Shown: positions 1-64,000 of the stretch, piece after piece
Layout of the letters: each line of letters opens with the position of its first letter
Numbering within the stretch: position 1 is the first letter of the stretch
NCBI GenBank assembly: GCA_963711495.1
Contig: CAVQEK010000007.1
Location: forward strand, 94,970 to 158,969
Length of the DNA: 64,000 nt
Source: an uncultured Cytophagales bacterium
GTDB lineage: Bacteria > Bacteroidota > Bacteroidia > Cytophagales > Cyclobacteriaceae
Direction: 5' to 3'
The notes under the pieces: model-generated
The model's database searches: none
Told to the model about the DNA's origin: nothing
The model's input: the letters and a program-made list of their open reading frames with translations, nothing else
Program-made: the position numbers and the translations under genes

Positions 1-73
1 ACCAGGGACGTCTAGTCATAAAATTTAGTGATTCAAAAATTTGATATCAGAATACAATCGATCGCGATCGTAA

Positions 74-859
74 CTAAGCAATAATCACCTGCACGCCACT
101 TTTTTCCAAGCGGTTCTTATCTTCCTCCTTAATCCCCGAATCCGACACTACCACATTAACATCTGATATTGGACCAATAAAAGCAAAACGCCTCCTTTCA
201 AACTTCCTTGAATCGGCAACGACGATCACTTTCCTGGCGATCTTGATCATTATCTGATTTAGATGGGCTTCCTCAGAATTTGGCGTTGACAAGCCATGCG
301 TGGTATCGAAACCGTCCGCACCCAAAAACAGTTTGTCACAATAAAATTTTTCAAAGCTTTCATCTGCAAGAACACCGACTAGTGATAACGATTTTTTTCG
401 CAGTGAACCTCCGGGCATAAAAATGTTGAACCCTTCATATTCAGCAAGTATACTTGCTATGTTAAGGGCGTTTGTAATGATGGTAAGATTTTGAAACTGG
501 TCGAGATTTTTGGCTACTTCTGTGGTGGTTGTGCCGGAATCCAATACAATAGTGTCACCTTCATTGATGAGTTTAACTGCTGCTTTTGCAATGGCTTGTT
601 TTTCCTTCAAAAACTCTTTTTCCTTTTCAGAGAATGAAGGATCGATCCCCATACGGTAAAATTTTATTTTTAATGCACCGCCCCGAGCACGGATCAACAT
701 ATTTTGCTTTTCGAGATGGGTCAAATCGTTTCGGATTGTAACCTCGCTGATCTTGAACTTTTTACTTAACTCACTAACAGATACTTGTCCATTTAATTCA
801 AGCTCTTCCAGTATCTTAGCTCTTCTGGAAACTGTAGATTTACTAAATGATCGGTCCAT
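74..859 (-). CDS. DeoR/GlpR-family transcriptional regulator
   Basis: 261-aa ORF. The N-terminus RRAKILEELELNGQVSVSELSKKFKISEVTIRNDLTHLE is a typical DeoR winged HTH. The C-terminal part (IVLDSGTTT..., LFLGADG, VIVVADSRKF) fits the DeoR-C sugar-phosphate sensor domain. Confidence 0.85.
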   Translation of the reverse strand: MDRSFSKSTVSRRAKILEELELNGQVSVSELSKKFKISEVTIRNDLTHLEKQNMLIRARGGALKIKFYRMGIDPSFSEKEKEFLKEKQAIAKAAVKLINEGDTIVLDSGTTTTEVAKNLDQFQNLTIITNALNIASILAEYEGFNIFMPGGSLRKKSLSLVGVLADESFEKFYCDKLFLGADGFDTTHGLSTPNSEEAHLNQIMIKIARKVIVVADSRKFERRRFAFIGPISDVNVVVSDSGIKEEDKNRLEKSGVQVIIA

Positions 860-1179
860 TTGCTTTCTTTAATTTTAGGTGACTACTGTATTTCGACTGA
901 TCTGATAACACTCATAGGTAACAAGACAACTCGAAATGATTAATATCAGACGTATTCGAAACGAACAAATAAAAAATGCTTTTCAAGCATTACTGAAAAC
1001 AAAAATTCTTTCAAATCCTTACACATACAATCAAATGAAAGGTATTTTTGCCTAAAACTAAGAAAAATCAATATATTTTGGTTACAATCATTAACTATTT
1101 TTTTTAAATTTCAATTTAATCAAAAGACAAGGTCAATTTATTCATGTATCCATGGATTCTCCGTTAACTGGAGGAATAT

Positions 1180-2299
1180 TTCTGTGAAAACCGCACTGTG
1201 TCCGTCAATTTAAAAAATGCGAGAAACATCCCCATTCCAGAACTAATCCTCTCAAATAATGCTCAATATGCTCTTGTGAGATTCTGTGACAATGCGATCA
1301 CAACTTTATAAGGTCATAAACAAATAAACTTTTAGCAAACTAGATCCTCATCATTACCCACTCAATTTTTTTAATCCTATAATTAACATTTGATCGTAGG
1401 ATATCACAAATCAAAAAATCAAAAGTAGATAAGGTATTGGATGCGTTTTGATCTGGCGATTACCTAATTTCAGGATATTCAATTCCACATATCATCAAAC
1501 CCGTCTTCCATTTTGCCCATACCTTCATATCTAATTGTAACATCAGTGTACAAAAACCGGTCAAAGTGAGCACCTCAGACAGAAGTAAAGTGACCACTGC
1601 TGCCAATTTTGACTGACCACCCTTTACCTTAACAGATTTTTGTATTTGTGTAAGTATATGAAATACAATAAATTCTATTACCTCCTTTCAAAGAATATAT
1701 TATTAATTAAAAGTTACTCAGAAGATTTGGTTAAAGGTTGATGACTGCATTGAAGTGAGTGAAATTGATTGCCAAAGTCCTCTATGAAAAAATAGCCGGA
1801 GAATGATTATCGTCAGATAACTGGTCAAAAATCAACCAAATGCTGCAGGGAAACCGCTAAAGCTCTTTGCCGATGAAAAAATTTATAATCAGTAACGCTA
1901 TACCGACTGTATCACCAACGTTTCACTGCCAACTGCCGAGATCTGGAGGTTATATCACCGAAGAGCAGATTCTGAAAACAGGAGTAAAGAATAAAAATAT
2001 AACGTTGGATTTCATAACTTCAATTTAAAGCAGTTTTTCGGCACAGAGGCCGCATGAATTTTTACAATGTTGACTCACATATTATGGCTACATTTAGAAT
2101 GATTATCCTCAAATGTAAAAATCAACATACACTGTCAACTTTGAGATTTAAGATTCTTGCCATTGGAGCATATTTCCAGATAGTAAAAGAAGAATATGTT
2201 CTCAATCTAGCTTTAAACAAACAAAAAAAATATTGGTTTGAAGGCCTTTGGAATCAATCAAACCAAATCAATTTACCTTTTTGCTTCTCTAATGCTTAA
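1180..2299 (+). pseudogene. Decayed IS4/IS1380-type DDE transposase gene (relic, no intact ORF)
   Basis: Translating 1795-2299 across frames gives RRMIIVR*LVKNQPNAAGKPLKLFADEKIYNQ*RYTDCITNVSLPTAEIWRLYHRRADSENRSKE*KYNVGFHNFNLKQFFGTEAA*, then after a frame change the 81-aa ORF 2054-2299 (KILAIGAYFQIVKEEYVLNLALNKQKKYWFEGLW). A Y-x2-R-x3-E-x6-K motif sits at 1953-1997. In-frame stops lie at 1893, 1992 and 2055. The stretch upstream of about 1790 has only weak N-terminal-like similarity, so the left boundary is uncertain. Confidence 0.5.
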
Positions 2300-2359
2300 T
2301 TTTGTTTATATCAATGAGCCTGAAATAACATGAAAGATCCAACATCTGCCGTACTCATT

Positions 2360-3361
2360 TCACTGGCCGGCATAAATAATCGAAATGATCCCTGTAATAA
2401 AAAGGATAAACATGATTGCCAGTTGGACACCGGTTCCTTTGGGTGCGTTCTTAAATTCTTTCCAAATAAATACACCCCACAGGGCTGCGACCAATGTAGC
2501 CCCTTGACCAAGTCCGTAAGATATGGCTGCACCGGCTTTCCCGGCAGCAATAAGGTTCAGTGAATTACCAATACCCCAAATAATCCCACCAAATATTCCG
2601 ACAAGGTGAGTCGAAAAACTTCCTGTGAAATATGCCTTATAACTTGTAGGCTCTCCGCTAATGGGCTTTTTCAATAAAATGGTATTGAAAATAAAATTGC
2701 TGAGAAAAATACCCACGGAAAAAATAACCACTGCTGAATATGGTGTCATCATACCTTCACCCGGATTTTTGAAATTATCGAGATCCATCGAGGCGGCAAT
2801 AAAACGATAAAAGAATGACATCAGCACACCGGCAATAATAGAAACGACAAGCCCTTTTGTTGACAGTTTTTGACTTTCGGAAGATGCTTTTTTATACGCT
2901 AAAGCATTGATGATGATGGCAACAGTGATGAGCCCTACACCTAAAAAGAGCAGTATTGGATCTCCCTTTTGAGATCCTAAATAATTTATGACAACGCCTA
3001 AAACCAACGCGATTCCTATCCCTACCGGAAAGGCCACCGACATCCCTGCAATGGCAATGGCTGTGGACAACAATATGTTGGCTGCATTAAAAATAACCCC
3101 TCCCAGAAAAGCGCTTACCAGATTTTTGGTGTCTGCCTGCATCAGATCCTGGACAAATCCCCGTCCATTCTCTCCAATACTTCCCAATGTAAAAGCAAAG
3201 ACCAGTGACAAAATCAGGATTCCAGAAACATAGTCCCAATAAAAAAGTTCGTATCGCCAGGTCTTTCCAGCCAACTTTTGAGTGTTGGCCCAGGAACCCC
3301 AGCAGAGCATAGTGATCAGACAAAAAATCACCGCCAATGGATAATCGTTTACAATAAACAT
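2360..3361 (-). CDS. GRP/DMT-superfamily sugar permease (about 10 TM), candidate ribose/pentose uptake protein
   Basis: 333-aa ORF, hydrophobic throughout, with two five-helix halves. It has an N-terminal CWGSWANTQK motif like GRP-family (GlcU/RbsU-type) FWGS. It lies directly downstream of the ARH-family gene and ribokinase. Confidence 0.6.
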   Translation of the reverse strand: MFIVNDYPLAVIFCLITMLCWGSWANTQKLAGKTWRYELFYWDYVSGILILSLVFAFTLGSIGENGRGFVQDLMQADTKNLVSAFLGGVIFNAANILLSTAIAIAGMSVAFPVGIGIALVLGVVINYLGSQKGDPILLFLGVGLITVAIIINALAYKKASSESQKLSTKGLVVSIIAGVLMSFFYRFIAASMDLDNFKNPGEGMMTPYSAVVIFSVGIFLSNFIFNTILLKKPISGEPTSYKAYFTGSFSTHLVGIFGGIIWGIGNSLNLIAAGKAGAAISYGLGQGATLVAALWGVFIWKEFKNAPKGTGVQLAIMFILFITGIISIIYAGQ

Positions 3362-3549
3362 GATGGTCTGTTTTAGTAGTTAATCATTTAATATCAATTT
3401 TTTATTTCTATCAGTTTAAAAAACAGGTTTATATGAATTCAAGGGGAAGCGTATCGGTGGCGTGTTAATCAAAACTCGCAACGGGCAATTATTAATCCAC
3501 ACAATACCATATGAAATCAAAGAACCATAGCACCTATCCATTGTCTTTT

Positions 3550-5127
3550 TCACAATCCAACATCATAAGGTTCATCTCCATAAATGATGGCATAATTAAT
3601 ATCTATTTTCGCATAATCTACCGGATTGAGGATCTTTATCACCACTTTATGTTTTCCCTTGGGTAGTTGATATCTCCAGAAAGGGGTAAACCGGCGTTTA
3701 TTGACTTCGGTGGGTAGTTTGGCAGTTTCCATCAGTTTACCATCAATATACATTTCTGTGTTAAAGACATGATTCATTTTGCCATAGTCTCTGCCATCTG
3801 GTTGTGCGACCATGGCGAATCCAATACCATCGAACTCAAAAGAGATCTCATTAGGCAACATCCTAGGAAATACTTTGCCGATAGGATAGTGGCCTTTAAA
3901 GGAAATTTCCAGCGGAACCGTTTTTGGCTTTTGCAGCGGAATGCTGACCTCATTGTCACCAATCTTTCCGCCATTTCTTTTAATCATTTCTTCGGCAAAC
4001 TTGTAAGACATATCGTAGGCATCATTCAGAGATATATCCGTCCCCATAAACGGAAGATCTTCCACCTTGTCCAATCCCTGTGTCCAAAATTCAGGAATGT
4101 TCTTATATCCCTTTATGGCAGCCAGAATTCCGCCCGCTGTTCCCGGATTGCAATCGGCATCGTCGCCACAGCGTACCGCTATTTGGTAAGTTCTGGTAAA
4201 ATCACCATTTCCGTAAAGCAATCCCATCAGCACCCAGGCTGCATTGATCTTGGCGTCAATGTTAAAAGGACGAAAAATCCCCCAAGGGGACCCGGTGTCC
4301 ACACCCCATTTTCGGAAAGTTTTAAACCATGTGGATTTCCAATCGACTGGATCCTCCTCATGCCATTTAATGACATCACTAATACATTGAGCAAATTTAC
4401 TTTCAGGGGGGATTACCGTAAGTGCCTCTTTGGCGATGCGTTCAATGTCGTCAGGATTATCGGATATTAGAGCCAAAGAATAAAGACTGGCCACATAAAC
4501 GCCACCATACCATCCATCTCCATAATTCATAATGTGGCCAACCTTATCGCATATTCCAACTGCGGAGTTTGTCAAACCCGGACACATCAGGCCTGCAAAG
4601 TCCGACTCAATCTGAAAATCGATATCATCGGCACAGGGGTTATTCAGCCAATATCCGGACTGTGGTGCCTTCAAACCATTCTGAATATTATAACGGGCCG
4701 TTTGATTGGCGAACCAGAGCTTATAGTCTGCATTGGCAAATGATTCCGCAAACGATTGAGCAGGAGCATCGATTCCTTTGTCCCGGATAACTTTCATAAA
4801 AGAGAGGTCCATGTAAACATCATCATAGGTACCAGGCCTGTCCCTGTATTCGACATACATGGAAGAATCGGTCCAAGAAATGGGCTGGTTATCCCGAACC
4901 AAGGTCGAATTATAGTTGAACTCAATAGGTGCCCCGAAAGTAACACCTACGGTCTGGGCCACCCATGCCCCTTTAATTTTATCTTTCAACGTTTCTTTGG
5001 ACATGATGATCATATCGCCTTTTTTTTCGATGCCCTTCATTTGGGAAAATGCATTTCCCCAAACCCCCAGACAAACCATTATTAAAATTGTCCTCATCAT
5101 GGTTTTCATGATTTTAGTTGTAAACAA
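3550..5127 (-). CDS. Secreted ADP-ribosylglycohydrolase (ARH)-family protein with a C-terminal beta-rich extension
   Basis: 525-aa ORF with a signal peptide (MKTMMRTILIMVCLGVWGNAFSQ). ARH-family signatures are visible: KIKGAWVAQTVGVTFGAPIEF, GTYDDVYMD and RCGDDADCNPGTAGGILAAIKGY. The last 120 aa or so (ISFKGHYPIGK...VVIKILNP) lie outside the ARH core. Confidence 0.75.
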   Translation of the reverse strand: MFTTKIMKTMMRTILIMVCLGVWGNAFSQMKGIEKKGDMIIMSKETLKDKIKGAWVAQTVGVTFGAPIEFNYNSTLVRDNQPISWTDSSMYVEYRDRPGTYDDVYMDLSFMKVIRDKGIDAPAQSFAESFANADYKLWFANQTARYNIQNGLKAPQSGYWLNNPCADDIDFQIESDFAGLMCPGLTNSAVGICDKVGHIMNYGDGWYGGVYVASLYSLALISDNPDDIERIAKEALTVIPPESKFAQCISDVIKWHEEDPVDWKSTWFKTFRKWGVDTGSPWGIFRPFNIDAKINAAWVLMGLLYGNGDFTRTYQIAVRCGDDADCNPGTAGGILAAIKGYKNIPEFWTQGLDKVEDLPFMGTDISLNDAYDMSYKFAEEMIKRNGGKIGDNEVSIPLQKPKTVPLEISFKGHYPIGKVFPRMLPNEISFEFDGIGFAMVAQPDGRDYGKMNHVFNTEMYIDGKLMETAKLPTEVNKRRFTPFWRYQLPKGKHKVVIKILNPVDYAKIDINYAIIYGDEPYDVGL

Positions 5128-5185
5128 AACATGTTAACTTTTACGACATTCCGGTGCGTAAGAAAATTTATTAGCGCGTGCTGAC

Positions 5186-6121
5186 TTATCCCTTTTCCTG
5201 GGTTACAAGATTCTTCTTTAAAAATTCGGCCACTTCCATTTCGGTCGGGATGGATGATTGTGCGCCCATACGCGTTACACAGATGGCCGCCGCGGCAGTG
5301 GCAAACTTAAGCGCCTCGTCCCAATCACGGTTTTTGCTCAATGCTGCCGCTAATGCCCCGCAAAATGTATCGCCGGCCCCCGTACTATCCAAAGTTTCCA
5401 CATTGAACGCAGGAACAGACTGAAATACATCACTTTTCTTAAGCAAACATCCTTGTTTACCCAATGTTAAAATCACCTTGCTAACGCCCATTGCAAGCAG
5501 TGTATCAATAATTCCCTCCATACCGACTTTTTCCACCTTTTGACCGGATACTGCTTCAGCCTCGATCTCATTGACAACTAGAATATCAATCTTATTTATT
5601 ATATCCGCATCCAACTGGCGGGCTGGAGCAACATTAAGCATTACACTTTTGCCATTTTTGTGGGCAAGATCGCATGCAGCCTTTATGGTTTCATACGGAA
5701 TCTCCATTTGCAACATTACCATGTCTGCCCTTCTCACATCCTCTTCCAGTTTATGAAGGTAGGCTGGGGTGAGCATATTGTTGGCCCCTGGTGTGATCAC
5801 AATGCAGTTTTCCCCGTTTTTATCGACCCAGATCATAGCAGTGCCTGACGGAACATCATCAACGATCAGCGAAGAGGAAACATCCAGTCCTTCTTTCTTA
5901 TAATATCTCAGGGTGTTCTGTCCATTGGCATCTTTGCCCAAGCAAGTAATAAATTTAACATCTCCACCTAATCGATGGGCTGCAATAGCTTGATTGGCGC
6001 CCTTACCGCCCATTGCCTGAAAAAAAGATAAGCCCTCTATCGTTTCTCCGGCTTTTGGGAAATAATTGATCTTGGCAATTAGATCCGTATTCGAACTTCC
6101 TATTACTAGTATTTTACTCAT
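5186..6121 (-). CDS. rbsK: Ribokinase (PfkB family)
   Basis: 311-aa ORF. It begins ILVIGSSNTDLIAKINYFPKAGETI and carries GGKGANQA, VVNEIEAE and the anion-hole/ATP motif GAGDTFCGALAAAL, which is the ribokinase pattern. Confidence 0.85.
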   Translation of the reverse strand: MSKILVIGSSNTDLIAKINYFPKAGETIEGLSFFQAMGGKGANQAIAAHRLGGDVKFITCLGKDANGQNTLRYYKKEGLDVSSSLIVDDVPSGTAMIWVDKNGENCIVITPGANNMLTPAYLHKLEEDVRRADMVMLQMEIPYETIKAACDLAHKNGKSVMLNVAPARQLDADIINKIDILVVNEIEAEAVSGQKVEKVGMEGIIDTLLAMGVSKVILTLGKQGCLLKKSDVFQSVPAFNVETLDSTGAGDTFCGALAAALSKNRDWDEALKFATAAAAICVTRMGAQSSIPTEMEVAEFLKKNLVTQEKG

Positions 6122-6200
6122 GGCTTAACAATTTCATCGTCATACAATCTTTTAAAACCTATATCGTCCCATCCACAATAACATCATGATCGCTCAATTT

Positions 6201-6383
6201 TTACTTCCCCGGCACATAATCCGGATATGAAGCCATCATTTTGGCATGCACATCCTTTCTCCACTGATGCAACATGGCCCTCAATTTCTCAACCATCTCC
6301 AACTGAGATTCGGAAAGATCAGTTTGATCTCCAGGATCTGTCTTTAAGTTAAAAAGCTGAACCGTATTATTTTTATAATTCAT
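6201..6383 (-). pseudogene. Orphan C-terminal fragment of a sulfatase gene
   Basis: The 60-aa ORF NNTVQLFNLKTDPGDQTDLSESQLEMVEKLRAMLHQWRKDVHAKM aligns with the C-terminus of the 568-aa sulfatase at 14145-15851 (NNKVQLFNLKEDPGEQQDLASSNPDKVNELRTMLHEWRKKVNAEM). No catalytic domain lies upstream; the complete sulfatase 6405-8042 ends 22 nt away. Confidence 0.6.
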
Positions 6384-6404
6384 TTAGCGTATTAATATAT
6401 GTGG

Positions 6405-8042
6405 TTAGTTTCCTTCTTTTATTGCCTTATGCTGCACCTGTTCAATGACATCTTCTAATTCCTTCACTTTATCCGGCATTTCGCCAAATAAATTATTTTG
6501 TTCTGATTCATCCTCTTTGAGATTGTACAGCTGAGGATCCAGCTTGCTCGGGCCATTGGGATAGTAGGTTTCGGGCCATCTTCCAGGAACCGCTGCTTCA
6601 ATAAACTTCCAGTGATCTTTGATCTCCACAAAAGCGCCGCTGGCTCCGGCAGTAAGCGTCAAGCTTTTCCTGACCTGAGGGGCATTTTTATCATAAAGAC
6701 TGGCAAGAAAACTATAACTATCTTCTCCCTGACCATTTTTCAGCGAATCCCCGACCAATTCAGCAAATGTCGCCAACATATCACTGGCACATATTACTGA
6801 TCCATTTACTGTCCCCGGTTGTACTTTGTCCGGCCAGCGGACAATAAATGGTACGCGAAGACCACCATCCCATGCATCTGATTTAAATCCCAACAGATCT
6901 CCGGCAGCCCTGTGGCCATAGGTGAACCAGCCATTTTTCCAAATCTCATTGCCGTGCTCATTGATGTACTCCGCAGAATAATTGTCAAAATAATCCTGAT
7001 GGTAATTTTCATAATCACCATTTTCATACCGCTCCATCCAAATTGCCGGATCTCCGGGTCTTGGACCATTATCCGATGTGAAAATCAATAAAGTATTGTC
7101 ATAAGCACCATTTTCTTTCAGCGCCTTTACAATTTCATTGACGGTCCAGTCCAGTTCAATCACAATATCACCACGCAAACCCGCCTCACTTTTCCCCTTG
7201 GTAAAGCTCGGCAAACAAGGCCTGTGGATGGCACTGGTGGGAAAATATAAAAACAGTGGCTGGTCCTGATGATTTTTAAAATGATTATTGATAACGTCAA
7301 CGGCTTTGTGGGTTAAAACCTGATTGACCTTTTTGATATCCCAGTTTGGCGCTTTGGCGACATTGATGTAATGATCGTAAGGTTTTTGCGATTCGGAAGG
7401 TGCCTCGGTTACCATGTCGTTTTCAATAAAGACATATGGCTCCATGTTATTCGAACCGGCCATTCCATAAAAATAATCAAACCCCCTTTCGATTGGGCCA
7501 TTCCCGACTGGTTTTAAAAAATCAATATAATCCTGCACATGTTCATCCCAGGAATTAAACACGGATGAATCCGGATTGGCCGGGGCTTTCTGGTTCACTT
7601 CCCAATCAAGCCCCAGATGCCATTTTCCTATGCAAACTGTGTGGTATCCATTTCTTTTTAGCAGTGAGGCTATTGTAGTCTGATCTTTTTGAATAAGTGG
7701 TTTATCAAAATATTTCAGTACGCCAAATTTTAACCGTGTTCTCCAGGAATATTGGCCGGTGAGTATGCTGTATCTCGAAGGAGAACAAAGAGAAGACGCA
7801 ACATATGCATTGGTAAATTTCATACCATCAGCGGCCAGTTTGTCTATATTGGGCGTCGAAATTTTGGTGGCACCATAACAACTCAAATCACCATATCCCA
7901 GATCGTCTGCAAGGATCAAAACTATATTGGGGGTATCCTTCTTTTGCTCTTTTTCACCGCATCCTGAAACCAGCACAACAACATAAATGATTGTCCACAG
8001 ATAAAAACGACATAAAAATATTGGTCTGTTCATTGTTTTCAC
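6405..8042 (-). CDS. Family S1 sulfatase (Cys-type formylglycine site)
   Basis: 545-aa ORF. It has PNIVLILADDLGYGDLSCYG, the FGly motif SSLCSPSRYSILTGQY and GKWHLG, plus a C-terminal LYNLKEDESEQNNL box and a signal/lipoprotein N-terminus. Confidence 0.9.
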   Translation of the reverse strand: MKTMNRPIFLCRFYLWTIIYVVVLVSGCGEKEQKKDTPNIVLILADDLGYGDLSCYGATKISTPNIDKLAADGMKFTNAYVASSLCSPSRYSILTGQYSWRTRLKFGVLKYFDKPLIQKDQTTIASLLKRNGYHTVCIGKWHLGLDWEVNQKAPANPDSSVFNSWDEHVQDYIDFLKPVGNGPIERGFDYFYGMAGSNNMEPYVFIENDMVTEAPSESQKPYDHYINVAKAPNWDIKKVNQVLTHKAVDVINNHFKNHQDQPLFLYFPTSAIHRPCLPSFTKGKSEAGLRGDIVIELDWTVNEIVKALKENGAYDNTLLIFTSDNGPRPGDPAIWMERYENGDYENYHQDYFDNYSAEYINEHGNEIWKNGWFTYGHRAAGDLLGFKSDAWDGGLRVPFIVRWPDKVQPGTVNGSVICASDMLATFAELVGDSLKNGQGEDSYSFLASLYDKNAPQVRKSLTLTAGASGAFVEIKDHWKFIEAAVPGRWPETYYPNGPSKLDPQLYNLKEDESEQNNLFGEMPDKVKELEDVIEQVQHKAIKEGN

Positions 8043-8063
8043 TTTTAGCGCATTTAATATTTT

Positions 8064-10016
8064 TTAGTGATCAATATTATACTGTACCCAAGTCAGTCGC
8101 CAGGTACCGGCACTTCTCCCTCCAGCTTCATAAAGTGGAACAAATAGCAATGGTTCCTTTCCAGGAATTTTCAACGCATAAGCCTGTCCCTTCATTCCCT
8201 GTAGTGAAGCGACTTGTTTGAACAAAGTCTCAGGGTTTTGAGGTGACAGTTGAAAAACTCTTTCACGATCTTCTCCATTAATTAATCCGTTTGTGGCATA
8301 AACCAAAGGGCCGCGGGTTAGCGCAAACCAATCGACTTTATAGATGTCCGAATTTCCCTGGGGAACTGTGGCCTGTTCGATTTTTTGGTGTATTTTCAGA
8401 TCAAATGGAAAATTTATTTCAATCGTATTTTCTTTCGCCCATTTTCGATCCAATCTGAAGTAAGTGCCACTTTGGATCTTACCCGCGTCTACCGGCTCTC
8501 CATTAACACTGATCGCTGTCCCATTGGCCCAATCCGGTATCCTGATGAAAATTGGGAATTCAGCTCTCTTCGAAGGACGAACCGTTAGTTGGATATTGCC
8601 GTCAAAAGGATAATCTGTTTTCTGATTGATCTGAACCGGGTTTGCATTTACCAATGTGATCGTTGCTTCATTTTCAGAAAACAGATTGCAGGCGATGCCG
8701 CCATCTTTGATTGTATAAATAAGCGGCGACAATTCCTCCAGGGCCAGCGCACCACTGGAGGGGCAACAATCATTGAAATGCGCTATATATCGGCGCCCAT
8801 TGGTAAATGAATGGTAGCACCAATTTTGACCATCCGGGTATTGAGCACCCAATAATGCATTATAAGCGGATCTTTCAATTTCCTGGGCATACTTTGCCTC
8901 ACCAGTTATGTACAGCATTTCTTTATTGAACTGGATCCAGGACATCGTACTACAGGTTTCGATAAAGCCATAAGGATCCCAGAATCCTTTGCGGTTGAAG
9001 CATTCATAATGCTTGCCAATGCCTCCCCACGGACCGCCACTGATCGTCAAATGAGAATCAACAATATTCTGCCATGCATTCTCGGTGGCCTTGAGATAAT
9101 CCGGATTACCAGTTACCTCATAAAGTTTTGCCACAGCAGTGAGATTCCAGATAATCTGATACGCCTTACCGTCGCCTACATTCTCCATATCTTGGTTGTG
9201 CAAGGCCACAGAAATAAGACGTACTCCCTCTTTTTCTTCCATTTCTTTAATGATCAACTGGGCAAAGTCGAGATACCTTTTGTCGCTGGTAATTTTGTAT
9301 AATTCCACCACCGGGTCCAGAATTATAGTTGCCGATATACCGTGTCTTGTCCCATAATCGGTAATATTCGCCGAGCCATCGCCGAAGGTTTTCAGAAATA
9401 ATTCTCCGATCTTTTTTGCTGCGTTCAAATATTTCTGGCCCGGGAAAAATCGATTAATCTGCAATAACCCGAGGGTCATGTAGCTGAGGGTCCACACGTC
9501 CCAGGAATGCCCGTGTGATTTTGAATTTTTATTGGTGATCCGCAAATCCGATGAGTACGATCCGAGATAACCGTCCTCCTCTTGTGTGCTGACCAGGTAA
9601 TCTGCTGTCTGCAGTAAAAGTGTCTTGAGATATTCATTTCCTGTCCGGTTTGCCGCAAGTGCTGTGGAATACATCCATTTCCCGGCATGCTCTCCGTACC
9701 AGTCAGTTCTATCATTGTTATTCCTGGATTCGCGGCTGAACATTTTTATCAATTCGCCATCATGCCAATGTGGGAGAGTAAGTAAGCGACCATTCCCGCT
9801 GGTAGAAATTGCATCTCCGAGGATCCCTTTCACTGACACCTCTGACGGATCAACAAATTTTTCCTGGGGCTGAATTTCCAAATCTGATAAATTCTGAGAA
9901 TAGGCATCGCCTCTAGGAAAGAGACACAGGAAACTTATACAAACAACATGTAGTCCACTTAGGCCTAAACCTGTAAGGCTGTCGATAAAATGATTTTTAA
10001 TGTTTAACAAAGTCAT
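8064..10016 (-). CDS. GH127-like glycoside hydrolase (DUF1680; beta-L-arabinofuranosidase / 3,6-anhydro-D-galactosidase family)
   Basis: 650-aa ORF. WYGEHAGKWMYSTALAA resembles the GH127 (alpha/alpha)6 core. The Zn/Cys catalytic signature is present as IETCSTMSW (E-x-C) and FNDCCPSSGA (C-C). Confidence 0.7.
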   Translation of the reverse strand: MTLLNIKNHFIDSLTGLGLSGLHVVCISFLCLFPRGDAYSQNLSDLEIQPQEKFVDPSEVSVKGILGDAISTSGNGRLLTLPHWHDGELIKMFSRESRNNNDRTDWYGEHAGKWMYSTALAANRTGNEYLKTLLLQTADYLVSTQEEDGYLGSYSSDLRITNKNSKSHGHSWDVWTLSYMTLGLLQINRFFPGQKYLNAAKKIGELFLKTFGDGSANITDYGTRHGISATIILDPVVELYKITSDKRYLDFAQLIIKEMEEKEGVRLISVALHNQDMENVGDGKAYQIIWNLTAVAKLYEVTGNPDYLKATENAWQNIVDSHLTISGGPWGGIGKHYECFNRKGFWDPYGFIETCSTMSWIQFNKEMLYITGEAKYAQEIERSAYNALLGAQYPDGQNWCYHSFTNGRRYIAHFNDCCPSSGALALEELSPLIYTIKDGGIACNLFSENEATITLVNANPVQINQKTDYPFDGNIQLTVRPSKRAEFPIFIRIPDWANGTAISVNGEPVDAGKIQSGTYFRLDRKWAKENTIEINFPFDLKIHQKIEQATVPQGNSDIYKVDWFALTRGPLVYATNGLINGEDRERVFQLSPQNPETLFKQVASLQGMKGQAYALKIPGKEPLLFVPLYEAGGRSAGTWRLTWVQYNIDH

Positions 10017-10022
10017 ATAATT

Positions 10023-11939
10023 CTATTTAAACAGCAAGCCATAATGCTTCATAAAACCAGCAAGATTATCTTTATTCGACAATATAAATACCCCTTTATC
10101 GCGATTGGATTCTAAAAAGGAAACCATGTTTTCCACCTTTTTCCGGATTTCATGAGCAGATAGCAATGACGCACACGCTTGCTGTATTTGTAAATCATAA
10201 TAAGCATATTGTACCATAAGCAACAGCCTGGATAAGTTTGCCGCCACAGTAGAGTCCGATGTATTTTCTTGTGCAATCCGAATGTCATCTTCTCTCCTCT
10301 TTAATTCCCGCTCTCCACTGCCAATCTGTTCTATTGATTTTAGCGTCGTGAAGGGAATACTTCCGACAAAACGCACAATATTTTCCAATGAAGCGTAGAC
10401 TGCCTTTGTCATTTTCCATTCAGAACCAAATCGTATCCGGCAAAATTGATCAATTAAAGTATCCATCTCGCAATCCGGGTCCCAGGCCAGGTGGCCTAAC
10501 ACATAATGATTCAATTCATAAGTAAACCAATCACCCGGCTCGGCATAAGTGCAAATCCCCTGTAATGGAACCTTGATATACCATTGTAAATCCTTTTGCA
10601 TATAATGCGGAATAATATTCGGTAAGGATCTCCAGGCATACTTTCGATAGTAAGAATAAAGCGCTATATCGCCGGTGAACTTCTTACGCCAGGATTGAAT
10701 GGCACTAACGTAGTCAACATTATTGGAGGCAGCAGGATCATAAATTTGCTTCTCAAAACTTTGATTGATCGGGCAAAAATCAACCAGAATATCTTTATTC
10801 AAAGCTTCTTTTTCTGGTGGCAACAGAGCCCGGGCATAAGCAATAATTTCAAGATGTAGACCCGGTCGGATCGTTTTGAGAACAGAATCGACCTGAATGG
10901 CAAGACGCGCCTGTCTGTCCTGCGACGATCCCAATGCGGAAAAATTAACACATTCGGCCCAACGAGCACCATCCGGTGGCCAAAAATCAAAAATATCGAT
11001 TTCGGGATGCTGACTGATATATGCTGCAATATTATTGGTAAAATATTGCATTGCATCCTGATTGGAAGTATTGAAAACGATATGCTCTGCGGGGCTAGGT
11101 TCACAGTTTTTGTCTTGGCCAAACCACTCCGGATGCTGGTCAAACAATGTAAGTCCTTTATCGGTATTTAATATTGCCGGCATTTTGGCATTCAGAAAAT
11201 TCTGATATCCGTGCCCACCCACTTCGATCATCAAATCTCTCTTTTCCAATTCCGGAGTTAATTGTTCTCTCCATTGATCCCACTGAACGCGTCCGGAACC
11301 TCCATAATCCAATGGAACCATCAGTATATTATAGCGCAGTTTGGGCATCCATTCAATAAGTTGCTTCAAATTCTCTACATTATGAGAACGGCCTTCTTCT
11401 ACATCCAACTTGCGATAGGCAAAACGCGGTTGTTCGGATACAACATGAACATTATAAAAAAGAGTGGACTTTGACGGAATATATTCTGCCTGTCCATTAT
11501 AAAAGGAAAACTGAGGCGCCAGCCATTCACATCCCAGGCGATGGAGGAAATCATATGTTGCATACAATATAGCCCGATCAGAACCTCCTGAAAGTACAAT
11601 GTCTTTATTCAGAACGGTGATTGTATAACTATCTTTATCCAGTTGGTTACTACGCTCAATGAGGATGACATGGTTTGTCTTATTTTGATGCGTTGTAATG
11701 AAGAAATCAGCACCACTGATTTGTTGAAGATATTTGACTAGTTCCGAACCCGCGAATTGTTGAGTGACCGAAGGACGGACAGGTAAAGTAATTGCCATAT
11801 ATGACTGGCTATTTTTCGCTATCAGAATTTTTGGAGAAGTATCAATGTATTTCCCTATCCATTTTGTGCCACTCATATACAGGACCAATAATCCTAACAA
11901 AATGAACAGTAAAAAAATATATGCAAACCTGAACCTCAT
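10023..11939 (-). CDS. DUF4838-like putative glycoside hydrolase (GH67-N-like domain, TIM barrel, helical C-terminus)
   Basis: 638-aa ORF. The N-terminal pattern QFAGSELVKYLQQISGADFFI...YTITVLNKDIVLSGGSDRAILYATYDFLHRLGCEWLAP is typical of DUF4838. A later stretch reads FNTSNQDAMQYFTNNIAAYISQHPEIDIFDFWPPDGARWAEC. Confidence 0.55.
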   Translation of the reverse strand: MRFRFAYIFLLFILLGLLVLYMSGTKWIGKYIDTSPKILIAKNSQSYMAITLPVRPSVTQQFAGSELVKYLQQISGADFFITTHQNKTNHVILIERSNQLDKDSYTITVLNKDIVLSGGSDRAILYATYDFLHRLGCEWLAPQFSFYNGQAEYIPSKSTLFYNVHVVSEQPRFAYRKLDVEEGRSHNVENLKQLIEWMPKLRYNILMVPLDYGGSGRVQWDQWREQLTPELEKRDLMIEVGGHGYQNFLNAKMPAILNTDKGLTLFDQHPEWFGQDKNCEPSPAEHIVFNTSNQDAMQYFTNNIAAYISQHPEIDIFDFWPPDGARWAECVNFSALGSSQDRQARLAIQVDSVLKTIRPGLHLEIIAYARALLPPEKEALNKDILVDFCPINQSFEKQIYDPAASNNVDYVSAIQSWRKKFTGDIALYSYYRKYAWRSLPNIIPHYMQKDLQWYIKVPLQGICTYAEPGDWFTYELNHYVLGHLAWDPDCEMDTLIDQFCRIRFGSEWKMTKAVYASLENIVRFVGSIPFTTLKSIEQIGSGERELKRREDDIRIAQENTSDSTVAANLSRLLLMVQYAYYDLQIQQACASLLSAHEIRKKVENMVSFLESNRDKGVFILSNKDNLAGFMKHYGLLFK

Positions 11940-12011
11940 GGTTTAATTCACTTCTTTATAATAACAGTGACCAATGTTAGAAAATATAACACTAGAATTA
12001 TCTTAAATGGA

Positions 12012-14141
12012 TTATTTATCCACCACACATCGGAAACCAATAGCACCAGAACGGTCAAGGCTAGGTGCCATCAATAAATATTTGCCGTATTGATTGAGTT
12101 CGGAAACCCTGGGAAAATACCATTTGGACGTAGTAGCCCTATAATAGCCTCCACCTTTCAGGACGGCCGAGCGTGTATGCTCGTCGATATATTCATCGGT
12201 CCATTGCCATACGTTTCCAGTCATATCCACCACACCGAAAGGACTTGCGCCTTGTGGGTAAGCCTTTACGTCGGTTGGTGGTCTCATTTCGCGGGTTGAA
12301 TCTGGAGGCGGTATCCTGTCTGCGTCCATTTCATTTCCCCAGGGATAACGCCGGTTATCTGTGCCCTGCGCAGCATATTGCCATTCCCACTCATGAGGCA
12401 ATCTTTTTCCTGTCCAAAAGGCATAAGCCCTTGCATCTTCAATGGAAACCCAGGTGACCGGTTTATTCTCCCAACCCTTGGGATAATTACCATTCATCCA
12501 ATCCCTTAAAAAATTATGATCATCCTTTGGATGGTAATGGGTGACGTCCAAAAACTGTTTAAACTGTTTGTTGGTTACCGGATACTTGTCTATATAGAAT
12601 GAAGGAACACTCATGACATGTTCCTGTGAGCGCGAGGGGTGTTGTTCCCATGGATGCTGAACGCCCACAGCGTCAGGAAGCGGATCTCCTTCAATCATTA
12701 CGCCCACCGAATTGAAATCATATTCTTTTGTCCCCGGTATCAAAACCATTCCCTTTGGCGTTTTAACAGCAGATTTTGTTTTATTGATTGCTACCATTTG
12801 CTGAGGCAGTGGCTGCCAAGCCGTAGAATAACTCTTTAAAGGTTTTTCGGACAAAGTGTTCATCTTACTTAGGACCTGTTGAAAAAAACCATCTACGGCA
12901 TAAGATTTGACAGCCACCAACGCTCCAAAACCGAGGCCTTCTATCGGAAAAGATAACTCGATGTGATCATCCGATTTCTTCGGTGTCAACTCTTTCCCGT
13001 TCCATAAATCATAATACTTCATACCTTCCTCGTCCGGTAATTGCAATTGTCTTCCGTTTGCATCTGTACTATCCCTGTTTACTAATGTGTAAACGGTTTC
13101 ATCAAGTCCAGGAAACTTAGATGCAAAGACTCCGTCTTGCAGTGTGGGTACAAAAGGCTCCCATTCCTGGCTATTCCATATACCTGGAAATGCTCTATAG
13201 ATTGTGGCTATCATGCGGATTTCCTTTTCATATCGATCCGGAATTTGGTTCCAAACGCCCCACATATTCTCCCATGCATTATAGCCAATACCGTTAAAGA
13301 AGGCATATTGCAGATCATCGGCTTTATCAACGGCCCACCGGTTGGTTACAAAAACCTGGTGTTGTGGCTCCAGCCATTTGCAGATGCTTACACCAGGCTC
13401 AAAAGTGTAATCCCAGTAATATCCCCAACTGGAAGTATTCCATTGTATCATTTTTAAATCAGTGCGAACGCCTACTTCCGGCTGTAAAACCACCGGATAA
13501 TGGAGACTGTCGTATGCATCTTTGAAATCTTCTGTCACTCCGCTCATCGTGTCGCCATTCAATCCGTCTGCTCCAATTTCTTTCATTTCCGATATCAGGG
13601 CTGCAGGCATGGATGAATCTATTTCTCTTGTGCCATGATCCCAGTACATGATCGGGAAGAAAACCCTAACGCCCCTCTTTTTGAAGTCAACAATCATCTG
13701 TTTTATCTCATTGACTCCACCGGGCATATCGTGCAAGAGATCAAACTGATTCCGGTTATCAATGCCGATGTTCGGATAGGTCGGCCAAATGAGGACGGCA
13801 TCGATGCCGCCATATCGTTCTTTCAAGTCGTCCAGGAACCGGTCGACGGTATATTTTCCTGTTACTACGTCATAGAAATAACGGTCATGCGCCATCATCT
13901 GCACATAAATGAATGTATTCTTCAGCCATTCGAATTCCGGTCTGAGGTATTCCGAATCATTGTAGTTCAATTTTTCTCTTTCTGCCATTCTCCATTGTCT
14001 CATTTCCCGGAGCCACGCATCATGTTCTGAGGGAGCGGGGCCTGCAAACAATTCCTTTAGCCTTCCCTGATATTGCGGATATTGAGCATATCCAGCACTG
14101 GTGAAAACTAATATGAATCCTAATATGAACCGGATCTTCAT
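12012..14141 (-). CDS. Fusion protein: N-terminal TIM-barrel-like domain of unknown family plus C-terminal FGE-sulfatase (SUMF1/DUF323) domain lacking the catalytic cysteines
   Basis: 709-aa ORF with a signal peptide. The C-terminal 250 aa carry FYIDKYPVTNKQFKQFL, VTWVSIEDARAYAFWTGKRLPHEWEWQYAAQG, GNVWQWTDE and IGFRCVVDK. The segment after KGGG reads YYRATTSKWYFPR, with no Cys-x4-Cys. Confidence 0.7.
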   Translation of the reverse strand: MKIRFILGFILVFTSAGYAQYPQYQGRLKELFAGPAPSEHDAWLREMRQWRMAEREKLNYNDSEYLRPEFEWLKNTFIYVQMMAHDRYFYDVVTGKYTVDRFLDDLKERYGGIDAVLIWPTYPNIGIDNRNQFDLLHDMPGGVNEIKQMIVDFKKRGVRVFFPIMYWDHGTREIDSSMPAALISEMKEIGADGLNGDTMSGVTEDFKDAYDSLHYPVVLQPEVGVRTDLKMIQWNTSSWGYYWDYTFEPGVSICKWLEPQHQVFVTNRWAVDKADDLQYAFFNGIGYNAWENMWGVWNQIPDRYEKEIRMIATIYRAFPGIWNSQEWEPFVPTLQDGVFASKFPGLDETVYTLVNRDSTDANGRQLQLPDEEGMKYYDLWNGKELTPKKSDDHIELSFPIEGLGFGALVAVKSYAVDGFFQQVLSKMNTLSEKPLKSYSTAWQPLPQQMVAINKTKSAVKTPKGMVLIPGTKEYDFNSVGVMIEGDPLPDAVGVQHPWEQHPSRSQEHVMSVPSFYIDKYPVTNKQFKQFLDVTHYHPKDDHNFLRDWMNGNYPKGWENKPVTWVSIEDARAYAFWTGKRLPHEWEWQYAAQGTDNRRYPWGNEMDADRIPPPDSTREMRPPTDVKAYPQGASPFGVVDMTGNVWQWTDEYIDEHTRSAVLKGGGYYRATTSKWYFPRVSELNQYGKYLLMAPSLDRSGAIGFRCVVDK

Positions 14142-14144
14142 AAA

Positions 14145-15851
14145 TTAATCATCATTATTTAAAGCGTCAGGTGACCAGCTTAACTTTGCATCATAATCCG
14201 AATTAGGAACAGGCATTTCCGCATTCACCTTTTTTCTCCACTCATGCAGCATGGTTCTTAACTCATTTACCTTGTCGGGGTTGGAACTTGCGAGATCTTG
14301 CTGTTCACCTGGGTCCTCTTTCAGGTTGAATAATTGCACTTTATTGTTTTCATAATATTCAATCAGTTTATAATCCCCATAGCGGACAGCACCTCCTGGG
14401 CTTTGTGCGCCGTGATTGCTGTAATGTGGAAAATGCCAATAAAGAGCCCTATTTTCAATTTTATCATTGCCTTTTTCTTCTCCCTTTAGGATAGGAACCA
14501 GACTTATCCCATCCACACCATCATCGCCGTGGGTAAGGGGATCCAGGCCAATCATATCCAAAATCGTTGAGTAAAAGTCAGTGCTGATCACTGGCACGTT
14601 GCTTACGGTTCCATGATTTCCTTCATGAGGCCAGTAAACGATTAATGGTTCGCGAATACCACCCTCGTAAAGCCAACCCTTACCTCCTCTAAGGGGGAGA
14701 TTAGAAGTCGAGTAAGCTTCGTTCAGATCGCATTCTTCAATTATTCTCCGAGGATTCCCGAAATTGGCAGCCGACATGCCGCCATTGTCGGAGAAGAAAA
14801 TTACAATGGTGTTATCGGCCAGCCCTAATTCTTTCAACTTGTCGAGAATTCTTCCCAGGCTTTCATCCACACTTTCGACCATCGCCGCAAATATGGGGTT
14901 CGTTTGGTGTTGCCTGATCTTGACCGTCCTGTTGGGTAGGAGGCTAAAACCCATGTACCGCCGATCGTCCAAAAGGTTTGTGAGTTTGTTTCGGCTAAGG
15001 GGATTGGGATCATCGGGATTTTCTTCCAGAATGTAATCCGGTCCGGGCGGCATTTTCTTCTGGTTTTTCATCTTATTCAGCTTCTGGTCATATTTCAATA
15101 CCAAATCACCGCGACCTTGAATAGGGTCGTGCACGGCATAATTGGCGAAATAAAGAAAGAATGGCTGGTAACGGTGTTCCTGAATCCAATTCAAAGCTTT
15201 GTCGGTCAGCACATCAGAAAGGTAAGCGCCCTTTGGAGTACCGTCATCCAACCCCTTCAGATCAAAAGGAGCGAAATAGGATCCATTGGGCCAGCCTGCA
15301 TCCCAGTCGGGAATATGAAGATCGAATCCCTGCCGGAGCGGAGACTGAACATTCGTGGTATCATCCCATCCCAAATGCCATTTCCCAAAAATGGCGGTCG
15401 CGTAACCGTTTTCCCTGAGCACCCTGGGTAATGTAGGCAGACCATACGGTAAATGCTGGGCTGACTTTACATTCTTTAATTTTTGAAAAGGATAATCCTT
15501 TCGCCCGGGCAGCCAATCGGTCAAATGCGTACGGGCAGGGTATTCACCAGTCAGAATGCTGGCACGGGTAGGGGAACAGACATGACAGGCGGCATAGGCC
15601 TGGGTAAACCGCACACCTTGTTTGGAAAACTGATCAATAACAGGAGTATCATAGAAACGGCTGCCTTCATATCCCACATCACTCCAACCCAGATCATCCA
15701 CCAAATAGAAGATGACATTCATCTTTTTAACCTGTTGGACGTCTTTTGAGGACTGAAGCGGCGACGAATGAAAGACTTTCTTCGTGATAGTTAGCCCAAG
15801 AATACTCATCCCCATACTAAAAGACAGGAAATACAGAAAGAACTTTTTCAT
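14145..15851 (-). CDS. Family S1 sulfatase (Cys-type formylglycine site)
   Basis: 568-aa ORF. It has MNVIFYLVDDLGWSDVGYEG, the FGly motif AACHVCSPTRASILTGEY, GKWHLGWD and SDNGG. Its stop is 3 nt from the start of the next gene downstream, the FGE-like fusion gene. Confidence 0.9.
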   Translation of the reverse strand: MKKFFLYFLSFSMGMSILGLTITKKVFHSSPLQSSKDVQQVKKMNVIFYLVDDLGWSDVGYEGSRFYDTPVIDQFSKQGVRFTQAYAACHVCSPTRASILTGEYPARTHLTDWLPGRKDYPFQKLKNVKSAQHLPYGLPTLPRVLRENGYATAIFGKWHLGWDDTTNVQSPLRQGFDLHIPDWDAGWPNGSYFAPFDLKGLDDGTPKGAYLSDVLTDKALNWIQEHRYQPFFLYFANYAVHDPIQGRGDLVLKYDQKLNKMKNQKKMPPGPDYILEENPDDPNPLSRNKLTNLLDDRRYMGFSLLPNRTVKIRQHQTNPIFAAMVESVDESLGRILDKLKELGLADNTIVIFFSDNGGMSAANFGNPRRIIEECDLNEAYSTSNLPLRGGKGWLYEGGIREPLIVYWPHEGNHGTVSNVPVISTDFYSTILDMIGLDPLTHGDDGVDGISLVPILKGEEKGNDKIENRALYWHFPHYSNHGAQSPGGAVRYGDYKLIEYYENNKVQLFNLKEDPGEQQDLASSNPDKVNELRTMLHEWRKKVNAEMPVPNSDYDAKLSWSPDALNNDD

Positions 15852-15918
15852 GGTCTCAGATTTTTGAGATTTTTAATATACAGGAACTCTATGGTCATAA
15901 GCAATTGAAATTTCTATT

Positions 15919-17505
15919 TTAATAACCTGTGTTTTGTGTCAAATTAGGATTGAGTTCTGTTTCATTTTGAGGAATAGGCCACAGATAATTCCGGTCATTC
16001 CAAGTCCAATTCCAACCTGGAACTACTACAGTTTGAAGATCGCCGTTATCATCAGTATATGTGATTCCATAAGCGCGTCCCGTCATAACGGTGCCGGCAA
16101 TCTTCCACCGACGGATGTCAATAAATCTCTGACTTTCAAAAGCTAATTCCGTTAACCGTTCTTGACGCACAATTTGACGCATTTCATCCTGAGTCTTTCC
16201 GGTGGTTATCGTTGGCATATTAACATCAGGGCGCTGTCTTATCATGTTGATGGCATCATAGACAGAAGCATCGATCTGATTAATTTCTATTTTCGCTTCA
16301 GCATAGTTCAGCAACACCTCAGCATATCGTAGAAGTATAATGTTAATCCCGCAATTCGTAGGGTCCGGCAGATCTTCCGTATTAACATATTTTCTTGTAT
16401 AAAAGCCTGTTTCAGAAACCACGAAACTGGATCCGGCCTCATCACTTGTCCCGCTACCAGGTTTGGAATTCAATATGGTGCCATCCGGTAAGATATCACC
16501 TGGAACATAAACGGAGTAATGCAAACGTGGATCCCTATTATCATAAGGGTTATAAGGGTCATATCCGGATCCAGAATCGTCAATAGACAAACCGTTTGTC
16601 ATTTCATAAGCATCGACGATATTTTTGGTAGGAAAATACTGAGGCGAACCATGTTGACTCACAGGAGCTAAGATTTGGTATATATTATTTGAAAAATTGT
16701 TTTCGATAAACTGGACGTCGAGAATGACTTCCTGATTATTTTCCGTCGAATAAGCAAACAAGTCTTTGTAGGATGGATATAGACTATAAACATTTGAATC
16801 CATCACCTGTTTAGCGGCGTCGGACGCTTCCTGATAACGTCCGGCATATAGCATAGCCCTTGATTTCAAGGCCAGGGCAGCCCCTTTGGTTATTCTGCCG
16901 ACATCATTTTGAGTGAGCGGCAATTCACCAGTTGCTTCAGTAAGCTCGTCCGAGATAAAATCCCACACCTGGGAGACGGGTGTTCTTGTTAACTCTTTGC
17001 TTTCATCAATCGAAATTTCGGTAGTGATCAAGGGTACATCCCCGAATATGGAGGCGAGGCTAGTGTATAAATAGGCTCTAATCACTCTAACTTCTCCTTT
17101 TAACCTGGTGATGAGGTCCGGATCATCTGTTTCTACCTTATCAATGTTGGCAAAAAAGGAATTGGCAGCCCGAATACCCGCATAGGCATTAGACCATTCG
17201 TCTCCTACCCTGGTACTCAGCGGATCAATCTGACCCTGGGCCAATTGGGCTATGGCAAGATTGGGCGTGTGAGTCATCGCAATATCTGTCATAGCATCCC
17301 AGCTTATAAAGATACCTGCCCCTTCAGTTAAGTGCCGATATATTGCATTGGCAGCATAGATGGCATCATTGTCTGTTTTCCAAAAGAGTTCTGTGGAAAG
17401 ACGGTCGTTAGGAACGGTTACCAGAAAATCCTTGTCGCAATTCTGGCAAAGAATTATAGCAACTACGCTGATTATCAAAATTTTTAAGAAACGCATAATT
17501 CTCAT
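15919..17505 (-). CDS. SusD/RagB-family nutrient-binding outer-membrane lipoprotein (PUL-1)
   Basis: 528-aa ORF with a lipobox (ILCQNC). SusD hallmarks are present: IRAYLYTSLASIFGDVPLI, LLRYAEVLLNYAEA and ERLTELAFESQRFIDIRRW. It lies immediately downstream of SusC. Confidence 0.85.
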   Translation of the reverse strand: MRIMRFLKILIISVVAIILCQNCDKDFLVTVPNDRLSTELFWKTDNDAIYAANAIYRHLTEGAGIFISWDAMTDIAMTHTPNLAIAQLAQGQIDPLSTRVGDEWSNAYAGIRAANSFFANIDKVETDDPDLITRLKGEVRVIRAYLYTSLASIFGDVPLITTEISIDESKELTRTPVSQVWDFISDELTEATGELPLTQNDVGRITKGAALALKSRAMLYAGRYQEASDAAKQVMDSNVYSLYPSYKDLFAYSTENNQEVILDVQFIENNFSNNIYQILAPVSQHGSPQYFPTKNIVDAYEMTNGLSIDDSGSGYDPYNPYDNRDPRLHYSVYVPGDILPDGTILNSKPGSGTSDEAGSSFVVSETGFYTRKYVNTEDLPDPTNCGINIILLRYAEVLLNYAEAKIEINQIDASVYDAINMIRQRPDVNMPTITTGKTQDEMRQIVRQERLTELAFESQRFIDIRRWKIAGTVMTGRAYGITYTDDNGDLQTVVVPGWNWTWNDRNYLWPIPQNETELNPNLTQNTGY

Positions 17506-17554
17506 GATTAATATGTGTAACTAATAATATTTAGAAATGATCGCATCAGAATGA

Positions 17555-20500
17555 CTAAAACTGAATATGAGTACCGACGGTATATAAGGCTACCTGAGGA
17601 TAATAGTTTTGCCAACCAGATGTTGCTTCAGGATCCAAATGCCATTCGTTTAATTTGGAGATAGTAAACAGATTAGTTCCTGACACGTAAATGCTGATCA
17701 GACTCAAATCCAACTTCTTTATTAGCGAAGCCGGTAGTTGATATGCCAACTCGATATTTTTTAAACGAACGTAAGAAGCATCCAGCATTCTCTGATCACT
17801 CATAACCCGATTACGCAAATCCTGTTTGACAACTCTTGGAAAACGGGCATCCGTATGCTCCGGCGTCCAGTAATTGTTTGCATATATGCTTGGAACAAAA
17901 CCCTCATAAATGCCCATTTCGCTTAAAGCGCGTGCCAATACCATACTTACATCCGCGGCACCCTGAATTGCCAGATTTAGTGTAAATCCTTTGTAGGACA
18001 AATTAAAGACTCCACCAAAATTGTATTTGGGGAAAGAGTTCCCCAGATAAGTCATATCGTTAGGGTCCACAATGCCGTCACCGTTCAAATCCAGGTATTT
18101 CACGTCGCCTGCTACTGAAGGTCGCATGAATTCAGGATAATCTGCTGCTTCTTGATCCGTATTGAAAAATCCATCTGTTTTATAGCCCCAAACGGAATTA
18201 ATTGGTTGGCCTTCTGCTGTTATATAGCGGGGGTCAAAATCTGAACCACCATAATAATAAGGCCCCGTGCCGGCCAGATCGATAACTTTATTATCATTGA
18301 TATGAAAATTGAGATTGGCATCCAGGACGAACGGGCCAAAATTATTCTTTCCATTGAAATTGAATTCCCAACCCGTATTATCTACTACTCCTGCGTTTTG
18401 GGGAGCAGCACTTAAACCTATCGTAGCTGGGACAGGTAAATCAAGTAATATCCCCTTTGTTCTCTTCTTATAATAATCAACAGATAAGGAAATCCTGTTG
18501 TTTAAGAACTCAGCATCGAAACCTACATCAGTTTGGGTGGTCGTTTCCCAAGTAAGGTCAGAATTTACCATTTGTTGTTGAACATACCCATCCACGGGAT
18601 TACCGCTGAAGGAGTAGGTAACGTGGTTCAAAGTGGGATAAAAGGTATACAGGCCCACTGCCTGGTTACCGGTCGATCCTAGTGATCCCCGTATCTTGAA
18701 TTCATTGATATAGTCTCGTAATCCACTCCAAAATGGTTCCTGTGATATTCGCCATGCTGCTGAAAAAGAAGGAAAAAAAGCGTAACGGTTTGTACTCGTA
18801 AACTTCGAAGATCCGTCATAACGGGCATTCGCTTCAAAGAGATATTTGTCCTTAAATGAATAATTAAATCTCCCGAAATAGGAACGTAGCGTCCATAGGT
18901 AATTACTGCCACTATTGTCCTTAGTATCATCATTAGCACCCTGGCTCAGAACCTTAATGTCGTTATTATAAAAATCCTGGCGATAGGCACTTATCGAATT
19001 GCCATTATTTTGTTCCTGGGAATAGCCAGCCAAAATCTTAATCGAATGATCCCCTTTATCGAAAGAATAAGTCAACAGATCATTAAGTGTATAGAATCGA
19101 TCGGTAGTTCTTTGTTCATTTAATTGATTGTGGAGAAAGGTCTTTTTAACTTTAGTGGAGTCTCTTGTTTCCCATGTTTTATTATGATCCGTGAGGTATC
19201 CATCATTGATGTGTCCGTCAAATTGCATGGTAAAAGTCAATCCCTTCAGGATATTCCAGTCTCCTTTTAGGTTGACATTAAAGTAATCATAGTTTGATTG
19301 GGAAATTCCCGCTTCTTCAGCCAGGAGTAGCGGATTATTGCCCTGAGTACCTCCTCCATAATCCCCGTTCGGATATTTGGGGACATCCCATATCGCATTT
19401 TGCATCATTTGCCGAAATACCTCGTTTATACCCTTACCGGCACCACTAGGCTCGATCCCTTTTTTATTTTGAAAATAGAGATCTGCTGATAACTTTATTT
19501 TGGGGATGATGGTAAAATCAGTGTTTACCCTTCCTTCAACCAGTTTTGAATTCGTATTGGCAATGACCCCGTCCTGGTCCTGATAGCGGAGAGACATCCG
19601 ACCCTTAAAATTCTCAGTTCCTCCATTTACGGATAACGAATGATATTCCTGAGGAGCCGTGTGGAACATGACGTTATACCAGTTATAAGGTAAAGGATAA
19701 TGCAAGGGATCATTAACACTGCCTTGTACATATTCCTGTATGTACGCATCACTGTATTTGACCGGATTGCCGGCATTTATATAAGCCTCATTTTGAAGAT
19801 TGAAATAATCTTCCATACCTATCGGTTCAGGGTTCATAATAGATTTTTGAATAGCATGGGAGAAATCATATGAAACAGAGATTTTTCCCTCAGCTCCTCG
19901 TTTGGTGGTGATAAGTATTACCCCGTTTGTAGCCCTTGAGCCATAAATTGCCGTAGAACTGGCATCCTTTAAAACAGAAATCGAAGCGATATCATTCGGA
20001 TTGATACTCTGGAACGGTTGCACTGCACCGTCAACCAGGACCAATGGACCGTTATCACCAACGGTGCTTGTGGTTAATGCACCAAGGCCATCTGGGCTAA
20101 AAGGAACATTTACACCCCGTATTACAATATTTGTGTTCGGTGAGCCTGGACTTCCACCTTTATCAAGAATTGTTACCCCTGGTAGTTTGCCTTGTAAAGC
20201 TTGTTGGATACTGTTAACCGGTCTTCTTTCCAATTCGCTTCCCGATATCTCATCGACTGCACTGGTAAGACTTACTTTTTTTTGCGTGCCGTATCCTACC
20301 ACCACAATTTCCTGAAGTGATTTGACGTCAGGGTTCAAGGTCACATCAATGACTGACTTTTCTCCGACCGTTATTTCCAGTCTTTGATAGCCTACAGAAC
20401 TAAAAACCAATACAGATTCCCCATTCGGTACATCAATTTTATAATTTCCGTTCAAATCGGTTACCGTGCCAAGAGTAGTCCCTTGAATAGATACATTCAC

Positions 20501-20701
20501 TCCGGGTATACCTTGGTAATCTTCTGAGGATACAACTTTTCCTGTAATCGTTATGGATTGTTGCTCATCCAAACGTTCACTTTTCTGATTTACATAACTG
20601 TTAGTTGCCCAAAGTGGTCCAACCAGAAAACACATCATCCAAAGTCCCGTCAGCAAATATTTTAATATGCTGAGAACATGTCCTAGTAGTTTTAATACCA
20701 T
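17555..20701 (-). CDS. SusC/RagA-type TonB-dependent outer-membrane transporter (PUL-1)
   Basis: 1048-aa ORF. It has a carboxypeptidase-regulatory-like N-domain (ITGKVVSSEDYQGIPGVNVSIQGTTLGTVTDLNGNYKI), a plug (EIVVVGYGTQKKVSLTSAV) and a C-terminal aromatic residue (HIQF). Confidence 0.9.
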   Translation of the reverse strand: MVLKLLGHVLSILKYLLTGLWMMCFLVGPLWATNSYVNQKSERLDEQQSITITGKVVSSEDYQGIPGVNVSIQGTTLGTVTDLNGNYKIDVPNGESVLVFSSVGYQRLEITVGEKSVIDVTLNPDVKSLQEIVVVGYGTQKKVSLTSAVDEISGSELERRPVNSIQQALQGKLPGVTILDKGGSPGSPNTNIVIRGVNVPFSPDGLGALTTSTVGDNGPLVLVDGAVQPFQSINPNDIASISVLKDASSTAIYGSRATNGVILITTKRGAEGKISVSYDFSHAIQKSIMNPEPIGMEDYFNLQNEAYINAGNPVKYSDAYIQEYVQGSVNDPLHYPLPYNWYNVMFHTAPQEYHSLSVNGGTENFKGRMSLRYQDQDGVIANTNSKLVEGRVNTDFTIIPKIKLSADLYFQNKKGIEPSGAGKGINEVFRQMMQNAIWDVPKYPNGDYGGGTQGNNPLLLAEEAGISQSNYDYFNVNLKGDWNILKGLTFTMQFDGHINDGYLTDHNKTWETRDSTKVKKTFLHNQLNEQRTTDRFYTLNDLLTYSFDKGDHSIKILAGYSQEQNNGNSISAYRQDFYNNDIKVLSQGANDDTKDNSGSNYLWTLRSYFGRFNYSFKDKYLFEANARYDGSSKFTSTNRYAFFPSFSAAWRISQEPFWSGLRDYINEFKIRGSLGSTGNQAVGLYTFYPTLNHVTYSFSGNPVDGYVQQQMVNSDLTWETTTQTDVGFDAEFLNNRISLSVDYYKKRTKGILLDLPVPATIGLSAAPQNAGVVDNTGWEFNFNGKNNFGPFVLDANLNFHINDNKVIDLAGTGPYYYGGSDFDPRYITAEGQPINSVWGYKTDGFFNTDQEAADYPEFMRPSVAGDVKYLDLNGDGIVDPNDMTYLGNSFPKYNFGGVFNLSYKGFTLNLAIQGAADVSMVLARALSEMGIYEGFVPSIYANNYWTPEHTDARFPRVVKQDLRNRVMSDQRMLDASYVRLKNIELAYQLPASLIKKLDLSLISIYVSGTNLFTISKLNEWHLDPEATSGWQNYYPQVALYTVGTHIQF

Positions 20702-20803
20702 GGTTTTAGGGTTTTAAATAGTTTATATCATCCTCTGTTTGTATGATCCCTTTCTTAGAAATCATTGTCAGGAAGTCTATAAATTTAGTAAAGAAAATAT
20801 ATA

Positions 20804-20819
20804 GAACAAACGTTTGTTC
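20804..20819. promoter_or_regulatory. Perfect 16-bp palindrome GAACAAACGTTTGTTC, candidate LacI-family operator
   Basis: Read directly from the sequence; it is its own reverse complement with a central CG. It lies about 100 bp upstream of the susC start (20701), in the divergent region shared with the LacI gene. Confidence 0.6.
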
Positions 20820-21013
20820 AAAATATTTATAAATTGAGTTCAAATTTCTTTTAAAGAAAATAAATTAAATCCTCCTTTGTGTTCATTGAGTAATTAAATT
20901 TCTCATTTTCAACAGTTTATTTTTTTGATCTTTTGTTGCATATTGCCAGAATAAAAATTATTCGTTTGTCGGTCTTTCTATTTGTGAAATTCAAAAAAAT
21001 ATGAGTATTTTTA

Positions 21014-21028
21014 GATAAACGTTTGTTC
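21014..21028. promoter_or_regulatory. Imperfect copy of the same operator (GATAAACGTTTGTTC), candidate autoregulatory site
   Basis: The right half GTTTGTTC is identical to the perfect palindrome and the left half is degenerate. It ends 9 nt upstream of the LacI ATG (21038). Confidence 0.45.
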
Positions 21029-21037
21029 TAATTTTAT

Positions 21038-22057
21038 ATGGCCAGTCAAAAAGTAAATATTAACGATATTGCTGAAAAATCGGGGTTTTCAATTACCACG
21101 GTTTCCAGGGTTCTGAATGGTAAAGCTGAACAATACAGGATTAGCAGGAAGTCTCAACAAAGAATCAAAGACACTGCGAGAGAGTTAAATTATGTTCCGA
21201 ATCAATTTGCTGCGAATTTAAAATCCGGTAAAAGTAATACCATCGCTTTGATTATTCCTTCTTTGAATAATCCATTCTTCGCCGACATTGCCAGCGAAAT
21301 CAATGCCGAGATCCGTAAGCGGGGTTATATCACAATCATTGGTGACAGTGATGAAAACAAAGACATTGAAAGAGAAGAACTGTTACAATTGGAATCCCGG
21401 AATATTGAAGGTCTTGTCATTGCTCCATGCAGTCAAAATTGGGAATATATTAAAAAAATGTATGATAAGGGATTACCAGTCATCTGTATTGACCGTTATT
21501 TTGAAGATCTGGACATGCCTTATGTTTCAACGGACAATTATGAAGGGGCTTATAATGCTACTCATTATCTAATAGAACAAGGCCATACTAAAATTGCCTG
21601 TATACAAGGTGTACAACAGTCCACTCCTAATATGTTGAGAATAAAAGGATATAAAGATGCTATGATTGAGAGAGGAATCAAAAATATTAGTATTAGCGGA
21701 GATGAATTCAGTGTACAGAATGGCTATCTGGAAACCAAACTTCTGCTTCAGCAGAAAGAAAGACCAACGGCGATTTTTACACTTAGCAATACCATTGCCA
21801 TGGGATGTTTCAAGGCATTAAAGGAAGAAAAAGTATCGGTGCCGGACGACATCTCCATCATTACTTTTGATGATCATCCGTACCTGGATTATCTGGCAAC
21901 ACCACTTACCTGTATTACCCAACCCACCAGCGATATTTGTAAAATAGCCATTAAATATCTGTTTTCGATGTTAAATAAACAGGCGATAGAAACGAAGCAG
22001 GTCTTGTTAAAACCTGAATTGAAACACAGAAGTTCCGTAAAGAAAATTGCGTCGTAA
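21038..22057 (+). CDS. LacI/GalR-family transcriptional regulator
   Basis: 339-aa ORF. The HTH reads VNINDIAEKSGFSITTVSRVLNGK, followed by a periplasmic-binding-protein-like effector domain (IALIIPSLNNPFF..., TFDD). Confidence 0.9.
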   Translation: MASQKVNINDIAEKSGFSITTVSRVLNGKAEQYRISRKSQQRIKDTARELNYVPNQFAANLKSGKSNTIALIIPSLNNPFFADIASEINAEIRKRGYITIIGDSDENKDIEREELLQLESRNIEGLVIAPCSQNWEYIKKMYDKGLPVICIDRYFEDLDMPYVSTDNYEGAYNATHYLIEQGHTKIACIQGVQQSTPNMLRIKGYKDAMIERGIKNISISGDEFSVQNGYLETKLLLQQKERPTAIFTLSNTIAMGCFKALKEEKVSVPDDISIITFDDHPYLDYLATPLTCITQPTSDICKIAIKYLFSMLNKQAIETKQVLLKPELKHRSSVKKIAS

Positions 22058-22090
22058 TTGGGTTGGCCATATTTTACTGGAGACAAATAA

Positions 22091-23038
22091 TTAGATAACT
22101 TCACCAAACTTATCCTTGGCGGTGCGCTTGAATATTTCATAATCCCGGAATGCAGCGATACCCCCGGCAGCGGTGGTGGAAACCGCACCTGTTAAATTGC
22201 CAAATCTCTGGCATTCGGCAACGTCCTTTCCATTTATAAATTTATATATAAACCCGGCATTAAAACTATCTCCGGCACCAATCGCATCTATCACCTGCGT
22301 GTTCAAAAAAGGTGGCAAGGCTATCAGTTGATTTTTATTATGAATAAGCGATCCCTTATTGCCCCGCTTGATAGCTAGGATGTTGGTATGCATCTTAATG
22401 GACTCGATGGCTACATCTAAATTGCTTTTCCCGGTTAACTGCATCAGTTCCCTTTCGTTGGGCAGGAAGACATCTACATTTGGCAATACATCCAAAAAAT
22501 CCAGATTCCATTTCTCCAGAGGATCCCACTGCATATCGAACGATGTTGTCAAACCCAGATTTTTTGCTTCACGAAATAGCCCACCCAAACCTTGCCACAT
22601 CCCAGGCTGTAGAAAATAAGAAGAAAAATGAAGATGTCTGGCTTTCTTCAAATCATCTCTGGAAATATCATCTGTTGTAAGATATTCCATCGCTCCGGGA
22701 TAGGTTGTATTCGCTCTGTCTTCATTAATATTCAAGATTACTGTAGCTCCGGTACCATGATATTCATCCATTTTGATCATCGAGGTATCAACATGTTTAT
22801 CCTTTAGATTCTCAATGACAATTTCTCCGAATTTGTCATTTCCTATCTTCCCTATGAACGCTACACGAGCGCCCAAACTTGAAATGTTGCTGGCGAAAAT
22901 AGCCGATGAACTTCCCAATGTTAATGTCATTTGGTGCGCCAGAACTTCTTTTCCTATTTCAGGAAATTTTTCAATCTCATCCATGATGAGATCTACATTC
23001 AATTCTCCTACAACTAATACGTCAAATTTTTTTTCCAT
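22091..23038 (-). CDS. PfkB-family carbohydrate kinase (substrate not assignable; keto-deoxy-sugar-acid or fructose kinase type)
   Basis: 315-aa ORF with an N-terminal VLVVGELNVDLI, and DAIGAGDSFNAGFIYKF plus GAVSTTAAGG at the C-terminus. Confidence 0.8.
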   Translation of the reverse strand: MEKKFDVLVVGELNVDLIMDEIEKFPEIGKEVLAHQMTLTLGSSSAIFASNISSLGARVAFIGKIGNDKFGEIVIENLKDKHVDTSMIKMDEYHGTGATVILNINEDRANTTYPGAMEYLTTDDISRDDLKKARHLHFSSYFLQPGMWQGLGGLFREAKNLGLTTSFDMQWDPLEKWNLDFLDVLPNVDVFLPNERELMQLTGKSNLDVAIESIKMHTNILAIKRGNKGSLIHNKNQLIALPPFLNTQVIDAIGAGDSFNAGFIYKFINGKDVAECQRFGNLTGAVSTTAAGGIAAFRDYEIFKRTAKDKFGEVI

Positions 23039-23103
23039 TTGCTCTGTTTTAATCTCAATTTAAATCTAAAAAGGAAGATGTGCGAAGTCTCCCCCATCTC
23101 ATC

Positions 23104-23667
23104 TCAAAACTTAATTCTTTGTCGATCGCGACACACCCATGAACCCAGTCGTAAGTTGACAACAATGATCCCTATCACTGCAAAAATACAGAAGTAGAGC
23201 AGAACCTGTTTCTCAATAATCTGGTAAAATACACCATGTAAGGCCACCAATCCAAACAGCACATAATTTTATCGTTGCAACTTCTTCCATTTCTTCCGGC
23301 CTAGTGTGCGGAGCCTAAGGTCATTTGACGTTGCAAGAAGCAAAGCCAAAATAAGCATTGCAACCAGACCTGTATAATTTGCCGCACCAAACAAGTCAAG
23401 ACGAACCAATGGAAAATGCATATCTCCCTTAAAAACAGTAGCCACAACCTGCCCCTGGACGATCCGAAACAGGCCTCTGTCCCCATGTAAAACTGTATAC
23501 TTTAATTCGGTATCGGCTATCGCCAAAGTCAGTACTCCGGTCTGTATTTTGGAAAGTATTGATATACATGATACCAGGTTGTTGAGGGTCTTTGTCGAGG
23601 CATCTACCAGATTACGCTGATCAAAAACCTGCCTCCCTTTGTCAATACATCCAACATCCTCTCTGAG
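23104..23667 (-). pseudogene. MsrQ/ferric-reductase-like transmembrane protein relic, interrupted by an in-frame TAA
   Basis: The reading frame gives ...NYTGLVAMLILALLLATSNDLRLRTLGRKKWKKLQR*NYVLFGLVALHGVFYQIIEKQVLLYFCIFAVIGIIVVNL. This aligns by eye with E. coli MsrQ ([41 protein letters not shown]). The stop at 23269-23271 falls at the conserved LH heme-ligand position, and the N-terminal third is not TM-like. Confidence 0.4.
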
Positions 23668-23684
23668 TCAGTCAGGTTTTTGCA

Positions 23685-25928
23685 TCAATGCACCAGAAAG
23701 GTCCCCGGACATCTACTGTATCCCTTGTTTCCGTAAATATCCGATGATTCGATTCCCAGTCTATACAGTTCAAATTTTTCAGCAGGAACTTTTCCGCCGA
23801 ACCTGTTATCGCCAGCCACACGGTCACCGTCTATTCCGACGTCGTTCAGTTCTATATTCAGAAAATTTTCAGGACCATTGTCTGAGATCAACCGGGCCTT
23901 TACCCATCTGACCTTTCCCCCATCATAAACCCAGGCGTGCACAATATTATCACCCGTTATCTCAGCCTTTCGCAACATAGGTGCAATGGTATCCTTACCA
24001 GATACCTTTATTCGTATTTTCCCATTTTTTATAATATGATAGGGATAATCCGGCAACCAGTAAGTGGCAAAAAATTCTACCATCTGATTGTCAGGGGTTT
24101 CCGAAGAGATCAAAGGGATGGAGTATTTTTCCGAGCCACCCACGTGATCATAGCTGCCCCAGTTATCCGATTCCCTGAACCTAAGTCCCAAAGGGTTAAT
24201 ATACTGGTCATTTGTGAACAGTTCCGTTCTGTGGTACAATCCGCTGTCCCCGACCAGGAGTACTATGGATTCTCCGGGATTGGCAATGCCGTCTCCGTTT
24301 CCGTTACCCAAAAAAACCGAAGCCGTATCATCACCGGCCACGGCGACCGTAAAATAATTGCCATCGGCCACAACAACATCTTTAAACTCCCCGACTTCAG
24401 GTCGTACAGGTATGGTAAAATGCTGAATCCATGCGTTTCCAAGGTCATCCTTGATCATCAGTTTGAATTTTTCAATTTCCACACTGTCACTTTTAATAAT
24501 GAAGGAGAATGGGCGATCGGACTCCGCAAGTCCGTTGACATCCACCTTACCATATTCGGCTACGGCATTCATAATTTCCGCATCACCATTCTCATCGGAT
24601 AGTACCGCTTTTACATTTCCGGACTTTCCGGTTCCCTTATTCAACAAACTGACCTTGAGGTTCACCACCTTTCCGGGCACTACCCAATTTATATTGGTAA
24701 CTTTCTGCGCCGTCATACACAATTTTGGTCCGCTATCTGTTGTACCGATGCCAATTTCATGGAGCGCCCCATCCGTTATAATTTCAATTCTTCCTTCTTC
24801 ATCACTGTTTACCACGTATTGGGCGTGGCTTCCTGCCGTCAGGTTTACATCATTTATGACGTAAGTATGGTGCTTTTCATAGTTCGGTGCAGTGGTTACA
24901 GTAACTTTCACAAAAGGCATAACAGAACCGTTGGGAAGAAATTCCTTTACCGAGCATCTGAACCCGCGATCGTTTACATTTTCCAAAAGGGTAAAACCGG
25001 GATAATGACGGTCAGAACTTACTTCGTAACCCCAAACTTTAAATTCGGGATAAACATCAATATGACTCCATGTTTCCGGTTTGGGAAGTGGGTTTTTAAA
25101 CGTGTCGAGTATAAAATCAAACATCTCGCCAAGACCACAGGTCGTATGGTCTGCATGATAGATCTTGTATTCATAATTATCCAACACCCTGGCCCATATC
25201 CTATTCATATCTTGATGATAGGCACGGATAAAATCCTGATCACCATAGTTTAAACGTAACTTGACTCCCGCGTAGTTTTTATACATATCCAGATGCCGGT
25301 ATTCCACGGGAAAATCATAAGGGCCCACTACAAATTCCGTTGAGCCACAAAAGTTCCCTGCCGCACAAACCATCTCGGGATATTTGCCTGCAATCCAAAA
25401 AGTCATAAACCCACCCATCGACAAGCCGGATATTGCCCGGTGATCCCTGTCGGGAATGGTTCGGTAGTTGGCATCGATATACTTTACAATTTCCGGGAAG
25501 TAGAGCGGAAACTGGCGGTATGTTTCCACGGGTCCGATATTGTAGGGTCTGAGGTAATAAGGATCGCCAGGATTGCGGTTATAGCCATCCGGCTTGACCA
25601 CGATCACGTCGTGCCGAGCGACATAGTTGGCAATGTTGTCGCCATTGTTATTGCCTCCCTGGTCGATATCAGGCGTATTGATACTTCCGAAATAGCGTTG
25701 AGACCAGCCATGGTAAAAATAAATGACAGGGTAATACCTGTCGGTGTGCTGAAAATACCCCGGAGGAAGGAAGATGCGGTAATTTCTCATTTCACCGAAC
25801 ACTTCACTGTAATGTTGCGAATCGATGATGGTTACTCCTCCGTTATTGGACACCACTTCAAAAAAAGTAAATACCAACAACAAGCCTGGTAAGCATTTTA
25901 TCATCAATTTTCCGGTTTTCCGTTTCAT
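23685..25928 (-). CDS. Secreted alpha/beta-hydrolase esterase (CE1 / esterase-D-like) with a roughly 450-aa beta-rich C-terminal extension
   Basis: 747-aa ORF. It has YRIFLPPGYFQHTDRYYPVIYFYHGW, the nucleophile elbow AISGLSMGGFMTF, and HADHT near the end of the catalytic domain. It is a paralogue of 32560-34425 (shared KNPLPKPETWSHIDVYPEFKVWGYEV vs KDPLPEPKRWDHADLYPNFDVWGYEV, and NGNGDGIANPGESIVLLV vs GNGNNIAEPGEWIMVYEV). Confidence 0.7.
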   Translation of the reverse strand: MKRKTGKLMIKCLPGLLLVFTFFEVVSNNGGVTIIDSQHYSEVFGEMRNYRIFLPPGYFQHTDRYYPVIYFYHGWSQRYFGSINTPDIDQGGNNNGDNIANYVARHDVIVVKPDGYNRNPGDPYYLRPYNIGPVETYRQFPLYFPEIVKYIDANYRTIPDRDHRAISGLSMGGFMTFWIAGKYPEMVCAAGNFCGSTEFVVGPYDFPVEYRHLDMYKNYAGVKLRLNYGDQDFIRAYHQDMNRIWARVLDNYEYKIYHADHTTCGLGEMFDFILDTFKNPLPKPETWSHIDVYPEFKVWGYEVSSDRHYPGFTLLENVNDRGFRCSVKEFLPNGSVMPFVKVTVTTAPNYEKHHTYVINDVNLTAGSHAQYVVNSDEEGRIEIITDGALHEIGIGTTDSGPKLCMTAQKVTNINWVVPGKVVNLKVSLLNKGTGKSGNVKAVLSDENGDAEIMNAVAEYGKVDVNGLAESDRPFSFIIKSDSVEIEKFKLMIKDDLGNAWIQHFTIPVRPEVGEFKDVVVADGNYFTVAVAGDDTASVFLGNGNGDGIANPGESIVLLVGDSGLYHRTELFTNDQYINPLGLRFRESDNWGSYDHVGGSEKYSIPLISSETPDNQMVEFFATYWLPDYPYHIIKNGKIRIKVSGKDTIAPMLRKAEITGDNIVHAWVYDGGKVRWVKARLISDNGPENFLNIELNDVGIDGDRVAGDNRFGGKVPAEKFELYRLGIESSDIYGNKGYSRCPGTFLVH

Positions 25929-25957
25929 AATGTATTAAGTTACCAGCACTGCAATTC

Positions 25958-27262
25958 CTATTGACTATTTGTTATTATTTTTTGACGAGAATTCACCCTC
26001 ATGATATAAGCCTGCCTGCTACCCGTTCGGGTTGAATTGAATCCGATTATATCTCCATTCTGACTCCACCGGCAGTGAAGGTCGCAGCGCCAGCCACCGG
26101 AAAATTCCTCTGGTTCGAAAAAACGCCCCAGAGACAACACGGCTTGAGTTTTCATATCCATCATGAAGATCTTCTGTTCATTCATGCCCTCACTCGGATA
26201 AGTATCGGTTATCATCCATTTCCCGTCTGGTGAAAAAGTTCCGTGAGCGTCGAAGTCAAGCAAGCCTTTGCCAAGTCGTGTATAATCTTCCTTCCCGACC
26301 GTAAACAAAACATGCGCGTATTGTTTTGCGTCGTATTTCGCGGTGATCATTAGCCGGTCGTCGTCAAGCCAATCAAAATGTGATCCTTCCCAGTCGTCGG
26401 GGAAACATCGCCGAAGCCCGGAGCCATCGACATTGACGGTGAAGCAGGTCGTATTTCTTCGCGGTGTCGCTCGGGCCAGCCAGAATATCTTCGTGTCTTC
26501 ACGGCTAAATAATGTATGGTTGAAATATTCAATGCCTTCGGGGGGAACTTCCGGCACCAATTCCCTAACCTGGGCCATCGATACGATCAGCTTTGCGCTT
26601 CCGGTTTCAAGATCAACCACAAATATTCCGTCGTTTTCAGGAAACTGCACATCTGCCAACGGATTCTGGCCTTCGCCTCCGTAACCGTAATCCGGGCGTG
26701 TTATGCGGATCCTGCCGTAATTGATACTTATGGCTATCTTGCCGTCGTGGGATACTGCGCTTATAGGGTACGGAATGATTCTCTTTTCTTCTCCGGTATG
26801 CACATTAAGAATGACCGATACAAACCGGCCATTTCGCAGATCATTGTAGATTATGAGGGAATCCGGAGAAGTCCCCAGCCAGTGCACCATGCAGCCCTGT
26901 TGGAAATTCCATGCCCTGGTCCTGGCCACCGGCTTGAATTTAAGGGTCTCAAGGTCAACGATGCCCAGTGTCACCGTATCGTTTTCCGTTGGTATTCTGT
27001 ATTTCACGTCGGTTTCCAGCACTGTTGCGTACCTTTCGGAAGCACTGAAAGAATTGATGCCGTAATAGCTCGCAAAAAAATGCTCCTTCGTGTTATCCGT
27101 TATTTGTAGCGGTGAAGAAATTTGCGGGAAAACGGCCCCGTTATCGTCTTTGCTTTTTCTGCAACCGCCCAAAATCAGGATGGCAAAAGTCGCCATAAAG
27201 AAAATTATCGATCTGTACATAATCATAATGACTTGGAATTTAATCAATTTATCTTGATTCAT
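25958..27262 (-). CDS. Lipoprotein with a TolB/oligogalacturonate-lyase-like beta-propeller (function uncertain)
   Basis: 434-aa ORF with a lipobox (ILILGGC). The repetitive beta-strand pattern has SPDGKW-type blades. The C-terminal WRCDLHCRWSQNGDIIGFNSTRTGSRQAYIM resembles the end of Ogl-type (PL22) propellers. The family call is by eye only. Confidence 0.4.
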   Translation of the reverse strand: MNQDKLIKFQVIMIMYRSIIFFMATFAILILGGCRKSKDDNGAVFPQISSPLQITDNTKEHFFASYYGINSFSASERYATVLETDVKYRIPTENDTVTLGIVDLETLKFKPVARTRAWNFQQGCMVHWLGTSPDSLIIYNDLRNGRFVSVILNVHTGEEKRIIPYPISAVSHDGKIAISINYGRIRITRPDYGYGGEGQNPLADVQFPENDGIFVVDLETGSAKLIVSMAQVRELVPEVPPEGIEYFNHTLFSREDTKIFWLARATPRRNTTCFTVNVDGSGLRRCFPDDWEGSHFDWLDDDRLMITAKYDAKQYAHVLFTVGKEDYTRLGKGLLDFDAHGTFSPDGKWMITDTYPSEGMNEQKIFMMDMKTQAVLSLGRFFEPEEFSGGWRCDLHCRWSQNGDIIGFNSTRTGSRQAYIMRVNSRQKIITNSQ

Positions 27263-27415
27263 TTAGAGTTCACAAACGAAGAATAGATCATCGTGATCAA
27301 CTGTATAATGTTCGTCAACAGGTTTTAACTATTTGCGCATTCAAAGTCTCACCATCCTGACCTGTTCAGTTTCCTGACGGTACAATTTCTCTTTTTTTGT
27401 CAAGTTTTCCTTCAA

Positions 27416-27856
27416 TTAATGCTTTTCCCTAACCACCGTGAAGTGAGCAGTAGTTACCAAAGATCTGAAATCCATATCCGCCGTCTTTTTAATGATGAAC
27501 TTGTCTTTCGTCCACTTTTTGTCAAAATTAGGGTTGCAGGGATAGCGGGTCCAGTGAATACTGTCGTCAGAGGTAGCGTAGCCCAGGTATTTCGGGTCAG
27601 TATCTTTGTCCAAATAGCCCGAGTACCACATTTTATATTTTCCATCTCCTTGCAGGATGTAGCCCCGTTCCCGATTATTCCGGTCCCAGGTATCGGTATC
27701 CGTTCCGCTGAAAATTGGATTGCGTTCGTAAGGGGTAAAAGAGACCATTTCCGGGGGAAATGCCTCAGAAGAACCGGATCCGGTCTTCTTTTTTGAACCA
27801 CAGGCGATCAGCAAAAAAACCAAGGCCTATACGATAAACTGCCCTATGACTTTCAT
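27416..27856 (-). pseudogene. N-terminal fragment of a five-bladed beta-propeller glycosidase (GH43/GH130-like); an amber stop interrupts the signal peptide and the gene is truncated
   Basis: Reading from the ATG at 27856 gives MKVIGQFIV*ALVFLLIACGSKKK, with the TAG at 27827-27829. The 135-aa ORF contains NPIFSG..TWD...GYILQGDGKYKMWYSGY....LGYATSDDSIHWTRYPCNP, which is one blade pair only, then ends. Only about 150 bp remain before the next gene. Confidence 0.45.
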
Positions 27857-27980
27857 CTTTATAGTTTTAATATATAAATATCAATTAATGATCATTTCAT
27901 CTGTTTCTGTCAGACTTCCCGGAAAGGAACAAACGGCAATATGCCTACAATTTACGCCATTACATCATTCCGTCCACCCA

Positions 27981-29906
27981 TTATTTAAACGGCGTGGCCA
28001 GGTATCCCTCGATATCCGTCCAGTGCCGCAGCATGATCTTCCTTTTGGACTTAAGCTGCCCGATTAGGTCCGGACCGAGCAAAAATGTATCCTCATACTT
28101 CGGGTCTTTGGCATGGGCAATGAATTCCATCCCGCCATCTTCCAGCACATCGATCAGATCCTGGGTATTGTCCAACTCATCCCGCATCACAGCATTAAAT
28201 GCCTGCAAGTCGGGATCACCCTCCCAGGTGGGGCTTTTATCAGGCCGGTGAGGGGGCATGCTGAGTTTGTCGGCATTGCGGTCCCGAATCGCTTGTGCCT
28301 CGGCAAAATTTCCGATGGTCCGGAAAATACTGCTGTGGATCTTCAGGGCTGTCGCCAGATGTTGAAGAAAAGCCTTTTCCGGGGCATTCTCACTGGCTTT
28401 TTCTATCAAATCGATCGTCCGGTTGATCTTTGAGGTGTAATTACCTGCTGCTCCGGAAGCGAGGGTCCGGTGGGCGCCATGAATGTCGGTGAAATCCATC
28501 CGCGCCTCCTTTTCGGACGGATTGAATACATATGGCAGAAAATAAGCTTCTTCCTCCGGGGACAACCTGTCCGGGGCAATAACAAGCGGCCTGGTGATCT
28601 GCCGTTCGGACACGCCCCAATAGATCCCGGATGCGCCACCCAACGCTGTGCTTCTGTACTGATCGGCCTCCTCCAGGATCTGAAAAGCCTTAAACAACGG
28701 ATCGGCCCCTTCTTCGCCCCCCCAATCATGGCAAAGTTGTTTCAATTGCTCCAATTCTGCGATCACTCCTTCATCACCAGGATGTTTCAAATTCGCCACC
28801 AACAGGTCGAGATATTTGTCTGTCGTCGCAAGCGGCTCATATCCCCTGTCATAGGAAGCCCTGAAATTGATGAAGATCGTATTGGCCGGTTCATCTTTGA
28901 TGGAATTGACATTCCTGATGATCTCCAACGGGTCGAACAATCCGCGCACAGGATAGTTACCCAAGATCATGCTGTTTATTCCCTGTACAATGTCCGACCG
29001 GTGACCCTGGAAATAACATCCTTCCGGAAGATGCTGATAAATATCCTTCATTTCTTCGTCGGAAAACATAGATCCTACCAGGTAAATAGAAATATCCCGG
29101 CCGGCTTCCGCAGCGCCTGCTTTAAAAGTATTCATCAGCGTTTCGACCCGCTCTCCCATGCTCTTGTTTTTGCAATGTGCCGGGCCATTGGGGCCGACAT
29201 ACTGCCAGTCGGACCAGCAGATCCCTGAACCGGCGTCATTAGTCTTAAAAAAGAAGGTATGTATCTCCGGCACATTCTTCAGCAATTCGGCTACCATGTT
29301 ACGGTACATTTCCTGGGTTTCTTTCACACTGACGCAGGGCGCAAATGCCGGATGATTCCCGCGCCTGGGGTGATCAACCCTCGGTCCGCGCAGATGGGGA
29401 TATTTTTCAAAGAATGCGTCGGGCAGAAAATTGGGTTCATAACTCCAAAAGGCGGCGTCCAGTCCGTATTCGCGCAAGATCTTTGCTTTCGCCAGCAGCA
29501 GTTCGCGGTTTTTCTTCACAAAATCAGCCGGAATGAACGGGGCAATTTTAGGATCAGGGAAAAACTTATAGGGCGTAGGATTATAACTCGCGTACTCATA
29601 CCAGGAATTTCTCCCCTCGGGGATCTCATAAAAACCTTTTTCCGCCAAAGTACTGATGTTGATCTCGACCCGGCCGAATGGTTTCAGCCGGGAGGCCTGC
29701 TTGGCCAACGCCCGGAATTCATCCAGGTCTTTGATTGGCGCATGGATCACAAATACTTTCTCTTTGCTTTTCCCCGGGTCGTGAACCGCTTTTTCTTTTC
29801 CTTCATTGTTCTCATCTGCCTTCCCGATATTGATTGATGTCAATAAAAGCAAGCATGCCAATAAGAAACGCATTTTCCTCACATCATTTCTAATCATATC
29901 CTCCAA
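27981..29906 (-). CDS. Secreted protein of unassigned family (family-A copy 1; TIM-barrel-like N-half, helical C-half)
   Basis: 641-aa ORF. The probable start is MRFLLACLLLL at 29873. It shows strong, colinear similarity to 54981-56972 (for example YPHLRGPRVDHPRRGNHPAFAPCVSVKETQEMY...EIHTFFFKTNDAGSGICWSDWQYVGPNGPAHCKN). I recognise no catalytic signature. Confidence 0.7.
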   Translation of the reverse strand: MEDMIRNDVRKMRFLLACLLLLTSINIGKADENNEGKEKAVHDPGKSKEKVFVIHAPIKDLDEFRALAKQASRLKPFGRVEINISTLAEKGFYEIPEGRNSWYEYASYNPTPYKFFPDPKIAPFIPADFVKKNRELLLAKAKILREYGLDAAFWSYEPNFLPDAFFEKYPHLRGPRVDHPRRGNHPAFAPCVSVKETQEMYRNMVAELLKNVPEIHTFFFKTNDAGSGICWSDWQYVGPNGPAHCKNKSMGERVETLMNTFKAGAAEAGRDISIYLVGSMFSDEEMKDIYQHLPEGCYFQGHRSDIVQGINSMILGNYPVRGLFDPLEIIRNVNSIKDEPANTIFINFRASYDRGYEPLATTDKYLDLLVANLKHPGDEGVIAELEQLKQLCHDWGGEEGADPLFKAFQILEEADQYRSTALGGASGIYWGVSERQITRPLVIAPDRLSPEEEAYFLPYVFNPSEKEARMDFTDIHGAHRTLASGAAGNYTSKINRTIDLIEKASENAPEKAFLQHLATALKIHSSIFRTIGNFAEAQAIRDRNADKLSMPPHRPDKSPTWEGDPDLQAFNAVMRDELDNTQDLIDVLEDGGMEFIAHAKDPKYEDTFLLGPDLIGQLKSKRKIMLRHWTDIEGYLATPFK

Positions 29907-29933
29907 AATTAAGATCTCAATATTTCCATCTGT

Positions 29934-32573
29934 TTATTTCCCGTGTCCCTTTACATGGATTACCGCCGGTACACTTTCATTCCACCGGTTGTCGACGGCA
30001 ACTACTTTATAAAACAGGTCGCTTTGCCTTTCTGGCGGTACATCATTCACCGATGTTTTCATGACCGATCTGATCAACGTTTCGTTGCCACATTCGTCGT
30101 TGGCAGTCTTTCCGCAATAAATGGAATAATGATGCAGATCAGGGGCCGGTGAAGGTGTCCAGGAAAGGGTAATCCGGTCCCCGTTGACCGTGGCGTGAAG
30201 ACCTTTTACCTCCCCGGGAGCAATGCCGTCGCCGGGATACGGTGCCTCGGGTGTAAATTCATCCGTCGTAAATAGCAGCATATCCAATTTCAAATCGTCA
30301 TCTCCGGAAGACAATTCAATAGTTTTCTGTTGGCCATCTGGATTAAAAACACCCAGGCTCATCCATTTCCAGTCCTGCGATTGGACCGGAAACGCGTTGG
30401 CTCCAACAGACCAGGAACCAGTACCTTTGACACTACCCCATATAAAATAATGTCCCGCAGGCATCCCATCCAAGGGGATGTTGACCACTCCTTTCGACGC
30501 CGTTTCTGCAGTTGATTCCGCGTTGATGCGGACGCACTGAAATCCATTGGCGTACCCGTCAAAGAACCGTCTTGCCGGCGGGGTCAATGCCATGTCCTCG
30601 GCCTCGAAATAAAAGGACCTTGCACCTTCGGTCGAGACTTCACATGAAAAATCGCTTTCCAATCCGGAATGCTCCACCGACGCAATGGCGTAATACTTCC
30701 ACCGGCCATCAATCTTTGCCCGAATTTCCGTTAAAGGTTTTTCATTAAGCCGGACAAAGTCCCGGCCGCTGCTGTCTGAACCATAGATGTTGTAACCCGC
30801 AATCTCCCGGTGTCGCTTGGGCTGATCCCAGGTGATCAGTGCTCCATCGAGCGTTACATTGACCGGTGCGTCGGGTCGGCGGGTGTATACCATCTGGAGT
30901 TCTGTGCTGCCGATGGCATTTTCGTTATAAATCAGCTTGGTGTAATCCGGACTGGGGCGGCTGTAGGTGGTCGACGTCCAGGAAAATTTGGTAAAATACC
31001 GGGCCACCCGCATCACTGCCCCCGGATCTTTCGAAGAGATCATCAGATGTTGATGATCGACATCCACCCGGGTCCCGTTGGTGAAGACATACTGGTTGTC
31101 GGCGGTGAGCCTGCCGTAATCGGTGACAATGTCATTCTTCCAATTTGCCCAGACCGAAATTTTATCGCCCGGCGTAAATGTATCACCGATGTCTCCCGGG
31201 ACAAAAACATTCAGGTGCCCCCCGAAGTTGGCGACCATTCCGTTTGGTCCATGACTGGCGTGCCCGGCGCTGAATCCCGGCACAAGCCCTTTTTCTCCGA
31301 TGTCCAGGTTCATCCACCACACCTCATAGGTGTAACAATTGGCCCAGCGAATAATGTTGTCGTTGCCGCCCACACTGGCGTCTTTCAAGCGGGTAGGCAA
31401 ATTAATATACCGAGCCTTCTTGTTTTTAACATCGATGATGTACAGGTGCGGCGTTTCACGGAACGCCACCACAATGTTACCCAGCGGCGTAAACCGTTTA
31501 AATTCGATGTATGAGCCCACTTCAGGAACCGAAAATGCAGCAATAGGTGTTTCTTCTCCCGTGATCCTGTTCCACGAGAACACCGAAAACCGAAGCCCGT
31601 TCCTTTTCATCAGGTATAAGACATCGGGGTCATTTTCGCTCCACATCCTCCAACCGGCATCTTTCGGTCCGGCAATCACCCTTCCCTCTCCGGGTATGCA
31701 GATGGGAATACCGCCAATTTTCCGGCTACTTTCAAATTTTATGGCTGCGCCGTCTGCCGACCAGATGCCCCCTTCACCAAAATAATCATCACCCGGAGTT
31801 GCCGTGAGACGGGTGGTGATCCCACCGGTGGCATCATCCCTGAAAATCGCCATCTCTTCGCCATCTATAACCGGAACCAGGATATTTTCCCGCTTCTTCA
31901 AAGCTTCCAGCCCATGATATGGCCTGGGTCCCAGGTGCTCTTCCCGGATGGTAAGCCCGCTGCCGATCAATTTTTCCTGTTCCTCCTTGCTGAGTTCAGA
32001 AGCAAACTTGAGATCGTCCAGGGTCAGGTGGGTATGGTTGTCCTGAAGATCGATCCCAAAATTAACCCGCCGTTTTCCCCTGATCCGGTCGTCATCGTAA
32101 TCTTTTAAGTCAATGACCGTAAGCCCGGTGGTGTATCCCAGCTTCGTCGTGAACCCGTTGATATCAAAAAAACTGCTGGAACCTTTTTCCCGCACATCCA
32201 ACACCACATAGTGATACCAGTCTAGGTCCACCACGCCATAATCCTTCCTCAGGTTGGTGGACGTGTCCTCTGTGGATTCAATCCAGGGCCATTTTTCTGC
32301 GGCTTCTTCCAATGTTCTGAATTTATGATGGATGATCAGCACCCCATCCTTCGATTCCATCTTCAACGCCGGAAGAATCGTGTCTCCCCTCGGGTTGATT
32401 TCCCGCCATCCCTCCACTGTGGTAAAGTCATCGTGCAAACCAATCTTTTTACCGTCAGACTGACAGGAAATGCATAACACGATCAGACACACCAAAAAAA
32501 TTGCCGGGGTTAGCCGCATTGTCGATGTGGTTGATTTCAGCAAGCCCATATCACCACTATCAATTATCCTCAT
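29934..32573 (-). CDS. Multidomain secreted lipoprotein: N-terminal jelly-roll-like domain, Ogl/PL22-like beta-propeller, Fn3, CBM-like domain, Fn3
   Basis: 879-aa ORF. The probable start is MRLTPAIFLVCLIVLCISC at 32519. The propeller entry FRDDATGGITTRLTATPGDD...SADGAAIKFES and exit YSRPSPDYTKLIYNENAIGSTELQMVY resemble oligogalacturonate lyase. Fn3-like segments are present (ITWDQPKRHREIAGYNIYG; ITLSWTPSPAPDLHHYSIYCG), and a CBM-like block reads FYFEAEDMALTPP...LLFTTD. Confidence 0.6.
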   Translation of the reverse strand: MRIIDSGDMGLLKSTTSTMRLTPAIFLVCLIVLCISCQSDGKKIGLHDDFTTVEGWREINPRGDTILPALKMESKDGVLIIHHKFRTLEEAAEKWPWIESTEDTSTNLRKDYGVVDLDWYHYVVLDVREKGSSSFFDINGFTTKLGYTTGLTVIDLKDYDDDRIRGKRRVNFGIDLQDNHTHLTLDDLKFASELSKEEQEKLIGSGLTIREEHLGPRPYHGLEALKKRENILVPVIDGEEMAIFRDDATGGITTRLTATPGDDYFGEGGIWSADGAAIKFESSRKIGGIPICIPGEGRVIAGPKDAGWRMWSENDPDVLYLMKRNGLRFSVFSWNRITGEETPIAAFSVPEVGSYIEFKRFTPLGNIVVAFRETPHLYIIDVKNKKARYINLPTRLKDASVGGNDNIIRWANCYTYEVWWMNLDIGEKGLVPGFSAGHASHGPNGMVANFGGHLNVFVPGDIGDTFTPGDKISVWANWKNDIVTDYGRLTADNQYVFTNGTRVDVDHQHLMISSKDPGAVMRVARYFTKFSWTSTTYSRPSPDYTKLIYNENAIGSTELQMVYTRRPDAPVNVTLDGALITWDQPKRHREIAGYNIYGSDSSGRDFVRLNEKPLTEIRAKIDGRWKYYAIASVEHSGLESDFSCEVSTEGARSFYFEAEDMALTPPARRFFDGYANGFQCVRINAESTAETASKGVVNIPLDGMPAGHYFIWGSVKGTGSWSVGANAFPVQSQDWKWMSLGVFNPDGQQKTIELSSGDDDLKLDMLLFTTDEFTPEAPYPGDGIAPGEVKGLHATVNGDRITLSWTPSPAPDLHHYSIYCGKTANDECGNETLIRSVMKTSVNDVPPERQSDLFYKVVAVDNRWNESVPAVIHVKGHGK

Positions 32574-34425
32574 CTTTTCCCACGGTGATGGTAAAGGTCC
32601 CCCAGGTCACATTTCTTTTGATCGCCTTCCACTCCTTCACTTCATAATTGGCCAAAAACCTGATCTTGTGTCCGATAGGACAGTCCTTGGAAATATGCAC
32701 GATGGAAGAAACCGCATAGCCGTCACCCCACTTGTCGGGTTGCAGGTCCACATGGATGCGCTCGGAATCGATATATGGATCGTCGTAATAAAGCCGCGTG
32801 CGGTGACTTACCTCATAGACCATGATCCACTCTCCAGGCTCAGCAATATTATTCCCATTGCCACTCCCGAAGATCTCGCTGTCGCCATCATCAATTCCGA
32901 TGTGCGTAAATTGAGGAACGTCATAAAATACCGGGGCATCGAACTCATCATTCCAGGTATTCTGTTTTTTGTCCGTCACGGCAACCTGAAACCTGACCCT
33001 GAACGGCGAACCATCCTTGGTAGGCTCATTGGACGCGGTCACTTCAATATCAGTCGCTACCCAGCTATCTCCGCACGAAGGGATATCATCGATGGTGATG
33101 GTAGGATTTGCAATGGATACACCGTCAGCCAGGGTGGTCAAAGTCACCTTCAACCCTTTGGCCACTGCACCGCCGCGATTCAGGAGATGGAGCTTGAGGT
33201 TACATTCCTTTTTATGATCCAGGAAGGTCCCTTCTCCATTTACCTGATATCCAATAACCACGATCTCCGCCGGATCGTTTTTTCTAAAAATACCGATCTG
33301 GTGCGGCTCATGATCGACATCAAAATTTATCTTCCCTTCCGCATCACTCTTTACGGTTGACACTTCCTTTTTATTGAGTGATTCGTTGTAATCCAATAGA
33401 CTGTATGAAGCATTAGGGTGGTAAATTGCCGGGGTTTTAACGTTGATCTTCACGCCGGGGATGGTGCGGCCATGGGGCTCCCATTTTCTTGTGGTGATCC
33501 CCATGCCCCCTTTTGTCACGCCGTGCATGTCAATAAAGCCGGGTTCATCGAGGTTGCTTCGCACTTCATAGCCCCAGACATCAAAATTGGGATAAAGATC
33601 GGCATGATCCCACCGTTTCGGCTCCGGCAGTGGATCTTTAAACGCCCGGATCACAAAGTTGAATGCATCGGTAAGCTCTTCGGCAGTCAAATGATGCCCG
33701 CCCTCATAAATTTTATATTCAAAAGACAGATCACCTTCATGCAAAGCTCCCTGGTACACTTCGTTGTTCAGGTAAACCAGTTCGCCGTTGGTGCTGTTGT
33801 CAAACCTAAGCTTTACGCCGTGAAGATTCTTGAAGAAATAGCGAACACTATACAGTGTATGGTTATCAGGATACCCGATGAAAAATTCGGGAGATCCCTT
33901 AGAACTTACCGCTGCGCCGACTAACTGCGGATATTTCCCGGCCAGGTAAAAAGACATGATCCCTCCCATGCTGTGTCCGATAATTGCCCGGTGCGCCCGG
34001 TCGTTCAATGTCCGGTAGGTAGAGTCAATATGCGCTACAAATTCAAGAAAGTAATCCTTGAACTGCACCTGATAGTTGATGTTGGAATGAAAACCAACGT
34101 TATAGGGCCGAACATCGGACTCGACGGAACGGCCGTTCCAGGCCACCATGATCACCGAATTTTCCTTTGCCAACCGGGCCATCGTATCGGATAAGGGATT
34201 TTGATGGGTTCCTTTGTTGCCATGGAAAAAATAGATCACCGGATATCTTTTATTGGACGTTTCATAATCATCCGGCAAAAATATTCGATAGGGCTTTTCC
34301 CTGTTGAACACCTTGCTAAAATGAACTTTGTCTTGCTGTGCCAAAGATCCGGATGAAAGCCCTACCGTCACCATTAATACCAATGCGGCCACTTTCATCA
34401 GGTTGTTTACCATCAATTTTTTCAT
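32560..34425 (-). CDS. Secreted alpha/beta-hydrolase esterase (CE1 / esterase-D-like) with a beta-rich C-terminal extension; first gene of the operon
   Basis: 621-aa ORF with a signal peptide. It has YRIFLPDDYETSNKRYPVIYFFHGN, the nucleophile elbow AIIGHSMGGIMSF and EGGHH. It is a paralogue of 23685-25928. Confidence 0.7.
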   Translation of the reverse strand: MKKLMVNNLMKVAALVLMVTVGLSSGSLAQQDKVHFSKVFNREKPYRIFLPDDYETSNKRYPVIYFFHGNKGTHQNPLSDTMARLAKENSVIMVAWNGRSVESDVRPYNVGFHSNINYQVQFKDYFLEFVAHIDSTYRTLNDRAHRAIIGHSMGGIMSFYLAGKYPQLVGAAVSSKGSPEFFIGYPDNHTLYSVRYFFKNLHGVKLRFDNSTNGELVYLNNEVYQGALHEGDLSFEYKIYEGGHHLTAEELTDAFNFVIRAFKDPLPEPKRWDHADLYPNFDVWGYEVRSNLDEPGFIDMHGVTKGGMGITTRKWEPHGRTIPGVKINVKTPAIYHPNASYSLLDYNESLNKKEVSTVKSDAEGKINFDVDHEPHQIGIFRKNDPAEIVVIGYQVNGEGTFLDHKKECNLKLHLLNRGGAVAKGLKVTLTTLADGVSIANPTITIDDIPSCGDSWVATDIEVTASNEPTKDGSPFRVRFQVAVTDKKQNTWNDEFDAPVFYDVPQFTHIGIDDGDSEIFGSGNGNNIAEPGEWIMVYEVSHRTRLYYDDPYIDSERIHVDLQPDKWGDGYAVSSIVHISKDCPIGHKIRFLANYEVKEWKAIKRNVTWGTFTITVGKDEDN

Positions 34426-35045
34426 TGCACTGTTTGTTTATTCAATATTCTTAGATCACCATATATTCGCCTAAGCCAAAAGCCTCGATTCCACTGCATC
34501 AGGCTATCCGGACATTTCATCACAAAATTTCTTCCGTATCAAAAAATGTTGTTCAGGAACACTCAAATAATCCGCTCCTATGCCGCTATTGTGAATCGCT
34601 CACTAACTGCGCTACCGCGTAGCCAGTGCCAAGCCTCAAATCCACTGCTAAAAACCTCATTGACCATATCTGTTTACATATGTATCGGGCTCACTCAATG
34701 CCGGGATGCTGGTTGTTGTGTCCGGTTGTATTTAAAAACAAATTCGAATTTGCAGTATACTAAAAAATAACGTTTTGAAACAATAAAATTAATAATTAAA
34801 ATGAAATATAAAACATTTGGGGTCCATTGGGATGATATTTTTACCAATAAAGTCATATACGGTACCAAAAAGTTAATAATTACTTTCAATTAGAGGAATA
34901 TTGTTTTATAATTACTTTTGAATTGACTCCATATTAACCATTTATCAATATATTATATTTCGTTGTCTTACATTCTTGGAATTTTACCCGGAGAATAATA
35001 GACATAGACTTGTAGAAAATTCAATCACCAACAGCATTAGTCATT

Positions 35046-36038
35046 ATGATGTTTTCATTCATTACAAAAACCCCCAGAAGCATCCGTTCGATCACCCTTG
35101 GACTTATGAGGCTTCTCCTTTTTGGCCTCCTGCTCCCGGTTGCTTGTAGCCCTCAGAAGAAATCACCTTTTACTTTTAAAAGAAATGATCAAGGGATCGA
35201 AGTGAAGGAAAACGGGAAGCCGGTATTCTTTTATCAGAAAGAACCAAAATCGCTTGATGGAAAATATGTATGCGATAATTACCTGCATCCGCTGTACAGT
35301 TTGAGCGGAGACACTCTCACGGAAGAGTTTCCCGCCGACCATCCCTACCACCGGGGTATTTTCTGGGCCTGGCACCAGGTCCATATCGACAATAAAAGTG
35401 TCGGTGATGGCTGGGTTATGGAAAACATTGAACAAAAGGTTGTGGATGTGCAAACGGTCATTAATGATCACGTCGGCCAACTCGAAATAAATGCGCTGTG
35501 GAAATCCCCACTGTACGAAAACAAGAAACCGTTTATTGCCGAACACACCACCATATCGCTCCATCCTCTTGAAGACAGCGTACGCAAAATCGATTTTGCC
35601 ATCCGCCTGAAGGCGCTCGTTCCTCACGTTGAAATCGGCGGCGCCGACGACGAGAAAGGTTATGGAGGATTGTGTGCCAGGATCAGGCTGCCGGAGGATA
35701 TAATTTTTACATCTGCAAATGGAATGGTTACTCCGCAGACATATCAGGTGAAAGCCGGACCATGGATGGATTTTTCCGCTTCGTATGGAAAAAACAATGA
35801 AATGGAAGGGATTGCCATACTTTGTCACCCAAAAACTCCAAATTATCCAGCACCATGGATCCTGCGCGCTGAAAAAAGCATGCAGAATATCGTGTTTCCG
35901 GGAAGGGACCGGGTCACGTTGCCAACGGAAGGGTTCATCATTTTGTACTACAGGTTGATTGTCCACAGCGGAAATGCTGATGACCTCAATCTATCCAAAC
36001 TGCAATTAGAATATGCAGAAAAGAAAATAACAAAGTGA
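35046..36038 (+). CDS. PmoA-like / DUF6807-family protein (secreted)
   Basis: 330-aa ORF with a signal/lipobox (LLLPVACS). The family hallmark NYLHPLYSLSGDTLTEEFPADHPYHRGIFWAWHQV is followed by LCHPKTPNYPAPW. Confidence 0.6.
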   Translation: MMFSFITKTPRSIRSITLGLMRLLLFGLLLPVACSPQKKSPFTFKRNDQGIEVKENGKPVFFYQKEPKSLDGKYVCDNYLHPLYSLSGDTLTEEFPADHPYHRGIFWAWHQVHIDNKSVGDGWVMENIEQKVVDVQTVINDHVGQLEINALWKSPLYENKKPFIAEHTTISLHPLEDSVRKIDFAIRLKALVPHVEIGGADDEKGYGGLCARIRLPEDIIFTSANGMVTPQTYQVKAGPWMDFSASYGKNNEMEGIAILCHPKTPNYPAPWILRAEKSMQNIVFPGRDRVTLPTEGFIILYYRLIVHSGNADDLNLSKLQLEYAEKKITK

Positions 36039-36369
36039 TGATCTTTAAAAGATTTGGATACCCGCTCAGAACGATATGGCTCTTTGTTGCCAGAGGAATT
36101 TGCATTTTGATTCGGTCCATCAATAACTCTTGTTAGGATTAATGTCATTTAATGGCACCACCATCCAGTACTCTAATGCCACTTTCAAACACCTGATAAA
36201 GCTGTTTAGCAGATGTCCGACTTTTAGCCCAAAAATGCGGTAGAAAGACCTGTCACAAAACCGCCAATAATAATCACATTCAAATCCGTTTTTTCCTGAG
36301 CCTGCTTTCTTTTATTTAGACATTTACCACCATAAAATGGTCAAATATTCATTTGCTCACATTCACCTT

Positions 36370-37564
36370 TTATTGAATGTAACTCTTAGTATTTCCCCTA
36401 TATTGATACAGCTTTACTCCTTCAACAACCCTGGATATTGCTCCACTTACAGAAGGTGAATCTGGGTTGAGACCCAAGGAAATCGATTTGAAAAACCCCA
36501 GTAGCTGGGCGGGCAAGACGCTGACGACCGACAATAGGTCTTCAGATATTCTGCCGTCTTCCGGACCTGCTAATTCTATCACGGTATCGAAGCCGTTTAA
36601 CTGTTCAGTTCGGTCAACCAACGCAACCCTGTAAAGCCCCCTTTCTCCATTGTCAATGTCTTCTACCAGATCAAACTCGTATTGTCGAACATATTCATCG
36701 TCGGAAAAAAGGAAAAATATCAACGTACTGCGATCGATGACAGCTTTGGGACCATGCCTGAACCCAAGATAGGAATCATGCTTGCAAATGATTCTGCCAT
36801 CAGTAAGTTCCTGCAACTTTAAATGTGACTCCCTTGCTGTACCAAGCATGGGGCCGGAACCGAGAAATATAGCTCTTGAAAATTCCAAGCTGTGCGATGC
36901 TAAATATTCGATCCCGGTAATCGTTGAGAATTTTCTCTCCATAGGAAGCAAGAAGATCAATTTGAGACTTAAGTATGTCAATATCATCAAGCCTCGATAT
37001 AAGGTATGCAGCAAGCAACATGGAAGTATAACTTCCGGTCATGGCCAATCCTTTGTCGTTCGATTCAGCCGGCAGGACAATTATCATGTCCTTTCCGGGG
37101 CGAACCTCTCCAACTATGTCGCCTGACTCATTACACGTAATTATCAGATGAAAAACACCCTGGCAGATTTCATTGGCCAATTTAATGGTAGCTACACTTT
37201 CCGGGCTATTTCCAGATCTTGCAAAGGAGATCATCAAGGTTGGCCTATCCTTATTGAGATAATTTTCCGGATGAGTAACGAGATTGGTTGTCGCTACTGC
37301 CCTGGACCGAGCCTTCGTATACCTTTGAAAAGGTCCCTCCAAAACCTCACCGATAAATGCTGAAGATCCTGCACCTGTCAATATGACCTCCAATCCCTGA
37401 TTTGAATATACTGCCCTCAAATACGCACTTATCTCCTTTCGTTTATCTTTAATCAGGGCAAAGATCTTTTTCCAAAGCTCCGGTTGCCCATCAATTTCCC
37501 TAGCAGTATTAAGCCCACCTAATTTCTCTAGTTCAGAGATTTTAAAGCCCAAAAACTCTTCCAT
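36370..37564 (-). pseudogene. agaS: AgaS-like double-SIS ketose/aldose isomerase-deaminase, split by a 1-nt frameshift
   Basis: Two overlapping ORFs in different frames (36800-37564 and 36370-37014) together align colinearly with E. coli AgaS. N-part: ILTGAGSSAFIGE...ISFARSGNSPESVATIKLAN...ITCNESG...PAESNDKGLAMTGSYTSM. C-part: AIFLGSGPMLGTARESHLKLQELT...GFRHGPKAV...SGAISRVVEGV. The frame switch lies between about 36880 and 36905 (...DRIFSIAQL / EFSRAIFLGSG). Confidence 0.75.
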
Positions 37565-37898
37565 ACTATTGTTTTGTTTCGATAACCAAAATTAGCATTA
37601 AATATTATACTTAGAAAAGGTTTTGTAAAAAAATAATGTTAATTATTTTTTATTTCATTATTATTTAAATTTAAAAAGAAAGATTCGATCTTGTTGGGCT
37701 AATTGGCTTATGTAGTTAACGTGTCAATTTGCAGGATTAAAAGATTACGCATGTTATCCGCTTAAAGAAGAGGCTTCCGTGGAAAATTATGTCCAAACTG
37801 GAATAAAAAAATAAAGCGACGCAGCATTTAAGCCTTTGCTCAAAGTTCTTATTTTATTCGCAATGCATTTTCAGAAAAAACCACTTGGCTGATGCCCA

Positions 37899-39050
37899 TT
37901 AATCTTTAAATATTCCAAACCATTTTTGTGCGTTTTTCAGGTAGATCTTATCAATTACTGCTTTGGGAAGTTTAAGCCCCTGAAATGATTCGTCGACCAG
38001 GTCACTGGTCATTTGATCATCGGAGACCAAATACTGCCAATCCCGGTACCATGTGTCATGCATTTGCTTCTGAAGTTGCTCTTTGGTTGATTGGCCGTAA
38101 TCCCCCAAATCAGTAGCATATAGCAGCCGGTCCTGATATTTTATGAAGAAGTCCCGCACTTTTTTACGGTCGTAGTGTGTTTGATAAAAAAGTTGCCCCA
38201 TTCTGGCGGCCATATCGACCACCATATTGGGAAATCTATCCAATCTTTTCGTCAGTTCGTCAACGTCCCATTCCAGGCTGCCCAAATGCGCCCCAATAAA
38301 GATCAGATCCGGATTTTTTTCCAACATATGGTCACGGGCGGCAATCTGATCTTCATATGACGGCAAATCGGGATGTTTGTACATGTGATACTCGGGGTGC
38401 TCATGGTAATACACGCTATCGTTGTTGGTAGTCATTTCATTCAATGGCAACCAACAGTTCTTGGGTTCGCCCAAATGGCCGATAACCGGAATCTTTCTTT
38501 CCGTCAGCATATGAAATATCGGGTCAAACCGGTCATCATCGATCCTGATCAGTTTCCCCTCCTTGTCTCTGAACACCATACCGATGTTCTTCCAGATCTT
38601 CACCGCGATAGCCCCGTCGTCAATGGCTGTATCCAGCCACGCCATGGTCTTCTCCTGCCAATCGGGATTGTCCCAGCCTTCCATGGAAAACGCTGTGGCA
38701 AACTGCACCATATCGGGGTGTCTTCTCATTTGCCCCACACAATAGCGGTGTTGTTGCAGAACGACTTCAAAGGAATTTTTGGAGTCCAGCGCTATCGTCA
38801 ATAGCCTGAAGTTGTCTTCCTGCGCGCGTGTCACAAAGAAATCCCTGTCCGTATGTATATGCACATGGACGTCAGATTTTGCCACTTTGCAGTAATCATC
38901 AAGCGAGTAATATTGTGATTTGTGTGCGCTACACCCCAAGAGGAATAAACCCACAATAAATGGCCACTTTTTCATTTGATTAAATTTATGTCTAAAGATC
39001 TTATGAGCTGCACCAATTGGTTCAGGAATGCGTAAACACCATCCCGGCAT
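37899..39050 (-). CDS. Amidohydrolase_2-family metal-dependent hydrolase (TIM barrel; lactonase/decarboxylase-type), probably a lipoprotein
   Basis: 383-aa ORF. The likely true start is MKKWPFIVGLFLLGCSA at 38975. It has the HxH motif SDVHVHIHTD, VIGHLGEP, FIGAHLG and a distal Asp in LLYATDLG. Confidence 0.6.
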   Translation of the reverse strand: MPGWCLRIPEPIGAAHKIFRHKFNQMKKWPFIVGLFLLGCSAHKSQYYSLDDYCKVAKSDVHVHIHTDRDFFVTRAQEDNFRLLTIALDSKNSFEVVLQQHRYCVGQMRRHPDMVQFATAFSMEGWDNPDWQEKTMAWLDTAIDDGAIAVKIWKNIGMVFRDKEGKLIRIDDDRFDPIFHMLTERKIPVIGHLGEPKNCWLPLNEMTTNNDSVYYHEHPEYHMYKHPDLPSYEDQIAARDHMLEKNPDLIFIGAHLGSLEWDVDELTKRLDRFPNMVVDMAARMGQLFYQTHYDRKKVRDFFIKYQDRLLYATDLGDYGQSTKEQLQKQMHDTWYRDWQYLVSDDQMTSDLVDESFQGLKLPKAVIDKIYLKNAQKWFGIFKD

Positions 39051-39228
39051 ACCCGGCCTTCCCGATAAAATTCATTGATATCATTGCGAAATTTCAATAT
39101 TTCCGATGGTGTACCATCCGTCTTTGTCTTCTCCCTTGATGGCCAGCTTCAGCCTGGGCATATTTTGCTGCCGGTCTACCATGCCAATCTGGAGATCATA
39201 AAGTCATGCAGGGAAATCATACCAATAT

Positions 39229-40284
39229 TCATTCGAGCCAATCTGTTAAATGTTCCCGCACAAAATCATCATCGTTCAGATCGGGATATTCCCGATATAC
39301 CCTGGATATTTCTTGCATTTGTCCTGGCGACAATTGCTCACTGGGGTTCAAACACCAGGTCCCTTCAAGCAACCCTTGCCTTCTGAGAATTTCATGAATG
39401 CCGGCAATACTCCCCTTAAAATTATTGGCCGAGTCAAAAATTGCCGAGTTTGCATCCGTGATCGCTGCGCCTTTTGTCAACAATTCCGGGGGAATTCCAC
39501 GGCCGGACCTTTTGACCTGTTTGATCTCCTCCAGTAGCGCCACCACCTTGCTTGTCCAGACAGCCCAATGGCCAAGCAAACCACCGACGATCGATTTTTC
39601 ACAGACCTTGCCATCGACGGTAAACCAGTAGGTTGTGAGCAGGTCCGCGACTATATTATCATCATTCCCGGTATAAAGGGCGATCTCATCACAACGAGGA
39701 GAACAGCAAACCGCCCGCACGACGTCCAGTGTGCGGTACCTGTCAAATGGTGCCATTTTAATGGCGTGGACATTGGGTACTTTGGCAAAATCCTTCCAAA
39801 AATCAAAGCTGAAAATTCTTCCACCAACTGCAGGCTGCAGATAAAACCCGAAGACCGGAATAATTTCTGCAATTTTTTCAATCCGCCCGATCAGATCGGT
39901 CTCTGACCAACTATTCAATCCGCCCATGCTCACGAGACCGAGATCGTATCCCAAACTGGCGGCAATTTTCGCTTCTTCAACAGCCTGGCCGGTCGGCCCG
40001 ACGATACCGGCGATCTTTAGAAACGGCCTGTTAAGGTTTGCTTTGGTTATTGTCTCGGCGGCCAATTCCAAGACGGGCTCATATAACCCATATTTTTTGT
40101 CCCTGATTTCAAATTGCGTGGTATGCACGCCAACAGCAACTCCGCCAGCACCACTTGCCATATAGTAGCGTGTGAGTGCCCGCTGTCGGTCTTTATCCAG
40201 TTTTCGGCTGGCATTCAGTGCCATCGGGTGCGCCGGGATCACCACGCCTTCATGAAGTAAATCTCTTATTTCTTGTGTCAACAT
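39229..40284 (-). CDS. DHDPS/N-acetylneuraminate-lyase-superfamily TIM-barrel protein (class I aldolase/dehydratase-like)
   Basis: 351-aa ORF. The N-terminal GVVIPAHPMALNASRKLDKDRQRALTRYYMASGAGGVAVGVHTTQFE follows the DapA-family layout, and there is a candidate Schiff-base Lys in VHAIKMAPFD. The usual TGE is replaced by TTQ, so the subfamily is uncertain. Confidence 0.5.
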   Translation of the reverse strand: MLTQEIRDLLHEGVVIPAHPMALNASRKLDKDRQRALTRYYMASGAGGVAVGVHTTQFEIRDKKYGLYEPVLELAAETITKANLNRPFLKIAGIVGPTGQAVEEAKIAASLGYDLGLVSMGGLNSWSETDLIGRIEKIAEIIPVFGFYLQPAVGGRIFSFDFWKDFAKVPNVHAIKMAPFDRYRTLDVVRAVCCSPRCDEIALYTGNDDNIVADLLTTYWFTVDGKVCEKSIVGGLLGHWAVWTSKVVALLEEIKQVKRSGRGIPPELLTKGAAITDANSAIFDSANNFKGSIAGIHEILRRQGLLEGTWCLNPSEQLSPGQMQEISRVYREYPDLNDDDFVREHLTDWLE

Positions 40285-40292
40285 GATCTGAT

Positions 40293-41309
40293 TTAATATG
40301 CTCCTTTTCTTTCCTGAAAATGCGTCGGTTTGTTTAAAACAGCACCCCCCTTAGTCAACCACAGTGCTACAATCTCGATCATTTTCTGTAAGGTAGTTTT
40401 TGGATACCCAAAGATCTTATGTGCCTGCGCAGCGTTGCTCAACAAGGCCGTCAGCTGTTCCTGACCTGTAAAACGAGGCTTTTTGCCCAGGTAAACGCCA
40501 AATTGGTTGGCAAGCCATCGGACCGATACCGTTTCCGGTCCGGTTACGTTGAGTATTTTTGGCGGTGAATCACAAAGCTTGATGGATCGCAGGGCATATT
40601 CATTGGCGTCGTCCTGCCAAATCACATTCACATGTCCGGTCGTCAGATCAATCTCCTTTTCATTGAGCACTGACATTGCAATTTCCAATAATATACCGTA
40701 CCGGAAGTCGATGGCATAATTAAGGCGAAAAATCAGTGCCAAAGTGCCATTTCTTTTTGAAAAATATTCAAAGACTCTTTCCCGTCCGAGGCACGATTGT
40801 GCATATTCACCTACCGGACCCGGTCTGTCATCTTCTGTCGCTCCACCTGAAATTAGCGGCATAAACGGATAGACGTTACCGGTAGAAAACACCACGATCC
40901 TGGAATCCTTGAATTTCCGGGCTATCCTACCCGGCAAATACGCATTCATTGCCCAGGTAAACGACTCATTGCCCTGAGTGCCAAACTTAGTACCGGCCAT
41001 ATATATAATATTCTTTACGTCAGGAAGCGCTGTAAGCTGGATCTCGTCAAGGAGATCTGCTTTGATGGTCTCAACACCGTTTGTATCCAAATTTCGCTGG
41101 GTAAGATCGTCAGAAAACCTCGATACCGCAATTACCCGGTTATTTTTTCCCGTGTTATCCACCGCCCTTTTTGCCAGTATGGCCAGGTCCGGCCCCATCT
41201 TGCCCCCTGCGCCCAGGATCATGATATCACCCTCAAGATGCTTCAAATCTCCGACAAGGTCTGCCGATGGCTGCAACATTTCTTCTTTCAATTTTGTAAG
41301 TGCTTCCAT
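40293..41309 (-). CDS. NAD(P)-dependent epimerase/dehydratase-family (extended SDR) protein
   Basis: 338-aa ORF with the Rossmann motif IMILGAGGKMGPDLA. The segment expected to hold YxxxK reads GEYAQSCLGRE, so the Lys position appears to be Cys by eye alignment. Confidence 0.65.
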   Translation of the reverse strand: MEALTKLKEEMLQPSADLVGDLKHLEGDIMILGAGGKMGPDLAILAKRAVDNTGKNNRVIAVSRFSDDLTQRNLDTNGVETIKADLLDEIQLTALPDVKNIIYMAGTKFGTQGNESFTWAMNAYLPGRIARKFKDSRIVVFSTGNVYPFMPLISGGATEDDRPGPVGEYAQSCLGRERVFEYFSKRNGTLALIFRLNYAIDFRYGILLEIAMSVLNEKEIDLTTGHVNVIWQDDANEYALRSIKLCDSPPKILNVTGPETVSVRWLANQFGVYLGKKPRFTGQEQLTALLSNAAQAHKIFGYPKTTLQKMIEIVALWLTKGGAVLNKPTHFQERKGAY

Positions 41310-41319
41310 GAATAATCCA

Positions 41320-42552
41320 TTATGTCAATAAAAAAGTGCGTACATTATTAATCGCAAGGAGGACCAATAAAAGCAGTCCTATTATTCCGGCGATATTCTT
41401 CCATTTATTGTTTTTCATGGCTCCCATGGTAGTGCCGTCATTGGCCACAAAAAACAATGCCACTCCAATGAGCGGGGCTATGATCACCGTCACCGCTTGT
41501 GCAAAAATGATCAATTCCAACGGCAAACGTCCGAATCTTACCGCTATGCCCGAACCGATAACCATTACCAGCATGATCATTAACCTCACCTTCTTATTTG
41601 CCAGTTCATATCCCATTTCAAATGCGTCAGAGAGCAGGGCACCTCCAATAGTTGCATTGCCGATAAGGGAAGAAAAAGAAGCACCAAAAAGGCCCATCAT
41701 AAATATCACGGTAGCAATATTCCCATATAATGGTTCCAGAGCAAGTCCCATATCCGCCGCGGAGTTAACTTTTATGCCCTTCGGGTGGAGCACGGCCGCA
41801 GCATTGATCAGAATGAATGAAGATATCGCACCCAGGATCAGAACGCCTGCCAGGCTTTCCCTCCTGCCAGCGTTAATTTGGTCTGACTTCCATCCTTTTT
41901 CCTTTACCAAATACGACTGGTAAAAGGCTCCTACTATGGAAAAGCTCGAGGCGATCAGGGCAATCGACAAAAGCTCCGACCCTTCCGGCAAGCTTGGGAC
42001 GAGCCCTTTGCCAACTGCAATCAGATCCGGCTTGGCCAATATCAAAGTAACCACAAAAGAAACAAGCATCACCCCGACAAGAGCAATCATAATCTTTTCA
42101 AGGATCCTGTAGAAAGACCTAAATACGAGAAGCAAGATCCCAATTAGGGTGAAAACAATGATCCACAATCTCATTTTTGTGTGAAAAAGTTCGGCAAAGG
42201 CAATGCTCGCTCCAATGGTATTCCCTGCCTGAAATGAAGCGGTAATTAAGAATATTCCGAGGCCCAACGCCACGGAAACAGGTCTCCCCCACTTTGCTCT
42301 TATGATCGTCAGCAGGGACCCGTTTGCCACAATTCCCACGCGCGCGCCCATCTCCACAAAAACAACCATAAAAAAAATGGCAACCACAATGACCCAAAAA
42401 AGATCGTAGCCAAATAATGCACCCATTCTCGAAGTGATCGTCAGGCTCCCCGGGCCAAATACAAGCGCTGCCGTGATCAGGCCTGGACCCAACACTGAAA
42501 GTTTCCTTTTCAATGATATTTTCCCAGTTCCGGTGTTGTCAATTTTTGCCAT
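41320..42552 (-). CDS. NRAMP-fold (MntH-like) transporter lacking the canonical metal-binding residues
   Basis: 410-aa ORF with about 11 TM. TM1 LGPGLITAALVFGPGSLTITSRMGALFGYDLFW aligns with MntH [29 protein letters not shown], so DPGN becomes GPGS. The TM6 region SSFSIVGAFYQSYLV replaces ATVMPHxxYLHS. Confidence 0.7.
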   Translation of the reverse strand: MAKIDNTGTGKISLKRKLSVLGPGLITAALVFGPGSLTITSRMGALFGYDLFWVIVVAIFFMVVFVEMGARVGIVANGSLLTIIRAKWGRPVSVALGLGIFLITASFQAGNTIGASIAFAELFHTKMRLWIIVFTLIGILLLVFRSFYRILEKIMIALVGVMLVSFVVTLILAKPDLIAVGKGLVPSLPEGSELLSIALIASSFSIVGAFYQSYLVKEKGWKSDQINAGRRESLAGVLILGAISSFILINAAAVLHPKGIKVNSAADMGLALEPLYGNIATVIFMMGLFGASFSSLIGNATIGGALLSDAFEMGYELANKKVRLMIMLVMVIGSGIAVRFGRLPLELIIFAQAVTVIIAPLIGVALFFVANDGTTMGAMKNNKWKNIAGIIGLLLLVLLAINNVRTFLLT

Positions 42553-42722
42553 TTTACTCGATCGATTCAGATTAAAGTTGCTAAATCCAACGATCTTTTA
42601 AAAATCACCGCCCCATCAACTATCATCACGCGATACATTAATCGATCATTATTGTTCATAAGATTTAAAATAAAGGTTTCGACAAGAAACATAAATATAA
42701 AATAATGAAATAAAACAAAAGT

Positions 42723-44066
42723 ATGTATATTGCAAAAGAAATAAAAGATTATTGTATGAAAGAAAAAGTAAAACAACAAAGACGGACTTTCATAAAGCAA
42801 ACTTCAGCAGTCGTCGGCGGAATACTTATCAGTCCACTGGGCATCCACCGCAGTGCCTATGCAGCCGGAAACGACGAAATAAAAATCGGCGTAGTGGGGT
42901 GTGGCGGCAGGGGTACCGGCGCAACAGCACAGGCACTTACCGCCAAACCGAATATTAAGCTGGTAGCCATGGCCGATGTTTTTGAGGGTCAAATAGAAAA
43001 AAGCTATAAAAATCTTCTTTCCATAGGAGAAATAAAAGACCAGGTGACTGTTTCCGATGAAAATAAATTTGTTGGCTTTGATGGTTACAAAAGTGTTATT
43101 GAAGCATCCGACGTGGTAATATTGGCCACCCCGCCAGGGTTTCGCCCCGAACATTTCGAGGCCGCCGTCAATGCCGGAAAGCATGTGTTCATGGAAAAGC
43201 CGCTCGCCTGCGACGCCCCGGGTTTAAGAAGAATATTAGCTTCAGGAGAACTGGCGACAAAAAAGAACCTGAAAGTAGTCGTCGGGCTGCAAAACCGGTA
43301 TGACCCCGTTTATATCGAAATGGTAAAACGCATTCAGGATGGGCAGATAGGTGATATCGTTTCCAGCACCTGCTATTATATGAAAGGAGCATATGATATT
43401 GTCCCGAGATCATCCGTCAACTCAGAACTTGCTTTCCAGATCAAAAACTGGCACTTCTTCAACTGGTTATGGGGTGGCGCGCCAGCAGGCCTGCAAATCC
43501 ACAACACCGATATTGTACATTGGGCAAAAGGAGCATACCCGGTACAGGCCCAGGGTATGGGGGGAAGAGCGGTACTCGACGGCCCGGATACCGGAGAAGT
43601 GTTTGATCATTTTTATATAGAATATACTTATCCCGATGGCACAAAACTGCACAGTCAGATCCGAATAATGAATAATACCTGGACGAAGAATGGTGCATTC
43701 TTTTGCGGCACCAAAGGAACGGCGAATGAACGCGAAGGTATTGCCGACCTGAGCGGACATGAAATATGGCGTTACCGGGACAGGGATCGCCCAGACCCCT
43801 ATCAGATCGAACATGATAAGCTGTTCGACGCCATCGTAAACGATATCCCAATAAATGACACCGAATACGGCGCCAAGAGTACCATGGCGGCAATTTTGGG
43901 GCGCATGGCATGTCATTCAGGCCAGTTTGTCACTTGGGAAGAGGCATTCCATTCGGATCTAAAACTTGTTCCCGATAATATGGATTGGAATACCAAACCG
44001 CCTATCTTGCCAGATGAACACCGTATTTATCCGGTCTCTCAACCCGGCGTAACTAAAGTGTATTGA
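42723..44066 (+). CDS. Tat-exported Gfo/Idh/MocA-family oxidoreductase (glycoside/sugar dehydrogenase type)
   Basis: 447-aa ORF. The likely start is MKEKVKQQRRTFIKQ at 42756. The twin-arginine motif QRRTFIK is followed by a hydrophobic stretch and AYAA, and the Rossmann motif reads IGVVGCGGRGTG. Confidence 0.85.
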   Translation: MYIAKEIKDYCMKEKVKQQRRTFIKQTSAVVGGILISPLGIHRSAYAAGNDEIKIGVVGCGGRGTGATAQALTAKPNIKLVAMADVFEGQIEKSYKNLLSIGEIKDQVTVSDENKFVGFDGYKSVIEASDVVILATPPGFRPEHFEAAVNAGKHVFMEKPLACDAPGLRRILASGELATKKNLKVVVGLQNRYDPVYIEMVKRIQDGQIGDIVSSTCYYMKGAYDIVPRSSVNSELAFQIKNWHFFNWLWGGAPAGLQIHNTDIVHWAKGAYPVQAQGMGGRAVLDGPDTGEVFDHFYIEYTYPDGTKLHSQIRIMNNTWTKNGAFFCGTKGTANEREGIADLSGHEIWRYRDRDRPDPYQIEHDKLFDAIVNDIPINDTEYGAKSTMAAILGRMACHSGQFVTWEEAFHSDLKLVPDNMDWNTKPPILPDEHRIYPVSQPGVTKVY

Positions 44067-44107
44067 CCAAATTGAAGTGGTAACGTCCGCATCAAACAAA
44101 AACAGAT

Positions 44108-46288
44108 ATGATTGAGAACAGGTACTTAAAATCGTCGGGCGTCACTGCTCTGCTCACTTTTTTTATCCTGACATTTGCCGCCATTTCTCAATCCGGAGCC
44201 ACTGCACTTTATCAGCATGGGCTATATGTGGTCCCTTACCCACGACAGGTGGTTATTGAAGGGGAAAATTTCACCATAGACCATGATGTGGTCATTGTGA
44301 TCGATCAGGGTGCATCTTCCGACGATCAATTTGCCGCTGAGGAGCTTTCCAGAGACTTACGCTCGGAATACGGTATCAATGCAACCGTGGACGCAAAAAT
44401 TTCTCCGGGATGCATTGTACTGACACGCAAAGATGCCGACAAGAAAATCGGTGAGCAGGGTTATCAGCTTTTGAGCGCTCCCGGTCAATTAATAATCAAG
44501 GCCAATGGCGCTTCCGGATTGTTTTACGGCACGCAAACACTCCTCCAACTGATAAAAAAAGAGGAAAAAGGATATTTTGTCCTCGGCATGGAGATCACCG
44601 ACTGGCCGGATGTAAAAGAGCGTGCCATGCATTACGATACAAAACATCATCAGGATAAAGAATCCTACGTAAAGCATTTCATCCGTGATCTGGCGCGATA
44701 CAAGGTCAATATGCTGGTTTGGGAATGGGAAGACAAACTGGCATATCCCAGTCATCCCGAGATCGGAGCCCCGGGAGCATTTACCGTGGAACAAATGAAG
44801 GAGTTTACGCGGTATGCGCGAAAATACCACATACAGCTTGTTCCCCTGGTGCAAGGCCTCGGACATGTCAGTTTTATTCTAAAATGGCCCCAATATGCTC
44901 ATTTAAGGGAAGTTGCGTCTTCCAACTGGGAATTCTGTCCGCTTAAAGATGGCTCCTACGACCTGCTTTTTGACCTGTGGGAAGATGCCATCAAGGCCAC
45001 GCCCGGTTCAAACTATATCCATATAGGAAGTGACGAAACCTTTGAACTGGCGTCGTGTGATGCCTGCAAGGCTAAGGCCGACCAGATCGGCACCAGTGGC
45101 TTATATCATTTATTCGTCAGCAAAGCAGCCAAACACCTGAAAGCACTGGACAGAGAGGTGATGGTATGGGAAAGGCCGATGGGCTGGAAAATGAGTTCTT
45201 CACCGGCTGTAGGTATAAAACCGGAAAGCGGGCTGATGCTCACGGAAAGTTACGGGTATGAAGAACCTGATTTTCACTATGCGAAAGAAGCAAAGGCATT
45301 GGGATACAAGGTGTTTGCCTACGATCCAAATCCCGGGATCGAACAGTTGTTTTTGCCATATTTTTACAGAGAAAAGAACGACCAGAAAATAATGGGGAGC
45401 CTTGAAAATTCCTACCAATTCGTATCTTCTGCTACAATATCAGGCGTATTTGACGGTGTGATCAATACCTCCTGGGATGACGCAGGACTGAACAATCAGG
45501 TTTGGATGCTGAGCTTTGTCACGTCAGCAGCTTTTTCCTGGAACGGGCGCAAACCGGACCTTGATGAGTTTACAGACTCTTTTTTCAAAAGCTACTACGG
45601 TCCGAACTCCATGAACATGAAAGAGCTGTTTTACTTGTTGAATGAGGGGGCTTATTATTATATGTCAACTTTTGAAAGGAATGTCTGGCATTATGGCGAC
45701 GTGGGAAAGACCCATTTGCCTGACTTGCCGCGAGGCGATGCCATGGAATATGACCCGTACTGGAACCGGGAATACCACGACATACTAGAAAAGTCGGAAG
45801 AGATCGACGACAAGATGCGGCGTGCTTCCAGCATCATAGCAGACAACCTCAAATCCGGCGTCAAAAATTCTTATGATTTCGAAGTGTTTGAAACCATTGT
45901 GGATATGATCAGGCATACCGCACATACCTACAGCGATCTATCGGAATTGGAGCATCTGATCACAAAAGCCCATCAAAATCATTTCGTTGATCATGCGACG
46001 GCGTATGATTATCTCAACCAGGCAGCCGACCTCATTGAGCACAGCCTTGTGCGAAGAAAACAAGTCTTCGACAATTTGGTGACCGTATGGGAAAAAACAC
46101 GCCTGCCGAAAGGGATGTCCACTGATGAAAAGCAGTACTTTTTCCAGCAGGACCGGGCACGGCATTTTGCCAATCGCCGCCCCGACATGACCTATCTGAT
46201 CTACGACGAGCAACTGCTCGATCTTGAAGGTTACCTGGAAAAACTCAGGGATTATATGAAATATTATCAAAAAACTTACCTGGATTAA
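44108..46288 (+). CDS. GH20-like glycoside hydrolase (beta-N-acetylhexosaminidase-family architecture) with a helical C-terminal domain
   Basis: 726-aa ORF with a signal peptide. The GH20b-like N-domain reads LYVVPYPRQVVIEGENFTI. The catalytic barrel pattern reads ITDWPDVKERAMHYDTKHH...YKVNMLVWEWEDKL...QLVPLVQGLGH, with an IHIGSDE acid pair. Confidence 0.6.
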   Translation: MIENRYLKSSGVTALLTFFILTFAAISQSGATALYQHGLYVVPYPRQVVIEGENFTIDHDVVIVIDQGASSDDQFAAEELSRDLRSEYGINATVDAKISPGCIVLTRKDADKKIGEQGYQLLSAPGQLIIKANGASGLFYGTQTLLQLIKKEEKGYFVLGMEITDWPDVKERAMHYDTKHHQDKESYVKHFIRDLARYKVNMLVWEWEDKLAYPSHPEIGAPGAFTVEQMKEFTRYARKYHIQLVPLVQGLGHVSFILKWPQYAHLREVASSNWEFCPLKDGSYDLLFDLWEDAIKATPGSNYIHIGSDETFELASCDACKAKADQIGTSGLYHLFVSKAAKHLKALDREVMVWERPMGWKMSSSPAVGIKPESGLMLTESYGYEEPDFHYAKEAKALGYKVFAYDPNPGIEQLFLPYFYREKNDQKIMGSLENSYQFVSSATISGVFDGVINTSWDDAGLNNQVWMLSFVTSAAFSWNGRKPDLDEFTDSFFKSYYGPNSMNMKELFYLLNEGAYYYMSTFERNVWHYGDVGKTHLPDLPRGDAMEYDPYWNREYHDILEKSEEIDDKMRRASSIIADNLKSGVKNSYDFEVFETIVDMIRHTAHTYSDLSELEHLITKAHQNHFVDHATAYDYLNQAADLIEHSLVRRKQVFDNLVTVWEKTRLPKGMSTDEKQYFFQQDRARHFANRRPDMTYLIYDEQLLDLEGYLEKLRDYMKYYQKTYLD

Positions 46289-46299
46289 TCAAAACACAA

Positions 46300-48525
46300 A
46301 TGGGTTCAACTGGTGCAGGAAGAATATTGCGAAAAAACATTTCAATAGTGATTTTGATGCACCTGCTGATCTTTGGATCATCATGCAAACACAATGTAAC
46401 CGAGAATAAGTCGCAATCAGTTGTCAAGGCCGCTTTTCATTGGGAATATGCAAGCCCTGAAAGTCAGGGGATGTCGTCGGCAAAACTTGACCATATGGCA
46501 AACGTGCTAGCCGGCAAAGGCACGAAAAAACTGTTAATTATAAAGAACGACAAAATTATCTATCAGTGGTTTGCCAACAGATGGGAAGACTCGGCAAGGA
46601 CACACTATACCGCATCCCTGGCAAAGGCTATTGTTGCCGGAATGTCATTATTGGCGGCACTGGACAATGGTTATATTCATCTCGACGAACCGGCCTGCAA
46701 TTACATCCCTTCCTGGAAAACAGACAACAAAAGATCGAAGATCACCATCAGGCAACTGGCCACACATACCTCAGGACTCAGCGATGCGGAGGGCAGTCCC
46801 GAGGAATTGATCGCCATCGAATCCAAGGGGCTTCACCGGCATTTTGACCTTCCAGGCTGGAGGGGGCAATTCTGGAGAAAGGAGCCCGATCCATTTTCCG
46901 TTGCAAGGGACAGCACGCCGGTAGTCTTCACACCAGGAGAAAAATATGCCTACAGTAATCCGGGTATCGCCATGCTCACTTATGCCGTAACTGCGTCTCT
47001 GAAAAATTCAAAATACAACGATATACGAAGCTATTTAAAAGAGCAGATCTACGCTCCCATTGGGTTAGAAGAAAAAACATACACGATGGGATACGGGAAA
47101 ACCTACGAGGTTGACGGATTAAAATTAGTGCCGAGTTGGGGTGGCGGCAACTACACCGCCAAAGCCATCGCCCGGATCGGCCTGCTGATGCTTCACAAAG
47201 GTAATTGGCAGGGGAAACAGCTCATCGATTCAGCGACGATCGCAAAAGTAACCGAATATGGGGGCACCGCGTTACCATCCGCGATTTCGGAAAGTGCCGA
47301 ACCGGAGGACGATACCCGAACCGCCAACAATCCCATACCGATCACAACTGCCGGATGGTATACCAACCGGGACGGCGTATGGAACAATGTGCCGCGGGAT
47401 GCCTTTGCCGGTGGTGGTGCCGGTAACCAGCATTTGTTGGTCATTCCAAGCTTAAACATGGTCGTAGTGCGTATGGGCGACAATCTGTTTGATGCATCAA
47501 ATCATGAGGGATTTTGGTTTGGTGCGGAACAATACCTTTTCAATCCCATCATGGAAGCCATTGATGAACCGCCATATCCCAAGAGCAATATTTCTGCGGA
47601 GTTTGCCCCTAATGCCACCATCATACGCCTGGCCAGCGGCAGTGATAACTGGCCTGTGACCTGGGGAGATGATGACAACTTGTATACAGCCTACGGCGAT
47701 GGCAAGGGCTTTCCGCCCCACACTGACATCAAACTCAGTCTCGGCCTGGCCAAAATAACAGGAGACCCTCCTGCGCTTCAAGGAATCAATATCCGCACGC
47801 ACTCCGGGGAAAGGGTCGGAAAGGGAAAAAATGGGGTAAAGGCAAGCGGTATGCTGATGGTGGATGGGGTGCTGTATATGCTCGTTCGAAATAGCAACAA
47901 TGCCCGCCTGATGTGGTCGGACGATCACGGAAAGACCTGGGAACAGTCCGGTTGGAAATTCGACGTAAGTTTTGGATGCCCTACTTTTCTCAACTACGGG
48001 AAAAACTATCGGGGTTCTACGGACAATTATGTGTATATCTATTCTCAAGATGATGCCAGTGCGTATAAAAACAGCGACCAGTTTGTATTGGCAAGGGTTT
48101 TGAAAAACCAGATAAAGAACTGGCGTAAATATGAATATTTCGCTGGTTTTGCTGTTGATCATGAACCAAAATGGTCTGAAGATATTCGAAAGAGGGTACC
48201 GGTATTTTCCAATCCCGCAAAATGTTACCGGTCCGGGATCACTTATAACCAGGGATTGAAAAAATACCTCTGGTGCCAGACAATACAATTATCTTCATTC
48301 GAAGAACACTCCGATGCCAGATTCAAAGGCGGGGTAGGAATATTTGAATCTTTGACGCCCTGGGGCCCCTGGAAAACAATCTTTTACACCAGAGACTGGG
48401 ATGTCGGGCCGGGTGAAACGTCATCCATACCCGTCAAATGGATGAGTGATGATGGAAAAATATGTTATTTGCTGTTTTCAGGAGATGATGCTTTTTCAAT
48501 TCGAAAAGTGGTTTTCAAATTATGA
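46300..48525 (+). CDS. Fusion of a serine hydrolase (beta-lactamase / family VIII esterase fold) with a C-terminal Asp-box beta-propeller-like domain
   Basis: 741-aa ORF with a lipobox (IFGSSC). It has an SxxK motif (YTASLAKAIV) and YxN (YAYSNPG). The C-terminal half has WPVTWGDDDNLYTAYGDGKGF and a BNR/Asp-box, WSDDHGKTW. Confidence 0.65.
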   Translation: MGSTGAGRILRKNISIVILMHLLIFGSSCKHNVTENKSQSVVKAAFHWEYASPESQGMSSAKLDHMANVLAGKGTKKLLIIKNDKIIYQWFANRWEDSARTHYTASLAKAIVAGMSLLAALDNGYIHLDEPACNYIPSWKTDNKRSKITIRQLATHTSGLSDAEGSPEELIAIESKGLHRHFDLPGWRGQFWRKEPDPFSVARDSTPVVFTPGEKYAYSNPGIAMLTYAVTASLKNSKYNDIRSYLKEQIYAPIGLEEKTYTMGYGKTYEVDGLKLVPSWGGGNYTAKAIARIGLLMLHKGNWQGKQLIDSATIAKVTEYGGTALPSAISESAEPEDDTRTANNPIPITTAGWYTNRDGVWNNVPRDAFAGGGAGNQHLLVIPSLNMVVVRMGDNLFDASNHEGFWFGAEQYLFNPIMEAIDEPPYPKSNISAEFAPNATIIRLASGSDNWPVTWGDDDNLYTAYGDGKGFPPHTDIKLSLGLAKITGDPPALQGINIRTHSGERVGKGKNGVKASGMLMVDGVLYMLVRNSNNARLMWSDDHGKTWEQSGWKFDVSFGCPTFLNYGKNYRGSTDNYVYIYSQDDASAYKNSDQFVLARVLKNQIKNWRKYEYFAGFAVDHEPKWSEDIRKRVPVFSNPAKCYRSGITYNQGLKKYLWCQTIQLSSFEEHSDARFKGGVGIFESLTPWGPWKTIFYTRDWDVGPGETSSIPVKWMSDDGKICYLLFSGDDAFSIRKVVFKL

Positions 48526-48717
48526 CTTCGGTAAAGTGGTGAATACGATTATTTTAATTCCGCGAAACAACAAATGCAAAAAAACTTTCAAGGAACCGGT
48601 ACTGCATCTAGTTTCTGTAAAACAGCGGATAAACGATGATTGTGATGATAATCGCCTCAGGATTATATTTGAACTTGAAAGTAATTAGACATTAAACAAA
48701 AAAGTTACTCAAGAAAA

Positions 48718-49644
48718 GTGGAGTTCCCGAAGATATTAGCGGTTTGCCCGAATCCATCGATCGATATCCTGGCCACTATTGCCCAACTGGTGCCCGGAAA
48801 AGTGAATCGCATAATTGACGAAAAACACTTTCCTGGCGGGAAAGGCATCCATGTGGCACTGGCAGTTGCTGAAATTGCCGGCAGTGGCGACGTTCTCGGT
48901 ATTTGGGGTGGGCCCTCGGGAAGCTGGTTAAAAAAAGAATGCGAACAAAGAAATGTAATGTGCAGCGGCCCACTGGTAGCGGAATGGAACAGAAGCTGCT
49001 ATACTTTTAACTCCGAGCATCAGGGAGTCCATGATACTGAATTATTGAGTCCGGGACCAAATCTGTCCGAGTCTGAATTGAAGGGCTTTTACCTACAATT
49101 TGAAAAAATTTCGGCAGGATTTGAGATCATATGCTTGAGCGGGTCGTGGCCGCATGGCGCTCCATCCGGTGCGTATCATCAATTAATTAATTTAGCCAGC
49201 AACAAAAAAGTATTTTTGGACTGCTCCGGCGCGCTGTTACAGGAGGGCCTTAAAGCGCATCCGTATGGCATACATGTCAATTTAAATGAAGGCATTGCGC
49301 TTACAGGTGAGGACGACCCAGTCGCGATTGCAAGGGTGCTCGGGGAACAGTGCACCTGCGCCGCGATAACCGCCGGAAAGGACGGACTTTTCATGGCTTT
49401 CCAAGGTCATATCCTTCACGCCAATGTACACATCGATAAAGTAGTTGGCTCTTCGGTGGGCAGTGGTGATTGCCTGGTAGCAGGATTGGCCATTGCCACG
49501 TCAAGAGGTTATTCCCTGGAGGATACGGCCAAATTTGCCGTTGCGTGCGGAGCAGCCAATTGCCTGAATCCCGATCTGGGCATGCTGAAACGTGCAGATG
49601 TTGAAAAATTATTTGGTGAAGCCACAACAAGGACAATACAATAA
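48718..49644 (+). CDS. PfkB-family hexose-phosphate kinase (1-phosphofructokinase / tagatose-6-phosphate kinase type)
   Basis: 308-aa ORF with a GTG start. The N-terminal ILAVCPNPSIDI...VNRI...FPGGKGIHVA is typical of FruK/LacC, and the C-terminus has VGSGDCLVAGLA and GAANC. Confidence 0.75.
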   Translation: MEFPKILAVCPNPSIDILATIAQLVPGKVNRIIDEKHFPGGKGIHVALAVAEIAGSGDVLGIWGGPSGSWLKKECEQRNVMCSGPLVAEWNRSCYTFNSEHQGVHDTELLSPGPNLSESELKGFYLQFEKISAGFEIICLSGSWPHGAPSGAYHQLINLASNKKVFLDCSGALLQEGLKAHPYGIHVNLNEGIALTGEDDPVAIARVLGEQCTCAAITAGKDGLFMAFQGHILHANVHIDKVVGSSVGSGDCLVAGLAIATSRGYSLEDTAKFAVACGAANCLNPDLGMLKRADVEKLFGEATTRTIQ

Positions 49645-49717
49645 GCCCACGAGAATACTCCTGAGATTGCTATTGGTAAAGTTCCCGTCTGCAAAATATT
49701 TAAATGAGAGATGCAGG

Positions 49718-49722
49718 AATTA
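49718..49722. repeat. Target-site duplication AATTA (left copy)
   Basis: It immediately abuts the TGTG end of the IS. An identical pentamer at 51044-51048 abuts the other end. Confidence 0.65.
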
Positions 49723-49753
49723 TGTGTAATAGCTCCGACTTGATCTGACAGTT
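49723..49753. repeat. IS481 terminal inverted repeat (end proximal to the transposase stop)
   Basis: Matches the reverse complement of 51015-51043 apart from a 2-nt indel and a few mismatches. The inner 18 nt, CGACTTGATCTGACAGTT, match 17 of 18. Confidence 0.75.
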
Positions 49754-50961
49754 CAAGGTGTTGGTTTTGAGTTTTCTTTAGGTATACCACTCCCAAAATG
49801 GTGATAAGCAAGGGGCAAATAAAGCCCCTCGCCATTTCGGTCGGCAAGGTTATTCCTGGCAGGTTGGTCTCCACCAGAGCCTGCTTCCGCTTCACCTTGC
49901 GGTAATAAAGGTACGAAATTTTCATTCTGCCGATCCAACAATTTTTCTTTCGCCAGATGTAAGGATTCTTCCCAGGTTTGTATTGGTGTTTTCCCAAAGC
50001 AGTATTTGCCTGAATGGGGCCGGTCATGGTTGTATTGATCAATCCAAACATCCAGATCCTGCTGAAGTTCTTCAATATTGTGGTAGATCTTCTTTCTAAA
50101 AGCCACCGCATAGAATTCGTCTTGTATGGTACGATGGAAGCGCTCACAAATGCCGTTGGTTTGAGGACTTTTGGCTTTTGTCTTACTATGGTCTATATCC
50201 TCAATGGCCAAATAAAGCTGATATTCATGATGCTCCCTGGAGCCACAATATTCAGTGCCTCGATCAGTTAAAATTCGAAGTAACGGGATGTCATATTTTT
50301 CATAGAAAGGGATCACCCGATCGTTCAGTATATCTGCCGCTACTAATGCATTTTTCCTGTCATACAACTTAACATGGGCTGTTTTGGCATATGTATCGAT
50401 AAATGTCTGCTGATAAATCCTGCCAACGCCCTTAATGGTTCCAACATAATAGGTGTCCTGGGCACCCAGGTAGCCCGGATGAAGTGTCTCTATCTCGCCC
50501 TGGGCCCGCTTCTCTTCCTTAGCCTTTTCCATGGCGGTAATTTGAGATTCAGTCAGTATCAATCCTTCTTGGGCAACTTTAGCCTCCAGAGCTTTGAGTC
50601 GCTTTCTGAAGGTCTCCAGATCATGTCGCAGCCAAACACAGCGCACACCACAGGGAGATATGAATACCCCTTCTTTCTTAAGTTCATTGGAGGCTCTTAA
50701 TTGGCCATATGCAGGATATTCATATGCAATGGATACGACACGTTCTTCTATGGCTGGCTCAATGCGATTTTTGTGATTCGGTTGGCGGCGGCTAAGTTCA
50801 GCCAATGCCATCTCTCCGCCTTGATCGTACAACTCTTTGTAGCGGTAAAAGCTATCTCGACTATATCCAAATATTTTACAGGCTTGGGATACATTGCCTA
50901 ATTGTTCGGCTAAGTTGAGTAGTCCTAACTTAGTTTTGATTACTTTTGTCTCTGTATTCAT
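49753..50961 (-). CDS. IS481-family DDE transposase (rve integrase core)
   Basis: 402-aa ORF. The N-terminal HTH reads LGNVSQACKIFGYSRDSFYRYKELY. The rve core has WLGAQDTYYVG-type D, ILTDRGTEYCG and SPQTNGICERFHRTIQDEFY. The stop codon lies inside the left inverted repeat. Confidence 0.9.
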   Translation of the reverse strand: MNTETKVIKTKLGLLNLAEQLGNVSQACKIFGYSRDSFYRYKELYDQGGEMALAELSRRQPNHKNRIEPAIEERVVSIAYEYPAYGQLRASNELKKEGVFISPCGVRCVWLRHDLETFRKRLKALEAKVAQEGLILTESQITAMEKAKEEKRAQGEIETLHPGYLGAQDTYYVGTIKGVGRIYQQTFIDTYAKTAHVKLYDRKNALVAADILNDRVIPFYEKYDIPLLRILTDRGTEYCGSREHHEYQLYLAIEDIDHSKTKAKSPQTNGICERFHRTIQDEFYAVAFRKKIYHNIEELQQDLDVWIDQYNHDRPHSGKYCFGKTPIQTWEESLHLAKEKLLDRQNENFVPLLPQGEAEAGSGGDQPARNNLADRNGEGLYLPLAYHHFGSGIPKENSKPTP

Positions 50962-51014
50962 TTCTGACAGTTTATGGGGTTAATGATTAAATTCCTCATT
51001 TAAATTTAATCCCT

Positions 51015-51043
51015 AACTGTCAGATTAAGTCGTAACTACCACA
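51015..51043. repeat. IS481 terminal inverted repeat (end proximal to the transposase start)
   Basis: AACTGTCAGATTAAGTCGTAACTACCACA is the reverse complement partner of 49723-49753. Confidence 0.75.
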
Positions 51044-51048
51044 AATTA
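51044..51048. repeat. Target-site duplication AATTA (right copy)
   Basis: See 49718-49722. Confidence 0.65.
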
Positions 51049-51151
51049 TGCAACCGATAAAATATGTTGTCATTCTGGCAAAAATCTTTTATCAGCAGAT
51101 TCTCAATTCAAGTATTGCTTTTTATTAACACCACAATTACACTCTTTCCAA

Positions 51152-53356
51152 TCATAAAATGATCGTGATTTCATCATTCTTATTCAAGTCAATCACTTTA
51201 GTGACTTTCCCTGCAACTACTTTATACGGACTTTGAAATACAACTTTGCCTTCGTTATCTTCATATTCCATCAATTCCTCCGAAACCATTCCCGCTTCAT
51301 CTGTTTCCCTGTCGACGACTTCTTTTCCATCTTTGTTTTGGATACGGACATCAATCCCGGACAGCGGATCCCCATCAGAATTGACTATTTTAATCTTTAA
51401 TGTCCAATACACGGAAAAGTGATGATCCTGACCGGTGGCATCAATCTTAAATTCACTTCCTTTGACTTCGTTGGATCGGAACTCCACATTTTGGGCGACG
51501 CATTCTTCACAACCGTCATAACCCAACAAAAAAGTTTTGCCAGTTGCCTCGCCAAGCGGGATGATCGTATTGCCGGTCAGTTTCGAATTGGAAGCGCCAC
51601 CGTACATTGTGGCAATCCATGCCGCCGGAACATTGGTTGTAATTGTGTTGCCGTAAAACTGACCCCCAAAATATTTGGGACCACCGCAAATGTACAACGC
51701 TGCGGCCCTGACTTTCGAAGCTGTATCCACTTTATTCACGATAAACTCATTGTCATAGACATAATTTTCCCCACCTCTGGCGCTGTAAAATATCCCCCAG
51801 GCCATAGGAATATATTTCTCCGGTTTTGGATAATTTTTTGCTGTAATATAAATTTTATTGTCGTGTATTCTGTCGCCTACTGTTGCTTGTGGAGAACCGG
51901 GCACAGCATGGTAATCGCCCATGCGTATAGCGGCTGTACTATATTCCTCCCGCCCATATTCACAAGTTGGCGCCGATGTCTCAATTTTAAAAATATTATG
52001 GTCTACTTCTGTGTACCGTGAAACATAGATTCCTGATCCCTGCTTCGGCTCAAAGCGATTGTTGTATATCCTGGAACTTTCGCCTGTTCCCATGATGCTA
52101 TAATGGTTCGTTACCGTTTGGTTGTTTATGAAAAGATTATCATGGACCAGCGATTTTTTTGCTTTGATCGACAGGCAGCCTTCTCCTCCGTTAAATTCAC
52201 AGTTGGCTATTTCGGTCGGGTTTTCACCACGGATAACAACAGAACAAAAGCCAACATGGCGCTGAATTAGAAAGGGCATATTTACATCGAACCGGCAATT
52301 ACTGATGTCCGCATAGGGCACATACACCGCCCCGCAACTGATACCACTTGTCTTTATATTGACATTTTCAAGGATGACTTTTACGTCATTGGCTGAAGAT
52401 TGGATGCCCCATGACTGTATCCCTTCCACTCCACTTTCAATGGTACCGTTCTTTATGGTGATTGTTCCTTGGCCAACTACCTGTGGCAGCGAAGACTTCG
52501 GTTTTCCTGTGGCCATGCCTTCGGTATAGTCATAAAAAGCGGGGATTGTCGGCGGGCGTGTTTCCGCAATCACATGATCATAGTGCGCCAATGGTGTAGT
52601 TTTATCAATAATGCTAATGCCTACATCCATGGCAGGACGGATATCGATTTGGTCGACCAGGCAATCTGTATTAGCCTTCACGCGGACCCGGTATTTCCCG
52701 GCAGGCAAGCCTGTGAGGTGCGCATAAACAAAGCCTCCGCCCAATCGCGGACGTTTGTTTTCAACCGGGCATCCCTGTTTGGTGCCGTCACCATACCGGT
52801 TCATACATTTTACTTCGTTGCCCTTCTCATCTTCCACATACACACTCACCCGCATCTCGTCGTCAGGATACTTCTCCATATCATGATAATAGTGCCCGGT
52901 GATGCCGCACATGGCAAAATAAGACCGATTGGCCACTGGCAAATAAACATACGAAGATGTGATCTCATCGCCGGCTTGTAAACTCATTAACTTATCACCT
53001 AAGAACACATGCACGTCTGCGGTATTCATCACTTTGGCCCCGGGAGCTTGCGAGACGTCCCAATCTTTTAGCCCTTCTTCAAACCCGGAATTCGGAATTT
53101 GGCCGTAGCTCGCATCGGAATATTTAACGGTATAACCATTCAGATCCAGAATTATGTCTTTTCCCAGAAAAAGCGTGCTCTTGTCGCTTGTAATATCGTT
53201 GGTCAATACGTAAGTCGCGCCGGCTTTGGCATAACTGCCTGCCTTTTTTATCGCTATTTCATTCCCAGAAATTTTCCGGTGTTCCACAGGCCGGTACTGT
53301 GCAAAACACGTTGATTCAAAAATTACAATAGTAAGTAGTGAAATGTATATATTCAT
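51152..53356 (-). CDS. Secreted right-handed parallel beta-helix protein (pectate-lyase fold) with an inserted beta-sandwich and a C-terminal carboxypeptidase-regulatory-like domain; family-B copy 1
   Basis: 734-aa ORF with a signal peptide. Periodic beta-helix turns are visible: IKNGTIESG, NVNIKTSG, NCRFDV, NCEFNGGEGCL, VHDNLFIN, IYNNRFEP, VDHNIFKI, IHDNKIYI, VYDNEFIV, FYGNTITT, LTGNTIIP. The C-terminus reads IVNSDGDPLSGIDVRIQNKDGKEV. It is a colinear paralogue of 58250-60487. Confidence 0.7.
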   Translation of the reverse strand: MNIYISLLTIVIFESTCFAQYRPVEHRKISGNEIAIKKAGSYAKAGATYVLTNDITSDKSTLFLGKDIILDLNGYTVKYSDASYGQIPNSGFEEGLKDWDVSQAPGAKVMNTADVHVFLGDKLMSLQAGDEITSSYVYLPVANRSYFAMCGITGHYYHDMEKYPDDEMRVSVYVEDEKGNEVKCMNRYGDGTKQGCPVENKRPRLGGGFVYAHLTGLPAGKYRVRVKANTDCLVDQIDIRPAMDVGISIIDKTTPLAHYDHVIAETRPPTIPAFYDYTEGMATGKPKSSLPQVVGQGTITIKNGTIESGVEGIQSWGIQSSANDVKVILENVNIKTSGISCGAVYVPYADISNCRFDVNMPFLIQRHVGFCSVVIRGENPTEIANCEFNGGEGCLSIKAKKSLVHDNLFINNQTVTNHYSIMGTGESSRIYNNRFEPKQGSGIYVSRYTEVDHNIFKIETSAPTCEYGREEYSTAAIRMGDYHAVPGSPQATVGDRIHDNKIYITAKNYPKPEKYIPMAWGIFYSARGGENYVYDNEFIVNKVDTASKVRAAALYICGGPKYFGGQFYGNTITTNVPAAWIATMYGGASNSKLTGNTIIPLGEATGKTFLLGYDGCEECVAQNVEFRSNEVKGSEFKIDATGQDHHFSVYWTLKIKIVNSDGDPLSGIDVRIQNKDGKEVVDRETDEAGMVSEELMEYEDNEGKVVFQSPYKVVAGKVTKVIDLNKNDEITIIL

Positions 53357-53585
53357 TTGATTTTTATTGATTCAGTTTTTTTAAATAAAATATGCTTCTC
53401 GCGATAGCTCCCTTACGACGACTGATTGTGAAGCCGACAATCTTTATTTGAGGGAAAATAGGTCTATCAGTCACTGAAATCCCTATGTTCTTTTTTCCCA
53501 AACTGCCGGATCCATAATATTTCAGTTGCGTCTGCGCGTTACCTGTTAAGTCTTACCTGATAAATTTCGTCGCCGACTTGATGGA

Positions 53586-54122
53586 TCAGAACATCCGGTT
53601 CAACCTGAAAGATCGTAGAATACCCGCTCCGGTTCCCATAATCCGTAGTATACCAGGTCTGCCAGTGATCCGCATCGCGCGTTGTGGAGATGGCAAGTCT
53701 GCAACGCCGCGGATGGTCACCGGCATTAAAGTGCTCAATGAATTGTTCCGGTCGCCGGCAGGCTGGATCATTTCTCCATAGGACAGGGCAATAAAAAAGC
53801 CAGGCCAGGAATAAAAAGAATTCATTGCGCCTTCTTTTATGGCTTCTGACGGAAACAGAGATGTGGCTAGAGGGCTTACGACATATTGCCCGTCTTTTTC
53901 TTTTTTTATCTCCACCTGTCCCTGAATAAAAATATTACCTCCCGGACCCTGAAAAGAACGAGTATACCTCGGATTCGCAATACTGTCAATCGAGACCCTG
54001 ATAAGCTGAATCGATTGTGTTCTACCAGGAAGATCTCCTTTTTGATCCGGTTGTCCAAACGTCTTATTGTTTGATAAACCTGTCAAAAACAATAAGAAAA
54101 TCAAAAAACTCCGGCTGATCAT
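53586..54122 (-). CDS. Small secreted hypothetical protein
   Basis: 178-aa ORF with a clear signal peptide (MISRSFLIFLLFLTGLSNNKTFGQ). It sits 30 nt downstream of the preceding operon gene. No motif is recognisable, and the C-terminal 30 aa look low-complexity. Confidence 0.4.
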   Translation of the reverse strand: MISRSFLIFLLFLTGLSNNKTFGQPDQKGDLPGRTQSIQLIRVSIDSIANPRYTRSFQGPGGNIFIQGQVEIKKEKDGQYVVSPLATSLFPSEAIKEGAMNSFYSWPGFFIALSYGEMIQPAGDRNNSLSTLMPVTIRGVADLPSPQRAMRITGRPGILRIMGTGAGILRSFRLNRMF

Positions 54123-54152
54123 GGCGCTGCAGTTATAATCTCGGAAATGCGT

Positions 54153-54965
54153 CTACACCACTTGCCTGTTTTTCCCAAACCGGCTTAAACTGTAGGGCAA
54201 CATCAACAGGAATGGAATAATCCAGATCGCCCAATAAGAAAAATATTCAAACCAGTTGTTGATCGTGTAGACATGCTTTTTATCGCCAAAAATCTTTACT
54301 ACAAAATCCGTAGTGTACGGATCAACGGCATCAGGATAATACAAAGACGCCATGTTTTGGTACGGTCCTCTCACCAACTCAGGATTTAAAGAAACCGCTC
54401 CCGTATCGTACGGAACAACCACCCCAAAGTCCGGATCGAGGAGGTAGGTTGCCGTGTCATTCAATTCGGCCCTTACCACGACATGATGCCCGCCGACATC
54501 CAGCAGTTGCGCCTTTATTCCATTGTCCTCCAAAACACCTTTCACAACCGTAGAATGAGTTGAACACAGGCCAACACCCCGTTCCAGATTTTTCTTGTAG
54601 TTGCTGAACTCGTATCGCTCGTACCGGCCGGGGTCGATATATGAGGCGGCATACAGCAGGTAATTTTCCCACACCGGCACACGTTCATGGTACTTTTCGA
54701 TTCCCGCTTGCTTCCAATAATGAGCAAAGCCATCATTGACGACTTTATTAATTCGTGTAGCAAATTGTATGTTGTTTTCCCCGGGTTTCCTTTTCAGCAT
54801 TTCCTTTATGTCAGGATACCGGATGGTCACATCATTAACCCTGTTGTGTAATGTCTTTTCCAACGTATATATTTCCGGATTACGCATGGTTTTAAACAAT
54901 CCGTAAAAATTAATCGCCATAAGACAAAGGCCGGCAACGAAGAGAACTATATTCAACTTTTTCAT
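54153..54965 (-). CDS. Membrane-anchored transglutaminase-like (Cys-His-Asp) superfamily protein
   Basis: 270-aa ORF with an N-terminal TM (IVLFVAGLCLMAINFYGLF) and a C-terminal TM (YWAIWIIPFLLMLPY). The candidate triad is spaced as in the transglutaminase core: GVGLCSTHS, GGHHVVVRAEL, YLLDPDFG. Confidence 0.5.
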   Translation of the reverse strand: MKKLNIVLFVAGLCLMAINFYGLFKTMRNPEIYTLEKTLHNRVNDVTIRYPDIKEMLKRKPGENNIQFATRINKVVNDGFAHYWKQAGIEKYHERVPVWENYLLYAASYIDPGRYERYEFSNYKKNLERGVGLCSTHSTVVKGVLEDNGIKAQLLDVGGHHVVVRAELNDTATYLLDPDFGVVVPYDTGAVSLNPELVRGPYQNMASLYYPDAVDPYTTDFVVKIFGDKKHVYTINNWFEYFSYWAIWIIPFLLMLPYSLSRFGKNRQVV

Positions 54966-54980
54966 AATTATTACAATATC

Positions 54981-56972
54981 CTATTTAAATGGTGACGTCA
55001 TATAGTCTTCAATATCACGCCAATGATCCAGCATGATCTTGCATTTTTTGTTCAGTTGATCAATCAGGTCTGGCCCCGGCAAAAAGCAATCTTCATGCTT
55101 TTGGTCATTGGCATGGCAAACTTGCTCAAGGCCTCCACGCTCGAGAACCGCGATGAGTTCCTCAGTATTATCCAGTTCGTCCCGCATGATCTCGTTGAAT
55201 TGTAACAGATCCGGGTCTCCTGTCCAGGTAGGTTCCTTACTTGGCCTGTGGATCGGACCATTCAGCTTTTCAGCGTTTCTGTCACGGATGTCCTGTGCCG
55301 CAGCAAAATTCCCACAACTTCGCATTATGCTTGCATGGATCCTCAGCGCCGTCGAAAGATTCGTTATGAATTCATTTTCCGTTCTACGGTCAATCCTTTC
55401 AAGTTTACTACATATCCTCATTATCTTCTCCACATAAATCTTGACGGTATCACGGGAAGTTTTCCAACGACCACCGTGGATATCCAGATAATCCATCCTG
55501 GCCTGCTCGTTGGAAACATTGAAAATGTAAGGTAAAAAATAAGCTTCTTCATCTTTCGAAAGCCTCTGGGGAGCAGCAACGAGCGGCCTTGTCATCATTC
55601 TCACAGAAACACCCCAGTAGATCCCGGACAAATTACCCAAATTTGCGTTCCTGAACCTATTTACAGCATGCAATTCATCAAACGCCTGGTACAGGCTGTC
55701 GGCAAACTTTTCGCCAACCCAAGTGCTGCACCAGGTATGCAGTGTTTGTTGTAACGTCCACTGATCAGATGCACTGCTGAAGGTGCCATCCATCAGTTGA
55801 AAAATCAGGTCATCAACGGCTGGACTTTCATTTCCGCGACCATAGGCCCCATTGAAACTCAGAAATATGGTTTGCGATTTATGAACATCTATCTCCTTCA
55901 GGCTGTTCAGAAGGGAATACATATCCAGGATGCCTTTCGCGGGATACATTATCCAAAAATTGTTCCCGACCGTTCTCATCTCATGCGCAGGGGTGTTGAC
56001 AAAATAGCAGTTTTCCGGCAGCCTTTTCTGAATATCATCCCTTTCTTCATCCGAAAAATTCGATGAACCCTGGGCATGCGAAAGATAAACATCCAATGAT
56101 CTTCCCGCCTGGGAAGCGCCTGCCTGTAATGCCGCCAGCAAATGTTCTATCCGCTGACCAGTGGTTTCGTTTTTGCAATGATCAGGTCCGTTGGGTCCGG
56201 TATATAGCCAGTCGGACCAGCAATTGCCTGAGCCGGCATCATTGGTTTTAAAGAAGAAGGTTTTAATTTCCGGAGCATTCTTTAAAAGATCTGCCATCAT
56301 TTCAGTATACATATCCTGCATTTCTTTTACACTCAGGCAAGGGGAAAAGAAAGGAACATTACTGCGCCGGGGATGGTCCACACGTGGCCCCCTGAATTGG
56401 GGATAAGCTTCAAAGAAGGCGGAAGGCATGAATTCAGGTTCATTGCTAAAAAAAGCAGCATCCATACCATTTTCGCGCAGGATCTTTGCTTTTGCCAGCA
56501 TTAATTGTCTGTTATTACGTACAAATTCTTCGGGAACAAACGGGGCAATTTGTTCAAAAGGATAAAATTTGTACAGATTGGCAAAATTACTGGCATATTC
56601 GTTCCAGGGATTTCCCCCGGCAGGGATCTCAAAAAAGGCCTTATCGGCCACCACGCCAATATTGATCTGGACATTGCCGTATTTCTTCAGCCGCCAGGCG
56701 GAATGAACGAGTTGCCTGAATTCATCCAGATTGGTGATGGAATTGTTAATGATAAAAGTCGGCTTCCCGCTGTCGTTGTTTTGAACCATGCCGGACGTTT
56801 CTCTGGGAGCTTCAGTGTAACTATGGGCATGATCAGTTCCTTTTGACGGCATTGCCAACAGAATGGCCCAAAAACCAATTAAAAAAGATTTTATTATGAT
56901 CTTGTTATTTAGCCAATTTCCGACGAGACCCATGGCATTTTTTGTTGTATTAATTTCCATCATAAAAATCAA
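54981..56972 (-). CDS. Secreted protein of unassigned family (family-A copy 2)
   Basis: 663-aa ORF, colinear with 27981-29906 over essentially its full length. Example: YPQFRGPRVDHPRRSNVPFFSPCLSVKEMQDMY...EIKTFFFKTNDAGSGNCWSDWLYTGPNGPDHCKN, with the C-terminal ...MLDHWRDIEDYMTSPFK vs ...MLRHWTDIEGYLATPFK. Confidence 0.7.
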   Translation of the reverse strand: MIFMMEINTTKNAMGLVGNWLNNKIIIKSFLIGFWAILLAMPSKGTDHAHSYTEAPRETSGMVQNNDSGKPTFIINNSITNLDEFRQLVHSAWRLKKYGNVQINIGVVADKAFFEIPAGGNPWNEYASNFANLYKFYPFEQIAPFVPEEFVRNNRQLMLAKAKILRENGMDAAFFSNEPEFMPSAFFEAYPQFRGPRVDHPRRSNVPFFSPCLSVKEMQDMYTEMMADLLKNAPEIKTFFFKTNDAGSGNCWSDWLYTGPNGPDHCKNETTGQRIEHLLAALQAGASQAGRSLDVYLSHAQGSSNFSDEERDDIQKRLPENCYFVNTPAHEMRTVGNNFWIMYPAKGILDMYSLLNSLKEIDVHKSQTIFLSFNGAYGRGNESPAVDDLIFQLMDGTFSSASDQWTLQQTLHTWCSTWVGEKFADSLYQAFDELHAVNRFRNANLGNLSGIYWGVSVRMMTRPLVAAPQRLSKDEEAYFLPYIFNVSNEQARMDYLDIHGGRWKTSRDTVKIYVEKIMRICSKLERIDRRTENEFITNLSTALRIHASIMRSCGNFAAAQDIRDRNAEKLNGPIHRPSKEPTWTGDPDLLQFNEIMRDELDNTEELIAVLERGGLEQVCHANDQKHEDCFLPGPDLIDQLNKKCKIMLDHWRDIEDYMTSPFK

Positions 56973-57034
56973 AAGATGTCAACTTTTCCCTACCGTTGCG
57001 ATACGAACACTACCAAGCGGTTCCCATCCTATGG

Positions 57035-58243
57035 TTATGATTCAGTCTTTTTGATTAACCTCAGGAGGATCAAACCATGGCTTTCAATTTCTGACCTGAA
57101 ATTGCTTTTCGTGGTTCCTAAGTCCTTGTGTCCCCACAGATCCCTGATCTTAAAATTTTCATCGATTCTGTAAGTATAAGATTCAGGTTTAAAATTCGTA
57201 TCATAGGTAACCAATTGAAGACTTCTGTCAAATGTGATCTTTTCACTACCACGATTTAGTATCCCTAGTGCGAAATCCCCATTTGCCAGCGGTTTCAACC
57301 AAATTTCAAGATCTCCGTAATCCATCCATTTCAGGGCCTCCCGGCCAAGCGGGTCTTGATCAATGGCAATCACTTCCTTGTTTGTTAAAACTTCATTAAT
57401 TTCCTTGGGCATATTCCGAAGATCGTTACCGGCCATCAACGGTGCCGACAACAAGCACCACATGCCAAAATGAGCCCGCGCTTCGGTGAGTGTCAAACCT
57501 CCGTTGCCAACCTCTAGCATATCGGGATCATTCCAATGTCCGGGACCGGCATATCCGCGCAGGTTAACCTGCTGGTCGAGGATCTGCATCACCCCCAGCG
57601 ATCCCCAATTGGATTCACAGCTAAAACAATCGCTTATATCACCGGTGGTCCGCCAAAGGTGGGCAATATCCTTCGCCCACAACCACGGATTATTTGAACC
57701 CCATTCACACATACTGAACACAACAGGCCTGCCGGCTTTATGGAGTTCATCCCGCATCAGGCGATAGCTCGCTTCCGCACTTTGCCCTTCGGAGTGGCAC
57801 CAATCATATTTAAGGTAGTCTACCCCCCAGGAAGCATACGTCCGCGCATCCTGAAATTCATACCCCCGGCTACCCGGGCGACCGGCACATGTTCTGACTC
57901 CTCCGTCGGAATATATTCCGAACTTGAGTCCCCGGGCATGGATGTAGTCTGCCAACGCCTTGATCCCGGATGGAAATGCCTTGGCGTCGACAATAATGTT
58001 CCCGACACTATCCCTGCGCTGCTGCCAGCAATCATCAATAACTATGTATTCGTATCCGGCATCGCGCATCCCCCTGCTGACCATAGCATCGGCAGTCTCC
58101 CTGATCAGTTGTTCATTAATCCGGCAACCAAACTGGTTCCAACTGTTCCATCCCATTGGCGGTGTCTGCGCCAAGTGCTCAAATTTCTGGGCAAACGCTG
58201 TTTGCACGACGACCATCATCAAAACGATTATACTTCTCTTCAT
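57035..58243 (-). CDS. GH27 alpha-galactosidase / alpha-N-acetylgalactosaminidase
   Basis: 402-aa ORF with a signal peptide. It has PPMGWNSWNQFGC, YEYIVIDDCWQ, GLKFGIYSD, the nucleophile region VDYLKYDWC and MCEWG, followed by a C-terminal beta-sandwich. Confidence 0.9.
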   Translation of the reverse strand: MKRSIIVLMMVVVQTAFAQKFEHLAQTPPMGWNSWNQFGCRINEQLIRETADAMVSRGMRDAGYEYIVIDDCWQQRRDSVGNIIVDAKAFPSGIKALADYIHARGLKFGIYSDGGVRTCAGRPGSRGYEFQDARTYASWGVDYLKYDWCHSEGQSAEASYRLMRDELHKAGRPVVFSMCEWGSNNPWLWAKDIAHLWRTTGDISDCFSCESNWGSLGVMQILDQQVNLRGYAGPGHWNDPDMLEVGNGGLTLTEARAHFGMWCLLSAPLMAGNDLRNMPKEINEVLTNKEVIAIDQDPLGREALKWMDYGDLEIWLKPLANGDFALGILNRGSEKITFDRSLQLVTYDTNFKPESYTYRIDENFKIRDLWGHKDLGTTKSNFRSEIESHGLILLRLIKKTES

Positions 58244-58249
58244 TTCTTT

Positions 58250-60487
58250 TTAGGCTTTGATCTTCACAGTGATTTTATCATCTTTTTTCAGGGAGACCTT
58301 TTGCCGGACTTTCCCAACAACCACGGTGTATGGAGCGAGCACGGTCCTCTGTTGATCATCCACCGAGTATTCCTGCAACTCCACCTTGACCATGCCACCT
58401 TCATCGGTTGATTGTCGAACCACCTGTTTACCATTCGTATCCAGTATTTGAACGACTGTGTTTTTCGCTGGATTTTCTTTCTTATCTTCCACGTTGACTG
58501 TTAATGTCCACCAAACAGAATAACTATGGGGTTGTGCGGTGGCATCAATACCGAAATCCAACCCGACAAGTTTATTTGAGCGGAATTCGATGTTTTTGGC
58601 CACGCAATCTTTGCGTTCAGCCCATCCCATTCGAAATGGCTGAAAATCGCCTTCTGCATGTGGCGATTTTATGATCGTATTATTTGACAATTCCGTATCC
58701 ATATCACCTCCATAGCGGCACGCCACCCACGCTGCGGGAACATTTGTTGTGATTCGGTTATCGTAAAACTTTCCCCCAATGGTTCCGCCACCGATGTAAA
58801 ATGCAGAAGTTTCATTCTTCTTGCCCGGACTCAGATCTTCGATATAAATGTCATTGCCAAAAATAAAATTGTCTCCGGCGCTGGAACTGTAAAATACCGC
58901 CCATGCCATAGGAATATAATCCGAATATTCAGGGTAATCTTTCCCGGTGACATAGATCTTATTGTTGTATACTTTGTTTCCGGAAGAGCCTGCAGGAGAG
59001 CCGGGCTCGGCATTATAATCAGCAATACGGATGGCATCCACCGAATACTCTTCATGCCCATATTCGCAGGTCGGCGGCGACGCCTGGATCCTGATAGTGT
59101 TGTTGAAAATCTCCATGCCCCGGTGAACATAGACTTCAATGCCAGAGCCGATCTCCGGTTCTATGTCATTGGCATAGATGGATGAACTATCACCCATGGC
59201 CATGATGCTGTAATGATTGGTCACCGTTTGCCGGTTCACAAAATGATTATGATGGACTACCGATTGATTCCCTTTAAATACAAGACACCCCTGCCCACCA
59301 TAAAAGTCCGAATAAGAGACCTCAGAAGGTAGATCACCCCTCAAATCAACCGCATAGAACTCCGAGCCATGGCGATTGATGATAAATGGGTTCGTCACGT
59401 CGAAAGTGGAATGGGTAATGGTGGCCTGCGGGACATCCACTGCCGTGGCATTGATGCCCGAATTTATGACCTTCACATTGTCCAGAATAATCCTGACATT
59501 GTTAGCCGTTGACTGAATACCCCATGAAAGTGCACCGATCGAACCATTCTTGATAATACCGTTCTTGATGATCACAGTGCCCTTTCCTGTAACCCTCGGA
59601 ATTCCAGCAACCGGTTCCGAGGTGAGCGCGTCGGCAGTATAATCAAAGAATGCGCTGTGGGCCCGCTCGTAGAGATGGTCGTTATCCCCCATCGGATCGG
59701 TCTTTTCAACAATTCCTATGCCTACATCCATAGCAGGTCGGATATCCACCTGATCGATGAGGCAATCGGTCTCAGCCTTAACCCGGATGCGGTACTTTCC
59801 GGCGGGCAGTCTGTTCAAATGTGCAAACACGAATCCTCCACCCAAACGGGGAGACCGGTCCTCTACCGGACAGCTTTGTTTCAGGCCATCGCGGTATCTG
59901 GTTTTGCAGATCACTGATCTTCCAGTTTCATCTTCAACGTAAACACTGACCTTCATTTCCGGACCAATAACACCGCACATTGCCAAATAAGAACGGTTGC
60001 CTAATGGAAGCCGGATGTATTGAGAAACAATTTCATCTCCTTTTGACAAGCGCAAAATTTTATCACCTATAAAAACATGAACTTTGGTGTCTTCAATTTT
60101 TGCATCCGGAGCCTTCGATACGTCCCAGCCCTTTAATCCTTCTTCGAAGCCGGAATTGGGAACGTGTGCATAGCTGGTGTCCGCAAAAGATACGGTGTAC
60201 CCGTTCAAATCCAATACAACATCTTTTCCCAAAAACAATGTACTTCGGGCGCTGGAGATATCATTCGTAAGAAGATAAGTTGTGCCAGGCATACCATAAC
60301 TTCCGGGACGGCTTATTACCTCCTCATCGTTACCGGGAGCCCGGTGCTGAGGATGGGAATATTGACTGAAAGCAATATTGGAAAAAACAAGGCAGATCGA
60401 CGTAAATATGAAAATATATGTTTTGTAAGCGTATTTAAGCATGTTGATATTTCTTTGAGGGAATTTCTTCCATTTGTATAAACTCAT
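58250..60487 (-). CDS. Secreted right-handed parallel beta-helix protein; family-B copy 2
   Basis: 745-aa ORF. The likely start is MLKYAYKTYIFIFTSICLVFSNIAFSQ at 60442. It shows the same turn periodicity and the same inserted segment as 51152-53356 (NGYTVSFADTSYAHVPNSGFEEGLKGWDVSKAP vs NGYTVKYSDASYGQIPNSGFEEGLKDWDVSQAP). Confidence 0.7.
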   Translation of the reverse strand: MSLYKWKKFPQRNINMLKYAYKTYIFIFTSICLVFSNIAFSQYSHPQHRAPGNDEEVISRPGSYGMPGTTYLLTNDISSARSTLFLGKDVVLDLNGYTVSFADTSYAHVPNSGFEEGLKGWDVSKAPDAKIEDTKVHVFIGDKILRLSKGDEIVSQYIRLPLGNRSYLAMCGVIGPEMKVSVYVEDETGRSVICKTRYRDGLKQSCPVEDRSPRLGGGFVFAHLNRLPAGKYRIRVKAETDCLIDQVDIRPAMDVGIGIVEKTDPMGDNDHLYERAHSAFFDYTADALTSEPVAGIPRVTGKGTVIIKNGIIKNGSIGALSWGIQSTANNVRIILDNVKVINSGINATAVDVPQATITHSTFDVTNPFIINRHGSEFYAVDLRGDLPSEVSYSDFYGGQGCLVFKGNQSVVHHNHFVNRQTVTNHYSIMAMGDSSSIYANDIEPEIGSGIEVYVHRGMEIFNNTIRIQASPPTCEYGHEEYSVDAIRIADYNAEPGSPAGSSGNKVYNNKIYVTGKDYPEYSDYIPMAWAVFYSSSAGDNFIFGNDIYIEDLSPGKKNETSAFYIGGGTIGGKFYDNRITTNVPAAWVACRYGGDMDTELSNNTIIKSPHAEGDFQPFRMGWAERKDCVAKNIEFRSNKLVGLDFGIDATAQPHSYSVWWTLTVNVEDKKENPAKNTVVQILDTNGKQVVRQSTDEGGMVKVELQEYSVDDQQRTVLAPYTVVVGKVRQKVSLKKDDKITVKIKA

Positions 60488-60499
60488 GGATGATCCAGC

Positions 60500-60529
60500 A
60501 AATAGCCCATAAACGTTTATGGGCTATTT
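60500..60529. promoter_or_regulatory. Perfect 30-bp palindrome AAATAGCCCATAAACGTTTATGGGCTATTT between susD and the beta-helix gene (operator and/or RNA hairpin)
   Basis: Read directly from the sequence; it is self-complementary around the CG at 60514/60515. Its core, ATAAACGTTTAT, shares AAACGTTT with the palindrome at 20804-20819. Confidence 0.6.
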
Positions 60530-60622
60530 ATATCAAACAAAGCTGAATCAAGACAATCTCATTATTTCCAGGGTGTTTCTCTCCATCAATAGTTTACATT
60601 CACTTAACAAATAGTCCAATGC

Positions 60623-62308
60623 CTATTGAGAAACCCATGGGGTAGTACGTGTTTCGACAGTTCCAGGATGTGGTTTGAATGGGTCAGGATTAGCTTCCCA
60701 CCAGAAATTGGTAGTTCGCGTGTCTTTCCCTTCACCGCCAATACTTTCCAATGCTATCCGGTATTGCTCTGCATTAATCTGTTGTTCATTGTCCGGCCAA
60801 GGCATCCTGCGAGGCATGTGTCCATTGAGTGGGCCGAGATCTTCCCCAACAAGAATCCTTGGGTATCCGGTCCTCCTATACTCACACCATCCTTCATGCT
60901 CCTGTGGAAACAGAGCAATTATTTTTTGATTAATAATTTGCTCCTGTTTTTCATCGTCCGTGCCCGTTAATGTAACAGTGGGTTCATTGCTAAGGAATTG
61001 ATCAATTTGTTCTTGTGTTATCTTCTTTTCCTCAAGTAGGCTGGCCAGATAAGCATCAACCTCCTCCTGTGATTGTCCGGCTTTAAACAAAGAAACTACC
61101 TCCGGCAGTTGAGGAACCGCATCCTCATACATCTCTTTGGCATGAGCCATAGCCAGTTCTATCCCTTTTTTATAATATGCCTGAGCATCTCCCGATTTTA
61201 ACCCGGACAAGGCAGCCTCTGCAAGGTTAAAATAAGTCTCAGAAGCCTTATACAAAGGAAATTCCTGAAATTGGACCCATAGTAGGTCAGACCACAACGA
61301 AACAGTATTATCGCCATAAGCATACTTTTCTTGAGTATTAGAGCCAAGTAGAGGCCTTCCACGATACCCAAAATAAGGAACATCTTCATAACCCGGTGTT
61401 TGTGGGAACCACGCTGTTACAGTGTCACAAAAAACATGGAGACGTGGATCATTATTATTTTTTAAAATATCGAGAAAAGTTTGTGGGACCATATTTTTGA
61501 TTACAGTTGCTTTTCTCGCAAGCAGATCCACATACCGACTATTCTCATGTTCAGGGTAATCATCAATATTGTAAATGGAAGCATCATCTTCTCTGCTTGT
61601 AATCAAATCAGCCTCAGTCAGGTCTGCCATTTGTTCACTTGCCATAGCCGCATCAGCATATCTGACGCGCAAAGCCAATCTGAGCCTTAACGAATTAGCA
61701 AACTTTTTCCATTTCGTTAAATCGCCTTTATACAATATGTCAGCATCGCCAAATGTGGGCTTAGAATCATCTATTTCAGCTACAGCTTCCTTAAGTTCTT
61801 TGAAGAAATCGACATAGATATCCTTTTGCTTGTCGTATTTAGGAGTTGTTACGGCATCATCAACGGGAAGACATGATTCAAAATAAGGAATATCGCCATA
61901 AGTATCGGTACATCTTGCAAATGCCCAAACCCTTAATATCCGGGCAATTGCTTTTTTATTGATAAGATCAGCCGCATTCTCCCTTGTTGAGCATATATTT
62001 ACAATATCGCTTAAATTTCGGCCGTAATTGCCATAAACATCGTTCCAAACACCAGGACTTGCCCCTGTGATAAAAGGGTTGTTTGCCCCTGAAACGGACA
62101 TCCCGGACCAGTTCCCTACTGTACCCAGGCCCATTTCTTTATTAACAACCGCATTCGCCAATACCTGCGTAAACATCATATTGACGTCGACAAGTTCCTC
62201 AGTAACGAGTTTTCTTGATGTGTTTATCTTATCAAAATCATCGGTGCATGAGATATTAATTAGCGTCACCAATGATATTAAAAAAATAATTTTTATATAT
62301 GTTTTCAT
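60623..62308 (-). CDS. SusD/RagB-family nutrient-binding outer-membrane lipoprotein (PUL-2)
   Basis: 561-aa ORF with a lipobox (LINISC). It has the C-terminal WCEYRRTGYPRIL motif typical of SusD-like proteins and lies 18 nt downstream of the SusC-like gene. Confidence 0.8.
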   Translation of the reverse strand: MKTYIKIIFLISLVTLINISCTDDFDKINTSRKLVTEELVDVNMMFTQVLANAVVNKEMGLGTVGNWSGMSVSGANNPFITGASPGVWNDVYGNYGRNLSDIVNICSTRENAADLINKKAIARILRVWAFARCTDTYGDIPYFESCLPVDDAVTTPKYDKQKDIYVDFFKELKEAVAEIDDSKPTFGDADILYKGDLTKWKKFANSLRLRLALRVRYADAAMASEQMADLTEADLITSREDDASIYNIDDYPEHENSRYVDLLARKATVIKNMVPQTFLDILKNNNDPRLHVFCDTVTAWFPQTPGYEDVPYFGYRGRPLLGSNTQEKYAYGDNTVSLWSDLLWVQFQEFPLYKASETYFNLAEAALSGLKSGDAQAYYKKGIELAMAHAKEMYEDAVPQLPEVVSLFKAGQSQEEVDAYLASLLEEKKITQEQIDQFLSNEPTVTLTGTDDEKQEQIINQKIIALFPQEHEGWCEYRRTGYPRILVGEDLGPLNGHMPRRMPWPDNEQQINAEQYRIALESIGGEGKDTRTTNFWWEANPDPFKPHPGTVETRTTPWVSQ

Positions 62309-62326
62309 ATTTCCTAAATTTTAAAA

Positions 62327-64000
62327 TTAGAATGTTAGCTTGATGTTGAACCCAACTGTACGTGTTGAAGGTACACCTAAGGCTTCAATGCCTGAAGCAC
62401 CCCCTGATGTATTCGGAGCCGACTCTGGTGACAGGCCAAGATATCCCATTTTGTTTTGAAGATATGCCAAATTGCGACCAATTGCAGTTAATGTCAACCC
62501 GGTAAATGGAGTTTTCTTTAACAATGAAGGTTGAAAGTTATAACTAAACATAACCTCTCTCAAAGAGATATAACTACCGTCTTCAACAAATTCTTCTCCG
62601 ATACCATTCCATGCTCTGTTGGCCCAATAGGTCTGACCGGGTACAGCTTTGGTATTCTTTTCATATCCGGTTACATTTCCGGAAGCATCTTTTATTTCAA
62701 CAACACCGTCCAAAATACCAGTATATGGTCTTGGATCGCCAACAGCAGACCCTGCAGGAATATCAGTATCCCCCTCCAAATACCTGGCTTTAGGCCTTCT
62801 TCCCTCTACGGTCCATGCACCTGTTCCTTTCCTCGTCATTTCATATTTGGAGGCCGAAACAACATCACCACCCTGAACAAAGTCGAGGAGCACATTTAAT
62901 GAAAATCCTTTATACGTGAATGTGTTGTTTAAACCGCCAATCCAATCGGGTGTGATGTTGCCAAGGACTGACACTTCGCTTTCACGAACATAGCTACCGT
63001 TCCCATCAACTATTCTTTGCCCATCAGGAGCTTTTCGATAAGCATAACCAACAATATTTCCGTAAGGGGCGCCTACCTGAGCCACAATATTACTAAGACC
63101 AGGTTCTCCTTCAGAACTACTGATGATTTGGTATGTTTGGATGTTACCATCAAGAACGACCACTTTTGAATGGTTCGCTGCGTAGTTGAAATTAATGTCC
63201 CAACGGAAATTATTTAATTGCACCGGGGTTATTCCTAATGTTGCTTCTATACCGCTATTTTCAATTTCACCTGCATTGATAACCTCTTCATTATAACCCG
63301 AAGCAGTAGAAACTGGCAACCTTAATATTTGATTACTGGTTGTTCCATCGTAATAGGTAAGGTCTAAGTTTATCCGGTTTTTCAGAAACCTCAGGTCAGC
63401 ACCAAATTCAATGGATTCAGTCAGCTCGTTTTTCAAATCCAATAATGGAATCGTTCCACTTTTCGTTGCATAGGGTAATCCATCAAATCCGGTGGCATAA
63501 AGTGAATAACCCTGGCGTGTTAAATATGGGTCAGAGTCATTACCTACCTGTGCCCAGGAAGCACGCACTTTACCAAAACTCAAAATATTATCACCCATAG
63601 CAAAAGCGTCGGTAAATACAAAACTTGTACTTACGGATGGATAAAAGAATGATTGATTATTGACACCAAGAGCTGAAGACCAGTCGTTACGGCCCGTAAC
63701 ATCTAAAAATAAGTAGTTCTTGTAAGCTACCTGACCGGTAAAAAATACCGATTGCATCTCTTTTTGATATAGGCCAGAACTTGGACGGATATCATTAAAA
63801 TTTGAAACATCATATACATCTTTCGACTTAAATCCTATGGCATCCCACGCCATGTAGTCACTTCTATACTGACGAATACTTGCGCCCAGTACCCCGTTTA
63901 AGCTAATATTTTCAGAAACTTCCTTGTCAGCTGTAAGCAATACATCGGCATTCAAATCGCGTGTCCGGTCCAATGTTTGTGTAAATTCTCCCAATCTGGA
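62327..64000 (-). CDS. SusC/RagA-type TonB-dependent transporter, C-terminal beta-barrel portion (gene continues beyond the window)
   Basis: The reading frame is open to the window edge. It shows alternating beta-strand barrel sequence, ends in ...GFNIKLTF, and is paired with the downstream SusD. Confidence 0.85.
   Translation of the reverse strand, partial: SRLGEFTQTLDRTRDLNADVLLTADKEVSENISLNGVLGASIRQYRSDYMAWDAIGFKSKDVYDVSNFNDIRPSSGLYQKEMQSVFFTGQVAYKNYLFLDVTGRNDWSSALGVNNQSFFYPSVSTSFVFTDAFAMGDNILSFGKVRASWAQVGNDSDPYLTRQGYSLYATGFDGLPYATKSGTIPLLDLKNELTESIEFGADLRFLKNRINLDLTYYDGTTSNQILRLPVSTASGYNEEVINAGEIENSGIEATLGITPVQLNNFRWDINFNYAANHSKVVVLDGNIQTYQIISSSEGEPGLSNIVAQVGAPYGNIVGYAYRKAPDGQRIVDGNGSYVRESEVSVLGNITPDWIGGLNNTFTYKGFSLNVLLDFVQGGDVVSASKYEMTRKGTGAWTVEGRRPKARYLEGDTDIPAGSAVGDPRPYTGILDGVVEIKDASGNVTGYEKNTKAVPGQTYWANRAWNGIGEEFVEDGSYISLREVMFSYNFQPSLLKKTPFTGLTLTAIGRNLAYLQNKMGYLGLSPESAPNTSGGASGIEALGVPSTRTVGFNIKLTF

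What the first reader, a model, noticed from the sequence alone, without database searches (positions are those of the whole stretch)
41320..42552. NRAMP-fold transporter with both metal-site motifs replaced, leading a sugar-acid-like catabolic operon
The N-terminus aligns residue for residue with MntH, but DPGN in TM1 reads GPGS (VFGPGSLTI). The segment aligning with the TM6 A-x-x-M-P-H motif reads SSFSIV. The Asp, Asn and Met that bind Mn/Fe in canonical NRAMPs are therefore all absent, so divalent-metal transport is unlikely. The gene is first in an operon with an SDR, a DHDPS-like protein and an amidohydrolase_2. This suggests it imports an organic substrate for that pathway, which would be an uncharacterised specificity for this fold.
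Basis: partly seen in the sequence, partly recalled or inferred. Interest (0 to 1): 0.7.

Follow-up and report, generated by a model that had tools for sequence, protein, structure and literature searches.

The report
Nramp-fold transporter lacking its metal site
This gene encodes a membrane transporter built like the Nramp manganese/iron importers but with every metal-binding residue replaced, and because it almost always sits beside the same two sugar-acid-type enzymes it most likely imports a sugar-derived acid, although databases label it a metal transporter.

Summary
The 410-aa ORF (41320-42552, minus strand) is a confident Nramp/LeuT-fold protein: Pfam PF01566 at 250 bits, AF2 pLDDT 87, TM-score 0.85-0.87 to DraNramp and EleNRMT. 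The metal ligands are all replaced: D56→G33, N59→S36, A227→S202, M230→S205, H232→V207. The proton-pathway acids are gone too.

The replacements are conserved across a large clade (GPGS / FQxGN / (S/T)(S/T)FS..AFYQxY). This clade is distinct from Slc11, from the Mg2+ transporters (NRMT), and from the "orphan outgroup", which appears to hold the putative 5-oxoproline carrier PxpT/YcsG.

In about 69 of 82 loci examined (80 from the genome scan) (Bacteroidota and Bacillota) the gene sits directly beside an atypical SDR-fold protein (YxxxC) and a divergent DHDPS/N-acetylneuraminate-lyase-like protein. The amidohydrolase_2 is not part of this module.

Surrounding genes are glycan-utilisation and periplasmic sugar-oxidation genes. 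Where the Nramp-like gene is absent, the same enzyme pair sits beside ABC or TctABC transporters.

Best reading (about 0.6): an ion-coupled importer of a sugar-derived carboxylate. The exact substrate is unresolved and nothing is experimentally tested. Non-metal Nramp relatives are already known, so this is a new variant of a known kind.

The parts
41320..42552 (-). Nramp-fold (LeuT-fold, 11 TM) transporter, 410 aa, of the 'GPGS / FQAGN / SSFSIVGAFYQSY' clade
   Evidence: ORF. Pfam PF01566 at 249.6 bits. AF2 model pLDDT 87. Foldseek TM-score 0.85-0.87 to DraNramp and EleNRMT.
42445..42456 (-). Codons for G33-P34-G35-S36 in the unwound part of TM1, in place of the canonical D-P-G-N
   Evidence: Alignments. 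Helix break at residues 32-33 in the model. G33 and P34 invariant, G35 and S36 at least 90% conserved.
41932..41949 (-). Codons for S202-S203-F204-S205-I206-V207 in the unwound part of TM6, in place of the canonical A-x-x-M-P-H
   Evidence: Alignments. Helix break at residues 204-205. F204 invariant.
40293..41309 (-). Atypical extended-SDR-fold NAD(P)-binding protein, 338 aa. It starts 10 bp after the transporter's stop codon. It has a GxxGxxG motif, S142 and Y169, but Cys173 where the catalytic Lys would be (YAQSC).
   Evidence: Pfam Epimerase E 5e-4, just below the gathering score. Profile search of PDB: TerB oxidoreductase and GalE at E 2e-6. Conservation. Adjacent to the transporter in 70 of 82 loci.
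39229..40284 (-). Divergent DHDPS / N-acetylneuraminate-lyase-family class I aldolase-like protein, 351 aa. It starts 8 bp after the SDR-like stop codon. The catalytic Tyr (FYLQP) and Schiff-base Lys (AIKxAPF) are conserved.
   Evidence: No Pfam hit for the single sequence. Profile search of PDB: NanA at E 5e-8. AF2 pLDDT 89.7. Foldseek TM 0.7/0.85 to DHDPS, HOGA and NAL. Adjacent in 69 of 82 loci.
42553..42722 (.). AT-rich 170-bp divergent intergenic region between the transporter operon and the plus-strand Gfo/Idh/MocA-GH20 genes. Presumed promoter and operator region. No riboswitch.
   Evidence: Sequence. No Rfam match at E<=1.
37899..39050 (-). Amidohydro_2 protein with a lipoprotein signal (MKKWPFIVGLFLLGC, probable start near 38975). 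A neighbour, not part of the conserved module.
   Evidence: Pfam. Sequence. Found near the transporter in only 7 of 82 loci.
36370..37597 (-). AgaS-family SIS sugar isomerase/deaminase gene, broken by one frameshift near 36887/36888. Local amino-sugar context, not conserved with the transporter.
   Evidence: NCBIfam TIGR02815 matches split over two ORFs. tblastn with the Flexithrix orthologue shows a shift from frame -2 to frame -3.
42723..49644 (+). Divergent glycan-processing genes. Gfo/Idh/MocA oxidoreductase with a twin-arginine signal (42723-44066). GH20 hexosaminidase-like (44108-46288). Beta-lactamase-fold plus DUF4185 protein (46300-48525). PfkB sugar kinase (48718-49644).
   Evidence: Pfam and NCBIfam. 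The same Gfo-GH20 divergent arrangement occurs in Flexithrix dorotheae.

Best explanation
The protein is a secondary-active (H+- or Na+-coupled) inner-membrane importer. It uses the Nramp/LeuT scaffold, but its central site has been rebuilt into an uncharged, Ser/Thr/Gln/Asn-lined pocket between the unwound TM1 (G33-P34-G35-S36) and TM6 (S202-S203-F204-S205). TM3 (Q108, N111), TM8 (S294, S295, N299) and TM10 (Q352) contribute to that pocket.

It imports an anionic, sugar-derived carboxylate. Glycan-degrading and sugar-oxidising enzymes make this compound outside the cytoplasm. The transporter delivers it to the two co-transcribed enzymes: an NAD(P)-dependent SDR-fold oxidoreductase and a pyruvate-type class I (Schiff-base) lyase of the DHDPS/NanA family. 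Together these split it into pyruvate plus a small aldehyde or sugar.

Candidate substrates, in my order of preference:
1. A 2-keto-3-deoxy acid derived from unsaturated or oxidised uronates (DEH/DKI, KDG, 5-keto-4-deoxyglucarate).
2. An N-acetylhexosaminate such as GlcNAc1A.
3. A sialic or ulosonic acid.

Shown: the fold, the loss of all metal ligands, and the conserved gene linkage. Inferred: direction of transport, coupling ion, substrate class and substrate identity.
For: 1. Binding site.
- All Slc11 metal ligands and proton-relay residues are replaced by G, S, V, Q, N or F.
- The core helices TM1, 3, 6, 8 and 10 carry no conserved acidic residue (read directly from the sequence against the model).
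- The replacing residues are invariant or nearly so across 22 sequences down to 34% identity.

2. Gene linkage.
- The order Nramp-like then SDR-like then DHDPS-like, on the same strand with gaps of about 10-100 bp, occurs in about 69 of 82 loci. These are from Cytophagales, Sphingobacteriales, Chitinophagales, Flavobacteriales, Balneolales and Psychrobacillus.
- Brevibacillus has the permuted order SDR-DHDPSL-Nramp-like.

3. Transporter slot.
- The SDR-like/DHDPS-like pair also occurs without the Nramp-like gene. In those cases it sits next to other importers: TctABC, which carries carboxylates (Nitratireductor; Radiobacillus); CUT1 sugar ABC systems; and an Opp-type ABC system.
- The Nramp-like protein therefore occupies the permease slot of a catabolic module.

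4. Recurrent neighbours are carbohydrate-catabolic.
- SusC/SusD with ECF sigma factor and FecR.
- BNR_4, the fold of the PL24/25/42 uronate lyases (PMC13193363, PMC8377490).
- Heparinase II/III-like, GH88-like and GH20 genes.
- Exported PQQ-type GSDH-cytochrome c, directly upstream in 15 loci.
- TAT-signal Gfo/Idh/MocA, MR_MLE, M20D aminoacylase-like, NagA/NagB, ROK, and LacI/GntR regulators.

5. More distant members of the same GPGS/GPGN clade show similar contexts.
- In haloarchaea they sit with heparinase II/III, sulfatase, BNR-4, Gfo/Idh/MocA, IclR and FAH genes.
- In Neorhizobium one sits with LacI and a different DHDPS-family gene.
- In a planctomycete one is in an overlapping MR_MLE operon.

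6. No Mn, Mg or other riboswitch lies upstream.

7. Precedents.
- PxpT/YcsG, Nramp-family proteins required for 5-oxoproline use (PMC13274462).
- The SSS (LeuT-fold) carrier OngIT for GlcNAc1A, in a GH20 plus aminoacylase plus deaminase pathway that ends in KDG (PMC9537276).
Against: - There is no transport, binding, expression or mutant-fitness data for any member of this clade. My literature searches found none.
- Neither partner enzyme is characterised. The SDR-like protein has Cys in place of the catalytic Lys, so it may not be a conventional dehydrogenase.
- The DHDPS-like protein is equidistant from DHDPS, HOGA and NanA.
- The contexts point to several different substrates and do not converge on one.
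- About 13 of 82 close orthologues lack the enzyme pair nearby.
- Some planctomycete members of the wider clade are stand-alone genes.
- B. subtilis YcsG, an Nramp relative in an organic-acid operon, has been reported to raise Mn2+ import (PMC10448178). Gene context alone can therefore mislead.
- Q352, the counterpart of the metal-contacting Q378 of DraNramp, is retained.
Confidence: 0.6

Rival explanations
1. It is still a metal or other inorganic-cation transporter, as annotated. It would bind a different ion (Mg2+, Ca2+, Mn2+ bound through water, or a monovalent cation) at a remodelled site.
For: - It is a member of PF01566 and passes the NCBIfam Nramp_1 cut-off.
- NRMT and NRAT show that the fold can switch metal specificity (PMC4072509).
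- YcsG was reported to raise Mn2+ import (PMC10448178).
- Q352, the counterpart of DraNramp Q378, is kept.
- An MgtC-family gene lies divergently upstream in 2 loci.
Against: - Every known metal-transporting branch keeps the TM1 Asp: DPGN in Slc11 and 'NDAGG' in EleNRMT. This clade has Gly there and no compensating acid anywhere in the core helices.
- There is no metal riboswitch upstream.
- Linkage is to catabolic enzymes that need no imported metal.
- The same enzyme pair elsewhere sits with sugar or carboxylate transporters.
Confidence: 0.1
2. It imports a neutral or cationic amino sugar (GalNAc/GalN or GlcNAc/GlcN) for the adjacent Aga/Nag-type genes, rather than a carboxylate.
For: - The window and Flexithrix loci carry AgaS-like, PfkB, GH20, PIG-L, DeoR and class II aldolase genes.
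- NagA, NagB and ROK genes are near the enzyme pair in several loci.
- No dedicated amino-sugar permease was seen among the annotated neighbours of the window locus.
Against: - Aga/Nag genes accompany the transporter in only a minority of loci: AgaS in 4 of 82 and Glucosamine_iso in 9 of 80. The SDR-like/DHDPS-like pair accompanies it in about 69 of 82.
- A Schiff-base pyruvate lyase needs a 2-oxo-acid substrate.
- TctABC replaces the transporter in two loci.
Confidence: 0.12
3. It is a PxpT/YcsG-type carrier for 5-oxoproline or another lactam or amino acid.
For: - PxpT/YcsG are Nramp-family proteins genetically required for 5-oxoproline use (PMC13274462).
- YcsG is a structural neighbour (rank 16).
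- The APC superfamily is rich in amino-acid carriers.
Against: - Homologues with the orphan-outgroup signature (GPGT / AYEAGN / TTVVPYNLFLHAS) form a different branch at about 30% identity. One of them, in Haloferax, sits next to oxoprolinase genes.
- I did not test directly whether YcsG or PxpT themselves carry that signature.
- No pxpABC or hydantoinase genes were found near any of the 80 orthologues.
Confidence: 0.04

Closest known systems
Slc11/Nramp/MntH proton-coupled Mn2+/Fe2+ importers (DraNramp, ScaDMT, EcoDMT, B. fragilis MntH 10ky)
   Same: Same Pfam family (PF01566). Same 11-TM LeuT fold, TM-score about 0.85, with unwound TM1 and TM6 at the same positions. About 24% identity. Q378 is retained as Q352.
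   Different: D56, N59, A227, M230 and H232 are replaced by G, S, S, S and V. The proton-relay residues E124, D131, E134 and H237 are replaced by F, Q, N and Q. It fails the MntH model cut-off (128 vs 430 bits). Its gene context is carbohydrate-catabolic, not metal-homeostatic.
NRMT, Nramp-related Mg2+ transporters (EleNRMT 7QIA; C. acetobutylicum NrmT)
   Same: An outgroup of Slc11 within PF01566 with an altered binding site. Best structural match, TMq 0.87.
   Different: NRMT keeps the TM1 Asp ('NDAGG') and has 'TTIAPW' in TM6. Many NRMT genes are controlled by M-box riboswitches and pair with MgtE-like fragments (PMC4072509). None of this applies here.
Cellier's 'orphan outgroup' of PF01566, which I think (but did not test) includes PxpT (C. 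glutamicum cg1142) and YcsG/MntG (B. subtilis)
   Same: Lacks DPGN/MPH, with Gly in place of the TM1 Asp (GPGT). Linked to catabolism of an organic acid. It is the precedent for a non-metal substrate in this family (PMC9606685, PMC10606218, PMC13274462).
   Different: A separate branch at about 30% identity. Its signature is AYEAGN in TM3 (Glu kept) and TTVVPYNLFLHAS in TM6 (Pro kept), against SFQAGN and SSFSIVGAFYQSY here. In Haloferax volcanii a member sits next to hydantoinase/oxoprolinase genes, not SDR-like/DHDPS-like genes. I did not check the sequences of YcsG or PxpT themselves.
LeuT-fold sugar-acid symporters of the SSS family (SiaT for sialic acid; OngIT for GlcNAc1A) and KDG permease KdgT. 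These are functional analogues only.
   Same: They fill the inner-membrane permease slot in loci that contain GH20, lyases, deacylases and keto-deoxy-acid enzymes. SiaT and OngIT share the LeuT architecture (PMC9537276; SiaT and KdgT from general knowledge).
   Different: No detectable sequence relationship beyond the superfamily fold. Their substrates are experimentally established, whereas the substrate here is not.

Membership tests
PF01566 / LeuT-fold APC superfamily | Significant match to the family profile, and an 11-TM inverted-repeat fold with unwound TM1 and TM6 | tested here: met
   249.6 bits against a cut-off of 29.8. AF2 pLDDT 87 with helix breaks at residues 32-33 and 204-205. 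TM-score 0.82-0.87 to Nramp and NRMT structures.
Slc11 (Nramp/MntH) metal importers | TM1 D-P-G-N motif (Asp and Asn metal ligands) | tested here: not met
   G-P-G-S at the aligned positions. Conserved across the clade.
Slc11 (Nramp/MntH) metal importers | TM6 A-x-x-M-P-H motif (Ala carbonyl, Met thioether, His) | tested here: not met
   S-S-F-S-I-V at the aligned positions.
Slc11 (Nramp/MntH) metal importers | TM3 and TM6b proton-relay residues (DraNramp E124, D131, E134, H237) | tested here: not met
   F101, Q108, N111 and Q212.
Slc11 (Nramp/MntH) metal importers | Score above the curated MntH model cut-off (NCBIfam NF001923) | tested here: not met
   128.4 bits against a cut-off of 430.
Slc11 (Nramp/MntH) metal importers | Proton-coupled Mn2+/Fe2+ uptake | not testable with these tools
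   Needs uptake or complementation assays.
NRMT (Mg2+) | TM1 Asp retained (D-x-G-G) and TM6 T-x-x-A-P-W-type site | tested here: not met
   EleNRMT has 'NDAGG' and 'TTIAPW'. The query has 'FGPGS' and 'SSFSIV'.
NRMT (Mg2+) | Frequent M-box riboswitch or MgtE-fragment neighbour | tested here: not met
   No Rfam hit upstream in the window or in 7 orthologous loci. No MgtE fragment was found among neighbours.
Orphan outgroup (to which I think PxpT/YcsG belong) | Signature GPGT / (A)Y(E)xGN with invariant Gly residues in TM3 / TTVVPY in TM6 | tested here: not met
   The query has GPGS / SFQAGN / SSFSIV and branches apart in the NJ tree. The tree is approximate and has no support values.
Orphan outgroup (to which I think PxpT/YcsG belong) | Adjacency to 5-oxoprolinase or hydantoinase genes | tested here: not met
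   Seen for the Haloferax volcanii pHV4 homologue. Absent from all 80 orthologous loci.
DHDPS/NanA class I aldolase family (the neighbour at 39229-40284) | TIM-barrel fold with the Schiff-base Lys and the catalytic Tyr | tested here: met
   Profile hit to NanA at E 5e-8, with K176 on the Schiff-base Lys and Y148 on Y137. Foldseek TM 0.7/0.85. The GxTGE motif is changed to HTTQF.
Classical/extended SDR (the neighbour at 40293-41309) | GxxGxxG NAD site and a catalytic S...YxxxK triad | tested here: inconclusive
   GAGGKMG, S142 and Y169 are present, but Lys is replaced by Cys173, which is at least 90% conserved. The Pfam Epimerase score of 19.9 is below the cut-off of 20.9.

The most novel reading that the evidence does not exclude
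The GPGS/FQxGN/TTFS..AFYQxY branch of PF01566 is a previously unrecognised family of sugar-acid importers. It contains thousands of proteins in Bacteroidota, Bacillota, Planctomycetota, Proteobacteria and haloarchaea, all annotated as Mn/Fe transporters. Candidate substrates are keto-deoxy, ulosonic or hexosaminic acids. In this reading the family serves as the inner-membrane gate of an equally uncharacterised two-enzyme (atypical SDR plus NanA-like lyase) non-phosphorylative pathway. That pathway would be fed by periplasmic PQQ- or Gfo-type sugar oxidation and by polysaccharide lyases in polysaccharide-utilisation loci.
Probability: 0.5. Interest if true: 0.7.

Novelty: new variant of a known kind. 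Interest (0 to 1): 0.6.

Why it matters
If correct, a large and widespread set of genes now named 'Nramp family divalent metal transporter' or 'manganese transport protein' is mis-annotated. That would distort metal-homeostasis and carbon-flux predictions for soil, marine and PUL-rich bacteria.

It would add a new transporter family for acidic sugars and a second non-metal specificity for the Nramp scaffold. It would be a clean natural experiment on how a metal site in a LeuT-fold carrier is converted into an organic-solute site.

It also flags an uncharacterised, highly conserved enzyme pair (atypical SDR plus NanA-like lyase; the homologue search hit its 8000-candidate ceiling, so at least that many). 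This pair probably defines an unknown step in glycan catabolism.

The claim is directly testable in culturable hosts.

Tried and rejected
1. Offset-alignment explanation. I checked whether Asp, Asn and Met are present but shifted. I rejected this. HMMER, MAFFT and the AF2 helix breaks all agree on the register.

2. PDB entry 10ky/10le. I suspected it was a solved outgroup member. It is a canonical DPGN/MPH MntH from Bacteroides fragilis.

3. Amidohydrolase_2, AgaS, GH20 and PfkB as parts of a conserved operon. I rejected this. They are local to the window and Flexithrix lineage.

4. Literature on function. I searched for Nramp together with outgroup, RB-TnSeq, carbon source, PUL, DHDPS, Pedobacter, Echinicola and GapMind. 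Nothing was found on this clade. One apparent hit (Salmonella xynABC) mentioned Nramp only as a mouse genotype.

5. Discriminating the lyase's substrate. A profile search of PDB and Foldseek put it equidistant from DHDPS, HOGA and NanA. This was uninformative.

I repeated it with database homologues.

7. Riboswitch search upstream was negative.

8. Wider-clade contexts in Planctomycetota were only partly informative. Gimesia and Thalassoroseus genes are stand-alone.

9. Pocket geometry and docking could not be done, because model coordinates are not exposed to the script tool.
Full report
**The object.** The finding's coordinates hold a 410-aa ORF on the minus strand, 41320-42552.
- It matches Pfam PF01566 (Nramp) at 249.6 bits over residues 41-382.
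- It passes the broad NCBIfam Nramp_1 model (101 bits, cut-off 50). It reaches only 128 bits against the MntH model, whose cut-off is 430.
- An AlphaFold2 model built on 22 diverse homologues is confident: pLDDT 87.2, pTM 0.86. It shows 11 TM helices with breaks at F32-G33 and F204-S205. These are the unwound centres of TM1 and TM6 that define LeuT-fold carriers.
- Foldseek places it with DraNramp (TMq 0.82-0.85) and EleNRMT (0.87). Other APC-superfamily carriers follow far behind.

**The observation.** The phmmer alignment to DraNramp is gap-free through TM1.
- It puts FGPGSLTIT on MDPGNFATN, giving D56→G33 and N59→S36.
- It puts ASSFSIVGAFYQ on GATVMPHVIYLH, giving A227→S202, M230→S205, P231→I206, H232→V207 and H237→Q212.
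- The TM3 proton-relay residues E124, D131 and E134 become F101, Q108 and N111.
- A MAFFT alignment of 100 sequences gives the same register, and the predicted helix breaks coincide with it.
- Read directly from the sequence against the model, TM1, TM3, TM6, TM8 and TM10 carry no acidic residue in their membrane-embedded parts.

**Not an accident.**
- The protein has more than 2000 relatives at E<=1e-10 in the large protein collection. All that carry a name are called Nramp, manganese or divalent-metal transporters.
- The exhaustive search of 50%-identity representatives found 1241 at E<=1e-10.
- The substituted motifs are conserved in 75 orthologues.
- G33, P34, Q108, F204, Q212, S294, N299 and Q352 are invariant in 22 sequences down to 34% identity.
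- Q352 is the counterpart of DraNramp Q378, so one former metal-contacting residue is retained.

**Placement in the family.** An approximate neighbour-joining tree, with motif labels, separates four groups:
- canonical DPGN/MPH proteins (DraNramp, B. fragilis MntH 10ky);
- EleNRMT (NDAGG / TTIAPW);
- a GPGT / AYEAGN / TTVVPYNLFLHAS clade;
- a large GPGS (some GPGN) / FQxGN / (S/T)(S/T)FS..AFYQxY clade that contains the query.

Cellier describes PF01566 as Slc11 plus an 'orphan' outgroup plus NRMT. He characterises the orphan outgroup by Y..N in helix 3, several invariant glycines, and V/Y in helix 6 (PMC10606218, PMC9606685). That signature fits the GPGT/VPY clade, not the query's clade.

Shin et al. 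already called the outgroup a possible link between carriers of non-metal substrates and metal carriers (PMC4072509). So loss of the motifs is a known property of part of PF01566. The query's branch itself is, as far as I could find, not described.

**Precedent for an organic substrate.**
- C. glutamicum PxpT (cg1142) and B. subtilis YcsG are classed in TCDB 2.A.55 (NRAMP). They are genetically required for growth on 5-oxoproline (PMC13274462).
- A separate study instead reports YcsG as an Mn2+ importer, 'MntG' (PMC10448178). Function in these outgroups is therefore contested.
- A GPGT-type homologue on Haloferax volcanii pHV4 lies immediately upstream of hydantoinase/oxoprolinase A and B genes. 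This is consistent with that clade being the PxpT type. I did not check the YcsG or PxpT sequences directly.

**Gene linkage of the query's clade.** One scan of species-representative genomes returned 80 loci at 51-69% identity. They come from Cytophagales, Sphingobacteriales, Chitinophagales, Flavobacteriales, Balneolales and from Bacillota (Psychrobacillus, Brevibacillus, Paenibacillus).
- tblastn with the window's proteins finds the SDR-like gene in 70 of 82 loci and the DHDPS-like gene in 69 of 82 (these 82 are the 80 from the genome scan plus two fetched earlier that overlap two of them).
- These genes are on the same strand and directly downstream. In Brevibacillus the order is permuted to SDR-DHDPSL-Nramp-like.
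- The two enzymes are 55-75% identical to the window's.
- In the window the three genes are separated by 10 and 8 bp.
- By contrast the amidohydrolase_2 appears in 7 loci, AgaS in 4 and the window-type GH20 in 8.
- The window's amidohydrolase starts about 250 bp after the DHDPS-like stop codon and has a lipoprotein signal.

**The partner enzymes.**
- The 338-aa protein has a GxxGxxG NAD site, S142 and Y169, but a conserved Cys where the catalytic Lys should be (YAQSC). Its best solved relatives are TerB oxidoreductase and GalE at E about 2e-6.
- The 351-aa protein has no Pfam hit as a single sequence. As a profile it matches N-acetylneuraminate lyase (E 5e-8) and DHDPS, with the catalytic Tyr and the Schiff-base Lys conserved.
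- Its model (pLDDT 89.7) superposes equally well on DHDPS, HOGA and NanA.
- It belongs to a very large, tightly conserved family; the homologue search hit its 8000-candidate ceiling.

Both are uncharacterised subfamilies. A Schiff-base pyruvate lyase implies a 2-oxo-3-deoxy acid at some step.

**Wider context.** I clustered all ORFs of the 80 loci and annotated the clusters. Recurrent neighbours are:
- SusC/SusD with ECF sigma factor and FecR;
- BNR_4, the fold of PL24/PL25 ulvan lyases and the PL42 Rha-GlcA lyase (PMC13193363, PMC8377490);
- an exported PQQ-type glucose/sorbosone dehydrogenase fused to cytochrome c, directly upstream of the transporter in 15 loci;
- DUF5074, TAT-signal Gfo/Idh/MocA, GH20, GH88-like, MR_MLE, M20D aminoacylase-like, GDSL esterase, NagA/NagB-like genes and LacI.

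Individual loci add the following:
- A GH33-type sialidase (FRIP motif, Asp boxes) lies between the transporter and the SDR-like gene in one locus.
- Psychrobacillus has a heparinase II/III-like gene and a CUT1 ABC system upstream.
- In Bacillota, Actinomycetota and Alphaproteobacteria the SDR-like/DHDPS-like pair occurs without an Nramp-like gene. There it sits next to TctABC, CUT1 or Opp ABC importers. Its companions include Gfo/Idh/MocA, MR_MLE, ROK, M20, Fe-S serine-dehydratase-like, NagA/NagB and GH20 genes.
- More distant GPGS/GPGN-type transporters show similar company. In haloarchaea they sit with sulfatase, heparinase II/III, BNR-4, Gfo/Idh/MocA, IclR and FAH genes. In Neorhizobium one sits with LacI and a different DHDPS-family gene. 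In a planctomycete one is in an overlapping MR_MLE operon.
- Some planctomycete members are stand-alone and uninformative.
- No riboswitch precedes the gene in the window or in seven orthologous loci.

**Interpretation.** Three things are shown:
- an Nramp-fold carrier with no metal ligand or proton relay;
- a conserved polar, uncharged central site;
- tight and phylogenetically broad linkage to two catabolic-type enzymes, in a slot that other importers fill elsewhere.

From this I infer that it imports an organic, probably anionic, sugar-derived substrate made outside the cytoplasm by lyases, hydrolases and periplasmic dehydrogenases.

The contexts suggest three substrate classes:
- keto-deoxy acids from unsaturated or oxidised uronates;
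- N-acetylhexosaminates, by analogy with the Ong pathway, which combines GH20, an aminoacylase, a deaminase producing KDG, and the SSS carrier OngIT (PMC9537276);
- sialic or ulosonic acids.

I cannot choose between them. I give the general reading about 0.6, a residual metal or cation function about 0.1, an amino-sugar permease about 0.12 and a PxpT-like function about 0.04. The remainder is unassigned.

**Novelty and score.** The motif loss and the notion of non-metal Nramp relatives are known. The distinct GPGS clade, its conserved triad and its embedding in glycan-utilisation loci appear undescribed in the literature I could search. I classify it as a new variant of a known kind and give it an interest score of 0.6. 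It concerns a large, testable and probably mis-annotated family, but it rests on context only and the substrate is unresolved.

Noticed in passing
window 36370-37597 (-): The AgaS-family SIS gene is split by a single frameshift near 36887/36888, going from frame -2 to frame -3 relative to the intact Flexithrix orthologue. There is no homopolymer at the site. It is either a pseudogene or an assembly error.
   Followed up: partly
window 49753-50961 (-): An IS-type transposase (HTH plus rve integrase core) sits directly after the PfkB kinase gene, at the edge of the glycan locus.
   Followed up: no
window 40293-41309 (-) and its orthologues: The SDR-fold partner has a conserved Cys in place of the catalytic Lys (YAQSC instead of YxxxK), next to an invariant R176. 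This is an unusual active site for an extended SDR.
   Followed up: partly
L024 13307-14701 and L034 13307-14701 (Pedobacter): The enolase-superfamily (MR_MLE) protein downstream of the triad carries a twin-arginine signal (MDRRQFLK). This suggests an exported member of a family that is normally cytoplasmic.
   Followed up: no
L064 11228-12430; also L015: A GH33-type sialidase (YRIP motif and four Asp boxes) is inserted between the Nramp-like gene and the SDR-like gene.
   Followed up: partly
L056 (Pseudozobellia) and L097 (planctomycete MAG, 8001-9224 and 15028-16374): Two Nramp-like paralogues occur in one locus. In L097 the second follows an AP_endonuc_2/OYE fusion protein and precedes a DUF993 gene.
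   Followed up: no
L012 8314-8454 (-) (Paenibacillus sp. J2TS4): A c-di-AMP riboswitch (92 bits) lies upstream of a CAP-domain gene next to, but not controlling, the Nramp-like orthologue.
   Followed up: no
window 6405-15851 (-): A cluster of two sulfatases, an FGE-sulfatase-domain protein, GH127-like and DUF4838 genes lies next to a SusC/SusD pair. The genome appears specialised for sulfated glycans.
   Followed up: no
L011 and L015, divergently upstream of the Nramp-like gene: An MgtC plus DUF4010 membrane protein lies beside the transporter in two loci. This is the only metal-flavoured neighbour I saw.
   Followed up: no
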